Shown piece after piece: positions 1 through 64,000 of a stretch of 64,000 nucleotides of DNA. This DNA is from Balanoglossus misakiensis (Eukaryota > Animalia > Hemichordata): the NCBI GenBank assembly GCA_040954595.2, contig CM082584.2:5894110-5958109 (forward strand), in the 5' to 3' direction. The position numbers were made by a program, and so were the translations under genes. The notes under the pieces are model-generated. The model had not been told where the DNA came from. It ran no database searches and saw nothing but the letters and a program-made list of their open reading frames with translations. Numbering within the stretch: the stretch's first letter is position 1; the number at the start of each line of letters is the position of its first letter.

Positions 1-3000
1 AGGCAGACATACACCTTTTTCTCTCGTACAGGTTTGGGCGATTTGATGTACAACGCTCCGGTGAAGTCAACTCCGGTTACGTTGAAAGGCGGGGCTGTTT
101 TCACACGATCTGCTTGTAGCGGTGCTTGTCTTGGGTAGCTGTAGGCGTGCCCGTTGATTTTGCGGCATGTGACACACTTACTCAGTAGAGCTCTCACGGT
201 ACGGCGTATTCTCGGTATCCAGAATTTCTGCCGTAAATGAGCTACAGTCGATTGTACTCCGGCGTGAAGTAAACGCGAATGCGCGTCGCGAATGACGAGT
301 TCCGTGAATCGATGGTTTCGCGGTAGCAGAATTGGGAATTTGGCGTCGAAGCCAATTGGCGCGTTATGTAGTCTGCTATCACATCTTGTGATGTCTCTGT
401 CATCGGTGAAAAGTTTCAGCGGCTTCGTCAGAGCGGCTCGTTGTCCTGTTTCGCCGAAAGTCTGTTTTTGGGTGTCCTTGATCCATGTGTTTTCGGCATG
501 TTGTATTTCCTCAGCTGTGAGGGGACCGAATTTCCGAGTGCTGTTCCGTTTTATGTTCGAAACGAATCGTAGCACTTGTGCGGTGACACGGAGAAGTTTG
601 TTCAACGTGCTGAACCGATTCGCGTCAATCACTTGTTGTATTCCGGTTGTCTGGGGTTTAGCGGTCAAACAGTCCGCGAGTTTTTCATCTTGAAGTCTCG
701 TCTCGAGGGGGTTACTCGCGGGGAGAAGTTCCGATTCATTCACCGTCGATACCGGTGCGTGGTGAATCGCGCTGTCGAACACTTCACTTATAGGCCAGTC
801 GCCTTGTTTCAGCCAAGGTGGGCCGTTCCACCAAAGGCCAGACTCACGTAGATTAGCGATAGAAATCCCGCGGGTCAGCAAATCTGCCGGATTGTCTCCC
901 GTGGGACAGTATTTCGCTGTGCAGGAAATCGCGTTTATTTCTCTTACACGATTGGCAACGAAGATCGGAAGTTTCTTGTCGCTGTTCAACCAATGTAGGA
1001 CTATTTGACTATCAGACCACAGAATTTTCTCTGTGATGCGGATTTTGCCTTGTAGGGAGTTTGAGACGAATTGCAACAGCCTTGCACCGATCAAGGCGGC
1101 CATCAGTTCGAGGCGCGGGAGAGTGAACTCTTTGAGAGGTGCCACGCGATTCTTTGCCATGACAACCGCGGTTTGATTGGCATGTCGTAAGTAGGCGACG
1201 GCTCCATAGGCCTTCATGCTGGAGTCGGCGAACACGTGGAGCTCATAGTTTTGATTGACAGGCGAGTTGTCAAAATATCGGCGATTGAGTTTCAACGTGG
1301 TCGTTTCGCGTATTTCTCTTGCGATGTCTGTCCACTGTTTATTGAGTTCGTTTTCTAGCGGTTCGTCCCAGGCGAGACCTTTTATCCACAGTTGCTGTAT
1401 AAACAGTTTCGCCTTAATGAGAACTGGCGAAAGATACCCCAGAGGGTCGTATAAGCTGGCAGTGGTTCGAACCACTTCACGTTTCGTAGTGAGATTGTCC
1501 GGTGTTTGGAGATTCTTCTTCGCGTAGGCGAGTTCGTCGGTTTCGGTTAACCAGCGAAGTCCTAGTGTGTTCACGTCAGTAGCGCGTTCGAGTTTATCAT
1601 CCTTTGCAGCAAGTGCGCGAACATCTTCACAGTTACTCGACCAACTTCGTAGATTGAATCCGCAAGATTCTAACAGACGGTTTGACTCTCTGTAGTAGCC
1701 AACTGCTTCGCTCGGGCTGTCAGCTCCGCTGAGTATGTTGTCAACGTAGATATTATTTTTGAGATCGATGGAAGTTGGCGTGGATTGAGCGGACTCGAGA
1801 TGGGTTTTCACGACTGCGTTTAAAATGAATGGCGAGCAAACTGCGCCGAATAGAACTACTTTGAAGCGATATGTTTTGAAGTCGCTTTCCGGGTCTGTCG
1901 GATCAGACAACCACAAAAACTTCGTAAATTGACGATCGCTTTCGTCAAGTCGGACATGCAGAAAAGCCTTTTCTATGTCACTCGTAAGGGCAAAGCGGTT
2001 TGCGCGAAACCGAAGTAGAATTTGTGTGAGGTCGTTGAGCAGAGGCGGGCCGGTTTGCAGGCAGTCATTCAAACTCGGTGTGTCGGTAGATTGCCTGCAA
2101 CTACAATCATACACGATTCTGATTGGCGTAGTGGCTGAATCTTTTTTCACGGGGCGATGGGGCAAGTAGTGACCGGTGCGGCGCGTGTCCATGTCGCCTG
2201 GTACTTCTTCGATGAAATCTCGCGATTCTTGATCAGAAATGATTTTGTCATACGCTTTCAGAATGTCCGGTGAAAGCCTACGCGCCATAGAACGCGTGCG
2301 ATTATCAGTGACCCCGTAGTTAACGGGTAGTGGCGGGTGGTTGGACTTCCATGGCAACTTCGCGATATATGTGCCATTTTCGATGCGCAAATGTGTGTCT
2401 CTGTAATCTTCAAAGGTATTGTTATCCATAGCAGCAGATTGCGAATCGTCTTGAATACCGATTGTCTCGAGGTTCCAATAATTTTGGAGTTGAATCTCTT
2501 CGTCGTGCGTGTTTGAGAGAACATGAAAAATCGTAGCATCGCTATCGGACGATTTTGTCTTGTGAACGGGACCGGACAGTAGGTAACCGAATTTCGAGCG
2601 TACAGCGGTTGGGCCTGAGCCACGAATAACTCGATCTTCGACAAAATCCCAGTAGTAGTCCGCGCCTATTAACACGGAAATCTCGAACGAATCGGTGTTC
2701 GATACCGGGTAAGCAAAGTTTAGTCCGCGTAGGTGAGGCAAGTCAGCAACTGGTTGCTTGACAAAGTTTTTCATTCGCGTCGAAATCTGCGGAATGATGA
2801 GAACGTTTATCTCTTTCTTTTCGCCGGAAAGCGTGTGCAATGCAATGGTCGCTGCATTGATCGATCTTTGTCGCGGATATTTGTCACCGAAGGAAGTCAG
2901 TCTAATGACCTCGGTACCGGTCGGTTCTAAACCGAGTCTTGTCGCGAAATCTTGGGTCACGAATGAACGCGTCGCGCCTTCGTCGAATAACACTGTGGCG

Positions 3001-4445
3001 TCAATTGTCGTTTGAAATTTCGTAGAGACTGGAACGACCGCGGTTTTCAGGAGAATTGGTCCGTTTCTCGCTTTCTCGCGACTCGAGTTCTCAGTACGGG
3101 CGAACTGAACGTGTGTAGCGGAAGGAGTGCGCGCGTCTTCCGTCGGGGTTTTCGAACTGTCCGAAGCTCGATCAGTATGAAGCGAGGTATGATGCTTTCT
3201 GTTGCATGAACGGCAACTGAATCTCGATTTGCAATCGTGTACTCGATGCCTGCCGAGGCAGTTAAAACAGAGTTTGTCGCGTTTGACGATGTCAAGACGT
3301 TTCTTCTTATCGGTAATGGTTGTGCATTCATTGGCAAAATGTTGCCCTTTGCAAAACGCACACGATTTCGGTTTATTGACCCTAGCGAAACGGGTTGCGG
3401 ATCTAGTGTGAAACGCGGCGGTCATCGACGGCTTGCATTCGTCGTATGTAGAATCGCTGTCGGATTCAGCGGTGGAGAGGCCAGCTTGAAGAGCGTCGAT
3501 TTCTTTGAGAATTGCCTTTCGTAGGTCGCCGAGTTTCCATTCATTATTACCGTGTTCTCGTGCGATTTGTTTGCGAGTGTTACCGGGAAGTTTTTCCAAG
3601 ACTATGGGTACGAGTAGATCTCCGTACGCGTCTTCGTTTTTACCGAGAGATTGGAGACCGCGAATATTACTCTCTAGAGTGTCGTAGAAGTTTCGTAGAC
3701 TGCTGAGTTCGCCTTCTGGACTCGGCATGTCCCACAGCGATTTCATGTAGGCGCTTATAATCTTGTGTGTTTTGCCATAACGTTCGGTGAGAAGTTGAAG
3801 CGCGTGTGCGTAGTTCGAACTTGTCAATGACAGACCTTCGATCGATCGAGCGGCTTCGCCTTGAAGCTGTGCGCGTAAGTATTGGAATTTCTGGACGTCT
3901 CCCAGATTCTTGTCGTCGTGGACAGCGGATTTGAACGCGTCGTGGAAACTGACCCATTTGAGAATGTCACCCGAAAAGACGGGTAGCTGAAGTTTCGGCA
4001 AACTTGTAGTTTTCCTTTGAATGGAGGGTGCCGCGGAAGTGATTTCTTCGTGGGAAGATCGGTCGGGCGATGTCGCTCGCGAATTTCTGTCGATGAATCG
4101 GCCGATCTTGAGCTTTCTATCGAAAACATGATGCAAGTAGTCGTCGGTTTCCTCGATCACGCCTTCGAGGTCGCCTTCGTCAACGGATTCGATGATCTTC
4201 AAGTCTAGGGATGCGAGAATGTCGTATTTCGCGTTTATCAGTTCGCGCGTGGTGATGAGGGTATCGAGAGCTTCGATCTTGTCATCGTTCTCTTCAAATG
4301 ATGAGATGATATCCTCTGCTTTGTTGAGAAGTCTTGTCATGGATCCACGGTGACCCCTTCGTGTACCTTTCAGCCTGTTGAGCGAGTTTGCTCCTGGGAC
4401 CGCCTGAGCGGGTGCTGGATGCTCCTGTTCCTCTGGTTCTGCCAT
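1..4445 (-). CDS. Bel/Pao LTR retrotransposon Gag-Pol polyprotein (Gag, Zn knuckles, aspartic protease, RT, RNase H, start of integrase); continues beyond left window edge
   Basis: The frame of the ATG at 4445 (MAEPEEQEHP...MTRLLNKAED) is the same as at position 2 (...KKVYVCL), and no ORF-track ORF terminates in this frame. Motifs: CAFCKGQHFANEC and CFNCLGRH..C..C..C...HH knuckles; LFDEGATRS protease; IYVDN RT; HVFADSSMKAYG, RLELMAA, WSDS and NPADLLTRG RNase H; H..FWIPR..CVTC and PFNVTGVDFTG integrase. The domain order and YVDN motif are typical of Bel/Pao. Confidence 0.93.
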   Translation of the reverse strand, partial: MAEPEEQEHPAPAQAVPGANSLNRLKGTRRGHRGSMTRLLNKAEDIISSFEENDDKIEALDTLITTRELINAKYDILASLDLKIIESVDEGDLEGVIEETDDYLHHVFDRKLKIGRFIDRNSRATSPDRSSHEEITSAAPSIQRKTTSLPKLQLPVFSGDILKWVSFHDAFKSAVHDDKNLGDVQKFQYLRAQLQGEAARSIEGLSLTSSNYAHALQLLTERYGKTHKIISAYMKSLWDMPSPEGELSSLRNFYDTLESNIRGLQSLGKNEDAYGDLLVPIVLEKLPGNTRKQIAREHGNNEWKLGDLRKAILKEIDALQAGLSTAESDSDSTYDECKPSMTAAFHTRSATRFARVNKPKSCAFCKGQHFANECTTITDKKKRLDIVKRDKLCFNCLGRHRVHDCKSRFSCRSCNRKHHTSLHTDRASDSSKTPTEDARTPSATHVQFARTENSSREKARNGPILLKTAVVPVSTKFQTTIDATVLFDEGATRSFVTQDFATRLGLEPTGTEVIRLTSFGDKYPRQRSINAATIALHTLSGEKKEINVLIIPQISTRMKNFVKQPVADLPHLRGLNFAYPVSNTDSFEISVLIGADYYWDFVEDRVIRGSGPTAVRSKFGYLLSGPVHKTKSSDSDATIFHVLSNTHDEEIQLQNYWNLETIGIQDDSQSAAMDNNTFEDYRDTHLRIENGTYIAKLPWKSNHPPLPVNYGVTDNRTRSMARRLSPDILKAYDKIISDQESRDFIEEVPGDMDTRRTGHYLPHRPVKKDSATTPIRIVYDCSCRQSTDTPSLNDCLQTGPPLLNDLTQILLRFRANRFALTSDIEKAFLHVRLDESDRQFTKFLWLSDPTDPESDFKTYRFKVVLFGAVCSPFILNAVVKTHLESAQSTPTSIDLKNNIYVDNILSGADSPSEAVGYYRESNRLLESCGFNLRSWSSNCEDVRALAAKDDKLERATDVNTLGLRWLTETDELAYAKKNLQTPDNLTTKREVVRTTASLYDPLGYLSPVLIKAKLFIQQLWIKGLAWDEPLENELNKQWTDIAREIRETTTLKLNRRYFDNSPVNQNYELHVFADSSMKAYGAVAYLRHANQTAVVMAKNRVAPLKEFTLPRLELMAALIGARLLQFVSNSLQGKIRITEKILWSDSQIVLHWLNSDKKLPIFVANRVREINAISCTAKYCPTGDNPADLLTRGISIANLRESGLWWNGPPWLKQGDWPISEVFDSAIHHAPVSTVNESELLPASNPLETRLQDEKLADCLTAKPQTTGIQQVIDANRFSTLNKLLRVTAQVLRFVSNIKRNSTRKFGPLTAEEIQHAENTWIKDTQKQTFGETGQRAALTKPLKLFTDDRDITRCDSRLHNAPIGFDAKFPILLPRNHRFTELVIRDAHSRLLHAGVQSTVAHLRQKFWIPRIRRTVRALLSKCVTCRKINGHAYSYPRQAPLQADRVKTAPPFNVTGVDFTGALYIKSPKPVREKKVYVC

Positions 4446-4456
4446 CATTACTGGTA

Positions 4457-4475
4457 AATCCTGGTCTCGGCACCA
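4457..4475 (-). promoter_or_regulatory. Primer-binding site of the Bel/Pao element (tRNA 3' end complement, Phe or His type)
   Basis: Minus strand reads TGGTGCCGAGACCAGGATT, 4 nt from the presumed LTR end and about 10 nt upstream of the gag ATG. Confidence 0.8.
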
Positions 4476-4479
4476 AAAA

Positions 4480-4798
4480 TGTGACGTACTTTACGTCTGG
4501 GGTGGATTTATGAACAAGGTTCTGGGGGATGGCAGGGGAAATTACAGGAGCGGGACGCAGCTGTACAACCTTTAAACAGCTTTATTGAAGGTCACTCAAG
4601 AAGAAGTGATTACACAAGCACAAAACGCCAGCCAAAAAGTAGCAAATTTTGTTTTGGTGGGAAAGATATGTCATTGGGTGATTAACTAGGCCTCTGATTG
4701 GGCTAAAATACTCAGCTCTGATTGGCTCAAAGTATCCGAGCTGTGATCCTCAGAATGACTCATGGTCAGAGTTTTTAGCATCTCCGATATGGCTGACA
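4480..4798 (-). mobile_element. 5' LTR of Bel/Pao element (outer boundary uncertain)
   Basis: The TGT at 4480 (CA end on the minus strand) abuts the PBS. There is a minus-strand AATAAA at 4581-4586, two CCAATCAGAG boxes at ~4692-4725, and a candidate outer end ...CTGACA at 4798. Confidence 0.6.
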
Positions 4799-5158
4799 AT
4801 CAGACCCACTCCATGTCCTCTATAAATACTTGCAGTGAGGCCTGCACTAAAGGTCACATTAGCCTTAACAAATGAGTGGACAGATAAAAGATACACAAGT
4901 GTCTAAAATTCCATAAACTGCAGGGATTAAACTCATAAAAATCAAAATTACAATAAACATCAGGAGTGGGTGGGTTGGGCAAATGCCTTGTCTGCTAAGC
5001 TACACGCAGTATGTTGTGGCTGACAATCAGACCCACTCCATGTCCTCTATAAATACTTGCAGTGAGGCCTGCACTAAAGGTCACATTAGCCTTAACAAAT
5101 GAGTGGACAGATAAAAGATACACCAGTGTCTAAAATTCCATAAACTGCAGGGATTAAA
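4790..5158. repeat. ~141-bp near-perfect direct duplication (4790-4931 and 5017-5158)
   Basis: TGGCTGACAATCAGACCCACTCC...CTGCAGGGATTAAA occurs twice, separated by about 85 bp. Confidence 0.9.
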
Positions 5159-5932
5159 ACACACCTGTGACATTTAAACTTGTATAAAAAAATGATACCA
5201 TCCTAAATCACCGGTGCAATATACATAATAATAGGTAAATTTGTATAACAAAACACCTATTAGTACAATATAACATCTTATTTGTAAATTCACCCCATTT
5301 GGGTTTCTGCAACAATTTTAACAAATCTATGGTAATTCAGACCACCTATCACTTCAGAAATGAAGATTTTTTTTACCAATAATGTGGAAAAAGTAAAAAA
5401 AAATGCACACAAAAATAGAAAATTCATAATATTAGCTCAAAACATACAGGACTGTATGAGGTTGACATAAGGTACATCCACACTAATTTTTGTTGATGAC
5501 TTGTATTACAAAAATTAAGTATAACTGTGCGTTCAACTTAAGGCTGGGGTAGTGTGACCAGCTGTACCTGTGAAATGTTTTAAGTGGCTCAACATGGGTT
5601 CATCTGTCACCACTTTCCATTCACAGCAAAAAATTAATACATGTTCAAATGAGCTCTGATTACTAGTATCACTTCTGTTGTTTCAGCACATTGTTGAAAT
5701 TCTGACTTTTTCTGTTCTCATGAGAACAGTGAAAAATAATTTTGGTCAACAATGAAGATAGTAGCTATTTTTCAAAGTACCGTAGAAGGGTACACATTCT
5801 GATAGGCGGGTTGACGAAGTAATGAAGGAATGTGTGAGAATGGGCTTTTTTGTTTGGCAGTACAACTGGCTATCCAGATTTTTGACTGTTTCCCTTGTTG
5901 ATGCTAATCTGCCAACTCCGATTATGGGAATC

Positions 5933-8900
5933 TTAAAATACTCGTTCACCATCGGCCTGAATTGGGTCTGGCTGAGTTGGAAACATATCCCGATAAATTT
6001 TTCTTTTCTCATCTTGTTGATGGATAGGACTGTCAATAACATTTCTGCGAATATCCTTCATTATGTCTATCATTGCCATTCCCAACTCTAAGTCCGACCT
6101 AGAAGATTGGTGCATAAATAAACCTCGAGTATGCACGTAGAGAAGATCACCCTTAACTGAAAATATGGGAGATCCCGATGAACCATGGAACATGCAGGTG
6201 TGATAGACTCCACGATATCGCTTAAGTGCTGCAATTTCCTCAGGAGTTATTACTTCTAATTCTACACAAGCTTTAAGTACTTTGTCGAACTCGCCAGGAG
6301 TTGTACGACTTAATAGGTCACACTGAAGTGGTTTTCCATCAGGGTGACCAATCAAGCAAAGCCTCAATTTTTCCCCCTTTGTTGGGTCTTCGACATATTG
6401 ACCAAGTGGCGAAGGTGCCATACTCCGTCCACCTTGATCACCAGTGTCCATCTGGTCACCAGCCTCAACATCCAACTCTAATATGACGTAATCCAACTCC
6501 TCATTACAGAAATGCTTCAGAATTGCATCGCTGCTAGATTTCAAAGAAAACCTCTGTTTGCATTGGGATATCTCACCCCTGATGTAATTAAAAATGACTA
6601 TTACCTCATCAGGCTTCAGGATTGGCTGCTGTTTACGCATTGTTTTCTCAATATCAGCAATAACATGATGATTGGTTATGATGTAATTAGAGCCTAATCT
6701 GAACACTGTCCCAGACACAGGTGACCCCCCTACATTGTCTGGACAAATAATTATCCCTGTGTATTCTTGAAAGATATTTATAATGTTAATCGGTAAACTT
6801 TTCTCTCTTGTACTGAAACAGTAGGTTACTTCATGGTCTTCCATCGTTTCAGTGGTACATCTACCGGTATGTTTGGACTTCATGTCCTGTCTGTCGAGAA
6901 AAAAGCCACATATACGGTACTAGATGAAGGACTTATAACCATGGAAGATACCAAAATTCTTGTAATGACTATGTGACTAGTTTACATACATGTACCATGC
7001 TCAAACTGGCCCACTTTCAACAGGAAAATTAATTTCTCATTTCCATATCATTTGCCGGCGGCAATACATATGCAATAATGGGCATCGGCGCTGTGATAAT
7101 TTGCATGAAGGTTTGAAGAGTGAACTGACGTTTTGACTGTCCAATTAATGCTATTGATAGATCAGAACAGAGACCAGGGTAATAATTCTGCTGAGACATG
7201 CCAATCAGATTGTGTAAATGCCAATATGGGTAAGACATATCATGACATTAATTTACTTACACTAGATTGCTCAATATCACAATTCCATTTTTCCGTCTTT
7301 CTTCTTTGGGCGTTTCTTCTTTGATGCCACCATGTAGGAGTTTGCCATCAGAATCTAAAATACATTATATTCGAGAATCACCATCCTTTCATCTGTTAGA
7401 CATATTGAACACCACAAACTTCATGCTGAACTTGCTGCAGACTGACACCTCAGATCGTACTTTAACATCGACGCCACCATATGTTATCTTGTTAATGTTG
7501 TAAATTGTTATACTTTCGATGCACCGTCAATCTGCTGTCATGACCTTGTTTTAAACAAATCATCCATCACGTTGAATGTTGGTGAACAACAAGGCATACC
7601 ATGTGAATGATGTAGTGATTTTCCTTCAGGTTTTTGTTTTGCCTTAATTGCTTTCATAGTATATAAACAAACCGAACGTATTCTGTGTTACATCTAGTAA
7701 AAAAGGGTTTATATTTACCATTCCCTGATGCTTCCTTCACCATAATGTTCGACTGTGTATCCTGGATGATGGATAAATTTGGTGAATTGTTTAAGAGGAA
7801 AAGCTTAAGAACTGGACATAAATCTGTTTTATCACTGATTATGCACTGCAGTAAATAAGCCATTTACTAGTAACATATATTATTTGATAACATTAATGTT
7901 TCTGTCGAGAATACTTTTGGATCAGGATTTTAATTTCTTATTTATAGCAATTCCATGTAAATATTATTTTAAAGTAGCTCCGTACTACTTTAGGTAATCA
8001 CTTCATGAATCAACACTTAACTTTCTGACATTGGTATGTTTTAGACACAAGGACAAGCAGTCAACAATGTATACAAAGTTATATACCAAAACATTTCCCA
8101 ACTAGAAAAAAGTATGACACCAAAATATAGATGCCAGCTATATGATATACTTTACCACAGTCCACAATCGTCATGTTTGTTGATACACAAAACTTTTAAA
8201 GCTAATTTACCCGAGCAATATCCGAAGCATCACGATCACGAGATAATTTAACTCCTTGTGCTTTGTACTCTTCAATGGCACTTGACTCCATTACAGCTGA
8301 CACCGGCTGAAAATATTCATTGTGTATGAAGATAAATTTTAGCAATTGCGAGAGCTGCAGGCAATGTTTTTTGGAACACTTGTACAGCTATGGCATATAT
8401 TCCATGCATGAACCAATTTACAAGAGTCACATTTTGTATGTCGTAATTCATATTTGTTGGTTATTGAACCTACCCTTGGTGCAGGAGGCAAAGTTTCTGG
8501 ACTTTCATCTTCATCTTCATTTTCAGTTGGCCGAGATTCCTCAATTGGAAAACCTTTCATTGGAATAAAAAATATGCACATTCAATGTAGAGTCAAATTA
8601 AAATCGCTTCCCCCTCTCATAACGCAAACCCTCGCTTGCACATGGACATGTGTATTTTTATTGGAGGCATCTACAGCAGTAGCTCATATAATCGCAATGG
8701 ATACCTAAAATCACCACAGAACATATTTTTTCTGAATCATATTTACCTTTCTTCGAATCATATTTACCTTCCTTCAATTTATTGTAACAGGTTACACAAA
8801 CCCGAACCCGAACCTTTTTATTGTCCAGATATACCAACTCTGCTGACTTGTTACAGCAACCTCCACAGAAAACCTGCAGATACAGAAATTAGCAAGAAAT

Positions 8901-9323
8901 AAATTAATTACAGGATGCGTAGATTATATGAGGTGGTGGTTGAAGTGACATCCTATGACACATATTGTTGGTGTGCCTCCCTCTTATGTTCGCTCAGCTT
9001 TGTGAAATCATTTACCAAATCAAAATTATGTTTGACAATTTTACCCAAAACTAACACCACAATTCAGCCGACAAAAACAGCAGTTATCCGGCATCAAAAA
9101 ATTTAATGTAAATTTCCTTTGTGGTGTTACTTTTGGGTAAAATTATGCAAACAAATATGAAACTCACGTATCCGCAGGCTTTACAGTTGTGCCGTCTTCT
9201 TATGACATTCTTAAACTTCCTGGTGCAATTTTTGCAATTTTTCTCACTTAATTTTGTAATCATCTGCGGTTGCACACGTCCGTGTTGAGGTAGTGACTGA
9301 TTATCATTTACACTCATTGCCAT
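5933..9323 (-). CDS. FYVE-type zinc finger fused to a FAM111-like trypsin-type serine protease, ~538 aa, 7 coding exons
   Basis: Phase-consistent GT-AG exons: 9323-9168, 8873-8768, 8553-8474, 8306-8211, 7845-7719, 7354-7261, 6890-5933. The spliced N-terminus CKNC..RRHNCKACGYVFCGGCC..RVCVTCY has the FYVE Cys pattern. The last exon has GTVF..YIITNHHV (His), ELDYVILEL (Asp), LIGHPDG and YHTCMFHGSSGSPIF (Ser), as in FAM111A/B proteases. Confidence 0.8.
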
Positions 9324-10959
9324 TCCACCGTCACTGGATATCGGCCAATGAAGTATACGGTACCAACTGTTATTGGCAGACCCCAAGAACAAACTACACC
9401 TGAGAAGGAAGATCATTTGCTATTGCTGAGGCAAAAAACGTCACAACAAAAGACCTGGCTTCTTGTAACTTTGTTTCTTCACTGTTTCTGGTTCAGAATT
9501 GATTGTTGTATTTGGCTGTGTAGCCTGTCAATTTGTCAATAAAGGCAGTTGACTTTTGACCCCCAAACACAGGAGTGTCTTCGTGTTAATTTGATAGTAC
9601 CCCCGGTAGATTAGCTATACATTTAAATGCCCTTTAAAGGGACAAAGTGTCTCTTTGTGATCTCAAAAATTCATTTAATACTTAACTCCAAATTAATAAG
9701 TAACTCATATGATGACCATTCGTGGGTAGAATACCGGTACTGTGAACTGTGTTTTTGCCCTTTACACCTGGCCATACGTGCAATATGACTCTTGCTCAGT
9801 GGCAAGCAGTGTAAAATCGGCTGCCATGGCCGTATCGACAAGACTGTTGTGATCAGCGTCGTGTCCAGAGACGTATTCACTATCACACAGTCTTGGGGCA
9901 AGCTAGCAATGGCCATACGCAGGAATAATAGCTGATCACTGCATCTCACATGACTTAAGACAAACAGCACGTACACAGTCACGTGAGCGTGTCCACGCAG
10001 AATTCACGAACATTTCTGGTCGTCGTGCGTTACTGGAGGAGGTCATACAAGAGTGAGGTTTAACACTATTATAGTCCATGATGCCTGTGATCTGATAGCT
10101 CAGCTAAAATTCATAGAAATGTTCACGTTTTCATTACATTACAGATGAAAGCATGCAATAAAACACCAACTGAACCAGGTTACTGTTAATATTTAACTGT
10201 GAACAAGTCATGCATTACTATGTGTACTACCCATAAATTGTTTGTCCACCTAGCTGCCATACAAAGACACGTTTCTACATTTGTATGTCTTAAAAAGAAA
10301 ATTATCATTTCTCCATATGTAGCCGCGAACATTGATTGTATCACAAGAATGGACTAATCTCTATTAGTTACCACTATACTACAGGTATACAGGACATGCT
10401 TATAAGGTCTCAAATTTTGTTAGCAGTAGCTTCAAATTTCAAACCTGGAGTAAATGTATCTAGTGACATACGGTAAAGTGAAACCCACACAACTTACCTT
10501 GGCACAGTGGGTCATTAAAGTAGTTTTCCTGAGACTAAACCTTATTATGACGCTATTCCTATAAATAGGTGTCCACTCATGAGTAAAGTGTAAAGTGCAA
10601 AGTGCATGTAGAGCACCAGGACAATTACAGGAAAGGCCAGGCTCCACCCACATTTTTAGGTCTCATTTGGTTATGTACGGTAAATATAGCGCCAAAAGGC
10701 ACTGTGCTCGATGTTATAGTTATATGCACGTGAGGTCAGGCAGGTGAGGAAGAGACAGCATTGGATGGGGCCGACGAATCATTACCTATGAAAGGCAATT
10801 GATTTTCAGGCCCCCACCATGCTAGTCAAGAAGAACAGAGTCCGTCAGGCGCAGGATGAGAAAGGGGCAGTTGGAGAGGCTGATGCCGGCACTGGGAATC
10901 CCACCTCGAGAGAAGTCTTCACAGGCCAGCAGGAGGTCCCGGGCATAACGAAAATTATG

Positions 10960-11390
10960 ACACAAAACGGTACAATTAAGAAGCTGTGTCCGTACTTAAT
11001 GTCTGATGATCAATCCGCCCGCTCCTCAACGTCCACCTCACATCCCAGGCAAACTATGTCCCATTAATGAGGGAATTGTGAAATTCAAGGGGCAAAGTTA
11101 TATGATCCAGTATCTGCCAGCGAAGCCAATTAAATGGGGTTCAAGCTCTGGATCATCGCCTGCCCCCTTACCGGGTACTGCCTAAACATCGATCCATACA
11201 CCGGGAAGAAAGGTGGTCAAGTCGCCCAGAAAGGTCTGGGATATTCGGTTGTTTGGCAACTGTCGTGGATGTATCACAACACGAGCACGTTTTATTTTAT
11301 GATAATTTTTTGTTGTTGAAATTGGGTACCCTTTGCTGTAGTACAGTTCGCCCAAATCAAGTTGGTTTTCCTGTCGATTTCGAGAATCTG
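10960..11390 (+). pseudogene. Decayed piggyBac (PGBD/DDE_Tnp_1_7-like) transposase fragment
   Basis: Frameshifted EGIVKFKGQSYMIQYLPAKPIKW/GFKLWIIAC..TGYCLNIDPYTGK..LGYSVVWQL..VLFYDNF..GTLCCSTVRPN, a typical piggyBac catalytic core. Confidence 0.8.
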
Positions 11391-11444
11391 AAACTAGATT
11401 ACAGCATTGTTGTGTTTTCATCGACATTTCGTTGTAACACATAT

Positions 11445-11700
11445 GGTTCACATTGCATTTCCTGTCACAGGGATGACCAAGCGTGCAAACATGTTGCTGC
11501 CATGTTGTTTGTTTATGGTCTTTTGGTGAGCGACATCAGGACAGACACACTGTGGTTGGTACTGATGTTCAGTGCCAATGGGACCGACCCAAAAAGTCTG
11601 TGGTACCACAGCTTCTGGATGACATTGATGTCAGAACAAAGAGGTGCACTCAACTCGCACAACCGACAGTTGCTATTTGCCAGATGATCTTGAAAAAAGG
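11445..11700 (+). pseudogene. SWIM zinc-finger-like transposon fragment; partially duplicated at 16169-16380
   Basis: ACKHVAAMLF followed, after a frameshift, by TDVQCQWDRPKK. Bases 11511-11700 recur at 16169-16380. Confidence 0.55.
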
Positions 11701-12369
11701 CAAGTCATATGAGCCTGGCATGAGTAGTTGTTACACATATGGTTTACATTGCATGGCCTGCATTTCCCATGATGCCTGGCGATGATCAAGCTTTGCTGTC
11801 TCGTGTTACACATGTACATTGTATTAAAGCTGTTTTCTGGGTTAACTTGTTGTGTACTTCTCTGACGAACCAGACACCACAAGCGCGTTAGAAACTTGCC
11901 AGTTTGGGAAGCTGATGGCAACTGTGTGGCAGGATAAATGATGAAGAGGATCAATGGGCAGCACAAGTACATACATGAAGATAAAACCCATACTATCGGA
12001 TGAATAAATTTTTCATCAACTGAAAAATACATACCCTATGCAAAATAATGATCTGTTTGACAACAACTAAATTGGTTATTTTCGGTAATAAAAAGATTTT
12101 ACATGGCAATGATGAGTACCGGTACATGAGTTTGTTGTTAGTAATTAACGACTGAGCCAACATTTGACATGCTAAGGATGAACATAATCTGAATTATATT
12201 AAAATGAGAGGCATGTTATTGTACAATGAAAACAATTCAAGTATCACAATAACAACATGATGACTGCCAGTACCCTGTGATATGCCGTACAGAGATACAC
12301 TATCAACTGATCAATGCCATATTATCAAAACAGGAGTGTAACGACCCCCAAGAGACTGAAATCTTTTGG

Positions 12370-12455
12370 TCTAGCGCCCTCGCGCTGTGAAGACAATCCG
12401 GAGGTGCATTGTGGGAGGAAAATTATTACAAATTTGATGGCCGCATGGTAAGTAA
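12370..12455 (+). promoter_or_regulatory. Putative promoter/first exon with ZNF143/STAF-like site and splice donor
   Basis: CpG-richer patch, GCATTGTGGGA at 12406-12416, then ATGGCCGCATG|GTAAGT. Confidence 0.3.
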
Positions 12456-12556
12456 GTGGTGGTTGAATTTTGTGAGTACTATATGACTTTTGCCGCAATT
12501 TAATAATTATTGGTACTCTTTACAACTTAAATTGTTTCTCTGTTCATTCCACAAGT

Positions 12557-12597
12557 GCATCTGAAGAAGGGGACTACATGTTCCCGAAAGCTTATGC
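12557..12597 (+). ncRNA. Minimal hammerhead ribozyme of Penelope-like retroelement pLTR type
   Basis: GCAT-CTGAAGA-A-GGGGAC tacat GTTCCC-GAAA-GCTT-ATGC. This has the conserved CUGANGA and GAAA cores, a stem II hairpin, a palindromic AAGCTT minimal stem III, and GCAT/ATGC flanks for stem I. Confidence 0.7.
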
Positions 12598-13433
12598 TGA
12601 AATTTAACTGTTGATCACAGAGTGCTACATAACTTTATTGCAACTTAAATTTAATAGGTGATTCTAGAATAGAGCGAGCCACTGCCACCACAATATGAAC
12701 ACCAGTCAAATTCCAACATAGCTATTCCATCTGCCTGGCTAAGCATTATTTAGGCCGATGTAAGGACAAACCCCATCATATGTGATCAAAAAGCTGATGG
12801 ATGGGTTGTTCGAACCTGAACAACTCAGTGGGATTCATTGGCACCACCCTATTAGCATGTGGTGACGGCGCTGACTTGTATGTAAGAAGTTTCTTTAAAA
12901 TGTCTGAATCATTGTATTCTATGATAATGACATGTTTTGCATGACCCTGGAGTGAAATTCTTTAATTGGCTTATTCCCATATTCACTGGATTCAAAATTA
13001 ATGTCATTAAAGGTGCATTTCATTTTATTTGTTTTGGCCATCTACTCGATGATATAAAGTTTTTTCCTGAATTTTAGTTGAATTGTGTGACTTCGAGGTG
13101 GCCAGTGTTCCCAATGCAATCATAAATGGCAGGGGTAGTTAAAGAGACTTGATGCATGTGCAAGTCATTTTATGAAAAAGATCCTTCTTAACCCCAAAGT
13201 CTGCTATAACCAGCCTGATGTTCTCAATGAGTTTACTTTTAAATTCGAAATATTTGGAAATTTTCACTGAAAAAAGTATTGTTTTACAAAGTAAATTTCA
13301 GTCACCTTTACTGAAGTCCACATGTAATAATTTGGAGAAACTTATTATCTTGAATGTTTTTACTTATTTTTGACAACACAGCACTTTAATTTGAACGCTG
13401 GTTGGTTGAGGCACGAAGCAGACGAGACCAGAG

Positions 13434-13805
13434 ATGGCGGAAAGTATGGATCAGGATCGTGTTTTCAGCTGCAAAACCTTTCTAGATTCCAACTACCGGC
13501 GACACGTACAGAGTAAAACGCATCGAACCCTATGTGCGTCGGATCAGTGGCAAGTTACAGGTACAGCCGATAATGGGACAGCGACACCAACGTCAACATT
13601 TCCAGAACCATTCATTGGTGACGGAAAGTGTGGATAATTTTGGTACTTTCACAGAGGCGTTCGGAACATATCCAAAACGACAATTCCGACACTCAAACAG
13701 ATGACGATGGTTTGGAAGAATTAAGCGATACAAATTGGTATCGTTTTCCAAGCAAGATTTTCTTTTTGTTATATGCATTATGCCATTCAGGACCTAGACC
13801 GATGG
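13434..13805 (+). pseudogene. Frameshifted fragment of probable transposon-derived protein (C2H2-like finger remnant plus WYxFPSK motif)
   Basis: CKTFLDSNYRRHVQSKTH, then a frameshift to NWYRFPSKIFFLLYALCHSGPRPM|GTAAG donor. Confidence 0.3.
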
Positions 13806-14534
13806 TAAGCAGTTTATATTACATTGTAATGTTATATTGAAACTTTTTTGGTTGCATTTTTGTTGTTGTTGTTGTATTTGCAAGTTGCGAATACGGAAAA
13901 TTATATAATTTTTTGGTACTATTTTTCTTATTAAAATCAATATGACCAGTGGTTGTCGAGTTTTTGTGTTTTGACCAATTTCACATTTTCCCAGCTAATT
14001 TACATATTTTTGGCAATGACAACTTCATTTGAACAAACTCCCATCTACAATCCTGCCTGCATCTACACACCAAATATCGAGGTCTTTTGCGCTGCGGTTT
14101 TCAAGTTTTTGATGTGGACGGACATACAGACATACATACATCCATACATCCCATAAGGTCCCATGGTACATACTGAAGATGCTTAGGGAAGAACTTTTCA
14201 CTGAGGTGAATGGCAGACAGTTGTTGAACAGGGAATAGAAACATCAAACAAATACTGTTTAATCGTGTTTGATCATCACAAATGCCAAAAAAAAAAAAAA
14301 TTAAAATGGAACAACTGTACACATGCATTGTAAAATATGAGGGGAAAATCGAACATGATCCATCTGAGAAACATTCTTAGGCCTATCAGAGGCAGAAACC
14401 GTTCACACAGTTCATTACAGAAATGAAAAGACATCTCTTTCAGGAAATAGAAACTCTACTGGTCGAACACAAAAGTGCTTTCCAGAAACTATTCAGTCAA
14501 CTTTGCTGTCCACCTGATATTTCCTTCGTCCAGG

Positions 14535-16168
14535 ATGCTGTTACATGCATTTGGGCACAAATGGAACACATATTTACAACTTTTGTTTCCCTGCTTATAG
14601 ATGAAAAGAAAAAGCTGCTGGAACATCAAGATGAAATAGTAAAGGAATATTTATCCATGCTGCCATCATCAACAACGAAAACGACTGAAAGAAGCAAGAA
14701 ACAGGAAACAAGGAAGCGACTGAAATTTCCAAAAGAAGCCCCTGTTGTTAAGGTAATAAAGCTGATGTTTGTTGACACATAGTTTAATGGGTTGTCTTTA
14801 TTTGAAGGAAATATGTTTATTTGTCTAAAACAGCCACAGGTTATTGGAAGTGCCTAATATGGTCCAATTAATTCACTTTGTCATGCAAAGTGGATTTCAC
14901 TAAGTCTTATAAACGAACTGTTAAGCAAATTATGAGTGTATTTACTTTGTTGTTCTTATTTATCAACAGGAGAAGCCAATAAACTTGATGGAGGGGAGCC
15001 CACCTTCGGATGTGGAGTCAAGCCACCGGGCAACACCAGTGAGCCATGTGGGCAGCCCGGTGGTTTTGAATGTGCGGGGACAATGTTGTAGTAATAGGCG
15101 GCTGGAGGAAAAATTAGATAAGCTCATAAACTTGGTCGACAACATGTCCGCCATTTTAGGCAAATTTTTAGAAAATATGTCAGGCCAAATCAACCCAACC
15201 TGCGTTGAGGTTGATGATCAGGCAAATCATCAATATTTGCCTGATGAGGTCATTTTTGACGCACATAAAAAATCAGGGGCTGATAGCAGGAGTTTTACCA
15301 CAAGACTTAACCTCTTCACAGAAGAGGAGTGGAAAATAAATAATGTCAGTGAGACAAGAGGGAAAGTTAAACTCGATGAAAGTAGGATAGACTATATTAA
15401 ACGACTGGTGTTTAAATTTTATCCATGCCCAACTTCCATTAAGAGTAGCCAATGGGCTAACTGTATCAGAGGCAGCAACGAATCTCTAACTAAGTTCCAT
15501 GTTTAACATGTCTTGGCAAACTTGAATACAACAAGCCAATCAGCAGGGAATAACCTGGTTGTAACTGGAGAGATGCTAAAATGAACTTTTTGCTTACAAC
15601 CCTTTAATCAGATGCAGTTTTTCCACTCTGGTCAGTTTATCATTATCGTTATGCATGTTGCAGTTACCTATTTAGGGTGTTATGATTTTTTTATTCGAAA
15701 AAAACATTTATATGTGACTAGAAGAACACTAATTATAGTTTACTCTTTGGTCAGTGGTTGTGTCATGTACTTCCTGTATGTAGAGAGTGATACCTTGTTG
15801 TTAAAAATTACCAAATTTTGCTATGTGTCTGTAAAATGGGGTATTGCCATTGTGTAGTCGATAGGTTTTTTTTAATTTTTATATTTTACCTGTGTTCTGA
15901 TGACCTAAGTAAAACTATTGAATAATGTCAACCAATACACTTCTATATTTTATTTTATTTTCAGTTTCACATCCCACTCATCACCATAGCCAGCAACTCC
16001 ATCAGTCAACAGTTCCATAAACACAAGCGCAGATTTATCACCAGTGTCTTACACACCACCACAGCAACAGCCAGAAATAAATACAGCACAAACCCAACAG
16101 CCAGCATCACTACCAGTACAAACCCAACATCACTACCGTCACGCCACAGTCAACGGTCAGTAAGGAGG
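14535..16168 (+). repeat. Copy A of ~1.6-kb segmental duplication carrying a BEN-domain exon
   Basis: Near-identical to 17313-18872, as shown by the paired ORFs 14423/17339, 14985/17753 and 15612/18371. Confidence 0.9.
14970..15506 (+). CDS. Coiled-coil plus C-terminal BEN domain exon (possibly pseudogenic, transposon accessory gene)
   Basis: LEEKLDKLINLVDNM coiled coil, then LFTEEEW..NVSETRGKVKLDESRIDYIKRLVFKFYP..WANCIRGSNE, a BEN-domain pattern. An AG acceptor lies at ~14968. Confidence 0.6.
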   Translation, partial: EKPINLMEGSPPSDVESSHRATPVSHVGSPVVLNVRGQCCSNRRLEEKLDKLINLVDNMSAILGKFLENMSGQINPTCVEVDDQANHQYLPDEVIFDAHKKSGADSRSFTTRLNLFTEEEWKINNVSETRGKVKLDESRIDYIKRLVFKFYPCPTSIKSSQWANCIRGSNESLTKFHV

Positions 16169-16544
16169 GTTTATGGTCTTTTGGTGAGCGACATCAGGAC
16201 AGACACACTGTGGTTGGTACTGATGTTCAGTGCCAATGGGACCGACCCAAAAAGTCTGTGGTACCACAGCTCATGGATGACATTGATGTCAGAAAAAAGA
16301 GGAGCACTGAACTGATACAACCAACAGTTGCTATGTACAAGCCTGCAACAATGCCAGATGATCATGATCTTGAAAAAAAGGTAAGAATTAGGACCATTCA
16401 ACTTTACCCATACTATTGGATGTACGGTCAGTAACAGTGATGCTGAGCCCATGATCTCCACTAAGACATGTTGGCCACAATGAAGACTGCCTACTCGAAA
16501 ACGTTTGGAAAGTTGAGAGTATTGGCATTACCGACGAGTATATA

Positions 16545-16620
16545 ATAAGTATTGTCCTACTGAGGATAATCCAGCTGATATGCTGTCTCGCGGAATCCAG
16601 ATAGTTCAGCTCATCAATAA
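16545..16620 (+). mobile_element. Short Bel/Pao RNase H remnant
   Basis: KYCPTEDNPADMLSRGI, the same motif as YCPTGDNPADLLTRG in the intact element. Confidence 0.6.
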
Positions 16621-16879
16621 CAAAATGACAGGGACCACAGTAGTGTTGAAATCAGTAGAAGACAGCATATGTCACTGGTGCTCTAATGAAATTCATTGAG
16701 GACCAGGGACAAAGGAATGAGAGGGTAATCAATGCAGTCTTGACTTTAACGGAAAATGTCAACAAAGTCGTCGCTAAAGTAGAGGTCATGTTTGACAAGA
16801 TTTCAAACATGCCAAATACTGACACCTCCGTGCACTACAATTGGCGATCATTCAAGCAGCTTTGAAAACATGTTCAATG

Positions 16880-17140
16880 AAGACATTAGATTCAACTTGT
16901 CTGATAACAAGCTGCTTGAAATTACAACAACTTCCAATTTTACAGGCAAACTCATCTCCACAGAGCAAGAAAGACGCACTCTCTCAGGGTAAAGGGATGT
17001 TTGACCTCGAAAAACTAAAATTCATAAAAGAACAATATTCAGACACTTTCCAGCTACCGGGTACACCCCGTAAAGTTCACTTTTTTGGAAACAGTGTTTG
17101 GATGCTATACATGAGGTTAACCACCGGGGTATTGTGTTTT
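16880..17140 (+). pseudogene. Second, divergent decayed BEN-domain remnant
   Basis: NFTGK..(frameshift)..FDLEKLKFIKEQ..(frameshift)..FWKQCLDAIHEVNHR. Confidence 0.4.
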
Positions 17141-17312
17141 ACGAGACTTCATAATCAAATCACGTGCAATTCGATACGTCATGGCGGTACCTGTTAATTT
17201 ATATTCACACTTACCCCTAGCATTAAATTTTAATATTAAGATAAGTGAAAATCTTATATAATTGTACATAAGTAGCTTGTATAGTAATTATCAGTCAATA
17301 ATCTTTCGGTTC

Positions 17313-18872
17313 ATGCTGTTACATGCATTTGGGCACAAATGGAACACATATTTATAACTTTTGTTTCCCTGCTTATAGATGAAAAGAAAAAGTTGGTGGA
17401 CCACCAAGATGAATTGGTAAAAGAATATTTTCCGACACAGCCATCAGCAAGCCTGCTGCCATCATCAAGAAGCAAGAAACAAGAAACAAGGAAGCGTCTG
17501 AAATTTCCAAAAGAAGCCCCTGTTAAGGTAATAAAGCTGATGTTTGTAGACACGTTGTTACGTGGGGTGTCTTTATTTGAAGGAAATATGTGTACTTGTC
17601 TAAAACAGAGCACAGGTTATTTGAAGTGCCATGGAAGGACCTGGTCCAATTCATTCAATGCGGATTTCACTAAGTTTAACTGTTAAGCAAGTTACGATTA
17701 TGAGTGTATTCACTTTGTTGTTCTTATTTATCAACAGGAGAAGCCAATAAACTTGATGGAGGGGATCCCACCTTCGGATGTGGAGTCTAGCCACTGGGCA
17801 ACACCAGTGAGCCATGTGGGCAGCCCGGTGGTTTTGAATGTGCGGGGACAATGTTGTAGTAATAGGCGGCTGGAGGAAAAATTAGATAAGCTCATAAACT
17901 CGGTCGACAACATGTCTGCCATTTTAGGCAAATTTTTAGAAAATATGTCAGGCCAAATCAACCCAACCTGCGTTGAGGTTGATGATCAGGCAAATCATCA
18001 ATATTTGCCTGATGAGGTCATTTTTGACGCACATAAAAAATCAGGGGCTGATAGCAGGAGTTTTACCACAAGACTTAACAAGACTCAACCTATTCACAGA
18101 AGAGGAGTGGAAAATAAATACTGTCAGTGAGACAAGAGGGAAAGTTAAACTCGATGAAAGTAGGATAGACTATATTAAACGACTGGTGTTTAAATTTTAT
18201 CCGTAGCCAATGGGCGACTGTATCAGATGCATCAACGAATCTCTAACTAAGTTCCATGTTTAACGTGTCTTGGCAAACTTGAATAGTACAACAAACCAAT
18301 CAGCAGGGAATAACCTGGTTGTAACTGGAGAGATGCTAAATGAACTTTTTGCTTACAACCCTTTAATCAGATGCAGTTTTTCCACTCTGGTCAGTTTATC
18401 ATTATCGTTATGCATGTTGCAGTTACTTATTTAGGGTGTTATGATTTTTTTATTCGAAAAAAACATTTATATGTGACTAGAAGAACACAAATTATAGTTT
18501 ATTCTTTGGTCAGTGGTTGTGTCATGTACTTCCTGTATGTAGAGAGTGATACCTTGTTAAAAATTACCAAATTTTGCTATGTGTCTGTAAAATGGGGTAT
18601 TGCCATTGTGTAGTCGATTTAATTTTTATATTTTACCTGTGTTCTGATGACCTAAGTAAAACTATTGAATAATGTCAACCAATACACTTCTATATTTCAT
18701 TTTCTTTTCAGTTTCACATCCCACTCATCACCCATCACCCCAGCCAGCAACTCCATCAGTCAACAGTTCCATAAACACTAGTGCAGAACTATCACCAGTG
18801 TCTAACACACCACCACAAACCCAACAGCCAGCATCACTAACCGTCACGCCACAGTCAACGGTCAGTAAGGAG
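17313..18872 (+). repeat. Copy B of ~1.6-kb duplication; BEN exon frameshifted and truncated
   Basis: A short duplication (ACAAGACTTA ACAAGACTCA) at ~18070 shifts the frame, and a deletion creates a TAG at 18204-18206. Confidence 0.9.
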
Positions 18873-19085
18873 GACCAGAAAAGTGCAAGACGATGAAGAA
18901 CTGAAACAAGACCTGGCAACCCTTAAGAAACTGCACCAAATGAAGAGATCAGGGGACCTTCACGACCCGATACTCAATTGTCCAATTCCAAAAAAACGGC
19001 GTCGTAATAAACCAGTTCCATCTAGTGGCCCTTAAAAAAACAAAATCCAACAGAGTACAGCAGATGGATATCTGCGTCCCATTAG

Positions 19086-19450
19086 CACCACCTAATTGGT
19101 GGCAATGATATCACACGTCATTATTGCCAGTTGGAACGTCACAACAATCCGTGTAGCGATGTTCTGGCGAAGTTTGATATGTTGCTGAGAGTTGCGAAAC
19201 GCCACATTCCAGAAAATAGTGTTATTGTCGTGGGTCTCCTGCCACGTATGCCGGCTGACGCAGTCCGGTACACCAACAGACATCTGAAGCAGGCCACAGA
19301 GTCATTTGGCTTCACGTTTGTTGATCCACGGCCGGTGTTGTGCGAGTCGAAGTATGTGGTCAAACGAGGGATGTTTGTGGATGACCACATCCATCTCACT
19401 TTAATTTATTTGGGCAGGAGGCACTCGCTCATGCAATTTTGGGCGCTATC
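19086..19450 (+). pseudogene. SGNH/GDSL hydrolase-fold fragment (as found in LINE ORF1 and other transposon accessory proteins)
   Basis: HLIGGNDIT (block III GxND), VIVVGLLPR, FTFVD and FVDDHIHL (block V DxxH) lie in one frame, with an upstream in-frame stop. Confidence 0.6.
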
Positions 19451-20069
19451 TGCAGAAGTGAAGCCGAGGTCACCTAGAGGAACCAGCCGACAACGCGTCC
19501 ACAAGTCTCCACCCCCGATGCCCAAATAAAACACAGCACCAAGGTCATGCAGCCATGCCAAACAGATGATCCAAAATCACTCATCAATGCTGCTCTTTGC
19601 AAGTTGAGAGCGGCAGCAACCTCGTTCTTACACGAGCCATATACCGGTACAGGCACTGTGTAGAAGTGCGGTGGTTCACACAAACGAGTCCTTTTCAGGA
19701 CTACATAACAAACAGCCCGTCAGCAAAGCCCTGTTCTCTTACAGGACTTTGTGCAGAGACGAAGCCAGGAACACCTTGAAACTTTGGCAGTGGAATATTC
19801 CTTAGAATTCCTTGGCAATTAACCTGGAACATGGGCTGAATTTGCAGCAACAACACCACCAGCCATTAACCCAACCTAAATCCTGATCTTGGCACCAGTC
19901 TACCCTGGTGTAAGTGTGGTCAGTGCCAGGATATGCCAACACAGCAGGAGAAGAAATTTATGCATCACAACCAGGGTTGTAAAACCAACACATTTTTTCC
20001 CACCTGATTATGGACACAAATGTTTTGGAGGTGGCCAGCAGACATAAACGTAACGCTGATCAGCCATTA

Positions 20070-20750
20070 CCTGTGAAAGTCAAATATGCTGCACAGGTAA
20101 CTACTGGTCATCTTTTGATATACCGGTACAGTCCCTCAACTAACACAGACAATTAAATAAATAAAATCTTGATAGCAATGCTTAATTATTGTTGAAAGAA
20201 AGCCACGTCCTATTTAAATGAAGTATCAAAACAGGTAATTTACCCATTCATTAATTCATTATCAGAAGTACAAATGTAACTTGTATTGTTTTATGTTTCA
20301 GGTTCTCAGTACAGCAGTTGCAAATGCCATTGAACTGTTTGCACCAAATGGGGGTTGTCAGCAGTTAGCACCAACAGTGGAATTTATTCGAATGTTTGAT
20401 AAATTCTTTGACTGCCTGAATGTAAGAAGCACGACTGAAGGCCACTTAAAACGAAAACCAGATCTATAAATCCGCATCGGTCTCCTGATGATCCTAGACT
20501 GCAGGTTGGTATGGATTCTTGGTAAATTGTGATTTCATGTATTTTGGAGTATAAAGTCAGAATGCTGCATGTAAAAAAAATGCCATTTTCCCCCGTTCAT
20601 GTTTACTTTAAAAACTTCTTCAATTTCAGTGGCTGATAAGCGTATTTCTTAATTATTGAGGGACTGAGTTGACACCAGAGAAGGCTTAAGTAAATCAGAA
20701 AAGAACAGGATGAAACTCTGGAAGGACGGTTTATGACAGGTAATGAACAT
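20070..20750 (+). pseudogene. Intron-containing P-element (THAP9-like) transposase remnant
   Basis: VKVKYAAQ|VLSTAVANAI..TVEFIRMFDKFFDCLNVRS..SPDDPRLQ|WL across GT-AG introns 20097-20301 and 20505-20629, with stops and frameshifts. Confidence 0.75.
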
Positions 20751-22090
20751 CTAGTCAGATTTAATGGTATTTGAATCTTGACATACATTTTAAACTATTT
20801 TTCTTTGAATTCAAAGAACCCAACCAGACTAATCAATGCCTGCCCACATTTTTATATAATGCTAATTAAAAGTATTTTCTTTCTTTCAATAACAGCAAAC
20901 TTCTGGAAGTACAGGTTTTTCCATGTACAACATTTGCGGAATACACTGCGCATACATTTACCCCAAGGGAGGTTTGTAACATGGAACTGTTAATAATGAA
21001 ATTACTAAATTTCAAATTAACAACAGTTCCAGTGACAACCTTCCTTGGGTGTATATGGGAATTGAATCCCTAAATAAAAAGGGAAACAAGAGAAGTTGCA
21101 CAGGTAAGACATTTGGATTGAAAACATTTAAGTCAGATGTGACAGATGATAAAAAAGAATAAAGTTAGTCAAAAGAAAACAAGCCATCTTGAAAAGTATA
21201 CACACTTAATAATGTTTGTGTCAAAATAGTAAGATTTGTCTAATCTTGAACTTTGTAACCGTAGTGCTGCCACTAGTCCTTATTGTTTTTAGGCACCATC
21301 AACTAATTGGGGCAAATCTTACAGGAGCAAACGATAAGAAGGCCCTGGATGGGAACATTATTGAATACCCAATCATGTGGAAAATGGGAAAATGGTGAAG
21401 TATCTCAGAAGAAACAGGATGACCTAATTAATACAGTTTTTCAGACAAATCCAAACTTCTGATGACCAGACATATCTTCATGTGGATAGCAGAAAGCTTT
21501 GTTTTGTTTACTTCCTTCACCTCAAGGGATTAGAAATTCAGATCAGCCGAATTCTTTATATGAAACCATACGAGAGATACAAAAGATACAAGACATTTCT
21601 CGACTATCATCAAGTTAGGTGTGAATTGCATTGGAATGTGTTTGAATGGCTATTAGAAATGTGTAACCATGGGTGATAGTTGTTGACTACGGAAAGAGAC
21701 CTCTCTACCAAAGAAAAGTTGATTCCCCTTGATACCAACATTGATGAACAGTGCACTATAGATACTTGTGTAGCTGTGTATCCAATATGTGGAGGTAGTT
21801 GTGCATTCTGTACAACCCTTAGCAAGGGTGGCAGGAAGAAAAATACAAGGCGGGGCCAGTGGTGCAGGTTTGAGTAACCCAGAAGTTAAATCCAAGAAAC
21901 CCGAAGATAAGCTGCAGGTTTTACCAAACACTGACATGCTTTGTGCATATGCAAAATCCAAAGCTGGTAAGAAGTATCAGTGTGAATTGGAACTTAATAC
22001 AGAAAGATTTACTTCAACTACATCTCGGGAGTTTGAATGTCCCATATGTAAAGAGTATTTATCTATTTATGCGTACATTTTTTATAGGTG

Positions 22091-23170
22091 AGCAATAAAA
22101 TTACCCCCCCCCCCCCCCAATATTATTGACAAAAACATAACTGACTGGGGCAATGAATAAACAAGAGAGGTTTTGTACTGATCTGAGTGACTAGGGTCTT
22201 GTGAGAAGAAAGTTGCCCAGAGTAAAATATTCCCAAGATCTCTCCAAAATGTACTAACCAATAAAATTACCCCCCCCCCCCCCCCCCGAATTATTGACAC
22301 AACAGTATACTGACTGGGGCAATGAATGAACAACAGAGGTGTTATACCTATGTGAATAGTAATGTGCCCAGAATACAATATTCCCAAGATATTTCCATAA
22401 TTGACAAAGCAATAAAATTACCCCCCCCCCCCAATATTATTGACAAAAACATAACTGACTGGGGCAATGAATAAACAAGAGAGGTTTTGTACTGATCTGA
22501 GTGACTAGGGTCTTGTGAGAAGAAAGTTGCCCAGAGTAAAATATTCCCAAGATCTCTCCAAAATGTACTAACCAATAAAATTACCCCCCCCCCCCCCCCC
22601 CCCCCCGAATTATTGACACAACAGTATACTGACTGGGGCAATGAATGAACAACAGAGGTGTTATACCTATGTGAATAGTAATGTGCCCAGAGTACAATAT
22701 TCCCAAGATATTTCCATAATTGACAAAGCAATAAAATTACCCCCCCCCCCCCCCAATATTATTGACAAAAACTGTATACTGACTGGGGCAATGAATGAGC
22801 AAGAGAGGTCTTGTACTGATCTGAGTGACTAGGTTCTTGTGAGAAGAAAGGTGCCCAGATTAAAATATTCCCAAGAGCTTTGTGAAATTGACTAAGCAAT
22901 AAAATTACCCCCCCCCCCAATATTATTGACAAAAACTGTTAACTGACTGGGGCAATGAATAAACAAGAGAGGTTTTGTACTGATCTGAGTGACTAAGTAC
23001 TTTGAGCAGTAAGGTGCCCAGAGTTCAATATTCCCAAGATCTTTGCAAAATTGACTAAGCAATAACATTAACCAATCACTACTGTTAACTGACTGGGGCA
23101 TTGAATGAACAAGAGGTGCTGTACTGATCTAAATGACCGAGTGCCTGTGAGACGAAATGAGCCCAGAGCG
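22091..23170. repeat. Tandem satellite of ~150-168-bp units with poly-C tracts (7 units, first four as A/B dimers); degenerate units resume at 23980-24004 and 24776-25160
   Basis: The CAATAAAATTAC-polyC...ACTGACTGGGGCAATGAAT...GCCCAGA unit starts at 22093, 22259, 22410, 22573, 22729, 22897 and 23060. Confidence 0.92.
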
Positions 23171-23173
23171 TAA

Positions 23174-23976
23174 GGGAGCATTCGTTTTTTACAGGGAGGG
23201 GGGGGGGGGGGCCGGTGGAAATCAGGGGGGGGGTTTACTTTTACAAAACAGTTTTTAGGGGGGGGACAAATTTTATAATCAAGGGATTATTATATAGGGA
23301 CTGAAAGGGGGGACTTGAAAACTTTGACGGCTAAATATTTATTTTGAGTCCACAAAAATGCAGTTTCGCGTCCTTTATTTTACAAAATTTTCTAATGTGG
23401 GAGGGGGACACCCCCTCCCACACCCACCCCCTCCATTCATCAACACCTTTCAATCACTGACTGGTTTATCTAGTGTCCCAGGTCAGGGGACTTGCCCCCA
23501 CCCCATGATAACTTTGAGCGGCGACGTTAATTTGCTTTTGCTGGGTTCATTAAAATGCAGCTTTGAGCTCTGTATTTTATAAAATTTTCTTATGTGGGAG
23601 GGGGACACCCCCTCCCAAACCCACCCCCTTCAATTCTCGGTTTACAATGTCTCCCAACACAGAATACAAATACTTAAAATATAAAAACAATGTTCAGTAG
23701 ACATGTAAATAAACAGACATAAATTGACAACAGAGAAAAAGATGCTGAAAAAAGACAAACTGAAAATAGTTGAAGCGCACATATGTGGTATGTCGAACAT
23801 ACACCAATATCTGACAAAGTTTGATAAGTTAATCCGGTGGATAAACTTTTTTTTTTGGGGGGGGGGGGGGGGGGTCACATTTTAGAAAAGTAATTTCCAG
23901 GGGGGGTTGCCTTTTACATTTAGTCGGCGACTCAAATTCCACCGGCCCCCCCTCCCTGTAAAAAACGAATGCTCCC
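23174..23976. mobile_element. PIF/Harbinger-type MITE
   Basis: TIRs GGGAGCATTCGTTTTTTACAGGGAGGG(G)nCCGGTGGAA at both ends, flanked by TAA on each side. Removing the element restores the satellite unit. Confidence 0.85.
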
Positions 23977-24004
23977 TAAAATACCCAAGATCTTTCTAAA
24001 ATTG

Positions 24005-24767
24005 GGCTAGTTATACTTTGCGAAACAACGAAACAGCGAAACGAAACAGCGAAACGACGAAACCATTATTAAAATAGGGGCCAGTCATCAAGACGGTGGC
24101 GTATGATTTTTTTAAAAGTTTCCAAATAAGTTCCTGGTCTGCGGCCTGGTACTAGTGGTTGCGCGCCAAAAAAGAATCCCGCCCCAAAAGGTCAATGTAC
24201 GAGTATATTCACAGGGCTAAGGATTAGTTGAAACAAAGCAGTAGTGTCCGTAAGCTTTCGAGGGTCAAACACTGATGGGGGGTAAGAGTAGTAGTTATAT
24301 ATAGAAACACATGTAACGCACACAACACAGTATCATTGTCGAAATTTCTTTATTATCTTAATTGCAATTCATGCCTCCCCGCCTTGTGGTATTTAAGGAA
24401 ATAGTGACAGTTGCTGCCGCATTTTGAGGTTTCGATCTTTTGTGGTTTCGTTGTGCGCGCGCGTATATTCACTGTGTATATGTAGCAGTTTGGCATGAAT
24501 CGTTTGCGCGCACACGACGTCGACTCTACCACTACATAGTACCAGGCCGCAGACCAGGAACTGGCGACCCGCCGTTTGTTTCCAACGCCAAATTTGATTC
24601 TAATGTTGAATTTCCGAGAAAACAATTTATCTGACCTGTAGTTTTCTTGGCTCGCTTACGTTTTAATTTGGAAACTTTTAAAAACATCATACGCCACCGT
24701 CTTGATGACTGGCCCCTATTTTAATAATGGTTTCGTCGTTTCGCTGTTTCGCAAAGTATAACTAGCC
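24005..24767. mobile_element. Non-autonomous TIR element with ~100-120-bp TIRs and 8-bp TSD (Merlin/hAT/P-like)
   Basis: GGCTAGTTATACTTTGCGAAAC...GTTTCGCAAAGTATAACTAGCC, with TAAAATTG duplicated at 23997-24004 and 24768-24775. Confidence 0.85.
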
Positions 24768-24903
24768 TAAAATTGTATCAGAAATATATCTCCCCCCCCC
24801 CCCATTACTGAAACAACCGTAACCTAACTCGTACGATAATGACTGATTAGTAGTGTGTCCAGAGCACACGATTTCCTAGATCATCACAAAATTGCCGCAG
24901 AAA

Positions 24904-24975
24904 TAGCTCTGCGTGGCAGGGCTGTGTTGTTACGGGAGAGTCGCCGTAACAACACAGCCCTGCCACGCAGAGCTA
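24904..24975. mobile_element. 72-bp hairpin MITE with TAG..CTA ends and 9-bp TSD (Academ/Mutator-like)
   Basis: Perfect 32-bp inverted arms TAGCTCTGCGTGGCAGGGCTGTGTTGTTACGG around an 8-nt loop, with CCGCAGAAA on both flanks. Confidence 0.85.
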
Positions 24976-26966
24976 CCGCAGAAATAAAGAACACCCCTCC
25001 CCCACTGGCAAAACGTTTCCCGATTTGGACGGTGAATGAACAAGAGAGGTGTTGTACTGATCTGAGAGTGTCAGATCCCGTGAGGAGTACGGTGCCCAGA
25101 GTACAACATTCCCATGATCATTCCAATTTCCAAAATTGCGCAAATTTTCACCCCCTCCTCCGACGGGCTGAGACTGACACGTGGACAGTCATATATCGGG
25201 TGGAACGTCGTCTGTTTTCTTCTCAGCCCAATCTTAGCGGTCTAGTCCGGACAGTAACTTCAAATCTATCTTCCGAAGTGGAGTTTTTCGGCCAGTGTTT
25301 CCTTCAATTTTTCGCTCGCGGGACGCGTGTGCAGGTTTTCTTCCGAATGCTTCCACATGTGCCACTGAACTGTGCATTTGTTCTTGTATTTCACTCTTTG
25401 TTTGTCAAACGTATTACTGCGCGAATAAAATAACACAAATCAAAACTGGGCTCGACGACTGTTGGAAAGGGAGATGTATAGTATTTACTTTGTTTCTGCA
25501 AAATAATATCAAATGATGCGATGGTATAAAATAAAGTCAAATATTTGAAGGTATTATAAGTTATAAGTACTAGAATCGATTGAGTGCGGAAGTATACGAA
25601 GAAAAGACAAACCTGTGATGTGGCAAGGATTCATCGATTATGAACTGGAGGAGTGGCCGGTACGTCGGTTACGCACGCACACATACACACTGACGAAAAT
25701 AGAGAGAATAGAATCTTAAGTATATGCAATGTACCACATAGGTACGTACGAGAAATAACATTTTAAACGCCTGTCATGATTTGATTTGATTCATATTCTG
25801 TAAGCAATATTCGGGTACATTTAATTGTCCCTCCATTTTGTCACCTTCATTTTTCGTGACGTAAAATGGCCATTCCCGTCGCGTCGCTGGCTGCGCTAGC
25901 GATATCGCCAGCAGACAAGGGAGCTGTCATTATTTACGGGCGGGGGAAGTATTGAAGACAAATTTGAATGCTTGAGGGGGGGGGGGGGGAGTTCTCAAAA
26001 CGTGAAGATGAAGAAGGGCACTCATTTTTTGGAAATGTATGAAAGTATTTAACTGAAATATTTAGTAGTTTTCAGGTGGCACCGCACTCGGTGAAGAAAA
26101 AAATTGCTAATAAGTTTTTCCTAGTGATTCGTTTTGGGGTTATTTTTGCAGCCTAGCCAACTTATTCTTGTAACATTGGCTGGATTATCTGTTCAAAGTG
26201 GCCGGCCACAGGTTGGCGTCATGTAAGCTAATGAAGTGACATTAGCTCCAATGTAAACAGGGGAGCTGAGAGAAATAAAGGACATCAGTCTACATGTACA
26301 TGTGTACACAGATTTTATTCAAGCTAAGTTTTCTTTATTATTTTGTATATGTACATATTAAAAAGCAATTATGTACACATATACACTTATGTAATAAAAA
26401 ACATACACATAGATAATATTCACAATAATCCTAAAAATGATCTAAGCCTCATGATTGTCCAACTGTATGGACCTGTAACAGAATACTACATACAAGCCAA
26501 TCACTCACACATATCAGACATAACATAGTGTTATTACATTGAGGTAGAAGTACATTACTTTTTTAAAGTAACAATAACAAAATTGACAAAACAATAACAA
26601 TATTGAATGTGATTCATGGATACCTTAAAAATACTGTATATAAGAGACATGTACTACTGACATCAACAAATGTCCCATCAAAGTTTTTTTATATAAATAT
26701 AAGAATATAAATTTTCATATATACAATGTATTTTCTTTAATACATGTAGTAGAATAGTAGGACCATTGCTTAGATTGTTATAATTTATGAATGTAGACAG
26801 TGATATGAAATACACACACTTTACAAATATACAGAGTTTTGGAAAAAAAATTAAAAAGTACCATTTGTCAACTCTTAAAATGCAACCAGTGTTTGTACCA
26901 GTTGCCATATCATTTTGTCACTGTACCAGTTGGATATTGACACCCATTGGTAGAACACTCATAGAT

Positions 26967-27012
26967 TGAGTGAGTGAGTGAGTGAGTGAATGAGTTGTGT
27001 TGAGTGAGTGAG
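26967..27012. repeat. (GAGT)n microsatellite in the presumed 3' UTR of the TIR gene
   Basis: Direct reading of the sequence. Confidence 0.85.
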
Positions 27013-27134
27013 TAAGTTATTGATATCATGTAAAAATGTTGTCATGAACATTTCCCGTTTTACAGTACTACACAGTAGGCCCACTGAGCTGCAATGTGTG
27101 TTCGTAGCCACCATTTTCACTCAATAGGAAATTC

Positions 27135-30100
27135 CTACAGTAAACCACATGCATTGCTTCTTCTCTGCTTTTGCCTCTTTGGTGACATTGCTTTCTGACT
27201 ATCGTCTGATTTCAGTTGTGAACTGCCTGCCCCAGTGTCTTCAACAGTTGTAGACTCATCACTTTCTTTCTGATCACGCATACTTGGGGAGCCCGTTGGT
27301 GAAGTCACACTGTCTCTGGACAAGTCTGATTTACCATCGAGGAGAAACTGGATCAGAAGAACATGAAAAGATACATTTTAAAAGCATGGAATTACCCTAT
27401 TGGTTCTACTTCTATGGGAGGGGGTAATATACAAACTGTGATCAACAGAACAGGTGGTGATCACTTCAACTGGCAATGGAGAGTACAGCAGACATGCAAG
27501 TACTAGAAAGTACAATGGTCCATGCGATGGATAAATTCTGTAATAACATTGGTGTTTACTGTATGTTGGATGTAAGACAAGGTCTGTACCCCTTTGAAGT
27601 GTATATGTAGGTCTGTTTATACAACCTCTCTCTAATCTATACTTTTGACTCATCTATTTGTGATGGTCTGCTGTATTTCGAGTTGATTTTTATTTCAATA
27701 ATTGATTGATTGATTGAGTGAGTGATTAATTGATTGGTTGGTTGGTTGGTTGATTGATTGATTGATTGAAATATAAGAATATCAATTACCTTCTCAGCTC
27801 TTGCAACAAACTCTGCATTTTGCATCTGCAAAATGTCATTTTTCATCTTGACTACATTATGTATAACAATGTTACCTCCCTTGTTGTCTTCATTCTTGTC
27901 ACTGAAAAGTAGAAACGTGATAATAGTATGAATTTAAGCATGGAATGGGTCCAGAAATGTAATTTTGGCACAAAAAATGTCTTTGCTGTTTTCCAAAATT
28001 TTCTCTTAGAAGTAGTGTTTTCCATACCAAGAATTCCAGAAACTGAAATTTCATGATTTTTAAAAGGCTCCTGATCAAAGTACCTCATTAACACTTGCCC
28101 AATGAAATCCCACTCTATGTAAATAACCACAGAAATAACCAGACAGAATTTCTTACCTGAAGTACATTCTCTCCAGTAATATGTCAGAAGCCCGGAACAA
28201 AGCAACAGATGCCTCTTCTGAAACACTGCTGGCAGTTTTCCCGTGGTCTTTCATCGATACGAGATGCAGGTTCAGCTGATCGCTCAGAATCTCTCTCCAC
28301 AGCCTGTCCTCCACACACACCACATAGGGAATCAAATGCAGGAACGTCGGTCTGGCTGGCAGTTTGCTCAACAGAATCGGGAAGACGACGGGCGACTGCT
28401 TGGTCTTTCTGTGCCTGGAGAGCGCGATCTGTAACTCTTCGTGTTGACTGACCGACTCCATGTAGGCAACGGACACTAGAGGCACGATGATCTTGGCGGC
28501 GTCCAACACCACGATCTGCTCGTGGTCCTCCGAAATGTCGTCATTTAACCTGAGCGAGGGCGCCCTCCGTTTCAGGATGTGCATCAGGAACCTGGCATAT
28601 TTGGCATCCTCTTTCGTGTAGCTGATGGCGATATCACAGACGCCGTCTCCAGATTGGCCATCTGTCGGGATGGACAGGCTATCTTTCACTTGCTCTTTGA
28701 CGTTGTACTTGCTTTTGTACAAAGCTGAGCGGTAGTCTTCAGTCAGCTGACCAATGTCAATGTTTTCATACATTTCGTCCTGGAAGAGAATGTAGCAAAA
28801 GTGTTATCATAAGGAAACTTCAATGAAATTTTAGTACGCTGTAAATTCCTCTTAGGAACTGGCTGTTTAACCCTTTCACTCCCAGTTCCCTCTTTAGAGA
28901 TCCAACCTTACCATAGAAAACAATGGGTTTGGACTGAACCATGGTGATGAAACGATTAAAGGGACAAAGTCTCTCTCTCGCTCCCCTTTTCCCATTAATT
29001 ATGTTTTTACTCATATATCTACAAGCAGCGTGGAAGGTGTGTGTGGTTGAACGTTGATTCACTATATATCCACATGAACATTAACATAAATGGTGTCTTG
29101 TATCAAACATAATTAATAGGAATAGGGCAGTGAGAGAGAGAGACTTTGTTCCTTTAAACTGACTGGGGTGCAGGCATTAGAAAACATTTCTGCCTTTAAG
29201 ACTATGTCATACCTGTATCTTCCTGAATATTGCATGGCCACTGTTGGATTTTCCTTTCAGCCAGTTTACAACTTGAGGACAAATGTCATCGACAACTTGA
29301 TGGTAATTTTTGCCGACTGCATCCACCATTTTGACAGCTGTGAACTCAGCAGTGATGTCTGCTAAATCTTCCATGCAGATTGTTATTAGCTGTAGGTCAC
29401 TGTTCTGTGGGTGTATAAGACAGAATTTCCATGATACATCACATAACAAAATTGGTATTAAACATATGTGGATTAACGAAGATGTATGAACGGTAAAATT
29501 TAAAGGGAAGCGGTCGTCGCGCTGTGTGGGTATGCCTCCCTTGATGAGAATAAGTCCTCCCTTACCAGCACAAACCTCACTGCAGTCACCACAACCTACA
29601 TGTATTAGGATCTTCAGTTGCAGTTGCCAGGTCTATGCTATGGTTGGCTGCTGCATACATTATAAGAATCATCTAATTTCAGGGGTTTGTTGATGAATGG
29701 TAATGTTTATAAACAAACAAGTGCGGCGCGATGACCCCTTCCCTTTAAAGTACTGTCATTTCTTTAAACGGCTGATTTTTCAATTCTCCTTTTTACCCAA
29801 TCTTTGCAAAGTGTCTGATTACAGTATTCTGTCAGTTCTATCATTAATTTTTTAATTACTAGCCAACTAAACTCACCTTACAGGAGTGTTTTGCCAATGC
29901 CAAGTTGTATTCCTCTTGACAAACAGCTGATTGTAAATAATCATTGGAGATACATGCTATCATACATCGACTGCCATCAATGGCTTGGTACAGTGTCTCT
30001 TGCCAGGCAGTGCCTATGGTATGTTCAGAAGATGACATAGATTAATATGCATATACAAAATTGACATTGTACTCAGTGATTGTAAGCATACACATACATC

Positions 30101-33100
30101 AATCAAGTGGAATCACTGGGAACTGACTACTGTATATGTATGCCATTGCCACAGTGAGACAAAACATAAAATGCACAGGGCAGTGTGCAGTAATCTTGTA
30201 ATATTTTGATTGGTCATACATGTATATCCTGTCTTTTTGCTCTTCAAACACGTGTACAATATAGGTGCAGAGGTGTTGTAATACATGTAAAGGTCTGCTG
30301 AGACACTGCACACTGACAAAAAATGTACCAATGCCTTTTTGGAGGGCTATGACTCAAAACTCAAATCTGATTGGTTAAGTGGAAATCATCACTTTGTGTG
30401 CACCTGGTTAGCATTACACTTTCAAGAGAAATTTGCTAAATAGAGAAAACTGGGGTAGCCTGCTTTACAGCCCAGCCATGTGGGTTTTTTTATTATCAAT
30501 AAACTGTGACAATTATTTATATATTTATCAGAAAATAGGAGGCTCAAAATAGGTAAGCCAGGATAATTTGTACAAAGAACATTACTATTTAAATTTTATT
30601 TAGGAAAGAATAATGTCATCATATATATGTACAACCAACCTGTTTTCAGCTCATCTGTATCAAAGAAAATCTTCAAATTAGGATCGAGGTCATTCAGTCT
30701 GTTCCTGATTTTCAGAACTTGCTGACTGTTCTTGTGAGAGTAGGAAATGAAGACGTCGTATTTCAATTCATCTTTTTGCTTTTTCTTTGTTTTCTTCACA
30801 GAAACCATGGAAACCTCCAGTGTCAAGGCAACCACGACTTGTTTACTTGCTGCTACGAGTTTGTCAACATCATGGTAACTACAACAACAGACAAAATGTG
30901 TAATAAATAGTCAATCATGAGAAGTAAAATAAAATTAAATACCCAAATTTTTGACAAGCAGTTGAAAAAAGGCATTAATTTATCATATATTTTTTACACT
31001 TGCATTGTACTTCATGAAAGGTTTTCCACATTTAAGCAACAGTATTTGGTTTTGTATAGTCAGCATTGTTATTGTAAAAAATTTGAATTAAGTCCGGACT
31101 AGAATTAATTCATCAACAATAACAATAACAGTTCTACACATACAGGGTGTGTTGACAAGCAGAATACTGGATATATTAGCTTGCTGTTTGGATTAAGGCA
31201 AGGAATTACTTAATGTATGCAAATGAAGGCTAAAATCCTTGGGTCCAATTGTTCATCTTACCTGCAATTGACATACTGCACAAGTCCCATGTATGTTGGT
31301 AAAAATTCAATCTGTTCCACATAGAATGGCGCCAAAAGATGTCTCTCTGTTTTGCGGTTAACACACAGTGCTATATTGTATTGCTCTGTACATCTGGCAG
31401 ACTCCAAGTACTTTGGACTTAAAACTGCAACAAAAGAAATTTATGTACAACAAAGAATAAATTTGCAGAAAAAAATCAGCATCTCTTGTTTCAACAGAGA
31501 TTCAATGCAAGAAGAAGCACATATATATATATGTACATGGTGACTGTATTTGTCATTTCAGCATTCTTGTCACAAAGTAGTAGAATTTGGGGGCATTGGT
31601 GTTTACCATACACGTACAGATGCATTCAGTTTTTACCTGGAATAATCTTTGCACATTTTATCATAATTTTGTAGATGCTATCCTGCCAGACTTCATTTTC
31701 ATCTAAATCTTGTTTCTCTGAGAATATCCTGACGTCGTTTTTCTCTTTTTTCAAAAATTCTTCAATCTGCTTGGCAACAAGAACGTCTTGCTCGCTGAAG
31801 GAAATGTAGACATCAAATTCCAATGTTGTCTCCTGCAATAAATATGTACAAAAGAAATCACAGATTACATATATGTGCTTTCCTACATAATGGTTAAGGC
31901 GTCCAGATCCAGGCATGAAAAGTATGTAACAAAATCGCTGACTGGCAACCTTATTTGATTGTATCACAACACAAATTAATGTGCTGCACCTGTACACAAT
32001 TGTACATTGTTCAATGCCTTACAATATACTAGTAATACACCCTCTACATTATCATCTGTGAGGACTATTATTGACAAAATATGTTGGTCACCATTGCTTT
32101 AGAATATGTGTAAGACAATACACTGACTAGAGGGGAGTGTTGGAAATGTTCTAATACTTTTCAGTACGGTAGAATTTTCACTGAGTCAGCAATTTGCTCC
32201 AAAGTCAGTTGTGTATGTAGGTTTCTGGCCATTTTCTGTACTCTTGTCCTTTGTGAATGAATGAATGAATTATATGATTCGTTTGGTTGGTTGTTTGTTT
32301 GTTTGTTCGTTTGTTTGTTCGTTGGTTCATTCATTCATTCATTCATTCATTCATTCATTCATTCATTCATTCATTCATTCATTCACACTAACCTCCTCTT
32401 CAGGTTCTGCTTCTTCATACTCTTTCTTCAACTCGCTGAACAAGTGCAGTGTATTTTTGAATTCATTTCCGAAGTTTGGCCTTGTATTCTCATCTTTCAC
32501 AAGCCGCGTGAAGAGGACAATTTTCAACACTCTCAGAGGGAGTCCCGCTTTCATCCAGTTCACAGCAGCTGTTACCATACTCTTCAACATCACAGTTTTA
32601 GAGTGACCCTGAAAAAAGACAAAAAATAATAATAAACTAAGTCCAGTGTTATGTTCATTGTCTAATTAAAGTTCTAATTCAACCGTGTATTCCATATCCT
32701 CATCACAGAACAATGTTTAGGTAGAGGACTATACCCAGAGGTAGTGTGTGGCTGTCGCATTCCAATGCTTAGCATGTAAATTTTTGAGAAACTATTTTAT
32801 ATTATGGAAAAAAGCTGCCAGGTGATCACAACTAGATAAATAAACCCTTGTGGCAAATATTTAAGACAGAAATCAAATTCCGTTGCTGTGTCAGGCCATG
32901 ACATATTGCCCTGTGTTACAAATCTACATGCATCTGTGCTCGCACTGGACACAGACCTGTAAACAAGCCCCTATACAATCCACATGTCAGCTTTCCTGTA
33001 TAAGAGGGTTGTGTCGAGGTTTGATTCAGCCATTTACTATTTCATTTTACATACTATCATAGTAATACCTGATCTCCTGTAGCTAACAGAGGTGTTATAA

Positions 33101-34063
33101 CACGCCCATCTTGGTTGTTTAGTATCGGTACTAAACATCTAAACACATCACTAACAAATTCAGCTGGATGACCAAGTCTTCTCCTGAAAATGAATTTAAA
33201 ATACAATAATATGTCACTCAAAGAAGAAAAACGTGATGTGTATAATCGGATCATGTTTTATCAAAGCCTGGTGGTAATAGAGGCTTGAAGCTTGTGCAAG
33301 CTAACACACTATCTTAGGAAATTTGAATTTAGGCAAAATACATGCATAGGCTGAAATTACACACGTGTCACTATTAACAGTGTACATACTGTCTGTCACC
33401 TTATCCATTATAGAATTTTAATTGTTATAGAAACCTACAGACAACTTTTGTGACAGCAGCACCCTGCAGGCCAGAGTATTGTGTGAGAATGCAACTTACC
33501 GATTGCTTTCAAAGCAAAGAAGCCGACGGAATGGATACTGATCAGGTAGCCTGCGTGACCACCAACAACAGTACAGTCGTCTCAAATCCTCCTCCTTATC
33601 CTTAGATAACTCACGAACGCTCAGACCCAAGTTCATTTGCAGTGCGCCAATCATTGAAGTCGGAGTAGCTGTGTAGTCACCTGAAGCATTAAGTAAAACG
33701 AAAACCCTGAGGAACACATTCTGTTACATGTATCACACAATTACTAAATCCTCAGTATGCACTAGCTGATGCATCCATGTTGTAACTAAGCATTGACACA
33801 TAAATGTTTACATTGACAACGCAGTCTTCAAAGTAGGCTGTCTTTTATCATTGGTTAAAATTCATGTATCTGTGTCCTTTCCAAGACGCATTCTCGTCAA
33901 TGACGATCGCACATTGACACCTACCTGGGAACGCGGACACAAACAAGACATCGACCCCTTCCGTTTTCTTCAGCTTGGTGATATCTCCAAAACACAGGTC
34001 GATTCTACATTCGCCAGTCTGGGTTTGAACTCGTATCGAGTCTTCTGTGTATAAAGCAGACAT
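27135..34063 (-). CDS. Macrodomain-like + three TIR domains + polybasic CaaX tail, ~841 aa, 12 coding exons
   Basis: Phase-consistent GT-AG exons: 34063-33925, 33680-33500, 33183-33069, 32608-32393, 31832-31637, 31424-31262, 30878-30640, 30013-29877, 29404-29213, 28779-28157, 27901-27790, 27347-27135 (2526 nt). The N-terminal IDLCFGDITKL..VDVLFVSAFP..ITPLLATGDQG..LKIVLF is macro-like. TIR box-1 motifs are FDVYISFSEQD, YDVFISYSHKN and CDIAISYTKED. The C-terminus is KRQKQRRSNACGLL*. Confidence 0.85.
27700..27770. repeat. (ATTG/GTTG)n microsatellite, intronic
   Basis: Direct reading of the sequence. Confidence 0.85.
28960..29153. mobile_element. TTAA-flanked MITE (Kolobok-like), intronic
   Basis: TTAA|AGGGACAAAGTCTCTCTCTC ... 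GAGAGAGAGACTTTGTTCCT|TTAA. Confidence 0.75.
29504..29744. mobile_element. TTAA-flanked MITE (Kolobok-like), intronic
   Basis: TTAA|AGGGAAGCGGTCGTCGCGC ... GCGCGATGACCCCTTCCCT|TTAA. Confidence 0.75.
32280..32385. repeat. (GTTT)n/(ATTC)n compound microsatellite, intronic
   Basis: Direct reading of the sequence. Confidence 0.9.
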
Positions 34064-36558
34064 CTTTACGGGACCAAGGCGAACTATTAGACATTAACGT
34101 GACGGGCACAGGCACCCGCGGAGAGTTTCTCGGACAATAACCCGGGCTTAGATTTCTTCTGGTACACACCGATCCAAAATAATTAGATCGATCGCATGGG
34201 AAACCAAAAGTTGACCTTACATTAGCGCCGCCTAGCGGTCACCCCTGAAGTTCTAAGTTTATACACTTTATAAAGTGGTACTGGGACGAGAGGCCCCTTG
34301 CTCTGTCAGACATGTACGAAACACGGTTTCGACATAATACATGTATTAGGCGATGATGCACCATAGTGATTCCCGTTATTGTTGTCTGAATTTGGTTGTT
34401 CGAATATTCGGTGAGTGAAACATTATTAGTATTGTCGCTCCAACAGATCATTGTGATATTTTTATGACACCCCCGAAAGAAAAAAGGTTCAGTTTAATTT
34501 ATAGTATTACCCTTTGTCGTTTATGTTTTGAAACAGGCGATCGCCAATTATAATTGTATAAGCACATTGACATGTACGTCAAATTATATTAAAAGCACGA
34601 TCACCCAATAAACATTTTTTATATTAATTCATTCAGTTCAAACATTAACCGCCAAGCCGTCATACGTGGCCTACACGACGGAAAAGTTATTGACTCGGAA
34701 ATGTGGGTCAGTTGCGAAAGAGTCACGAATGGAAACCGGGGGACTCACCTCTGCTCGTTTCAACTTGAAAAGATCTGTTCCAAAATAGGGTATAGCTGTA
34801 ACCGGTTTTAGTCACCCGCCCACTTTCCCGACATTATTTCAATGTTACCGATTACGTTTGGCAGTTTTCCACGAATGTTATTGTTATGTAATCCCGCCTT
34901 CCAGCAGAAATGGAAATAACCCCAACACATAGGCCTACACTTCAAACTCAGCAGTCTGGTACAACGCCAACTTGTTGAATGCACTATGCATAGTACACCG
35001 TCATCGTTGCCATATACTGAATATAATTCCAACAATGAAAGTGACGATTCGGGCGGAAATGGGCAAATCGCATAATAAGATTCACTTTCAGTCACGTATA
35101 TGAAGATCTCTTGCTGTCAGATGTGGTGTACGGCGATGTCGAGAGTCGACTGTCGCTTGAATTATAATTCAAGCTGTGACCCGTAATCCCCATTTGACAC
35201 ATACTAATCCTAGCACAATAATGATATTACAGGAGGTGGAGGCACCTTCATGATTAACATCTAGGGGCAGTTTTGCAGCGACAATGAAGTTGAATAGGTT
35301 GCCGAAGTTGTGATGTGTTTCTCGTGATGTTTTTTCAAAGGACTTGGATAATAAGGACTGAGGTTCACCGTCGTTGCCGACATTTCCAAACCACTCTCAT
35401 GGCTCGAACAGCCAGCTGAACGATGACGGTACAATTGTTGTGAATGGGGATTTGCGTCAAAAGCTTTGAAGAGACGTGCGGAATTCACGCATTTTACCTA
35501 AAACAAGAGAAGTTGTATGTGGTTATTATGCGAAAACGGGAAGTCGTAAACCTAGATTATACACACCAGTAGTACTCTCTCAATATTCTCTGTGTGTTTC
35601 GTTTCTACTGAAAGCGCTACCTTTAATGGCAATCCCTGACGACGTATACTCCACCCACGGGGTTGCCATGCATTGTGTGGGATACTGCTGCTGCTCTCTG
35701 AGTACGGACCTTCTTTTGTCACGCTCACATATCCGGTGATGTCATCTCCATCGTTCTCTCCTTTGACTAGCAACAAGTACATTACCTTTTTGGTATTTTC
35801 ATTCCAATTATGGTGGCGAGTATATGCGTAGTGGTTTGTGCACCGAAACAACATATATGACATGTATATATCGTCACGTTCCCCCAGATATTTATAGCTT
35901 TCAAAGAAAGGTACAAAAATGTGGAATAAACAGAGGGCTGAACTTGCATACAACATGGCGTTTCGTTTCGACTGTTTTTGTTGATTGATAAAAAAGGGTA
36001 GTAATTAATAAGATTCAATTTCTGTATTTTGAAGGGGTATACGGGAATTGTGGACAAAACATGATATTATTTGAGAAAAAGATAAAATATACACGCATAC
36101 ACTATGACAGAGTGCCCAGTGCCAGTCACTTCTTATATGTAGCTGTTCAGAATAAACTGTACTCTCGGACACGAAGTCACAAACTAACAGCTACATCTGT
36201 ACTTGGCAATCACAATACCATCTCCCACAAGCATGCAACATCATCCAACGAAATGACGTATCATCTGTCAACGATTGTCGTGTTTTACGGGCATCAAAAG
36301 CTGCGCAGTGCGTCACATTTGTAACGCCTTCACGTTTTAATGTCGTCTGTAAATGCAGTCTTTTATATTGATGCTGAGGGCACATGCGCAGTGCGAACTC
36401 ACTCGCTCGCTCACCGTGGCTTCCTCAAGGATGATGTCATCATCGAGAGAGGTTTGGGGGTTGAGTTCGTCATCGTCAATGTAAAAGACCAGACCGTGGG
36501 AGAAGCGGTATATACTTGCTGTCCACTTCGCAGAGCAGAGCCAGGAAACGCGTGCATT

Positions 36559-36566
36559 TATAAAAA
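36559..36566 (+). promoter_or_regulatory. TATA box of the Tie-like gene
   Basis: TATAAAAA 60 nt upstream of the ATG of the signal-peptide exon, in a CpG-containing context. Confidence 0.55.
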
Positions 36567-36625
36567 GACCGTGCGGGCAGGATCCACACGCTCAGCTGTC
36601 AACACTTTCTGTGACAACCCGCAGA

Positions 36626-39600
36626 ATGCTGCGTTTGGTTCTCTTCGCCATCGCTTTCGTCAGTCGAGGTGGGTAGAAAATGCACAGATTGTATAAGCCC
36701 TTGTTACAAATCACCCGCACTTTCATACCAACAGCGCGCAGGCACTTTAAGTGACATTCGCATGTTTTCATCGCAGTTCCAGACAACGCCTATTTACTCG
36801 AAGCGCGGGCAACAAGGCGTCTCAGGCATGTATGAACTCACCAGCGTTCGGTCAAAGGACTGGAGTTTAAGTTAACTCCACAGACAGCTACGTTCGATAA
36901 ACACATGCACGTAAACTGCAATGAATGGAATACAATCAGCGAAGCGCGACAAGTAATTCCTTTCCCACTGCACTTATCTCAATGGCTTACAGTGGCCGTG
37001 CCTTTTGTACAGTACGCACCCTACTGGACCAACTTTAGAATGCATTGTATTGAGATACACAAGTTAATTTAGCTAAATTAGTGGCTTGCTTTCAATTCTG
37101 TCGCTTTCGTGATCCCAGTCTTGTTTGCATTTACATGTATTACCGTCATTACGACGAAATGTTTTCATGTCGACATGTTGCTATGCGCTCACAGAAACAC
37201 ATTAAAAGGTCATCAAAGTTAAAGTTCAGACAGATTTGACGGGGAAAACATTTACTACGCGTTGCACGTCCAGACATCTGTATGCCAGCACTTCAAAAAC
37301 TGGTTTGACGAAGTTCGGCAGCTGATCCGAAACTTTTTTTTAACATTTTATTCCCTGTCTACAAGAGTACGTGATACGCGTATCCTGTTGTACGAAAGTT
37401 ACATCCTCGTTCCAAGGTTACTCTGAGACAGATCTGTCAGAGTGCAGGATGACTATTTCCAGTGACTATATAAGATGCATTCTCATAATGGCCAAATTCA
37501 CCTGTGGCGCTTTTTGCATGGGGTTTCTTTAGCATTGTCGCATTCTTAGAGTTAAGCACGGTCGTGTGGACAGCTGTGTCTTGGTTCATATTGTGTTCAA
37601 CCGCCGATGCCTAGTAGAAATTCTCACATAGTCGCTGCTGGAGCAACTTTCTAGGCGAGGCAAAACTGTTGTCAGAAATGAATCTTGAATTCAGACAAAC
37701 CAGGAATTGTGTCGTGGTTTTCATCGAATTACTTTTCTGTAGAGCCTTTGTTTGAAGCATTCACATATGAACCGCGTTTATCTGAAAACCAGAGATTTCG
37801 TTGTGAAACAAATTTTCTCTTCAAGGGAACTATTAAATCGATGCTTGTCAAACACAAACATATTTTCGGAGAATAATCTCGACAGTGATTATAAAAGAAC
37901 ATATTTACTGAGATAAAGTACGGAAATTTGCAAGCGTTTAAACGAGAAGCCTAATATATAAAATGCCTACTGTAAACTACATGAACGAAGGAAGCGACAT
38001 TTTGTCTTTGAGATTTAACCCTTTGTTTTAAGTGTAAGGCCACAATGTTATCTCGCATCGCAAGTATCCTGTTTATACGCCAGTGCCGGAACAGTTGTCG
38101 AATAAAGCACATAAGATCCTCTAAACAAAAAAAAAATAAGAGGAAACCCGATCCGGGATAAAAGTATATTATGTTTCAGCAAAGTAACTGAATGGTGTTC
38201 GTATGACGATAGTCGGCAATATTAATTTTAATCGTGATTTGAAAAGACAGAATCTGAGTCATGATGAGATTAGTGGATTTGGTGTCCAGATCGATCATGA
38301 AATTGCACACAAAAATTGGAAGTGTCGACGGCGATGCAGTGTTACCCGTCCCGAATGGATGATTAGCGTTGTCCGGGCCCGGGGTGATTCTTGGCGTTTG
38401 ACTGGCAGTCTCGGTGGGGTAAACCCGGATACAAAGACAACCCGCTGTCATGCAAAACGGTTGACTTATCAACAATTAGAGTGTTTAGAATACAATGGTC
38501 AAAACAAAACAAGCACTTCGTATTGACGTTAGAAGTGCCTTGCGGTCGCTAATTAGCGCGCATCCATTAAAGGTCCACGAGCTGCAACTTTTGGGATAAT
38601 TGTCAATTTTTTTTCAAACTGTATACTTTAGTCTAAGTGTTATCGTGATCTATTGTAGGCATTATCATTTTAAAGGACAGAATTTTAAGCATATCCGAGA
38701 ATATTTAAAGATATTTTTTTTATCCAGTTGCAGCTCATGGGGCTTTAAAGTGAAAAGTTCCTTCCGCGTCCCTAGGAACACTTGTGGGTCGACACTGCCA
38801 TTGCAAGGGATTTGCGGCGGCAATTCTCGTTGTCTGCCTAAACCGTAACACTAAACATGTGTTCTTGCTTGTACCACAAATACGCGACTCCGTTTAAATT
38901 TGCAGCTCCAATTCCAAAATGTTCAGTTTGAAGACATTGCTTGCATCGTTCCAAGCTCTCGTTTTACCGTAAGCGGAAAGAAACATTTTTGTTTTCAATT
39001 CCATAGAGTGATTAATACCCAGCACACAAATCAACGCACGGATTATTCCTTTATGGCTCCGATTTTAGCTAAATCATGATTAATTATAACGAGCACCGGG
39101 ATCTGAGCGTGGGAACATCGCGCATAGGTCGTGTAATGCAATACACGGTGTACGTTTCACGAGGATATCAAATCTGCAACGGCGCAGCACAACTATACGC
39201 CATTGCCCCCAAGTGGGTCACGGCCTGCTCAGGGTTGCGGAGGTCGCCAAGCACATAGCTGTCGTCATCAAGGTCAAAGTCATCTGCGAAATGAAGTTTC
39301 CACGCTTCTTAGTAACTGCGCGTCTGTCACGCCGGCAGAATAAAAAAAAGTTGTTAAACTTTGCCGAATGGGGCATACTGCACAGTATCCTTGGCAACAG
39401 GAAACGTTCACGAAATGTAGACTACAGGCCTTTCATATACTCAAATTATGAGTCATTTCACTGAGATCCTATTCGAAACCCAACAGTAGCAAACCCTTTC
39501 TCATGTCCTCCATACATGGCTACAGCATGGACAACGGAGAGCGAAAAGATGATCTCAAGGCTAAACAACATCATCACGGATATCGTCAACTGGCACTGCC

Positions 39601-42600
39601 ATGTGTGTGTGTTGCCCTATACGTCATTCCATAGAGAACTGACAGACCGATCGCTTTTCTGGTGCCATACCGTCTCAAAAATTCTCAAAGCTTGGTTATT
39701 TAAAGTGAGGGAACACTCAAAATTAAAATTAATGTCTTATCCTGCTTTTTACATATGCGGTACATTTTTCCTTTGAAGACACTAACTCTGCATTTATGCA
39801 GACTTACTAATGAATTTACTGTATCTATCTCAGAACAATACTGAATATGTCGCCATAGGTAGGCTTATACCCGATTGCGGGTCATTTTCGATAGAAAATA
39901 TGGCGTTTTAGTTAATATCAAGCGAAGCATTTCTCTTACATCCGCTTGCAAGACCTAGTTTTCATGATACCTTAAAAGTTTAGTGTGCCTTCTATAAGTA
40001 GCATCATCACGTGATCTACTTCCTCTGAGAATTATTCACTTCAGTTATTGAAAACAAAATCATATCATTGGTCGGTTCGCGGTGTCGTGGTAGTATCACG
40101 TGACTGACAGGTTAAACTTGGACATTAGACGAAGACTTTACAAAAGGGCGGATAGGAGTGGGAATGAGAGATATCTTCGTTAACATGAACGTGTTATAAT
40201 ATATCTGTTCATCACTTTGTATAGTGAACACGCGGAACATGGAACCCCTCTAAGGATCTCTGTATTAATAGGGTGTCCACAAATGCACTACGGCTGCCCC
40301 CCCCCCCCCTCGTCTCATATAGGACCAAAGGACGATTTGTAGACTTTCCGTGTTTGACTTTAGCACGACTTTTGACCCCCAATGTGCAGTTGTTTGATAG
40401 CCATACACATGATGTCCCAGTCCCTGGCTATTTGACCCAGTAATTGTTATGACATTAGTATTCGAGCACAGATATCATGACTTTTGACCCCCTACATGTA
40501 AATAAAATTGTAGAGTTTGTACTCGACAATCAAACAGTGATCCCCCATACGAACAATTGTGGAAGATGCACTTTGCACTATTTAAGTTACGAATGTTATT
40601 ATGAAACTAACAACTTACGAGTGAAAGTTGTCGTTAAAATGTTTGACGCCTTTTTGTTTGTTTTCAGTATTGCCCCCCCCCCCATCAAAGTGGTTTCGCA
40701 TTAATTCGTTTGGCCAGCTCTATATCATATATTTTATATAAATCTATGCAGTGTTTATGTGAAACTTGATCTTTAATTTCGATAGTGGTCATTGTTTTCG
40801 CAGGCTAGAAAGTTTATTCGTACACATGAAATGATTGTAATTTTACATCTCCAGTCAGGGTCGTTAACCCCATCAACAACACCGCAAAGTCTTAGAGTCA
40901 GGGGAACCCTCCGACGACCGTAACATATGTGTGATTGCAGCAAAATTTACACCATGCTTCAGTAGTTTCAGGCTGTGGTCGTATCAGTAAAATTAACTGA
41001 CGCTAGTGCAGTGAACGTCATTGATTTTTGACTTCGGTAAAAAGTTTTGTAGAAATATGTTTTCTCATTTCGTATTAATAAAATTAACTGACGTGAAAAT
41101 GCGCGCAGTGAACCTCATTGACTTATTTTACTTCAGTTATAATTGTTCTCTTTCTCCGTGATTATCAGAAGTCACGCGTACATATGCATAAGTTTAAATA
41201 ACGCATACCATGAAACTGAAGAAATGACTTATGGTTACGGTGATTTACAGATGCCAGTTGCCAAGTCGGGTCGCAGTGTCAGTAAATTCACCCCACAAAT
41301 TGTTTGTTTTATGATATTAATAACAGAAACCTTTGCAGTTTTGGAGCAAAGATAACATAAATCAGTGCGGCCATCCCACCCACCACTTTGTGCTTTCATT
41401 TTGGAAACCATCTTGATTCTTTGCCGTGTTCCCGGCAACAGCTTGATGCGTCGTGCGGGCTAACTCGCACATAACCGGCTGTGGTGCGGAAATAAAGCTG
41501 TGATGGCTTGCGAGAATGATCTTGACATGTGACCCCATATAATACTAACAGAGCTGACACATCTCTGTATGGGGTATGTGTGAACTCTCAATAAGGACCC
41601 TCTAGGGTATTTAAATTCTCGTTGCGGTCGTCGTTACAATTGAAATTGGGTTTTTACTGACGCGTCTCTTCAAATCCTACCGGCAGTTTGTTACTACACT
41701 GAATCTGAACGCTTTGTGAAAACCTGTGACAGATTTTCCCCCTCGAGACACGGCACTGTCGTTTGTTAGGGTCAAGAGATCAAAAAGGGAAATCCAAAAC
41801 CGAGGAAGTTGTGCCGCAGCCGTTTCTGACACGGATGTACATTCGACATTTGACCTCTGCAAAAGACAATCGGGGCTAATCAGTCCAAAATGTTGACTAG
41901 AATTGGGTTGGACCTATTACGATACCCTCTCAGTAATGATCTCTAGTAAGTTGGCATTCTTACCGTAATTGTCGGGTTTATCATAGAGAAGCCATGTGTC
42001 GTTTTAGAGTTTCTGCGCATACACTACGCATCGAATCAGATAGAAAATTACGTAACGAGCGCTCAGAAAGAATTTGTGTATATTGTAATTCTACAAGCAT
42101 TGGAGACGAGTTCCACTTTAGTATGATGTGTCCTCTATATCAGGAGTTAAGGTCAAAATATATTCCAAGGTATTTTTACATAAATCCTTCCTTTCAAAAA
42201 TTTACCCAGCTTTTACAGTCTCAAAACACAACTATTGTACGCAATTTTTCAAAATTTATCTACTATGCCATGAAGATGCGTTCCGAGACTGTTGAGGAAC
42301 TTTCAACCGTGTAATACTGATTGTACTTGTTTCTAGTTGAGTGTCCCTCTGTACTTTTCTTTGTATGACTTTTGTGATTACTAGGAGGCCGGAGGCCTAC
42401 AGTATCCGAATAAATCACACTATAACCTGATGTCAATATAACTGATCAGTGTATGTACAGAGTGAGTGCGGGGCCATGGTTCCGTCATCAATCTAGTACG
42501 GAATACGAGCATGATGGATGCGATTTTATTCCGACCTCACTATACCAGTGATGACATATCTCTGCATGGAATTTAAGCCGGTACATAGTGCAATAAATAA

Positions 42601-45600
42601 CAAATACATCACTTTCAGAGACCTGTCATATTATTTGTGCTTCATTCGAACTTTGACTTACATTCCACGGGGCATTACTGTCAATTGTACGCCAGAGAAA
42701 TCTTTGGTACCTACCAACTATGACAGGGACAGCGCGAACAATACACCAAGTCTGCTGAGGTTTCAAGCACACAGTGCAGTAAATAAACATGTTGTTGGTC
42801 GACTGTATAAGAACAATTCTGAGGCCCATTGCATTTGTGATAAAGTAACCACCAGACACCTTTGATCAATTTGATGGCGTCATCATCGGTTTTCATCATC
42901 ACTACTGTGATGTGGAACATTACAGCAAAGCATTTAATTGCGTCGCTAGAAGTGGGTGGATTTTGGTCTTTTGAATGAATACACAAGGCTTTTGCGCATG
43001 TCCATGGATGTCAAACCTAATCACATCTGTTTCATATCACATAACTTTATATGGAATCATATTATACTGATAGACATAGAAGGTCTGACATTTAATGATA
43101 CGTTTTAAACTATATGAATCATAAATTAAAATGGCGAATTAAAATCCCAGGGTAGAATAACAGCGGCACGTGTTGTGGATATAGTCACCATGGGAACCCT
43201 CAAACTTACGTTTCCTTTTTGTTTTTCAGTGACATGTCGTCTGACCTTGATCAACTCTTCGCCCATCATCTCAAGGACAAGTGAAACACACCTGTATTGC
43301 TTGGACACCAGTGGTGTGATTCCCGTGGCCGATTTGAGCATCAAACGAGTCTTGGACACCGGCAACGGCGCCGATATTCCAACACCGGCTGTTATCAACA
43401 ACGACTGGCTTGAAGCCGTTTGGGGTCGAGAGACCGGCAGTGCGAGATACGGGGTGTTTTTCTGTGCTGAGGATAATTCAGATGATAAAGTGATCACTTC
43501 CAAGATTTTTAGATCGGGTAGGTCGAAAATTATCTGCCTGTCTGCGTGCCTGTCTGTCCTTGGGAAAATTGTTTCACATATGCCTAGTGTATTTTGATTG
43601 CAAAACATCATATCACAAAAATGCATGCAAAACAAGAAAGATACAGCGAATGGGCCTTAATGCATTTGTGCGATCAAGACATATTCTAAGAATTACTGAA
43701 TTGGTATTATATTGAGAACTACCAAACAAGGTGTATGTTTCCACGTAGTTTAGTTGATACCAGTATCGAAAAGGACAAGCAAATTACCAAAACCAGGTTC
43801 CAAATTGGTTTTAAATAGTTCCAGTGATGTTTTAATTTACTGCGATGACATTTCTTCGCACTTTTCTTGGTAAACAGCTTGTATTTCTAGAAGCTAAATT
43901 CGCATAAAACTGTCGCATGTGACAATTTCGGGCTGGTATTAAAGTTGCCTTCATAGATCCACGGTTTTCGTATCTTGAACACAGTACGTCACACGTGATG
44001 GTCTTTGGGCATAGAGTCGAATACAGCAGGTCGAACATATTTCAATACACAACAGTGACACAGAGCCTGTCACTATTTTACGTACAGGTATACGAGTCTG
44101 TGAAATGTGAGGCATTACATGCATGGTTGGCTTGTGGTCTGTCGCTATTATTGTAAGCTTATGCATGAAAAAAAAACATGTTTTTGCATTGACACGAGTT
44201 TATCATTTTCATGTTCAGTAGATGTTGCTCCCGGTGTCTTCTCACCCCGCGTCCTCTCAGTGTCGGTTAGCAGCGGCGACGACCTCACGATTGAGATGTC
44301 GCGCGAGAAGCAAATATCCGTCGGTGTCACCATCGTCTGGCGACACAACGGCCAAATATTGAACATTCCCGCCCCGTCGTCCGCAGAACCGTTGGCCGTT
44401 CAAACCTACCATTTTGTCTTGCGGAATGTTTCAAAGGCGGACGGGGGCATTTATGAAATTCATCCGTCCGATAACCGAACACTCGGAGCAATGACCAGGG
44501 TAATCGTCAGAGGTAAGGGAAAGACAGATTTTGTATTGACTTTTATTCCATTGCAGGTTGAACGTCACTATAATTTCAGACTTGGTTTGCAAAAAACTGG
44601 GTGTTTCATCGTGCCTAATAGGCCGAATAAGTAGTTGTAATGCACTGAAGATAAATATTGACTAAGTGGCCAAGTAATTTACTTTCTGTCACATTTTTAT
44701 TGACTGAAAACGAACCGAGGATATATGTTCTCTAAGTTTACTTATTTATCGCCGACACATACAGGTAACTGTAGAAAGATTTGCATGTGCTTTGAGATAC
44801 CAGATCGCTCCCAGCATTATGTAAACCTTACAGCATATCTCAAGTTTAAATCTCATCTTGATCGTAAGATCGTTACATAGTGACTTCGGGTACTATCAAA
44901 AAGCTCTGTACTCACTGTAAGATTTCATATTCAATCGTGTGGTCTGTTTGTATTTCGATCTTAGGGTGCCGATTTGGACGCTGGAATCCACCAGAATGTG
45001 ATAAAATCTGCCCGACTTGCCAAAATGGCGGAATTTGTGATGATGCCAATGGCAACTGTATTTGTCCTCCTGGTTTCATGGGGACCACGTGTTCTGTTGG
45101 TGAGTATTATTTATGACTTTACGTTGCGACCATATAGGATAGTGCAAATACGTGTAAATAAAATACAGTTCCTGGAAAAAGAGGAAGTCGCAGTATGGTC
45201 CGTGGGTGATCCGTGCCCCAAATTTCCCTCCTTGGAAGGTTTGGAATATCAGTTACTCAGGACCAATTTTGACCGCGGGAAATTCACGTCATATATTCCA
45301 GGAATTCTGTCCCGATGTCGGAAATGTTCCGTATCGTGTGGTGAACTTTTAGGAATAACAATACCATAAACTTGGTCGTATATGTTCGTTACATTTTCAT
45401 TTCCTTAAATATTTGCATCATCCAGCCTGTGGAGCAAATAAATACGGCGAGACCTGTGACCATGAGTGTGACGCAGATGGTTGCGGATACAGTCAGTTCT
45501 GCCTTCCGGATCCTTATGGATGTGCGTGTGCCACTGGTTGGAAAGGAAGTCAGTGTAACCATGGTAAATAATTATGCAATTAAACTTTTAGCTAATTGAG

Positions 45601-48600
45601 GATGTAGGTAGTATTAATCGTACATTTAGTAAGAAGTGGGATTGACTTATACCAGAAAGCTCGAAATTGAAACTGATTGTCTATGACATGCAATCGGCAG
45701 ACAAAATTACTTCTGCATTAGTATTGGTGGTGCATATGATGTTGTCAAACTATGGTATATTATTAAACTGTTCATCAACTTGTTGTTCATACGAGAAGAA
45801 TTTTGCTATTTGTATTTATGTGCGAAAAGGCATTCGCAAACAGTACATTGTATATAGTGGACGGAGAACTCTAAACCTCACTTTAACCTTGTAGTCAGGG
45901 AAATTATCGCATCTGTTGAGGGGTATTATTTCATCCACTGTTTTCCACAGCTTGTGATGTAGGCACGTATGGGCCCGACTGCAAACTCACCTGCGATTGC
46001 CAAAATGGAGGAATCTGTGATCGATATCGAGGATGTGTGTGCACGGACGGCTGGTCTGGTATGACGTGTGAATCACCGCGTAAGTCGACTCTTCCTCATT
46101 GCCATAACTTCTTTGCCAGTCAAGCGATATTCTGGCAGGAGGCTTTTTTCATGTAATTGAAAAACATTTTAAGGGACTTTATCAATACCCATCCGAAGAC
46201 GGTATCGAGCTTGCGTCACTGTGCGGAGAAGTTCCAAGTTTACTTCATTTCAGATGCTAAAACGTAGAAACACGGTTGACATCAAGAACAGCTGCATACT
46301 TCGGTTCACCTACATGTATGGGGATCGCCAAAATACACTGAACAAAAGTGTACATTTTTGGCAACAGAGGGGCGCGGTGAATGTGTACAATACGTTGTCT
46401 AATCCAGTCTTGTATTCTTCATTTTTAAAATTAACTATTGGCATATTTACTATGGTACTGATATGCAACCTCCCTTCTGCAGAGCTAGAACCACCGGTTC
46501 CACTGAACTCACCCACCATGGTTGCATCCGGTTCCAACAGCCTGACGATCGATCCCAACACCGAGCCGTACTCAGGCTCTGGGCCCATCGAGGCCGCCAC
46601 CGTGGTCTTCAAGAAGACTGCCGACAGCGTTTGGGTGGAGAGAGCCCTCCCCGTCAGCAATTTCACTTTCTACGTCTTGCGGGGATTGGACCACGACGTG
46701 GAATACGAGATCAAGATCCGCCTGACGGGAACCGGCGGTAATGGCGAGGACGGACCTAAACTGATCGCGTCCACAACTGCACCGCAGTGTCAGGGTAAGA
46801 TCTCCAATGAGTTGAATAGGATAGCGGATGGAAAAAATGTCTCTGAAGAACAAATCTGTAATATTGCTGTAAAGTATAGAACCAGTCGTGAAAACTGCCG
46901 GTTTTCGTTGTGATCTTCCATCTTTTGCTAGACGACGCATTCAGATCCATTGAAAAAACATGTTCTGTACATGAAAGGACTGTATGTATATCATTGGGTA
47001 ACGCTTCTACCTACATGTACGTCACCTTTTGTGAAAATTTTAAGAAAATAACACCACGTGTTTTCTCTCGAAATTCACAAAACCATTATGACATGATTAA
47101 ACCATCACTGATCATGCTGATAAGTTTCATACTGCTTGAGTCGTGGTTGATATGTAACGACATTTTCTCCTCTCTACATCACAGCCCTGACAGAGTCTCC
47201 CGAACTGACCCTAACTGTCCTGGGATCGAGGTCCATCAACGTCACGTGGCAGAAGATCGAGAGTATGGGCGTCAGAGGCTACGAGGTTGCTTACAAGGAA
47301 GATGGAGGCCACATGTTCTTCCGAGAAATCGACCGCGCTGAACAGACTTGGTTCTTATTGGAAGGTCTGAGTCCGTACACGACATACATGATCGGTGTTG
47401 CAGAAATCAATTGCGCCGGCGAGGGGCCTACATCTCCGTTAATGAGTGTAACCACACGGGAGGATGGTGAGTACCAGCCGAGACAATTAAAATATTTAAA
47501 TTAAAGAGGATTTTGAAAGTATGTTGGATGATTGTTTTGATAGACTTTTCACTTGTTATCAATGCTATTCTCAGTTTTGATTATTTGGAGTCCGACAGAA
47601 AATCAAGACACGCGTAACAAAACGAGAAAACGTCAATCTAAATCTTTCGTACAGTCAAAATGCCACTGACTTTGTTAAATGTTTTTTTTGCTAATTTTCG
47701 AGTTTTTCTTGTCAACGGCCACAGCAGTACTGTTCTTTCGAGCTCGTTTTATGCAAACAGTCCTCATATAATTGATTGTCCGGAAAAATGAGTTACTTTA
47801 ATATTTCCAGCAATGTCAGAAGTATGACATCTCCAAATCATAGAGAACGTCTCATGTAACTGCTGTACTTGCGTATCTCAATGCAATATTTTCTTCTATT
47901 CAACAGCTCCAGGACCAGTCAGAAACCTTCGTTTATACCCACATTCTTCGACAAGAATTCTGGCCACATGGAGCCCACCTTCACAGGCAAATGGTGACAT
48001 CAGACGGTATGATTTGACCGTCTACGAGAATGGCTTACTGTTGAGAGATCGAGTGGCCCGCTCCACGACCACCACGAATTATGTTTTGAGCGGTCTCCGT
48101 CCGTACACAAATTATCGAGTGGTCGTGCAGGCCTACACCATCAAGACTGGTGAAAGCGCCGACAAAGAAATCCGCACCCCTCAAGACGGTTAGTCTATTT
48201 GTAATCTTCCGACTTTTGGAGATTTTTACAAGATTATGACACTTTCTCTAAGTTGAAGCGTCTCAGATTAGAAACCGTCTTAAAAAATCGTGTGTGGACG
48301 GTGTAAGAGGTCCTGAAACGGCTCAGATTTGAGACGGCTTTGCTGGCCAGACCTGAGCCGGTGTCTATGGGACTGAGCCTCAGCGCCTATACATAAATTT
48401 TGAGTGTGTGGACGCAAGCGACTCAAAGGATTAATGCTCTGTGTTTACCATAGGCAAATAGTGTCTCAAATTTTTCCCTGTCTGAACCTGGTACAATGCA
48501 AAAGACTAAAAGATTTTGCGTACGGTCATATTTTACAGCACCTGACGGTCCACCGACTTCCATCGTCGCCAGTGACGTCACCAGCACTACAATCACATTC

Positions 48601-51600
48601 ACGTGGGAGCAACCAGAAGAAAGACGTCGCAACGGCGTAATTACGAGGTACGAGTACATTTTCAGGAATGCCGTGGACGGCATGGACCGGAGAACGTTCT
48701 CCACAAGATATACTTCTGCAACCTTCGATGCCCTGTTACCGAGTACTTTGTACTCGTTCCAGTTAAGAGCTTATACCGACGAGGGACCGGGGCCTTACAG
48801 CGAAGAAGTTAGGGCAGTGACGGAAACAGGTAAGGGAACGAGTATACAGTTAACGACTATGCGCTGAGGAAAACTTTCATAAGAGCCTCACGAGGCAAGA
48901 TACAAATCCAGGGAACTTCATGTTCCAAGTGACAAGAATTAGCGAGTTTAATCCCCTTTTCTGTCAAGCATAACAAAGAAATCCTTTATCAATTAATTTC
49001 GATTCAATACGGTTTTTGCAAGTGACAGAGATTCAGACAGAGATCCAGACATTATTAGTCACATCTCAAACAAAAATATTGGTTCTTATTACTTTAATAA
49101 TCTTTATTTCTAGCGAGGGTGACAGGACCGGATGTGAAGGGCGATCCTACAACCCTGTCAGCCCGTACGAGTGGTGAGTACAATACTTTCCCTTTGCTTA
49201 ACTCTTCCTCTCTTGTTTTTCCGTTACTTCAATCTTTGCACTTGTTTTTGAACTTGTGTGTTTCAGTTTACTCTATGATTATGAATTTGTATTTTATTTT
49301 TCTCTTCTACTGCCCGAACGATTATTTCCTCGTCTGCGGGCGCCCTTATCAATAACAAGCCTCCTATTCAAATACTCGTTATCCGTTTTTTACCCTGAAA
49401 ATGTATCCAACACTCTTTTCTCGACCTCCATCTTTATGAATGTTCGTCAAATCGTTTTGCTCAGCCATTTTGCGAGTGCCAACGAGCAAACCTACAACTG
49501 TGTCAACAGCATACATCACTCAAAGCGACCGAACAACGGTATCAACCGTCCAAACAATTGGATCAGGTAGGCTTTGGCACGACGAGCAAGGTTATGAAAA
49601 AAACGTCTGTTGCATAACTACATGTACTCACCCCCACTAATCGATAGAATGGAATTGTCCTCAGCTAACGATTGTATTGCGTCACTTTTCCCTCGTTGAG
49701 CACGCGCTCACATCACGTTCCCAACATTCTGTTTAAATGACCCAATCTTGCGTGCAGAATTCAATTTTCGCACTAACATGTCTACAACTCTGTTTTCCTA
49801 CTCTGACATGCAACGCATGGAATGTAAATTTGCAAGCAACGAAATATGAAACAAGACGACAGCGTTGAAATTTGATTTACATGGGTGATTTTTAGATTCT
49901 TGTGTGTAAGCTCGGGACCATAGCGTTCATACGGCAGTCTTTAGATAAGTCTATACGAGGTCATCACTGTACAGTGAGTGACACACGAGTTGAGTTTAAG
50001 TAAACCGCCTGTCCATCTGTTCCCGATATCACAGTCAAATGGGCTTCTTTATCCCTTAAAAACTAAAACGCATTCCATATGCATGAAACATTTGCGTCCT
50101 CCCCAACCGACACATTAATATATCCTTGCCAAGCATACCGTATGTGTTACACTAATGTGTTTCGTGAAAGTAAAGACTATCAGGGGGTATATTTAAAAGA
50201 AAAAAATGAGGGGGAAGAGATTCATAGGTGTTCATGTAAATAGCTGTGAACGGTAGAGAATATTTCAGGCTTTTTTGTATGACCGGGGTCTTGCTGAACA
50301 TTTCGATATTAATTACTTATAGGAATCCATATAGGATTGACGGTTTGCACATAATTTTGAAATACACAATACGGACGTATTGTTATCGATTTGGTGGTAA
50401 TTTCTCTCTTCTCAGAGCCGGACCCACCAAAGGGGACCGTAGTAAAGGGAATAAAGACAGAAGTACCTTACGGTATTGCGACGGACGACGTGCAGACAAC
50501 AAAGGACGCGCCGCCGACCAAACAGATCCCGGCAGGCAGTGGCGAATTGAGCGGCTCTGTTACCTCCGCTGTGGTCATGGTGATTGGCATCATATGCGGT
50601 GTCGTGTTGATATTGCTACTGGCATGCGCAGTCTGCTTCATGATCATTCGGAGCAAGAAGAAGAAGCGGAAGGCGGCGAGAGTAGCGTCAGAGCCTCCAA
50701 TGCGCATGAGTGAGGTGAGGGGAAACAATTCCGATCAATATCCTCGCAATTCCACGAAAGAAACCCGGTGCTGGTACCAGTCAATTTCTATAGGCTAGAT
50801 GTTTGCAATCGGATAACATGGAGACCAGTTCAGTAGTGTCTACCTTGTGTTTTCAAATTGTTGGTGTGACGTCATGCATGTTTCAGCGTTACATACAACA
50901 TGCAACCCTTTTTACAGAAAACACACATTTTATTTGGTTCTAGGATGTTTACAAGCACAAATGCAAAAGTATGGTTGTCTGGTCTTGAGATAAGACTCAA
51001 AAATGGTAAACTCACGGTCTGCCGAAGTGACGGCTAGAGAATACTAAGTACTGTATTTTAAAATGTGAACATTGGACGTAATAAGAAAGATAACGTTAAT
51101 ACCAATATGTTTGTAACTTTTGAAATGGAAGTTCGAGTTAAAGCAGTCACCATCCGTCTTAGTTCACGGTTTTCACTGAAAGTTCACATTTTCGTTTGTA
51201 ACCACGACAGCTTCAGAGACAAGAGTCGGAGAACTTCCACAACGACTATGGAAGCAACCCATCAGCTCACCCGCCTATGCAAAGCGTCATATCCTTGGAC
51301 GGTTCAGCGATCCTCGTACCGGCACACCTGGACTTTTGGCGTATTCCTTGGGAGAAAATCATCTTCGAAGACAGGATTCTTGCGGAGGGCAACTTTGGCA
51401 GAGTGATGAAGGCGGACATCAAGAAAGACGACAATAATGTGATCGAGGCTGCAGTCAAAGTCCTTAAAGGTACTAGCAAATGCACGCCATGTCTTACAAT
51501 AATTTTGCGGCCCGACGCTTCTTAACGACCAACACTTCCAACTTCAGGTACATGTTGAGCATCTGCGAATGTTGATTAACGCTTCCTTATCTGTAAGTTT

Positions 51601-54296
51601 TTACTATTTTCCGTATTCTTGTTTTGTGTTTTCTGTTTATCAACCGCGCTCCCCGTTGTTGGGTGAGTATATGCGCCATCGTTATTGCTTTGGGATGTGA
51701 GCACGGTGTTCTGCTAATCACGGACATCACACGATGACTGACCTTCTGAATAATTTGGTTTCTCCACAGACGGAGCAAGTGACATCGATCGCAAAGATTT
51801 CATCGGTGAACTGGAAATCATGTGCAAAGTTGGAAAACATCCTAATATTGTCAGTTTAGTCGGAGCTTGTGAAAATTCAGGTATGGGCGATTACTCACCC
51901 GATCCATTTCTGCTTGGTTCTTGTTTTGTTTATATATATCGAGTCGTTTCGTCTCCTGGCTATTTTAGGCTATCAACATTACTGTGAATGATGTCTTTTC
52001 TTGTTTCAACTGCCTTCAACTTTAACATGCGTGTGATTTATCCGCAGGAGTCTTGTACGTAGCAACGGAGTACGCCAACCACGGCAATCTGTTGAACTTA
52101 CTTCGTAAGAGCCGTTGCTTGGAAACAGACCCTAACTATGCTAGGGATTTGCATAGCATGTCAACGTATGACTCCGAACAGCTACTGCAATTCGCTGCCG
52201 ACGTGGCTCTAGGAATGAAACATTTGTGCGAGAAAGGGGTAAGTCACACCAGGGAACACGTGTAACCATCCCAGGTGGAAATTAACATATTAGGTTGTGA
52301 AATACGCAGGAAGCAATTCTCAATTGCCGTTAGAGGTTTGTGGGTTCACAATTGCTCAGCAATCTTCCAGGTATAGCTTGTCTGGCATTAAATACATGTA
52401 TGTGTAAATATTCGTGGAAAACTTCGTTCGAGTTTTACACAGATCCCAGTGGATGTGAACTTTACATTTAATAACATGAATTTCATTCTACCTTTTCCCA
52501 GTGCGTACATCGTGATTTGGCAGCTCGTAACATCCTAGTGTATGATAACTTTGTGGCTAAAGTGGCCGACTTTGGTTTGTCACGTGGCGATGAGGTGTAT
52601 GTCAAGATGACTGCAGTAAGTACCTGTATATTATCATGTATGTGACCTTATAAAGAATCAGCGAAAGCAGCCCATACCTTACAGGTTTAAAGGGAGACAG
52701 TCGTCCCGTCTGCGGCTGCGCGGGAACGAGTCCCACAGGACACATGTACAGTTGCAGGGGAACTCTAAACAGGCAAAGACGTGTGACTTTTACAATGTAC
52801 ATAATTGCAAATAGCGTGCTGTTACTTTTTTATCGCATTCCCATGTTAGCGTTGACACAAACTATAGCGATTGGCGGCGTCTCCCTCAAATTACGGCGTG
52901 TTCATGACCATCGCCCGCCAGCAAGTCAAAGTAGGCACAATGTATAGAACTGTTAAAATGAACAATGTGTTTTTTTGGGGTATTACACTGTACATCATGG
53001 CGAACAATTTATATATCATACTTTTGAATCACATAAATGCCCGGTTCTGAATGTACCAATAACAATGCTTGACTATCAATGAATACAGGGTCGCTTGCCA
53101 GTTAGATGGATGGCCATTGAATCTCTTAACTACAGCGTATACACAACGAAGAGTGACGTGTAAGTGTAACAAATCGTCCTTGCAAGTAAACGTATATGAC
53201 AACCAAGACCATAAGTCTATGCTTGTTTTCCAGCACAATATTACAAATCTAATAAAGAAAATATTGTTTATTGTTTGAGATTGGGACGATAGGAAATGGC
53301 TGAGTTTGTTCCACCTGATCATGATAAGCTATTCCTTGTTTTGCTTCCTGGAACACACGTATGACATATATCAAACATGTAGGTTTGACACCTGCATCGC
53401 AGAAACAAAGATTTCAATACATCGTAATGTGCATGTAAGGTGTCTCCTTACCACACTAATTGTAGGTACCAAGTACATATACCACAATTATGTATTCACG
53501 GGAAGTTTCCATTCGTTACGTACTTATACTTGTATTGCAGTCGTATATGCCGTTTATTGAATCAGAGTTTAATGGCATTTACTTTTCACACAGATGGTCC
53601 TTCGGAATTTTGCTTTGGGAAATAATTACACTCGGTAAGTAACATTCCTTGTTGAATTCATACACTCACTATTTCAACCATCATCACTTTCTATTCGTTC
53701 AGCTGCAAATGTCCGAAGTGCCAGTGTATTGTTCGGTCTGTATCGATGTTATACATATTTGAGGTGGGCACCATTAGTTTCTGAGCATATGTGGTAGATA
53801 CATATAGATCTGTACAGGCGTCCGAGTCAATTAACGGGAGACGAACTTTCTATATGAGAAGTCATCCTGTTTGGATGTGACGGGCGAGACAAGCGTAACG
53901 CGATGCCCGCACTCTTTTAACACACACAAAAGAACTTGCATCAGAGTTTTATCGTATATCGTTTGCCTTCTAGATTGTCGTTTGTCGTGTTTGCTGTCTG
54001 TTACCGTTCGACTGGGTATTCAATTTCGCCTAGCTTAATTGGACGTGTTCGTGTTTCTACTTTATGTAGGACTTATAATCTTGAGTTTGCAGGTTTCAGA
54101 TGAACACCATGACTGTCCATTAGTGTTATTGCTGTCCATGGATTTCAGTTCATCGTGTAATACAATCTGTCTGGCCACACCTGCCTGTTTAATCCTAAGA
54201 ACACCACAATACCGGTGCAACATTTTATCATTTTGTCCCATCGTTTTTAGAAATCTGCACCTTTTGTACACAATGTTTTCTTTGCATTGCTTGACA

Positions 54297-54343
<47 letters not shown>

Positions 54344-55036
54344 CGTTGTGTTACAGGTGGGACACCATATCCAGGGTTGACATGTGCTGAACTCTATCAA
54401 CAACTACCACGCGGTTATCGTATGCCCAAACCACTCAATTGCGACAATGAAATGTAAGTGGTACATGTATTCCTTAATTTCGGTTTTGTTTATGAAAACA
54501 GTGGCCTTTTTGATTGAGACACACAGCATACACAACAGTTCGAAATGGACACCTTATGTCCCTTTAACAAGTGTTAAATCTTTACGTGTACTATTTTTTT
54601 AACCCACCAGATATGAGCTGATGCGACACTGTTGGCGAGAAAGACCATACGATCGTCCAGATTTCGCTCAGATATACATCGCTCTCAAAAGGATGGTACA
54701 GGATAAGAAGGTGAGTGTGAGAAGCCCATTTGTAGATTGTATTGTCTGCTATAAGTCTCATCCATCGATTTGTTCCATGCGTGTCCATGCTCTCAACAAA
54801 TTACAAATCGACCCAGTTATCGGTTAATCTTGTTTCCCTATACCCTATAAATAGAAGTCTTTCCTCATTTCCAGCCCTATGTTAACATGAGCGTTGACGA
54901 CAAATTCAAATATGAAGCCATCAATTCGGCCGAGGAAGCGGAACACGCCAGCAAAGCAGCGGCCAGTGAACGGGAGGAGAGGCAGCGTCTTCTATCTGAT
55001 ATGTCTGACGGCGCATGCGCTTCGGTCGAGTGCTAG
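36626..55036 (+). CDS. TIE: Tie/TEK-like receptor tyrosine kinase (signal peptide, Ig-like x2, EGF x3, FN3 x4, S/T stalk, TM, kinase), ~1265 aa, 22 exons
   Basis: Phase-consistent exons: 36626-36668 ([14 protein letters not shown]), 43230-43517, 44222-44512, 44965-45099, 45426-45563, 45951-46079, 46483-46794, 47185-47466, 47907-48188, 48539-48829, 49114-49173, 49465-49566, 50416-50714 (TM), 51211-51469, 51770-51880, 52048-52238, 52502-52615 ([15 protein letters not shown]), 53089-53159, 53594-53634, 54357-54453, 54611-54710, 54875-55036. [28 protein letters not shown] and TCAELY..LP.GYR..KPLNC closely match Tie-family kinases. Confidence 0.92.
41994..42415 (+). mobile_element. 5'-truncated non-LTR retrotransposon (LINE) 3' end in intron 1 of the Tie-like gene
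   Basis: [25 protein letters not shown]...[13 protein letters not shown] is a typical C-terminal CCHC region of LINE ORF2. It is followed by a short 3' UTR and AATAAA. Confidence 0.75.
52691..52887. mobile_element. Degenerate TTAA-type MITE (Kolobok-like), intronic
   Basis: TTAA|AGGGAGACAGTCGTC ... GGCGGCGTCTCCCT. The ends resemble those of the 29504 element. Confidence 0.5.
54297..54343. repeat. (ATG)n microsatellite, intronic, just upstream of an acceptor
   Basis: About 15 ATG units; these explain the spurious poly-Met and poly-Ile ORFs. Confidence 0.95.
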
Positions 55037-56251
55037 TCCGTCTGGCGAGACCTGATTGGAGCTGGTGGTCACATGATGCTAATGTGTGCTAAACGTTCTG
55101 CAAGGTCACCAAGGGGATTGGTATACGCCTCTTTACACTAATGTGTTTGAGACGAGGTGATCTCTTACTTGTATCACGACGCTGGTAGGTGTGGCAATAT
55201 ATATATACTGTCTAATAAATTTGACATTCAGCACACCGTTATATATCACAGACGGTGAATACTGTCTATGATGTCACTCATGAATTATGAGCACGAAATC
55301 TCATCCATCCAGAACAACATTGTGCAGAGGACTGTAGAACATTTGGAATCGTGGCTTGGTTACTTACAGATTACGCCCGCCTTGAATATTCATGAGCAAC
55401 ATTAACGTTAACTGTCGGGGCATTCACGATTGCCTTTGCTCTCTGTGGTTGTTCTGTTGCACAGAAAAGGCTGTGTTTTCGTGTAACATTTACATAATTG
55501 GGTTTTTATTGTGAAGTCTTGCCGTTTCTATAGTTTATGATGCCGAGGATTGGTCAGATGCAAGAGACCGATGCATGCGATGTATTTTGGTTGTGACAAT
55601 ATTAAACACATTCCATCATCAAGATGAACAAAATATTTGTAAATAAGAATTTACACCATATAGTGTGAACACCATTTAAACAGCATGCAATTGATAGTAA
55701 AGAACCAAACATCACTCCAAAATGTAAGATCTGCTTGGACTTTAATAAGCGATATTTTCTGCATTTTATTTACATTACAGTATATTGTGTAGCCTTATAA
55801 TTACAGCTTATTTCATGTTGAATCCCAACTCATCATCATTGTCGCCATTTATTGACACTGTGTTGTTTGTGTTTCCATGTTTACCAGACATTGGGGAGAT
55901 CTATTCGCAACGGGATTATGTCTGATGTATTCAGTGACATATTCTGTGGTTTGTATGCATGGTTATGCAATTAAAGTACCACCTGAACTTGTTTGTAAAA
56001 AATTTAACACAGCTTGGACATGCAGCAAGTCTGTTCGTGTAAACATGGCAACATAAACAACATCAATTTACACAAATGTTAAAAATATGTCTCACAGTGT
56101 GACAGCTTTGTCTATGTACATCTAAGTACTCATATGAGTATGGCTGTGAAACTAATATTTCCCAGTGTATACGTACTTTTTGAATGATATATATATATAC
56201 ATTTGACAGCCAGGACCTGGCATTAAAGTTCCACAGCGGCCCGAGTCTGAC

Positions 56252-56257
56252 AATAAA
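56252..56257 (+). terminator. Candidate polyadenylation signal of the Tie-like gene
   Basis: AATAAA about 1.2 kb after the stop codon, followed by GT/T-rich sequence. Another AATAAA lies at ~55214. Confidence 0.4.
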
Positions 56258-57546
56258 ACATGTTTTGTGTAATCACATGATTTGGTATTCATTGTTTTGA
56301 AATGATTACCAGTACTTTTATACATTATTTGATATTAAGTTGACACTGCCATAATTTTACAACACGTAGAAACTACAAAAATGTGTATATTTGAACAAAC
56401 TGCCGGAGCTTGTTCGAGTTAAATACTCTACTTTTCTCTACTTCTACTTATTGAAATGAAAAATAACATTACCATTTACAGAGAATTTGCCTTAAACATT
56501 GAATAAATGTAATATTTATAAGGAATTAACTTAGTAGATTTTACTCGCGTAGATATATCTTTCAATTTGCATGAAACAAAAATATTCCATTGAAGTATAT
56601 ATTTTTAAATAAATAATACAATATATGTACAATGTACAATCGCTCTTTTTATAACACATTAGAGTGGTAGAATTACCAACTTCAATAGAGAAAAGTATTA
56701 TATATTGTTATAACGCATTTATTTGATAGCGTTAATTACTATGCAATAAACGAAGACTGTAAATGATACTTCGCTAAGACCTGCTCTAATAATAAAAATA
56801 ATTGTTTCTGTTGAAAGATCGTAGTGATTAAATACACAATTATGCAAATCATGTTTAGGTGACAACCGAGGAAATTTACATTATTTTACACTTGGCTAGA
56901 AAAAATGTTTCATGCACGTGATGGATATTTGATGACCGCACTTCCTATATAGAGAATTGACAGAGCGTAAGTAATGAGCATTGATTTTGTGAATAAAATT
57001 TTGTATCACTTTGAAAATGGTTGGTCGCGTCGTTTATTTTAATGTTAGTATATGTTGGGAATTTTCACAAGATTTGTGGAATGGATGGGACAGATTTAAC
57101 AAAATGCTGAAAATAGCCAAAAAGTCAAAGCTATAGTCCTTTCGAAAGACCCGCAAAATTAATACAAAGAGTATCAATGAAATAAGTGTTTACAATGTAC
57201 TTGAATATGTGTAATCTGACAAGAAGCGCGCCTGAGTAATTATATCAATGACTGGAGATGTATTGCCATCCGATTTCCCACAGAAACAAGGTAATAAAAT
57301 AACTTTAATAGTTTGTATACGGTATTGTCTAGGTGGTATATACTTTTGCAGACTGCCTAAATGTGACGCCAGTATTTTGCATTGTGTCAGGAAGATATTT
57401 GGTGTTTTCTTCTTCTTTTTCCTTCGTTTGGGGGATGTGTAGTGCACTACCAGTACCACATGTTGCCTTTTAGCAGAAATGACGTCACACATTCCCGTAT
57501 AATGTTAACTCCGCTGTCATATGTGACCGTGTTCTCGACACCCTTG

Positions 57547-60500
57547 TCAGGTGACAGTATAGTCGCTCGTGTTGTTTCTCGACCCTGAAGGATGAAATAA
57601 ATGCAATGTCATTTTTATGATACATGTAGCTTCGAACAACAGTGGCGGGTAATGAGGATTTACATTCCATCTCCTGACTAATGGACATTAAAATTCAACG
57701 ATTGCAGCATAAGTCTAGTTTGATATGTATTGATCTGATATTATTGACTTCTTTAGAGGTACATACGTGTAGTAATTGCCTACTGTCGCATTTTGGAGAC
57801 GAACTTTAAAAACCTCGTTCGAAAAATATTTGAATACGTGAATATCATAGCTGTTCGATATGCCAACTCATATCTGCCGATGTCATTCCAAGCCGGCACT
57901 AATGTGTGCACTTCATATGTAATCCATAAATCCCAAGAATGGCGGGGAAAATCATTATTCAAATTCAAACATAGGCATTATTATTGAAATAAGTGCGAAG
58001 TGCACAAGTTTGTACCGCCGAATTAGATCAAGACAAACCATGTTCAAATGAATGTAAGAAATTCATAACAAGCCTCTCACCTCTCTGTGTCACGCTATCG
58101 GATATTTGCATACACTCAGATATGGTACTCACGCCGCTGTTACTGACATCCAAGTATCTACCAGCCTTTGTTGTAAAAAATAAGGTATTGTTATTGTACA
58201 CTACTTCAATAATATCTTGCATCAGATATATTTCAGCATGGAGAAACGACATTCAGTCACCATTTAACCCTTTTGTAATAATAGACAGAATTCAACGTTC
58301 TTTTCCTGTTCAATGGTATAGTTGAATGGTTCATAAACTCATGATTCACGAAACTGGCCTATTACTTCGAACCCAGTTCAATCACCGAAACTACGACACC
58401 AGCTGTTTAACTGCACACTTGCAACTATCCGTCAGTGGAGCAAGACATGGGAAGCACTACTGTATCTATGACACCATCAGCTGCAATATTCCTGCATAGC
58501 AACTCTTACAATTACAACCAAGTGGAAATGGTATATTTCCCGTGTCATATATTGGACGGAAGTGTTCGAAATGGAAACAATTTCGTGTATGGTGATCGAC
58601 ACGGACTAATTCAAGTCATTCCCCAAAATAACGAATTCCACGTACATGGCAACTCTATACCATCATGCATTTACCTGTGGTTGGGATGCACTTGTGCTGT
58701 GCCTTGGATCCGGAGTGGTGGACTGCAGGAAATGTTCCTGGTACTTATTCCGTATGAAGCTCGGCACACGGTTCGATCGTCGAAGCCTCTTTCCGATCTC
58801 CTTCTGCACTCGCTCGTTCATAAAACAGTGAAATATGAATATGAACATACCCTGAAAAAAATTGTAAACATATTCAATGAAAATTTCACTTGGATGTAAT
58901 TGGATGTATTACATATTTCCTTAAAACAGACAAATACTAAACCTTGCTGTAAAATGAGAATTTCACAATGTTTAATTATGAATTTAAAAACATACATTTA
59001 TTTACCTGGAAGGCATTGAGAATGGTAAACACGTACGCCATGACCACTGAATCTTCGTTCACAAACATCAAACCGATTATCCACGTGACGCCAAGAATAC
59101 AAACCAGTACCACCGCTCCTTTGACCCAAACTCTATTAATAGGTATGCAACAGTCAAAGACATTCTTAAGTGAATTGTTATCAAACGGTTAGTATTTCGA
59201 CACGTGCTTTCGCTGTGATCTAAAGATCAGAGCCAAATGCAAGACAGGAAATAATGTTCCGTCAAAAGCATCGTTCTTCGTACAAACGGAACACATCTAA
59301 CATCACACACATTGCCTTCATTGAGTTATGTGAAATGGACCTTATGTCATTTATGTCAAACTTTGACAAAGTGAAAACTGGGTGCTGACAAGCGAGAGGT
59401 ATTTGCAAAGGCAATCACCGAATATTTGCATAAAGAGGGTATGTTTTGACCTACTTTGCTTTTGTCACGGGGTCCTCTTCGCGCTTGACCGGCAGAGAGC
59501 GGTGTGAATACGCAACACGTAATGCCATGCATAAAAACACCAAGTTAACCTGTGGGAATAATTTGACACGAAGAATTGTACAAATATGAGCGAAGGTTGA
59601 ATACGTACAGTGTCACTTCCGTCACTTAAAATGCTGAACCCATGAAGCTGAAAAACCTTGCAGCGTTTTTGGAGTAATGAAAACATAAAAACTTTGCATC
59701 TTCGTGTTTGTGCATATCAGGTGGTGAATGTCAGGCATATCCTATCTCTTTAAGCAAGACATTCATTTCAACTGAAACGTTCTGGGAAATGTGTAAGCAA
59801 AATTAACTCCCACAAACAACACACAAGTATCACTTACAGCAGCAATGGCAGTCACGGGTCCAACAAAACTCCATATCAGTCCCGTCTCTGTTTTCAGCCA
59901 ACAGCTGATGAGAGATGAAAGTTCATGTATACAATGTCAGATATCCCTTAGTACTTGTATATGAAGTTGTTCTGATGAACGGAAATTCGACTCATTCAAT
60001 TATTTATCATGTGTTTCTGGTCAATTACTAAAATGTGAAGGCAGTTTATACTCACTGGAACTCATTACCATATCCATCGTGACGTATGCCAGCTGATATG
60101 CCGACGATTACCGCGGGTATACCTACCAAAGGAACAGTCACTCTTATCATTACGGGGTCGATGATGAAGTATTTCACATGAACGAACTACCCCCAACCCA
60201 TAACTTCAGAACATTTAATTAAAGATCTGCATGTACTTGTGGTCAACATAAAGTGGTACCAATGTCAACCGTCATTTTCACTCGCAAAAATACAAATTCG
60301 GTTTTACATCGACAAAAAGTTTCTGCTAGTTAATGTAACATGCGGTGTATGTCTTGCATTCAACAAGACTATACTATGGTTTCATTTCAGCTATGGCTAC
60401 AAATGTTTATCTGGTTGGCCGATCTCGTTTCTCATATATACCTTATCAAACATTACGACCTGAACGGCATATCACGATGCCGTATAATGTCGCCTATTGT

Positions 60501-63500
60501 TTGTACGGAAATGAAAAGCTGTCAAATCATCAAGACACGTTCACTGATATTGTTGTCGTATGATATATAGCGTACAAGATAACTCACCATAACCAGCAAG
60601 GTAATACAAGTAGATTCGTGATTTCTCCTGTGCAAACACTCGCACCAACATAATGTAGAGCTGGATGCCTTCTAAGCACATCCACGAAAACGACGCCAGG
60701 AAGAAGTAATGCATGAAACCCGCCATGACAGAACACGCAATCTGCAATCAAGAAATTTTACACGTCAGTTTGGACATTCCATAGATTACTAATCCTGTAT
60801 ATTATTTAACAGTGTTATGTCGTTAACCACCGCTAAATGGATTCTAGACTGAGATTTCAAAATATGAAGAATTGCAGCCATCTATTTCTCGTGGCTGTTA
60901 GCGATATGCTTTCATGAAAGACATACGTTATTTATATTATTCTGCCTTTATGGATCATTATTCAAGCGTTCTTTGTGATTCACCATTATTCAGCATTATT
61001 GCACATGACATAAAACATCAATACTTTGATGGTGTATGACATATAAATGCGAAAAGCATGTCACTCAAATTTCGAATGTTGTAAAGCTAGAAATATGGGA
61101 GACTGTACAGCTCCATAACCTAGTGGATAAATAGTTTCAGTATGCACTGCCAGATAATATGATTTTAACACACAACGCGCAATTCCCGCAGTTGTGCCAA
61201 GAGATAGCTTCCATCTCGTCTGTGTCCTTAGATTTTGCTCAGACAAGTAATAAATTCAAAGTTGGGGAAGCTGTGATATTATGTGGAAAAGTTTGCTTAT
61301 GCTAATTATTGTTTAGATGACTATAACACGAAATCAACTGTGAGCATGGGTGAAAATGAATGTTTCAGTTTGAGAATTTACAACATGCTATTCTACAAAC
61401 CTATATCGGCAATATAGTTACTGTAACATGGCGGTGTACACAGCACATAGCGTACCTTGTTTTCCGTTCTTCCTATACCAACGATAAAGAGTGTCTCGGC
61501 GACAAGCAGACACAAACACAGGTTTCTGTGAATGGTATTACGAACACAGAACAGGGACCTGCGCAAGAGACGACGGAGACGATCAGCATGTACAATGTGG
61601 GCAAGTATACCTATCTTAGTTACATCACTATAAAGAGAAGTCAGGTTCTTATTCACTCTATCGAACCCAGCTACAATAATTGTAGCCTTTGTGGGCTGGT
61701 TTGATCGCGCTGATGGCCACCTAAGCACAATCAAACCAGCCACCAAGGCTACAGTTATTGCAGCTATACACACACCAAGTCTTAGTGCCGTGTGGCACAT
61801 AATCATTGTGCACTAACATCAAGTTAAGTGACCGGCCAACAGGTGGTAATCAAGGTCTACGCGTTGAGTGAGCTTAGCGACGTACGGGTCTTTGCCAGTG
61901 TAAAGTAGGGACCATGACCCAATTCATCCGTTGTTGTTTTTTACATATATTTTGTTTATAGCCTTACCTGAATGCAGAAAACACTATGACACAGATTACC
62001 AGGCAGATAATGGAGACAATGCAGCCCACGTAGGTGATAACGGTCAGAGCGGTGTTGTGACTCTCTGAAAGCTGATTTGAAATGACAGATATCAATGTTT
62101 TAATGTAGGCTACGACTCCGCTGGCCGCCATAAAATGAGCGATCACGCTACAAATCTCATGTCTGGAGAAAGCTTTGTATGCCACGAGAAGCTGAGATAA
62201 AAGTTTTGTTATCAAATATTTTAAAGGTCGCCGTGATTTATTGTCCTTGACGTTATCATGTCAATGCCTTGTTGGTTGAAGTCATGAAACGATAGATACA
62301 TAAAGAATGTCAGGAGACTCACTGATGGATGAAACACACCATGAATCATTACACAAAACGTTACATGCGCTGAATTCTACTTACAACACACTTTACACAG
62401 CTGGGACCGTGAACATTGTGTGTACTCCGGTGTTTCAAAGTATTGTACCGGGGTGATCGTAGACTTACATGTACATTATATATATAGGCAGCTCAGTACT
62501 TGGTGTTTACAGCATAGAGTACTACAATGTGCCAGCAACTAAATACAACGAACAGGACTACACCTCCTATAGTAACGTGGCCAGTTTATCATCCTAGCTA
62601 TGATAGTCAGGAGTGTATTTTTTATATTCCTGACAAAGATTATCGTACTCTCCTGTACCAGCTAAATGTGGATTACTCATCATGATGCAACCACTAGCTA
62701 ATTACCGTTGGATTCTTCAAACCAGTGACTTTTGTGGCCAGTAATTTTAATGTTTTTTGCTTTCTTTCAATACCCACCTTTGTTCCTTGAACATCCATCA
62801 ACACAGCGAAGTTAGTGAGGTGACTGCATGCACATTCTGTGTGTGTCGCATTACTGGTAATGCTGCGGCATCCTTCTGTCGACCACTGCCCTTGCTTTGT
62901 CCTGTGTTAGAAGATGACGGGTGATAGTCACGCATGATATGAAGGCGGGGTTCTACTCTAAATTGAAAATATTGCCATTTTTCTGATTTATATACTAATA
63001 AATACTGTATATCTATCAACCGAAGAGTTGTGGAACAGAACAGGTCAAAGTGAAGCGACGGAGGAACATGTCGGCGGGACAAAAAAAACTGTGACCATTA
63101 ACCACTAAACATCATCGCAGATGTGTGTTTGTCATATCGGCAAATATTGGAATGATTGCAATCGCAATGTAATGTGCGTATTAGATAATAAAAACAAAGG
63201 GTAGTAGGCATAACCCAGCTGGTACACAGTAAAGGGCATAGGTGGTTATGATTGTGCTTTTACCTTTGTGAATACTTCCAGAAAGCACAAGTCGCATTTT
63301 CCACGTTGTCTGTCTGAAATGTATAGAAAGATAACCTCTGTCAGTTTGCGAATATGGCCCACTCTATGTGACAAAACTATTATAGAAACTACAGACAGTG
63401 CCGCGAGAATGACATCAGAATATGTATTTGTCGAAAATTGTGAATTGCAAAGATATTAATCTGCAGGATTCTGATAACGATTGCAATGAAATTGCCGACA

Positions 63501-63791
63501 TATGGAAACCGATCCATATCAACAACTTATTCCATAAAACCTTATTACACAGTATCTCCAATCACCTACTAACGTATGTGCACACGTGGCCACGTACCAG
63601 TAAATGTTTTAAGATAAAAACGACTTCTTCGCCCAAGACTTTGTATGACATGTCATTGATTGAGGCGGCGATAACCATTGAATTGACTACTTTTGACGAG
63701 GCTTCTGGTTCATCCTCATCTGCCATTTTGCCTTCCGAGTTCAATAGACTGCCTAAATTTTTGTAGGCTATGAAAACGACTCTAGCTGGGG
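57547..63791 (-). CDS. Adhesion GPCR (latrophilin/ADGRL-like), 3' portion: GAIN, GPS, 7TM, tail; 5' exons outside the window
   Basis: Phase-consistent exons: 63791-63598, 63313-63264, 62901-62778, 62071-61968, 61558-61456, 60741-60588, 60122-60056, 59904-59838, 59549-59455, 59132-59006, 58851-58675. The tail exons (~58164-58113 and 57584-57547) are tentative. Motifs: [28 protein letters not shown]; IHRNLC; [15 protein letters not shown]; [11 protein letters not shown]; LGVTW; [13 protein letters not shown]. Confidence 0.9.
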
Positions 63792-64000
63792 CTGAAATAC
63801 AAAAATAATATTACACGACGTTGTACTGAATGCCGCTTAGAATGTATTGTGAATTAACACAAAGACCATTTTTCAAGAAATGATAATAGATTGATCATAT
63901 ACAATAAATATTACATGGTCGCTTAATGAACAAATTTCCCATTAACGAATTTATTTTATACGCTTTAATACTTTATTACATGGGATATCATTCATTGGGA

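Follow-up and report, generated by a model that had tools for sequence, protein, structure and literature searches.

TIR-STING and TIR-SAVED are nucleotide-gated TIR effectors, in which a sensor domain gates a TIR enzyme. In the accounts drawn on here, type II Thoeris is encoded by two genes, the TM-macro protein ThsA and the TIR protein ThsB (PMC11204291, 10.1101/2024.01.03.573942), and SARM1 and Dictyostelium TirC are eukaryotic TIR NADases of bacterial affinity that are regulated in the full-length protein (PMC13142454). A 2026 survey, in the portion cited here, reports that invertebrate catalytic TIRs make cADPR and does not show the controlling factor (10.64898/2026.04.20.719644). The gene described here, from the hemichordate Balanoglossus misakiensis, joins a predicted nucleotide-binding domain to three TIR domains in one chain. 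It lies in the window, the whole 64,000-nucleotide stretch of DNA that was analysed. Literature searches found no description of a macro-triple-TIR family, the Gerdol 2017 families lying outside that comparison.

The preliminary description had proposed a clean 12-exon ORF, and all its exons were found in place with an open frame. Read on the minus strand from 34063 to 27135, the spliced ORF has no internal stops, and 11 of 11 introns are GT-AG (Table 1). Splicing was inferred by homology to orthologues. The Ptychodera flava protein P0003 (XP_070564247.1) shows 75% identity, with 630 identical residues spanning all 12 exons, while in other animals unspliced genomic fragments align with the window protein starting at residue 47 or 145, or ending at 145. 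Because of these 630 residues, and because the animal fragments break at the same splice points, the gene model is not due to chance; the gene is confirmed as real. Two in-frame acceptors separated by 15 nt are available for exon 9, 29404 (upstream) and 29389. The upstream one gives 841 aa and regains residues matching the Ptychodera orthologue; the 836-aa form given by the other was dropped on the basis of that homology.

Table 1. Features of the macro-triple-TIR gene, in window positions
Feature	Position	Strand	Evidence
Whole gene: macro-like domain, TIR1, TIR2, TIR3, disordered tail and CaaX; 841 aa, 12 coding exons	27135..34063	-	630 residues identical with P0003
Exon 1, aa 1-46: ATG, GDIT adenine-binding motif (D27 at 33985), VSAFP	33925..34063	-	Start agrees with P0001 and P0003
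Exon 2, aa 47-106: Y49, K75, D78, W86, invariant LCFE (E104 at 33510)	33500..33680	-	
Exon 3, aa 107-145: ITPLLATGDQ diphosphate loop	33069..33183	-	
Exon 4, aa 146-217: macro domain end and linker	32393..32608	-	
Exon 5, aa 218-282: TIR1 first half	31637..31832	-	Pfam TIR_2
Exon 6, aa 283-336: TIR1 second half; Gln297 (31383) at catalytic Glu position	31262..31424	-	
Exon 7, aa 337-416: TIR1 end, TIR2 start (YDVFISY, BB loop)	30640..30878	-	
Exon 8, aa 417-462: TIR2 core, Trp and predicted catalytic Glu451 (29912)	29877..30013	-	Pfam TIR_2 E 2.9e-9
Exon 9, aa 463-526: TIR2 end; alternative in-frame acceptor 29389	29213..29404	-	
Exon 10, aa 527-733: linker and TIR3; Glu641 (28437) retained, BB loop shortened	28157..28779	-	Pfam TIR_2 E 8.4e-8
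Exon 11, aa 734-771: helix following TIR3	27790..27901	-	
Exon 12: low-complexity tail, polybasic stretch, stop codon	27135..27347	-	P0003 781-853 pLDDT<50
C-terminal CaaX motif CGLL, predicted geranylgeranyl anchor	27138..27149	-	Cys at -4 in 26/47 animal homologues
Divergent macrodomain (predicted), aa 1-212, outside Pfam coverage	32410..34063	-	Foldseek, VIA, PARP14 profile match

The N-terminal macro fold claimed earlier was sought in AlphaFold models of P0003 (mean pLDDT 81.8) and of the bacterial protein P0054 (pLDDT 92.2). A Foldseek search using the P0003 model matched macroH2A1.1 (E 8.6e-6, TM 0.72 by target), and VIA matched the same model to the macro fold with Z 17.1 and rmsd 2.9 over 182 aligned residues (model range 3-211). 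The P0054 model, compared with 48,161 chains, gave macro matches with Z up to 17.5, and a profile match connected the N-terminal domain with PARP14 (E 4e-7). The macro fold of residues 1-212 is confirmed as a predicted structure by these matches. GDIT lies at residue 26, VSAFPGDY at 42 and ITPLLATGDQG at 136; G26/D27 occur in 49 of 49 animal rows and G143 in 48 of 50. HMM alignment to PARP14 and Af1521 bears out the proposal that ITPLLATGDQG is the equivalent of the PAISTG loop. The readers macroH2A1.1, PARP9, PARP14 and Af1521 share with the window domain the fold (Z 16-17, ~180 aligned residues), the GD adenine motif and the diphosphate loop, but their identity to it is merely 10-20%, and reader macrodomains are fused to histone or PARP rather than to TIR. 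The macrodomain of this family escapes annotation pipelines: it is unnamed in Pfam, NCBIfam and PADLOC, with weak Macro matches in just 2 of 25 members.

The three TIR domains expected in the chain were recovered as Pfam TIR_2 matches on single exons and as three stretches in full-length P0003. TIR families are the sole domain matches in full-length P0003, P0022, P0026, P0035, P0039 and P0042. LRR, Ig, ARM, SAM and death domains gave no match in P0003 at E<=1e-4, and the most hydrophobic 19-mer (Kyte-Doolittle 2.0) lies within TIR3 and is not a TM helix, which agrees with the earlier statement that none of these domains and no TM segment is present. The protein likewise falls into no canonical animal TIR class, the partner domains required for TLR, IL-1R, MyD88 or SARM1 not being matched.

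TIR1, TIR2 and TIR3 form separate clades (SH-aLRT 99, 98 and 100, respectively). Animal TIR2 retains the BB-loop Gly, Trp, Ser, Cys and Glu, each in 42 of 42 copies; taken over all active-site positions, conservation between cnidarians and hemichordates is 41-42 of 42. The TIR2 core is missing from the two Saccoglossus models. Prokaryotic TIRs resemble animal TIR2 in having Glu at the catalytic position (63 of 64). At that position TIR1 has Gln in 38, Leu in 4, Lys in 1 and Glu in 1 of 44 animal copies. TIR3 keeps the Glu in 39 of 41 copies; its Trp is absent, and in 38 of 41 its BB loop is shortened to 5-7 residues vs 13. Judged by these residues, only TIR2 looks catalytic. The NADase activity previously ascribed to the chain may hold for TIR2, whose site signature is whole, but is unlikely for TIR1, with Glu replaced by Gln, and doubtful for TIR3, with its BB loop lost. 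Animal TIRs with such a Glu often make cADPR, according to the part of the survey cited (10.64898/2026.04.20.719644).

The protein ends in a Lys/Arg stretch followed by the CaaX motif CGLL. The Cys at -4 is found in 26 of 47 animal homologues, whereas any other position among the last 12 has a Cys in only 0-2; it is missing from 21 of 47, including 17 of the 36 with three TIRs, and is present in 2 of 74 prokaryotic loci. We infer from this motif that the protein is probably prenylated and located at a membrane. The polybasic CGLL end and the differing condition of the TIR1, TIR2 and TIR3 active sites are points beyond the preliminary description.

We propose that the protein is a membrane-anchored, nucleotide-gated, NAD+-cleaving immune effector, a reading that we rate at even chances. 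A signal of ADP-ribose type, the predicted ligand, would bind to the macro domain, and the bound domain would switch on TIR2, which would act as an NADase or cADPR cyclase. TIR1 and TIR3, as fixed partners without catalysis, would serve as a template for TIR2 assembly or hold it back, CaaX prenylation would anchor the protein at the membrane, and its role would be immune. We infer the TIR2 activity, the ligand, the part played by TIR1 and TIR3 and the immune role from the sequence.

Bacterial macro-TIR proteins with VSAFPxDY, mentioned in the preliminary description, were found by homology in prokaryotes. A single gene of ~340 aa, with a macro domain 40-50% identical, occurs in many prokaryotic phyla and is widespread in planctomycetes, Chloroflexota, cyanobacteria and myxobacteria. 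A TIR is present in 106 of 107 macro representatives with room for one and is fused in 63 of the 68 prokaryotic loci having a whole macro domain. In Ralstonia the macro domain is paired with an ADP-ribosyltransferase instead of a TIR, and a DUF4145 cluster is paired with it by structure only. The macro-TIR unit is also appended to kinase, Hsp70, T6SS sheath, glycosyltransferase, NUDIX and FHA domains. Pairing with different effectors (TIR, ADP-ribosyltransferase) fits a macro domain that is an input switch better than one that receives the product of its own TIR.

Such own-product sensing, the version of the preliminary description, would make the protein a signal generator: cADPR or an ADPR conjugate made by TIR2 would go to a separate receptor, and binding of this product by the macro domain would provide feedback. 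In seven related Bacteroidota loci the macro-TIR gene adjoins TPR-S genes, and five of these also have a CapV-like patatin, a neighbourhood that suits a signal-making TIR better than an effector. In the portions of the two reports cited, type VIII Thoeris effectors are CMP-hydrolase and TPR, cADPR-responsive (10.64898/2025.12.03.692087), and most tested non-TLR animal TIRs yield cADPR with NAD+ not depleted (10.64898/2026.04.20.719644). However, the seven loci are one related clade and the other 67 of 74 have no shared partner gene; ThsA macro domains, as described in part in PMC11204291, failed to bind 2'- or 3'-cADPR; and the same macro family also pairs with a non-TIR effector. We consider this reading rather unlikely.

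The remaining neighbourhoods are less distinctive. Prokaryotic macro-TIR genes stand mostly alone among ordinary genes, no universal partner gene was found among 852 neighbouring ORFs, and STAND-SIR2, AlbA_2 and ParE were single neighbours. PADLOC gave 4 specific matches in 135 of 140 adjacent ORFs, at 3 of 74 loci, a count with no matched background. The defence-island context, which the preliminary description had proposed as a check, is weak. Relatives were absent from annotated phages and from viral contigs (0 of 89 candidate stretches).

NAAN and GGG are the catalytic loops of MacroD-type hydrolases and, with IHAV, canonical macro motifs. The reported absence of NAAN and GGG was correct: VSAFPGDY and TSMIGAL occupy those places, and SAFPxDY and LCFE replace NAAN/GGG and IHAV. 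The label "non-catalytic" is not established, however, as the domain has invariant polar residues of its own. This family-specific set (D38, S43, Y49, K75, D78, E104 and Q145) is kept from bacteria to animals, and E104 and W86 are present in all 50 animal rows as well as in all 140 unselected representatives. The set would suit a new type of enzyme that hydrolyses ADP-ribose derivatives or de-ADP-ribosylates proteins, restraining the linked TIR or ADP-ribosyltransferase like a safety catch, and the NUDIX fusions and one ADP-ribosylglycohydrolase neighbour (locus L040) point to ADPR turnover. Against this speak the missing MacroD loops and the top structural matches listed, which include the non-catalytic readers macroH2A1.1 and PARP9/14 macro 2, and we hold such an enzyme to be improbable. 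A TIR scaffold tethered to the membrane and modulating TLR/MyD88 signalling through TIR-TIR contacts, with vestigial catalysis, would accord with two degenerate TIRs of three, with the amphioxus inhibitory adaptors bbtTIRA and bbtTIRC (PMC6043800) and with the proposed adaptor role of ecTIR-DC proteins (PMC6321704), as far as these sources are cited, but is highly doubtful given the conserved TIR2 active site and the invariant macro pocket.

Non-animal eukaryotes were looked for among 150 of 871 matches. The animal copies, which range from sea anemone through molluscs and echinoderms, fall into a single clade with support 100/100, and the gene probably entered early animals from prokaryotes. 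Haliangium was considered as donor but not adopted: its sister position had support of 93, 83 and 88/78 across trees, and the TIR tree lacks that grouping. An Asgard origin was not shown either, nor was a tree joining animals with the Heimdallarchaeota copy rejected (p-AU 0.244). Going by the close one-gene bacterial counterpart, the protein is likely a nucleotide-switched immune enzyme with bacterial ancestry. A fuller history, in which a one-gene ADP-ribose-sensing immune switch entered animals once before the cnidarian-bilaterian split, its TIR was tripled into one enzyme and two pseudo-enzymes, a lipid anchor was gained and ADP-ribose-type danger signals still fire the NADase at membranes, is possible but tentative.

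The macrodomain of the family is a candidate built-in switch for invertebrate catalytic TIRs. Were the fuller history just given true, no earlier TIR effector gated by a macrodomain would be known, and in animals ADP-ribosylation would be tied directly to TIR signalling. Proof of the switch would add an immune module shared by bacteria and animals, new in kind, and a macrodomain subfamily, also new, that has an invariant pocket of its own. The small bacterial version would be skipped by the systematic Thoeris screen, because that screen left out stand-alone TIR genes.

The likeness to type II Thoeris drawn in the preliminary description is loose: TIR and macro do occur together, but the macro is N-terminal, with no ThsA_Macro match and no TM effector. 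As described in the parts of the reports cited above, type II Thoeris resembles the window protein in that one functional unit combines a TIR of NADase fold with a macro domain lacking the catalytic loop of MacroD, and in that membrane association is predicted. The window protein differs in being one chain, in having an N-terminal macro domain and no TM, where ThsA has two N-terminal TM helices and a C-terminal macro, in its TIR_2-type TIR and in having no pore-forming effector. ThsA_Macro (PF20016) matched none of 25 macro-only members at E<=0.1 and neither P0001 nor P0002 at E<=1; its ESM feature score of 0.82, at rank 20, is no more than a lead. The best 50 structural matches listed are classical macros and TIRs, ThsA macro structures not being among them, and within these 50 the macro domain of the family is closest to classical ADPR-binding macros. 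Because it has no TM helices, no separate TIR gene and no ThsA_Macro match, the window protein, judged by its sequence, is not type II Thoeris.

Unlike SARM1, the window protein has no ARM or SAM, and its regulatory domain is unrelated to that of SARM1 or TirC; TirC, in the account cited (PMC13142454), entered without its regulatory domain, whereas macro and TIR occur together in prokaryotes and animals. The ecTIR-DC proteins (Gerdol et al. 2017) are, like the window family, invertebrate multi-TIR proteins missing from vertebrates (PMC6321704). Their account, compared by description only and as far as it is cited, mentions neither a macro domain nor CaaX, and gives no catalytic analysis and no link to bacteria. 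Trichoplax ecTIR-DC 8 has 1,082 aa, two called TIRs and no other domain (PMC6321704 Fig. S1).

TIR-STING and TIR-SAVED resemble the window protein in joining a nucleotide-binding domain, predicted here, and a catalytic TIR in one chain, and PDB 6wt7 and 7qqk are among the structural matches listed. Both occur in bacteria and TIR-STING also in invertebrates, as in the macro-TIR distribution. Unlike these systems, the prokaryotic loci have no cyclase partner gene among their 852 neighbouring ORFs. We propose that the polarity, with the sensor gating the TIR, would be that of TIR-STING and TIR-SAVED and the reverse of type II Thoeris. The window family would differ from them in its macro-fold sensor, its three animal TIRs with a fixed division of labour and its CaaX anchor.

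The exons of the minus-strand gene were spliced by script from window 26000-35500. As the preliminary description had claimed, the 12 exons gave an open frame. All 11 introns are GT-AG. Exon 9 has two in-frame acceptors, of which the upstream one adds five residues matching the orthologue, yielding a product of 841 aa. This product shares 630 identical residues with the Ptychodera flava orthologue P0003 (XP_070564247.1, 859 aa), and all exon junctions lie inside the aligned sequence; the next-closest proteins are from Saccoglossus and Glandiceps. In unspliced genomic fragments of other animals, matches begin at residue 47 or 145, or end at 145, which are intron sites of the window gene. A 2,980-base contig, probably the transcript of the complete architecture, encodes in one ORF a 925-aa relative that has the macro domain, three TIRs and CaaX. 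The exon with the TIR2 catalytic site is missing from both Saccoglossus models (P0001, P0002), probably because of a gap in assembly or annotation. Among the other features in the window, the open-frame copies are likely a duplicated mobile element.

Features in the window, in order of position
Feature	Window position	Strand	Remarks
Trypsin-like peptidase ORF	5933-6919	-	328 codons; PF13365, E 2e-8; resembles FAM111-type proteases
Repeated stretch linked to the open-frame pair	11106-11687, 15926-16315		
Open-frame pair, two similar copies	14381-15506, 17288-18130	+	within 14381-18130
Macro-triple-TIR gene	27135-34063	-	
Tie-like receptor exons	43130-50798	+	Ig_Tie2_1, fibronectin III repeats; hydrophobic segment near 50361-50798
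Secretin/adhesion-family 7TM receptor exon	61393-61812	-	PF00002

A Pfam scan gave the N-terminal domain no family name. For the Saccoglossus orthologue, the ESM Atlas model has a TM of ~0.7 to PARP and macroH2A macro domains. The AlphaFold model of P0003, made with an alignment of 48 rows (mean pLDDT 81.8), matched macroH2A1.1 with a Foldseek E of 8.6e-6, and its VIA structural match gave Z 17.1 and rmsd 2.9 over 182 residues (range 3-211). At the sequence level, the family profile matched PARP14 (E 4e-7) and Af1521 (E 1e-4), aligning the GD motif and the PLLATGDQG loop to their counterparts. Foldseek, VIA and profile matches thus agree on the macro fold proposed earlier, and the profile alignment bears out the assignment of GDIT as adenine motif and of the ITPLLATGDQG loop. 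The NAAN and GGG loops, which are MacroD hydrolase motifs, are not present in the domain, also as described. E104 and W86 are invariant in 50/50 animal rows and 140/140 unselected representatives, a count that for E104 omits 68 genome loci because they were chosen by a pattern containing CFE; D38, S43, Y49, D78 and G143 are nearly invariant across the same rows. The pocket has a putative role in binding or catalysis.

A recent study (10.64898/2026.04.20.719644) reports that Glu is essential for NAD+ processing by TIRs and that many non-TLR animal TIRs produce cADPR in E. coli; its main text contains the word 'macro' 0 times. All 42 animal TIR2 copies have the BB-loop Gly, Trp, Ser, Cys and Glu; F-x-S-Y and the beta-B Asp are found in 38-41 of them. 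The single prokaryotic TIR has the same pattern (61-64/64). Gln replaces Glu in 38/44 TIR1 copies. TIR3 keeps Glu in 39/41, and its BB-loop stretch has 5-7 residues, not 13, in 38/41, with Trp absent. The three TIRs form separate clades, each spanning cnidarian, lophotrochozoan and ambulacrarian rows (SH-aLRT 99, 98 and 100 for TIR1, TIR2 and TIR3; 138 columns).

The window protein ends in a basic stretch followed by CGLL, a CaaX motif that, judged from sequence, would provide a lipid anchor. CaaL motifs direct geranylgeranylation. Cys at -4 occurs in 26/47 animal homologues, a set that includes isoforms and paralogues, versus 0-2 at each of the other positions among the final 12; it occurs in 19/36 homologues bearing three TIRs, and in 2/74 prokaryotic loci and 1/146 representatives used as controls.

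A word-based search with the macro region revealed 47 long and 26 short proteins, with names from Nematostella, gastropods, Lingula, a bryozoan, echinoderms and hemichordates and no vertebrate, arthropod or non-animal eukaryote among them. The macro part of the bacterial protein P0054 matched 871 clusters at 50% identity. TIR_2 was found in 89 of the 103 relatives scanned with Pfam among 150 listed clusters, a sample that excludes most of the short fragments and part of the ~340-aa proteins. With a local profile, a TIR follows the macro domain in 106/107 representatives having >100 residues there. Among the matches listed, the macro-TIR unit is attached to kinase, Hsp70, T6SS sheath, glycosyltransferase, NUDIX, FHA and CHAT domains. 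In P0141, P0155, P0214, P0098 and L056:20-1075 it stands behind T6SS sheath VipA/VipB domains, once also with kinase and FHA; these are possible decoy-type sensors. The bacterial macro-TIR proteins mentioned in the preliminary description do exist: 123 candidate GTDB stretches yielded 74 loci in Planctomycetota, Chloroflexota, Cyanobacteriota, Myxococcota, Bacteroidota, Pseudomonadota and three archaea, the best being 40-50% identical to the window macro domain. A more distant macro copy is carried by 133 Ralstonia megaplasmids; the copy examined, in R. solanacearum, is a macro-like and ADP-ribosyltransferase domain fusion (L001:7995-9185, +) with a haemagglutinin gene upstream.

Animal macro domains are monophyletic, with SH-aLRT 99 in a tree of 108 rows, 100 in one of 262 rows (three unnamed rows inside) and 100/100 under a mixture model (49 rows), and contain cnidarian, lophotrochozoan and ambulacrarian subgroups. 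Their sister is a Haliangium group with weak support (88/78), and a topology joining animals with a Heimdallarchaeota copy was not rejected (p-AU 0.244). Because the trees were midpoint-rooted, the direction of transfer rests on the far larger prokaryotic diversity. A Heimdallarchaeota genome bin carries a macro-TIR gene (L032:5985-7274), whose TIR clusters with animal TIR2 (SH-aLRT 93) but is odd in composition. Haliangium-type proteins (L050:7806-9431, L057:7971-9422, P0118, P0178, P0195) have a degenerate TIR, with Asp for Glu in 4/5, and an unnamed helical tail of ~140 aa.

No general partner gene was found among 852 ORFs around the prokaryotic loci. The defence-island context, which the preliminary description proposed to test, is weak. 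NCBIfam assigned the neighbours mostly to housekeeping genes, plus four transposases. PADLOC (E<=1e-20, 135/140 adjacent ORFs) matched eight proteins as a raw count: four are specific (PDC-S14, ZacA, PDC-M08B, DpdE; 3 loci) and four are generic kinases or methyltransferases. Pfam on hand-picked neighbours revealed single cases of STAND-SIR2, AlbA_2, MUG113, a non-specific endonuclease and ParE. Twelve TIR-bearing neighbours lie in 11 loci; two are tandem paralogues, as in Candidatus Uabimicrobium (L037:8001-10418, L049:7947-10425), and one is a broken half of the macro-TIR gene itself. TPR-S genes occur in seven related Bacteroidota loci, together with a CapV-like patatin in five, reminiscent of type VIII Thoeris effectors as described in 10.64898/2025.12.03.692087. 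The cluster with patatin, TPR-S, macro-TIR, second TIR and second TPR-S genes (L052:5357-13710, +; also L058, L062, L069, L068) may be a multi-gene system for TIR signalling. In an environmental Ferruginibacter bin, macro-TIR adjoins a gene resembling subclass B3 metallo-beta-lactamases (L055:3789-4673, +). Together, the neighbourhoods suggest a defence role.

Because the nucleotide pocket is kept and is paired with interchangeable NAD+-using effectors, the macro domain behaves like a sensor, and a macro-gated TIR NADase is therefore favoured. The macro domain would gate the NADase, which would sit at membranes; TIR1 and TIR3 would be partners without catalysis. Our confidence in this whole reading is evenly balanced. 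Alternatively, the TIR could generate a signal, with feedback by its product, which we consider unlikely. A catalytic macro domain serving as a safety catch is less probable still. That a protein carrying the full TIR2 pattern is a pure adaptor seems highly improbable.

The macro-TIR family is real and conserved, apparently uncharacterised, and combines known parts in a new way; its bacterial counterpart is directly testable. Full-text literature searches yielded no account of a macro-TIR fusion; Burroughs 2015 and 2020 may bear on the bacterial form. Passages of PMC9503650, PMC8195603, PMC7159879, PMC9334734, PMC6043800 and PMC13142454 contain no such description, and the Aravind papers among them count Macro and TIR among the conflict domains that occur together. 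The animal family may be listed in Gerdol 2017 as an ecTIR-DC without the macro domain (cf. PMC6321704 Fig. S1). Type II Thoeris, as described in PMC11204291 and 10.1101/2024.01.03.573942, pairs a TM-macro effector with a separate TIR. The window protein lacks three of its defining features, but the coupling of TIR and macro chemistry is common to both.
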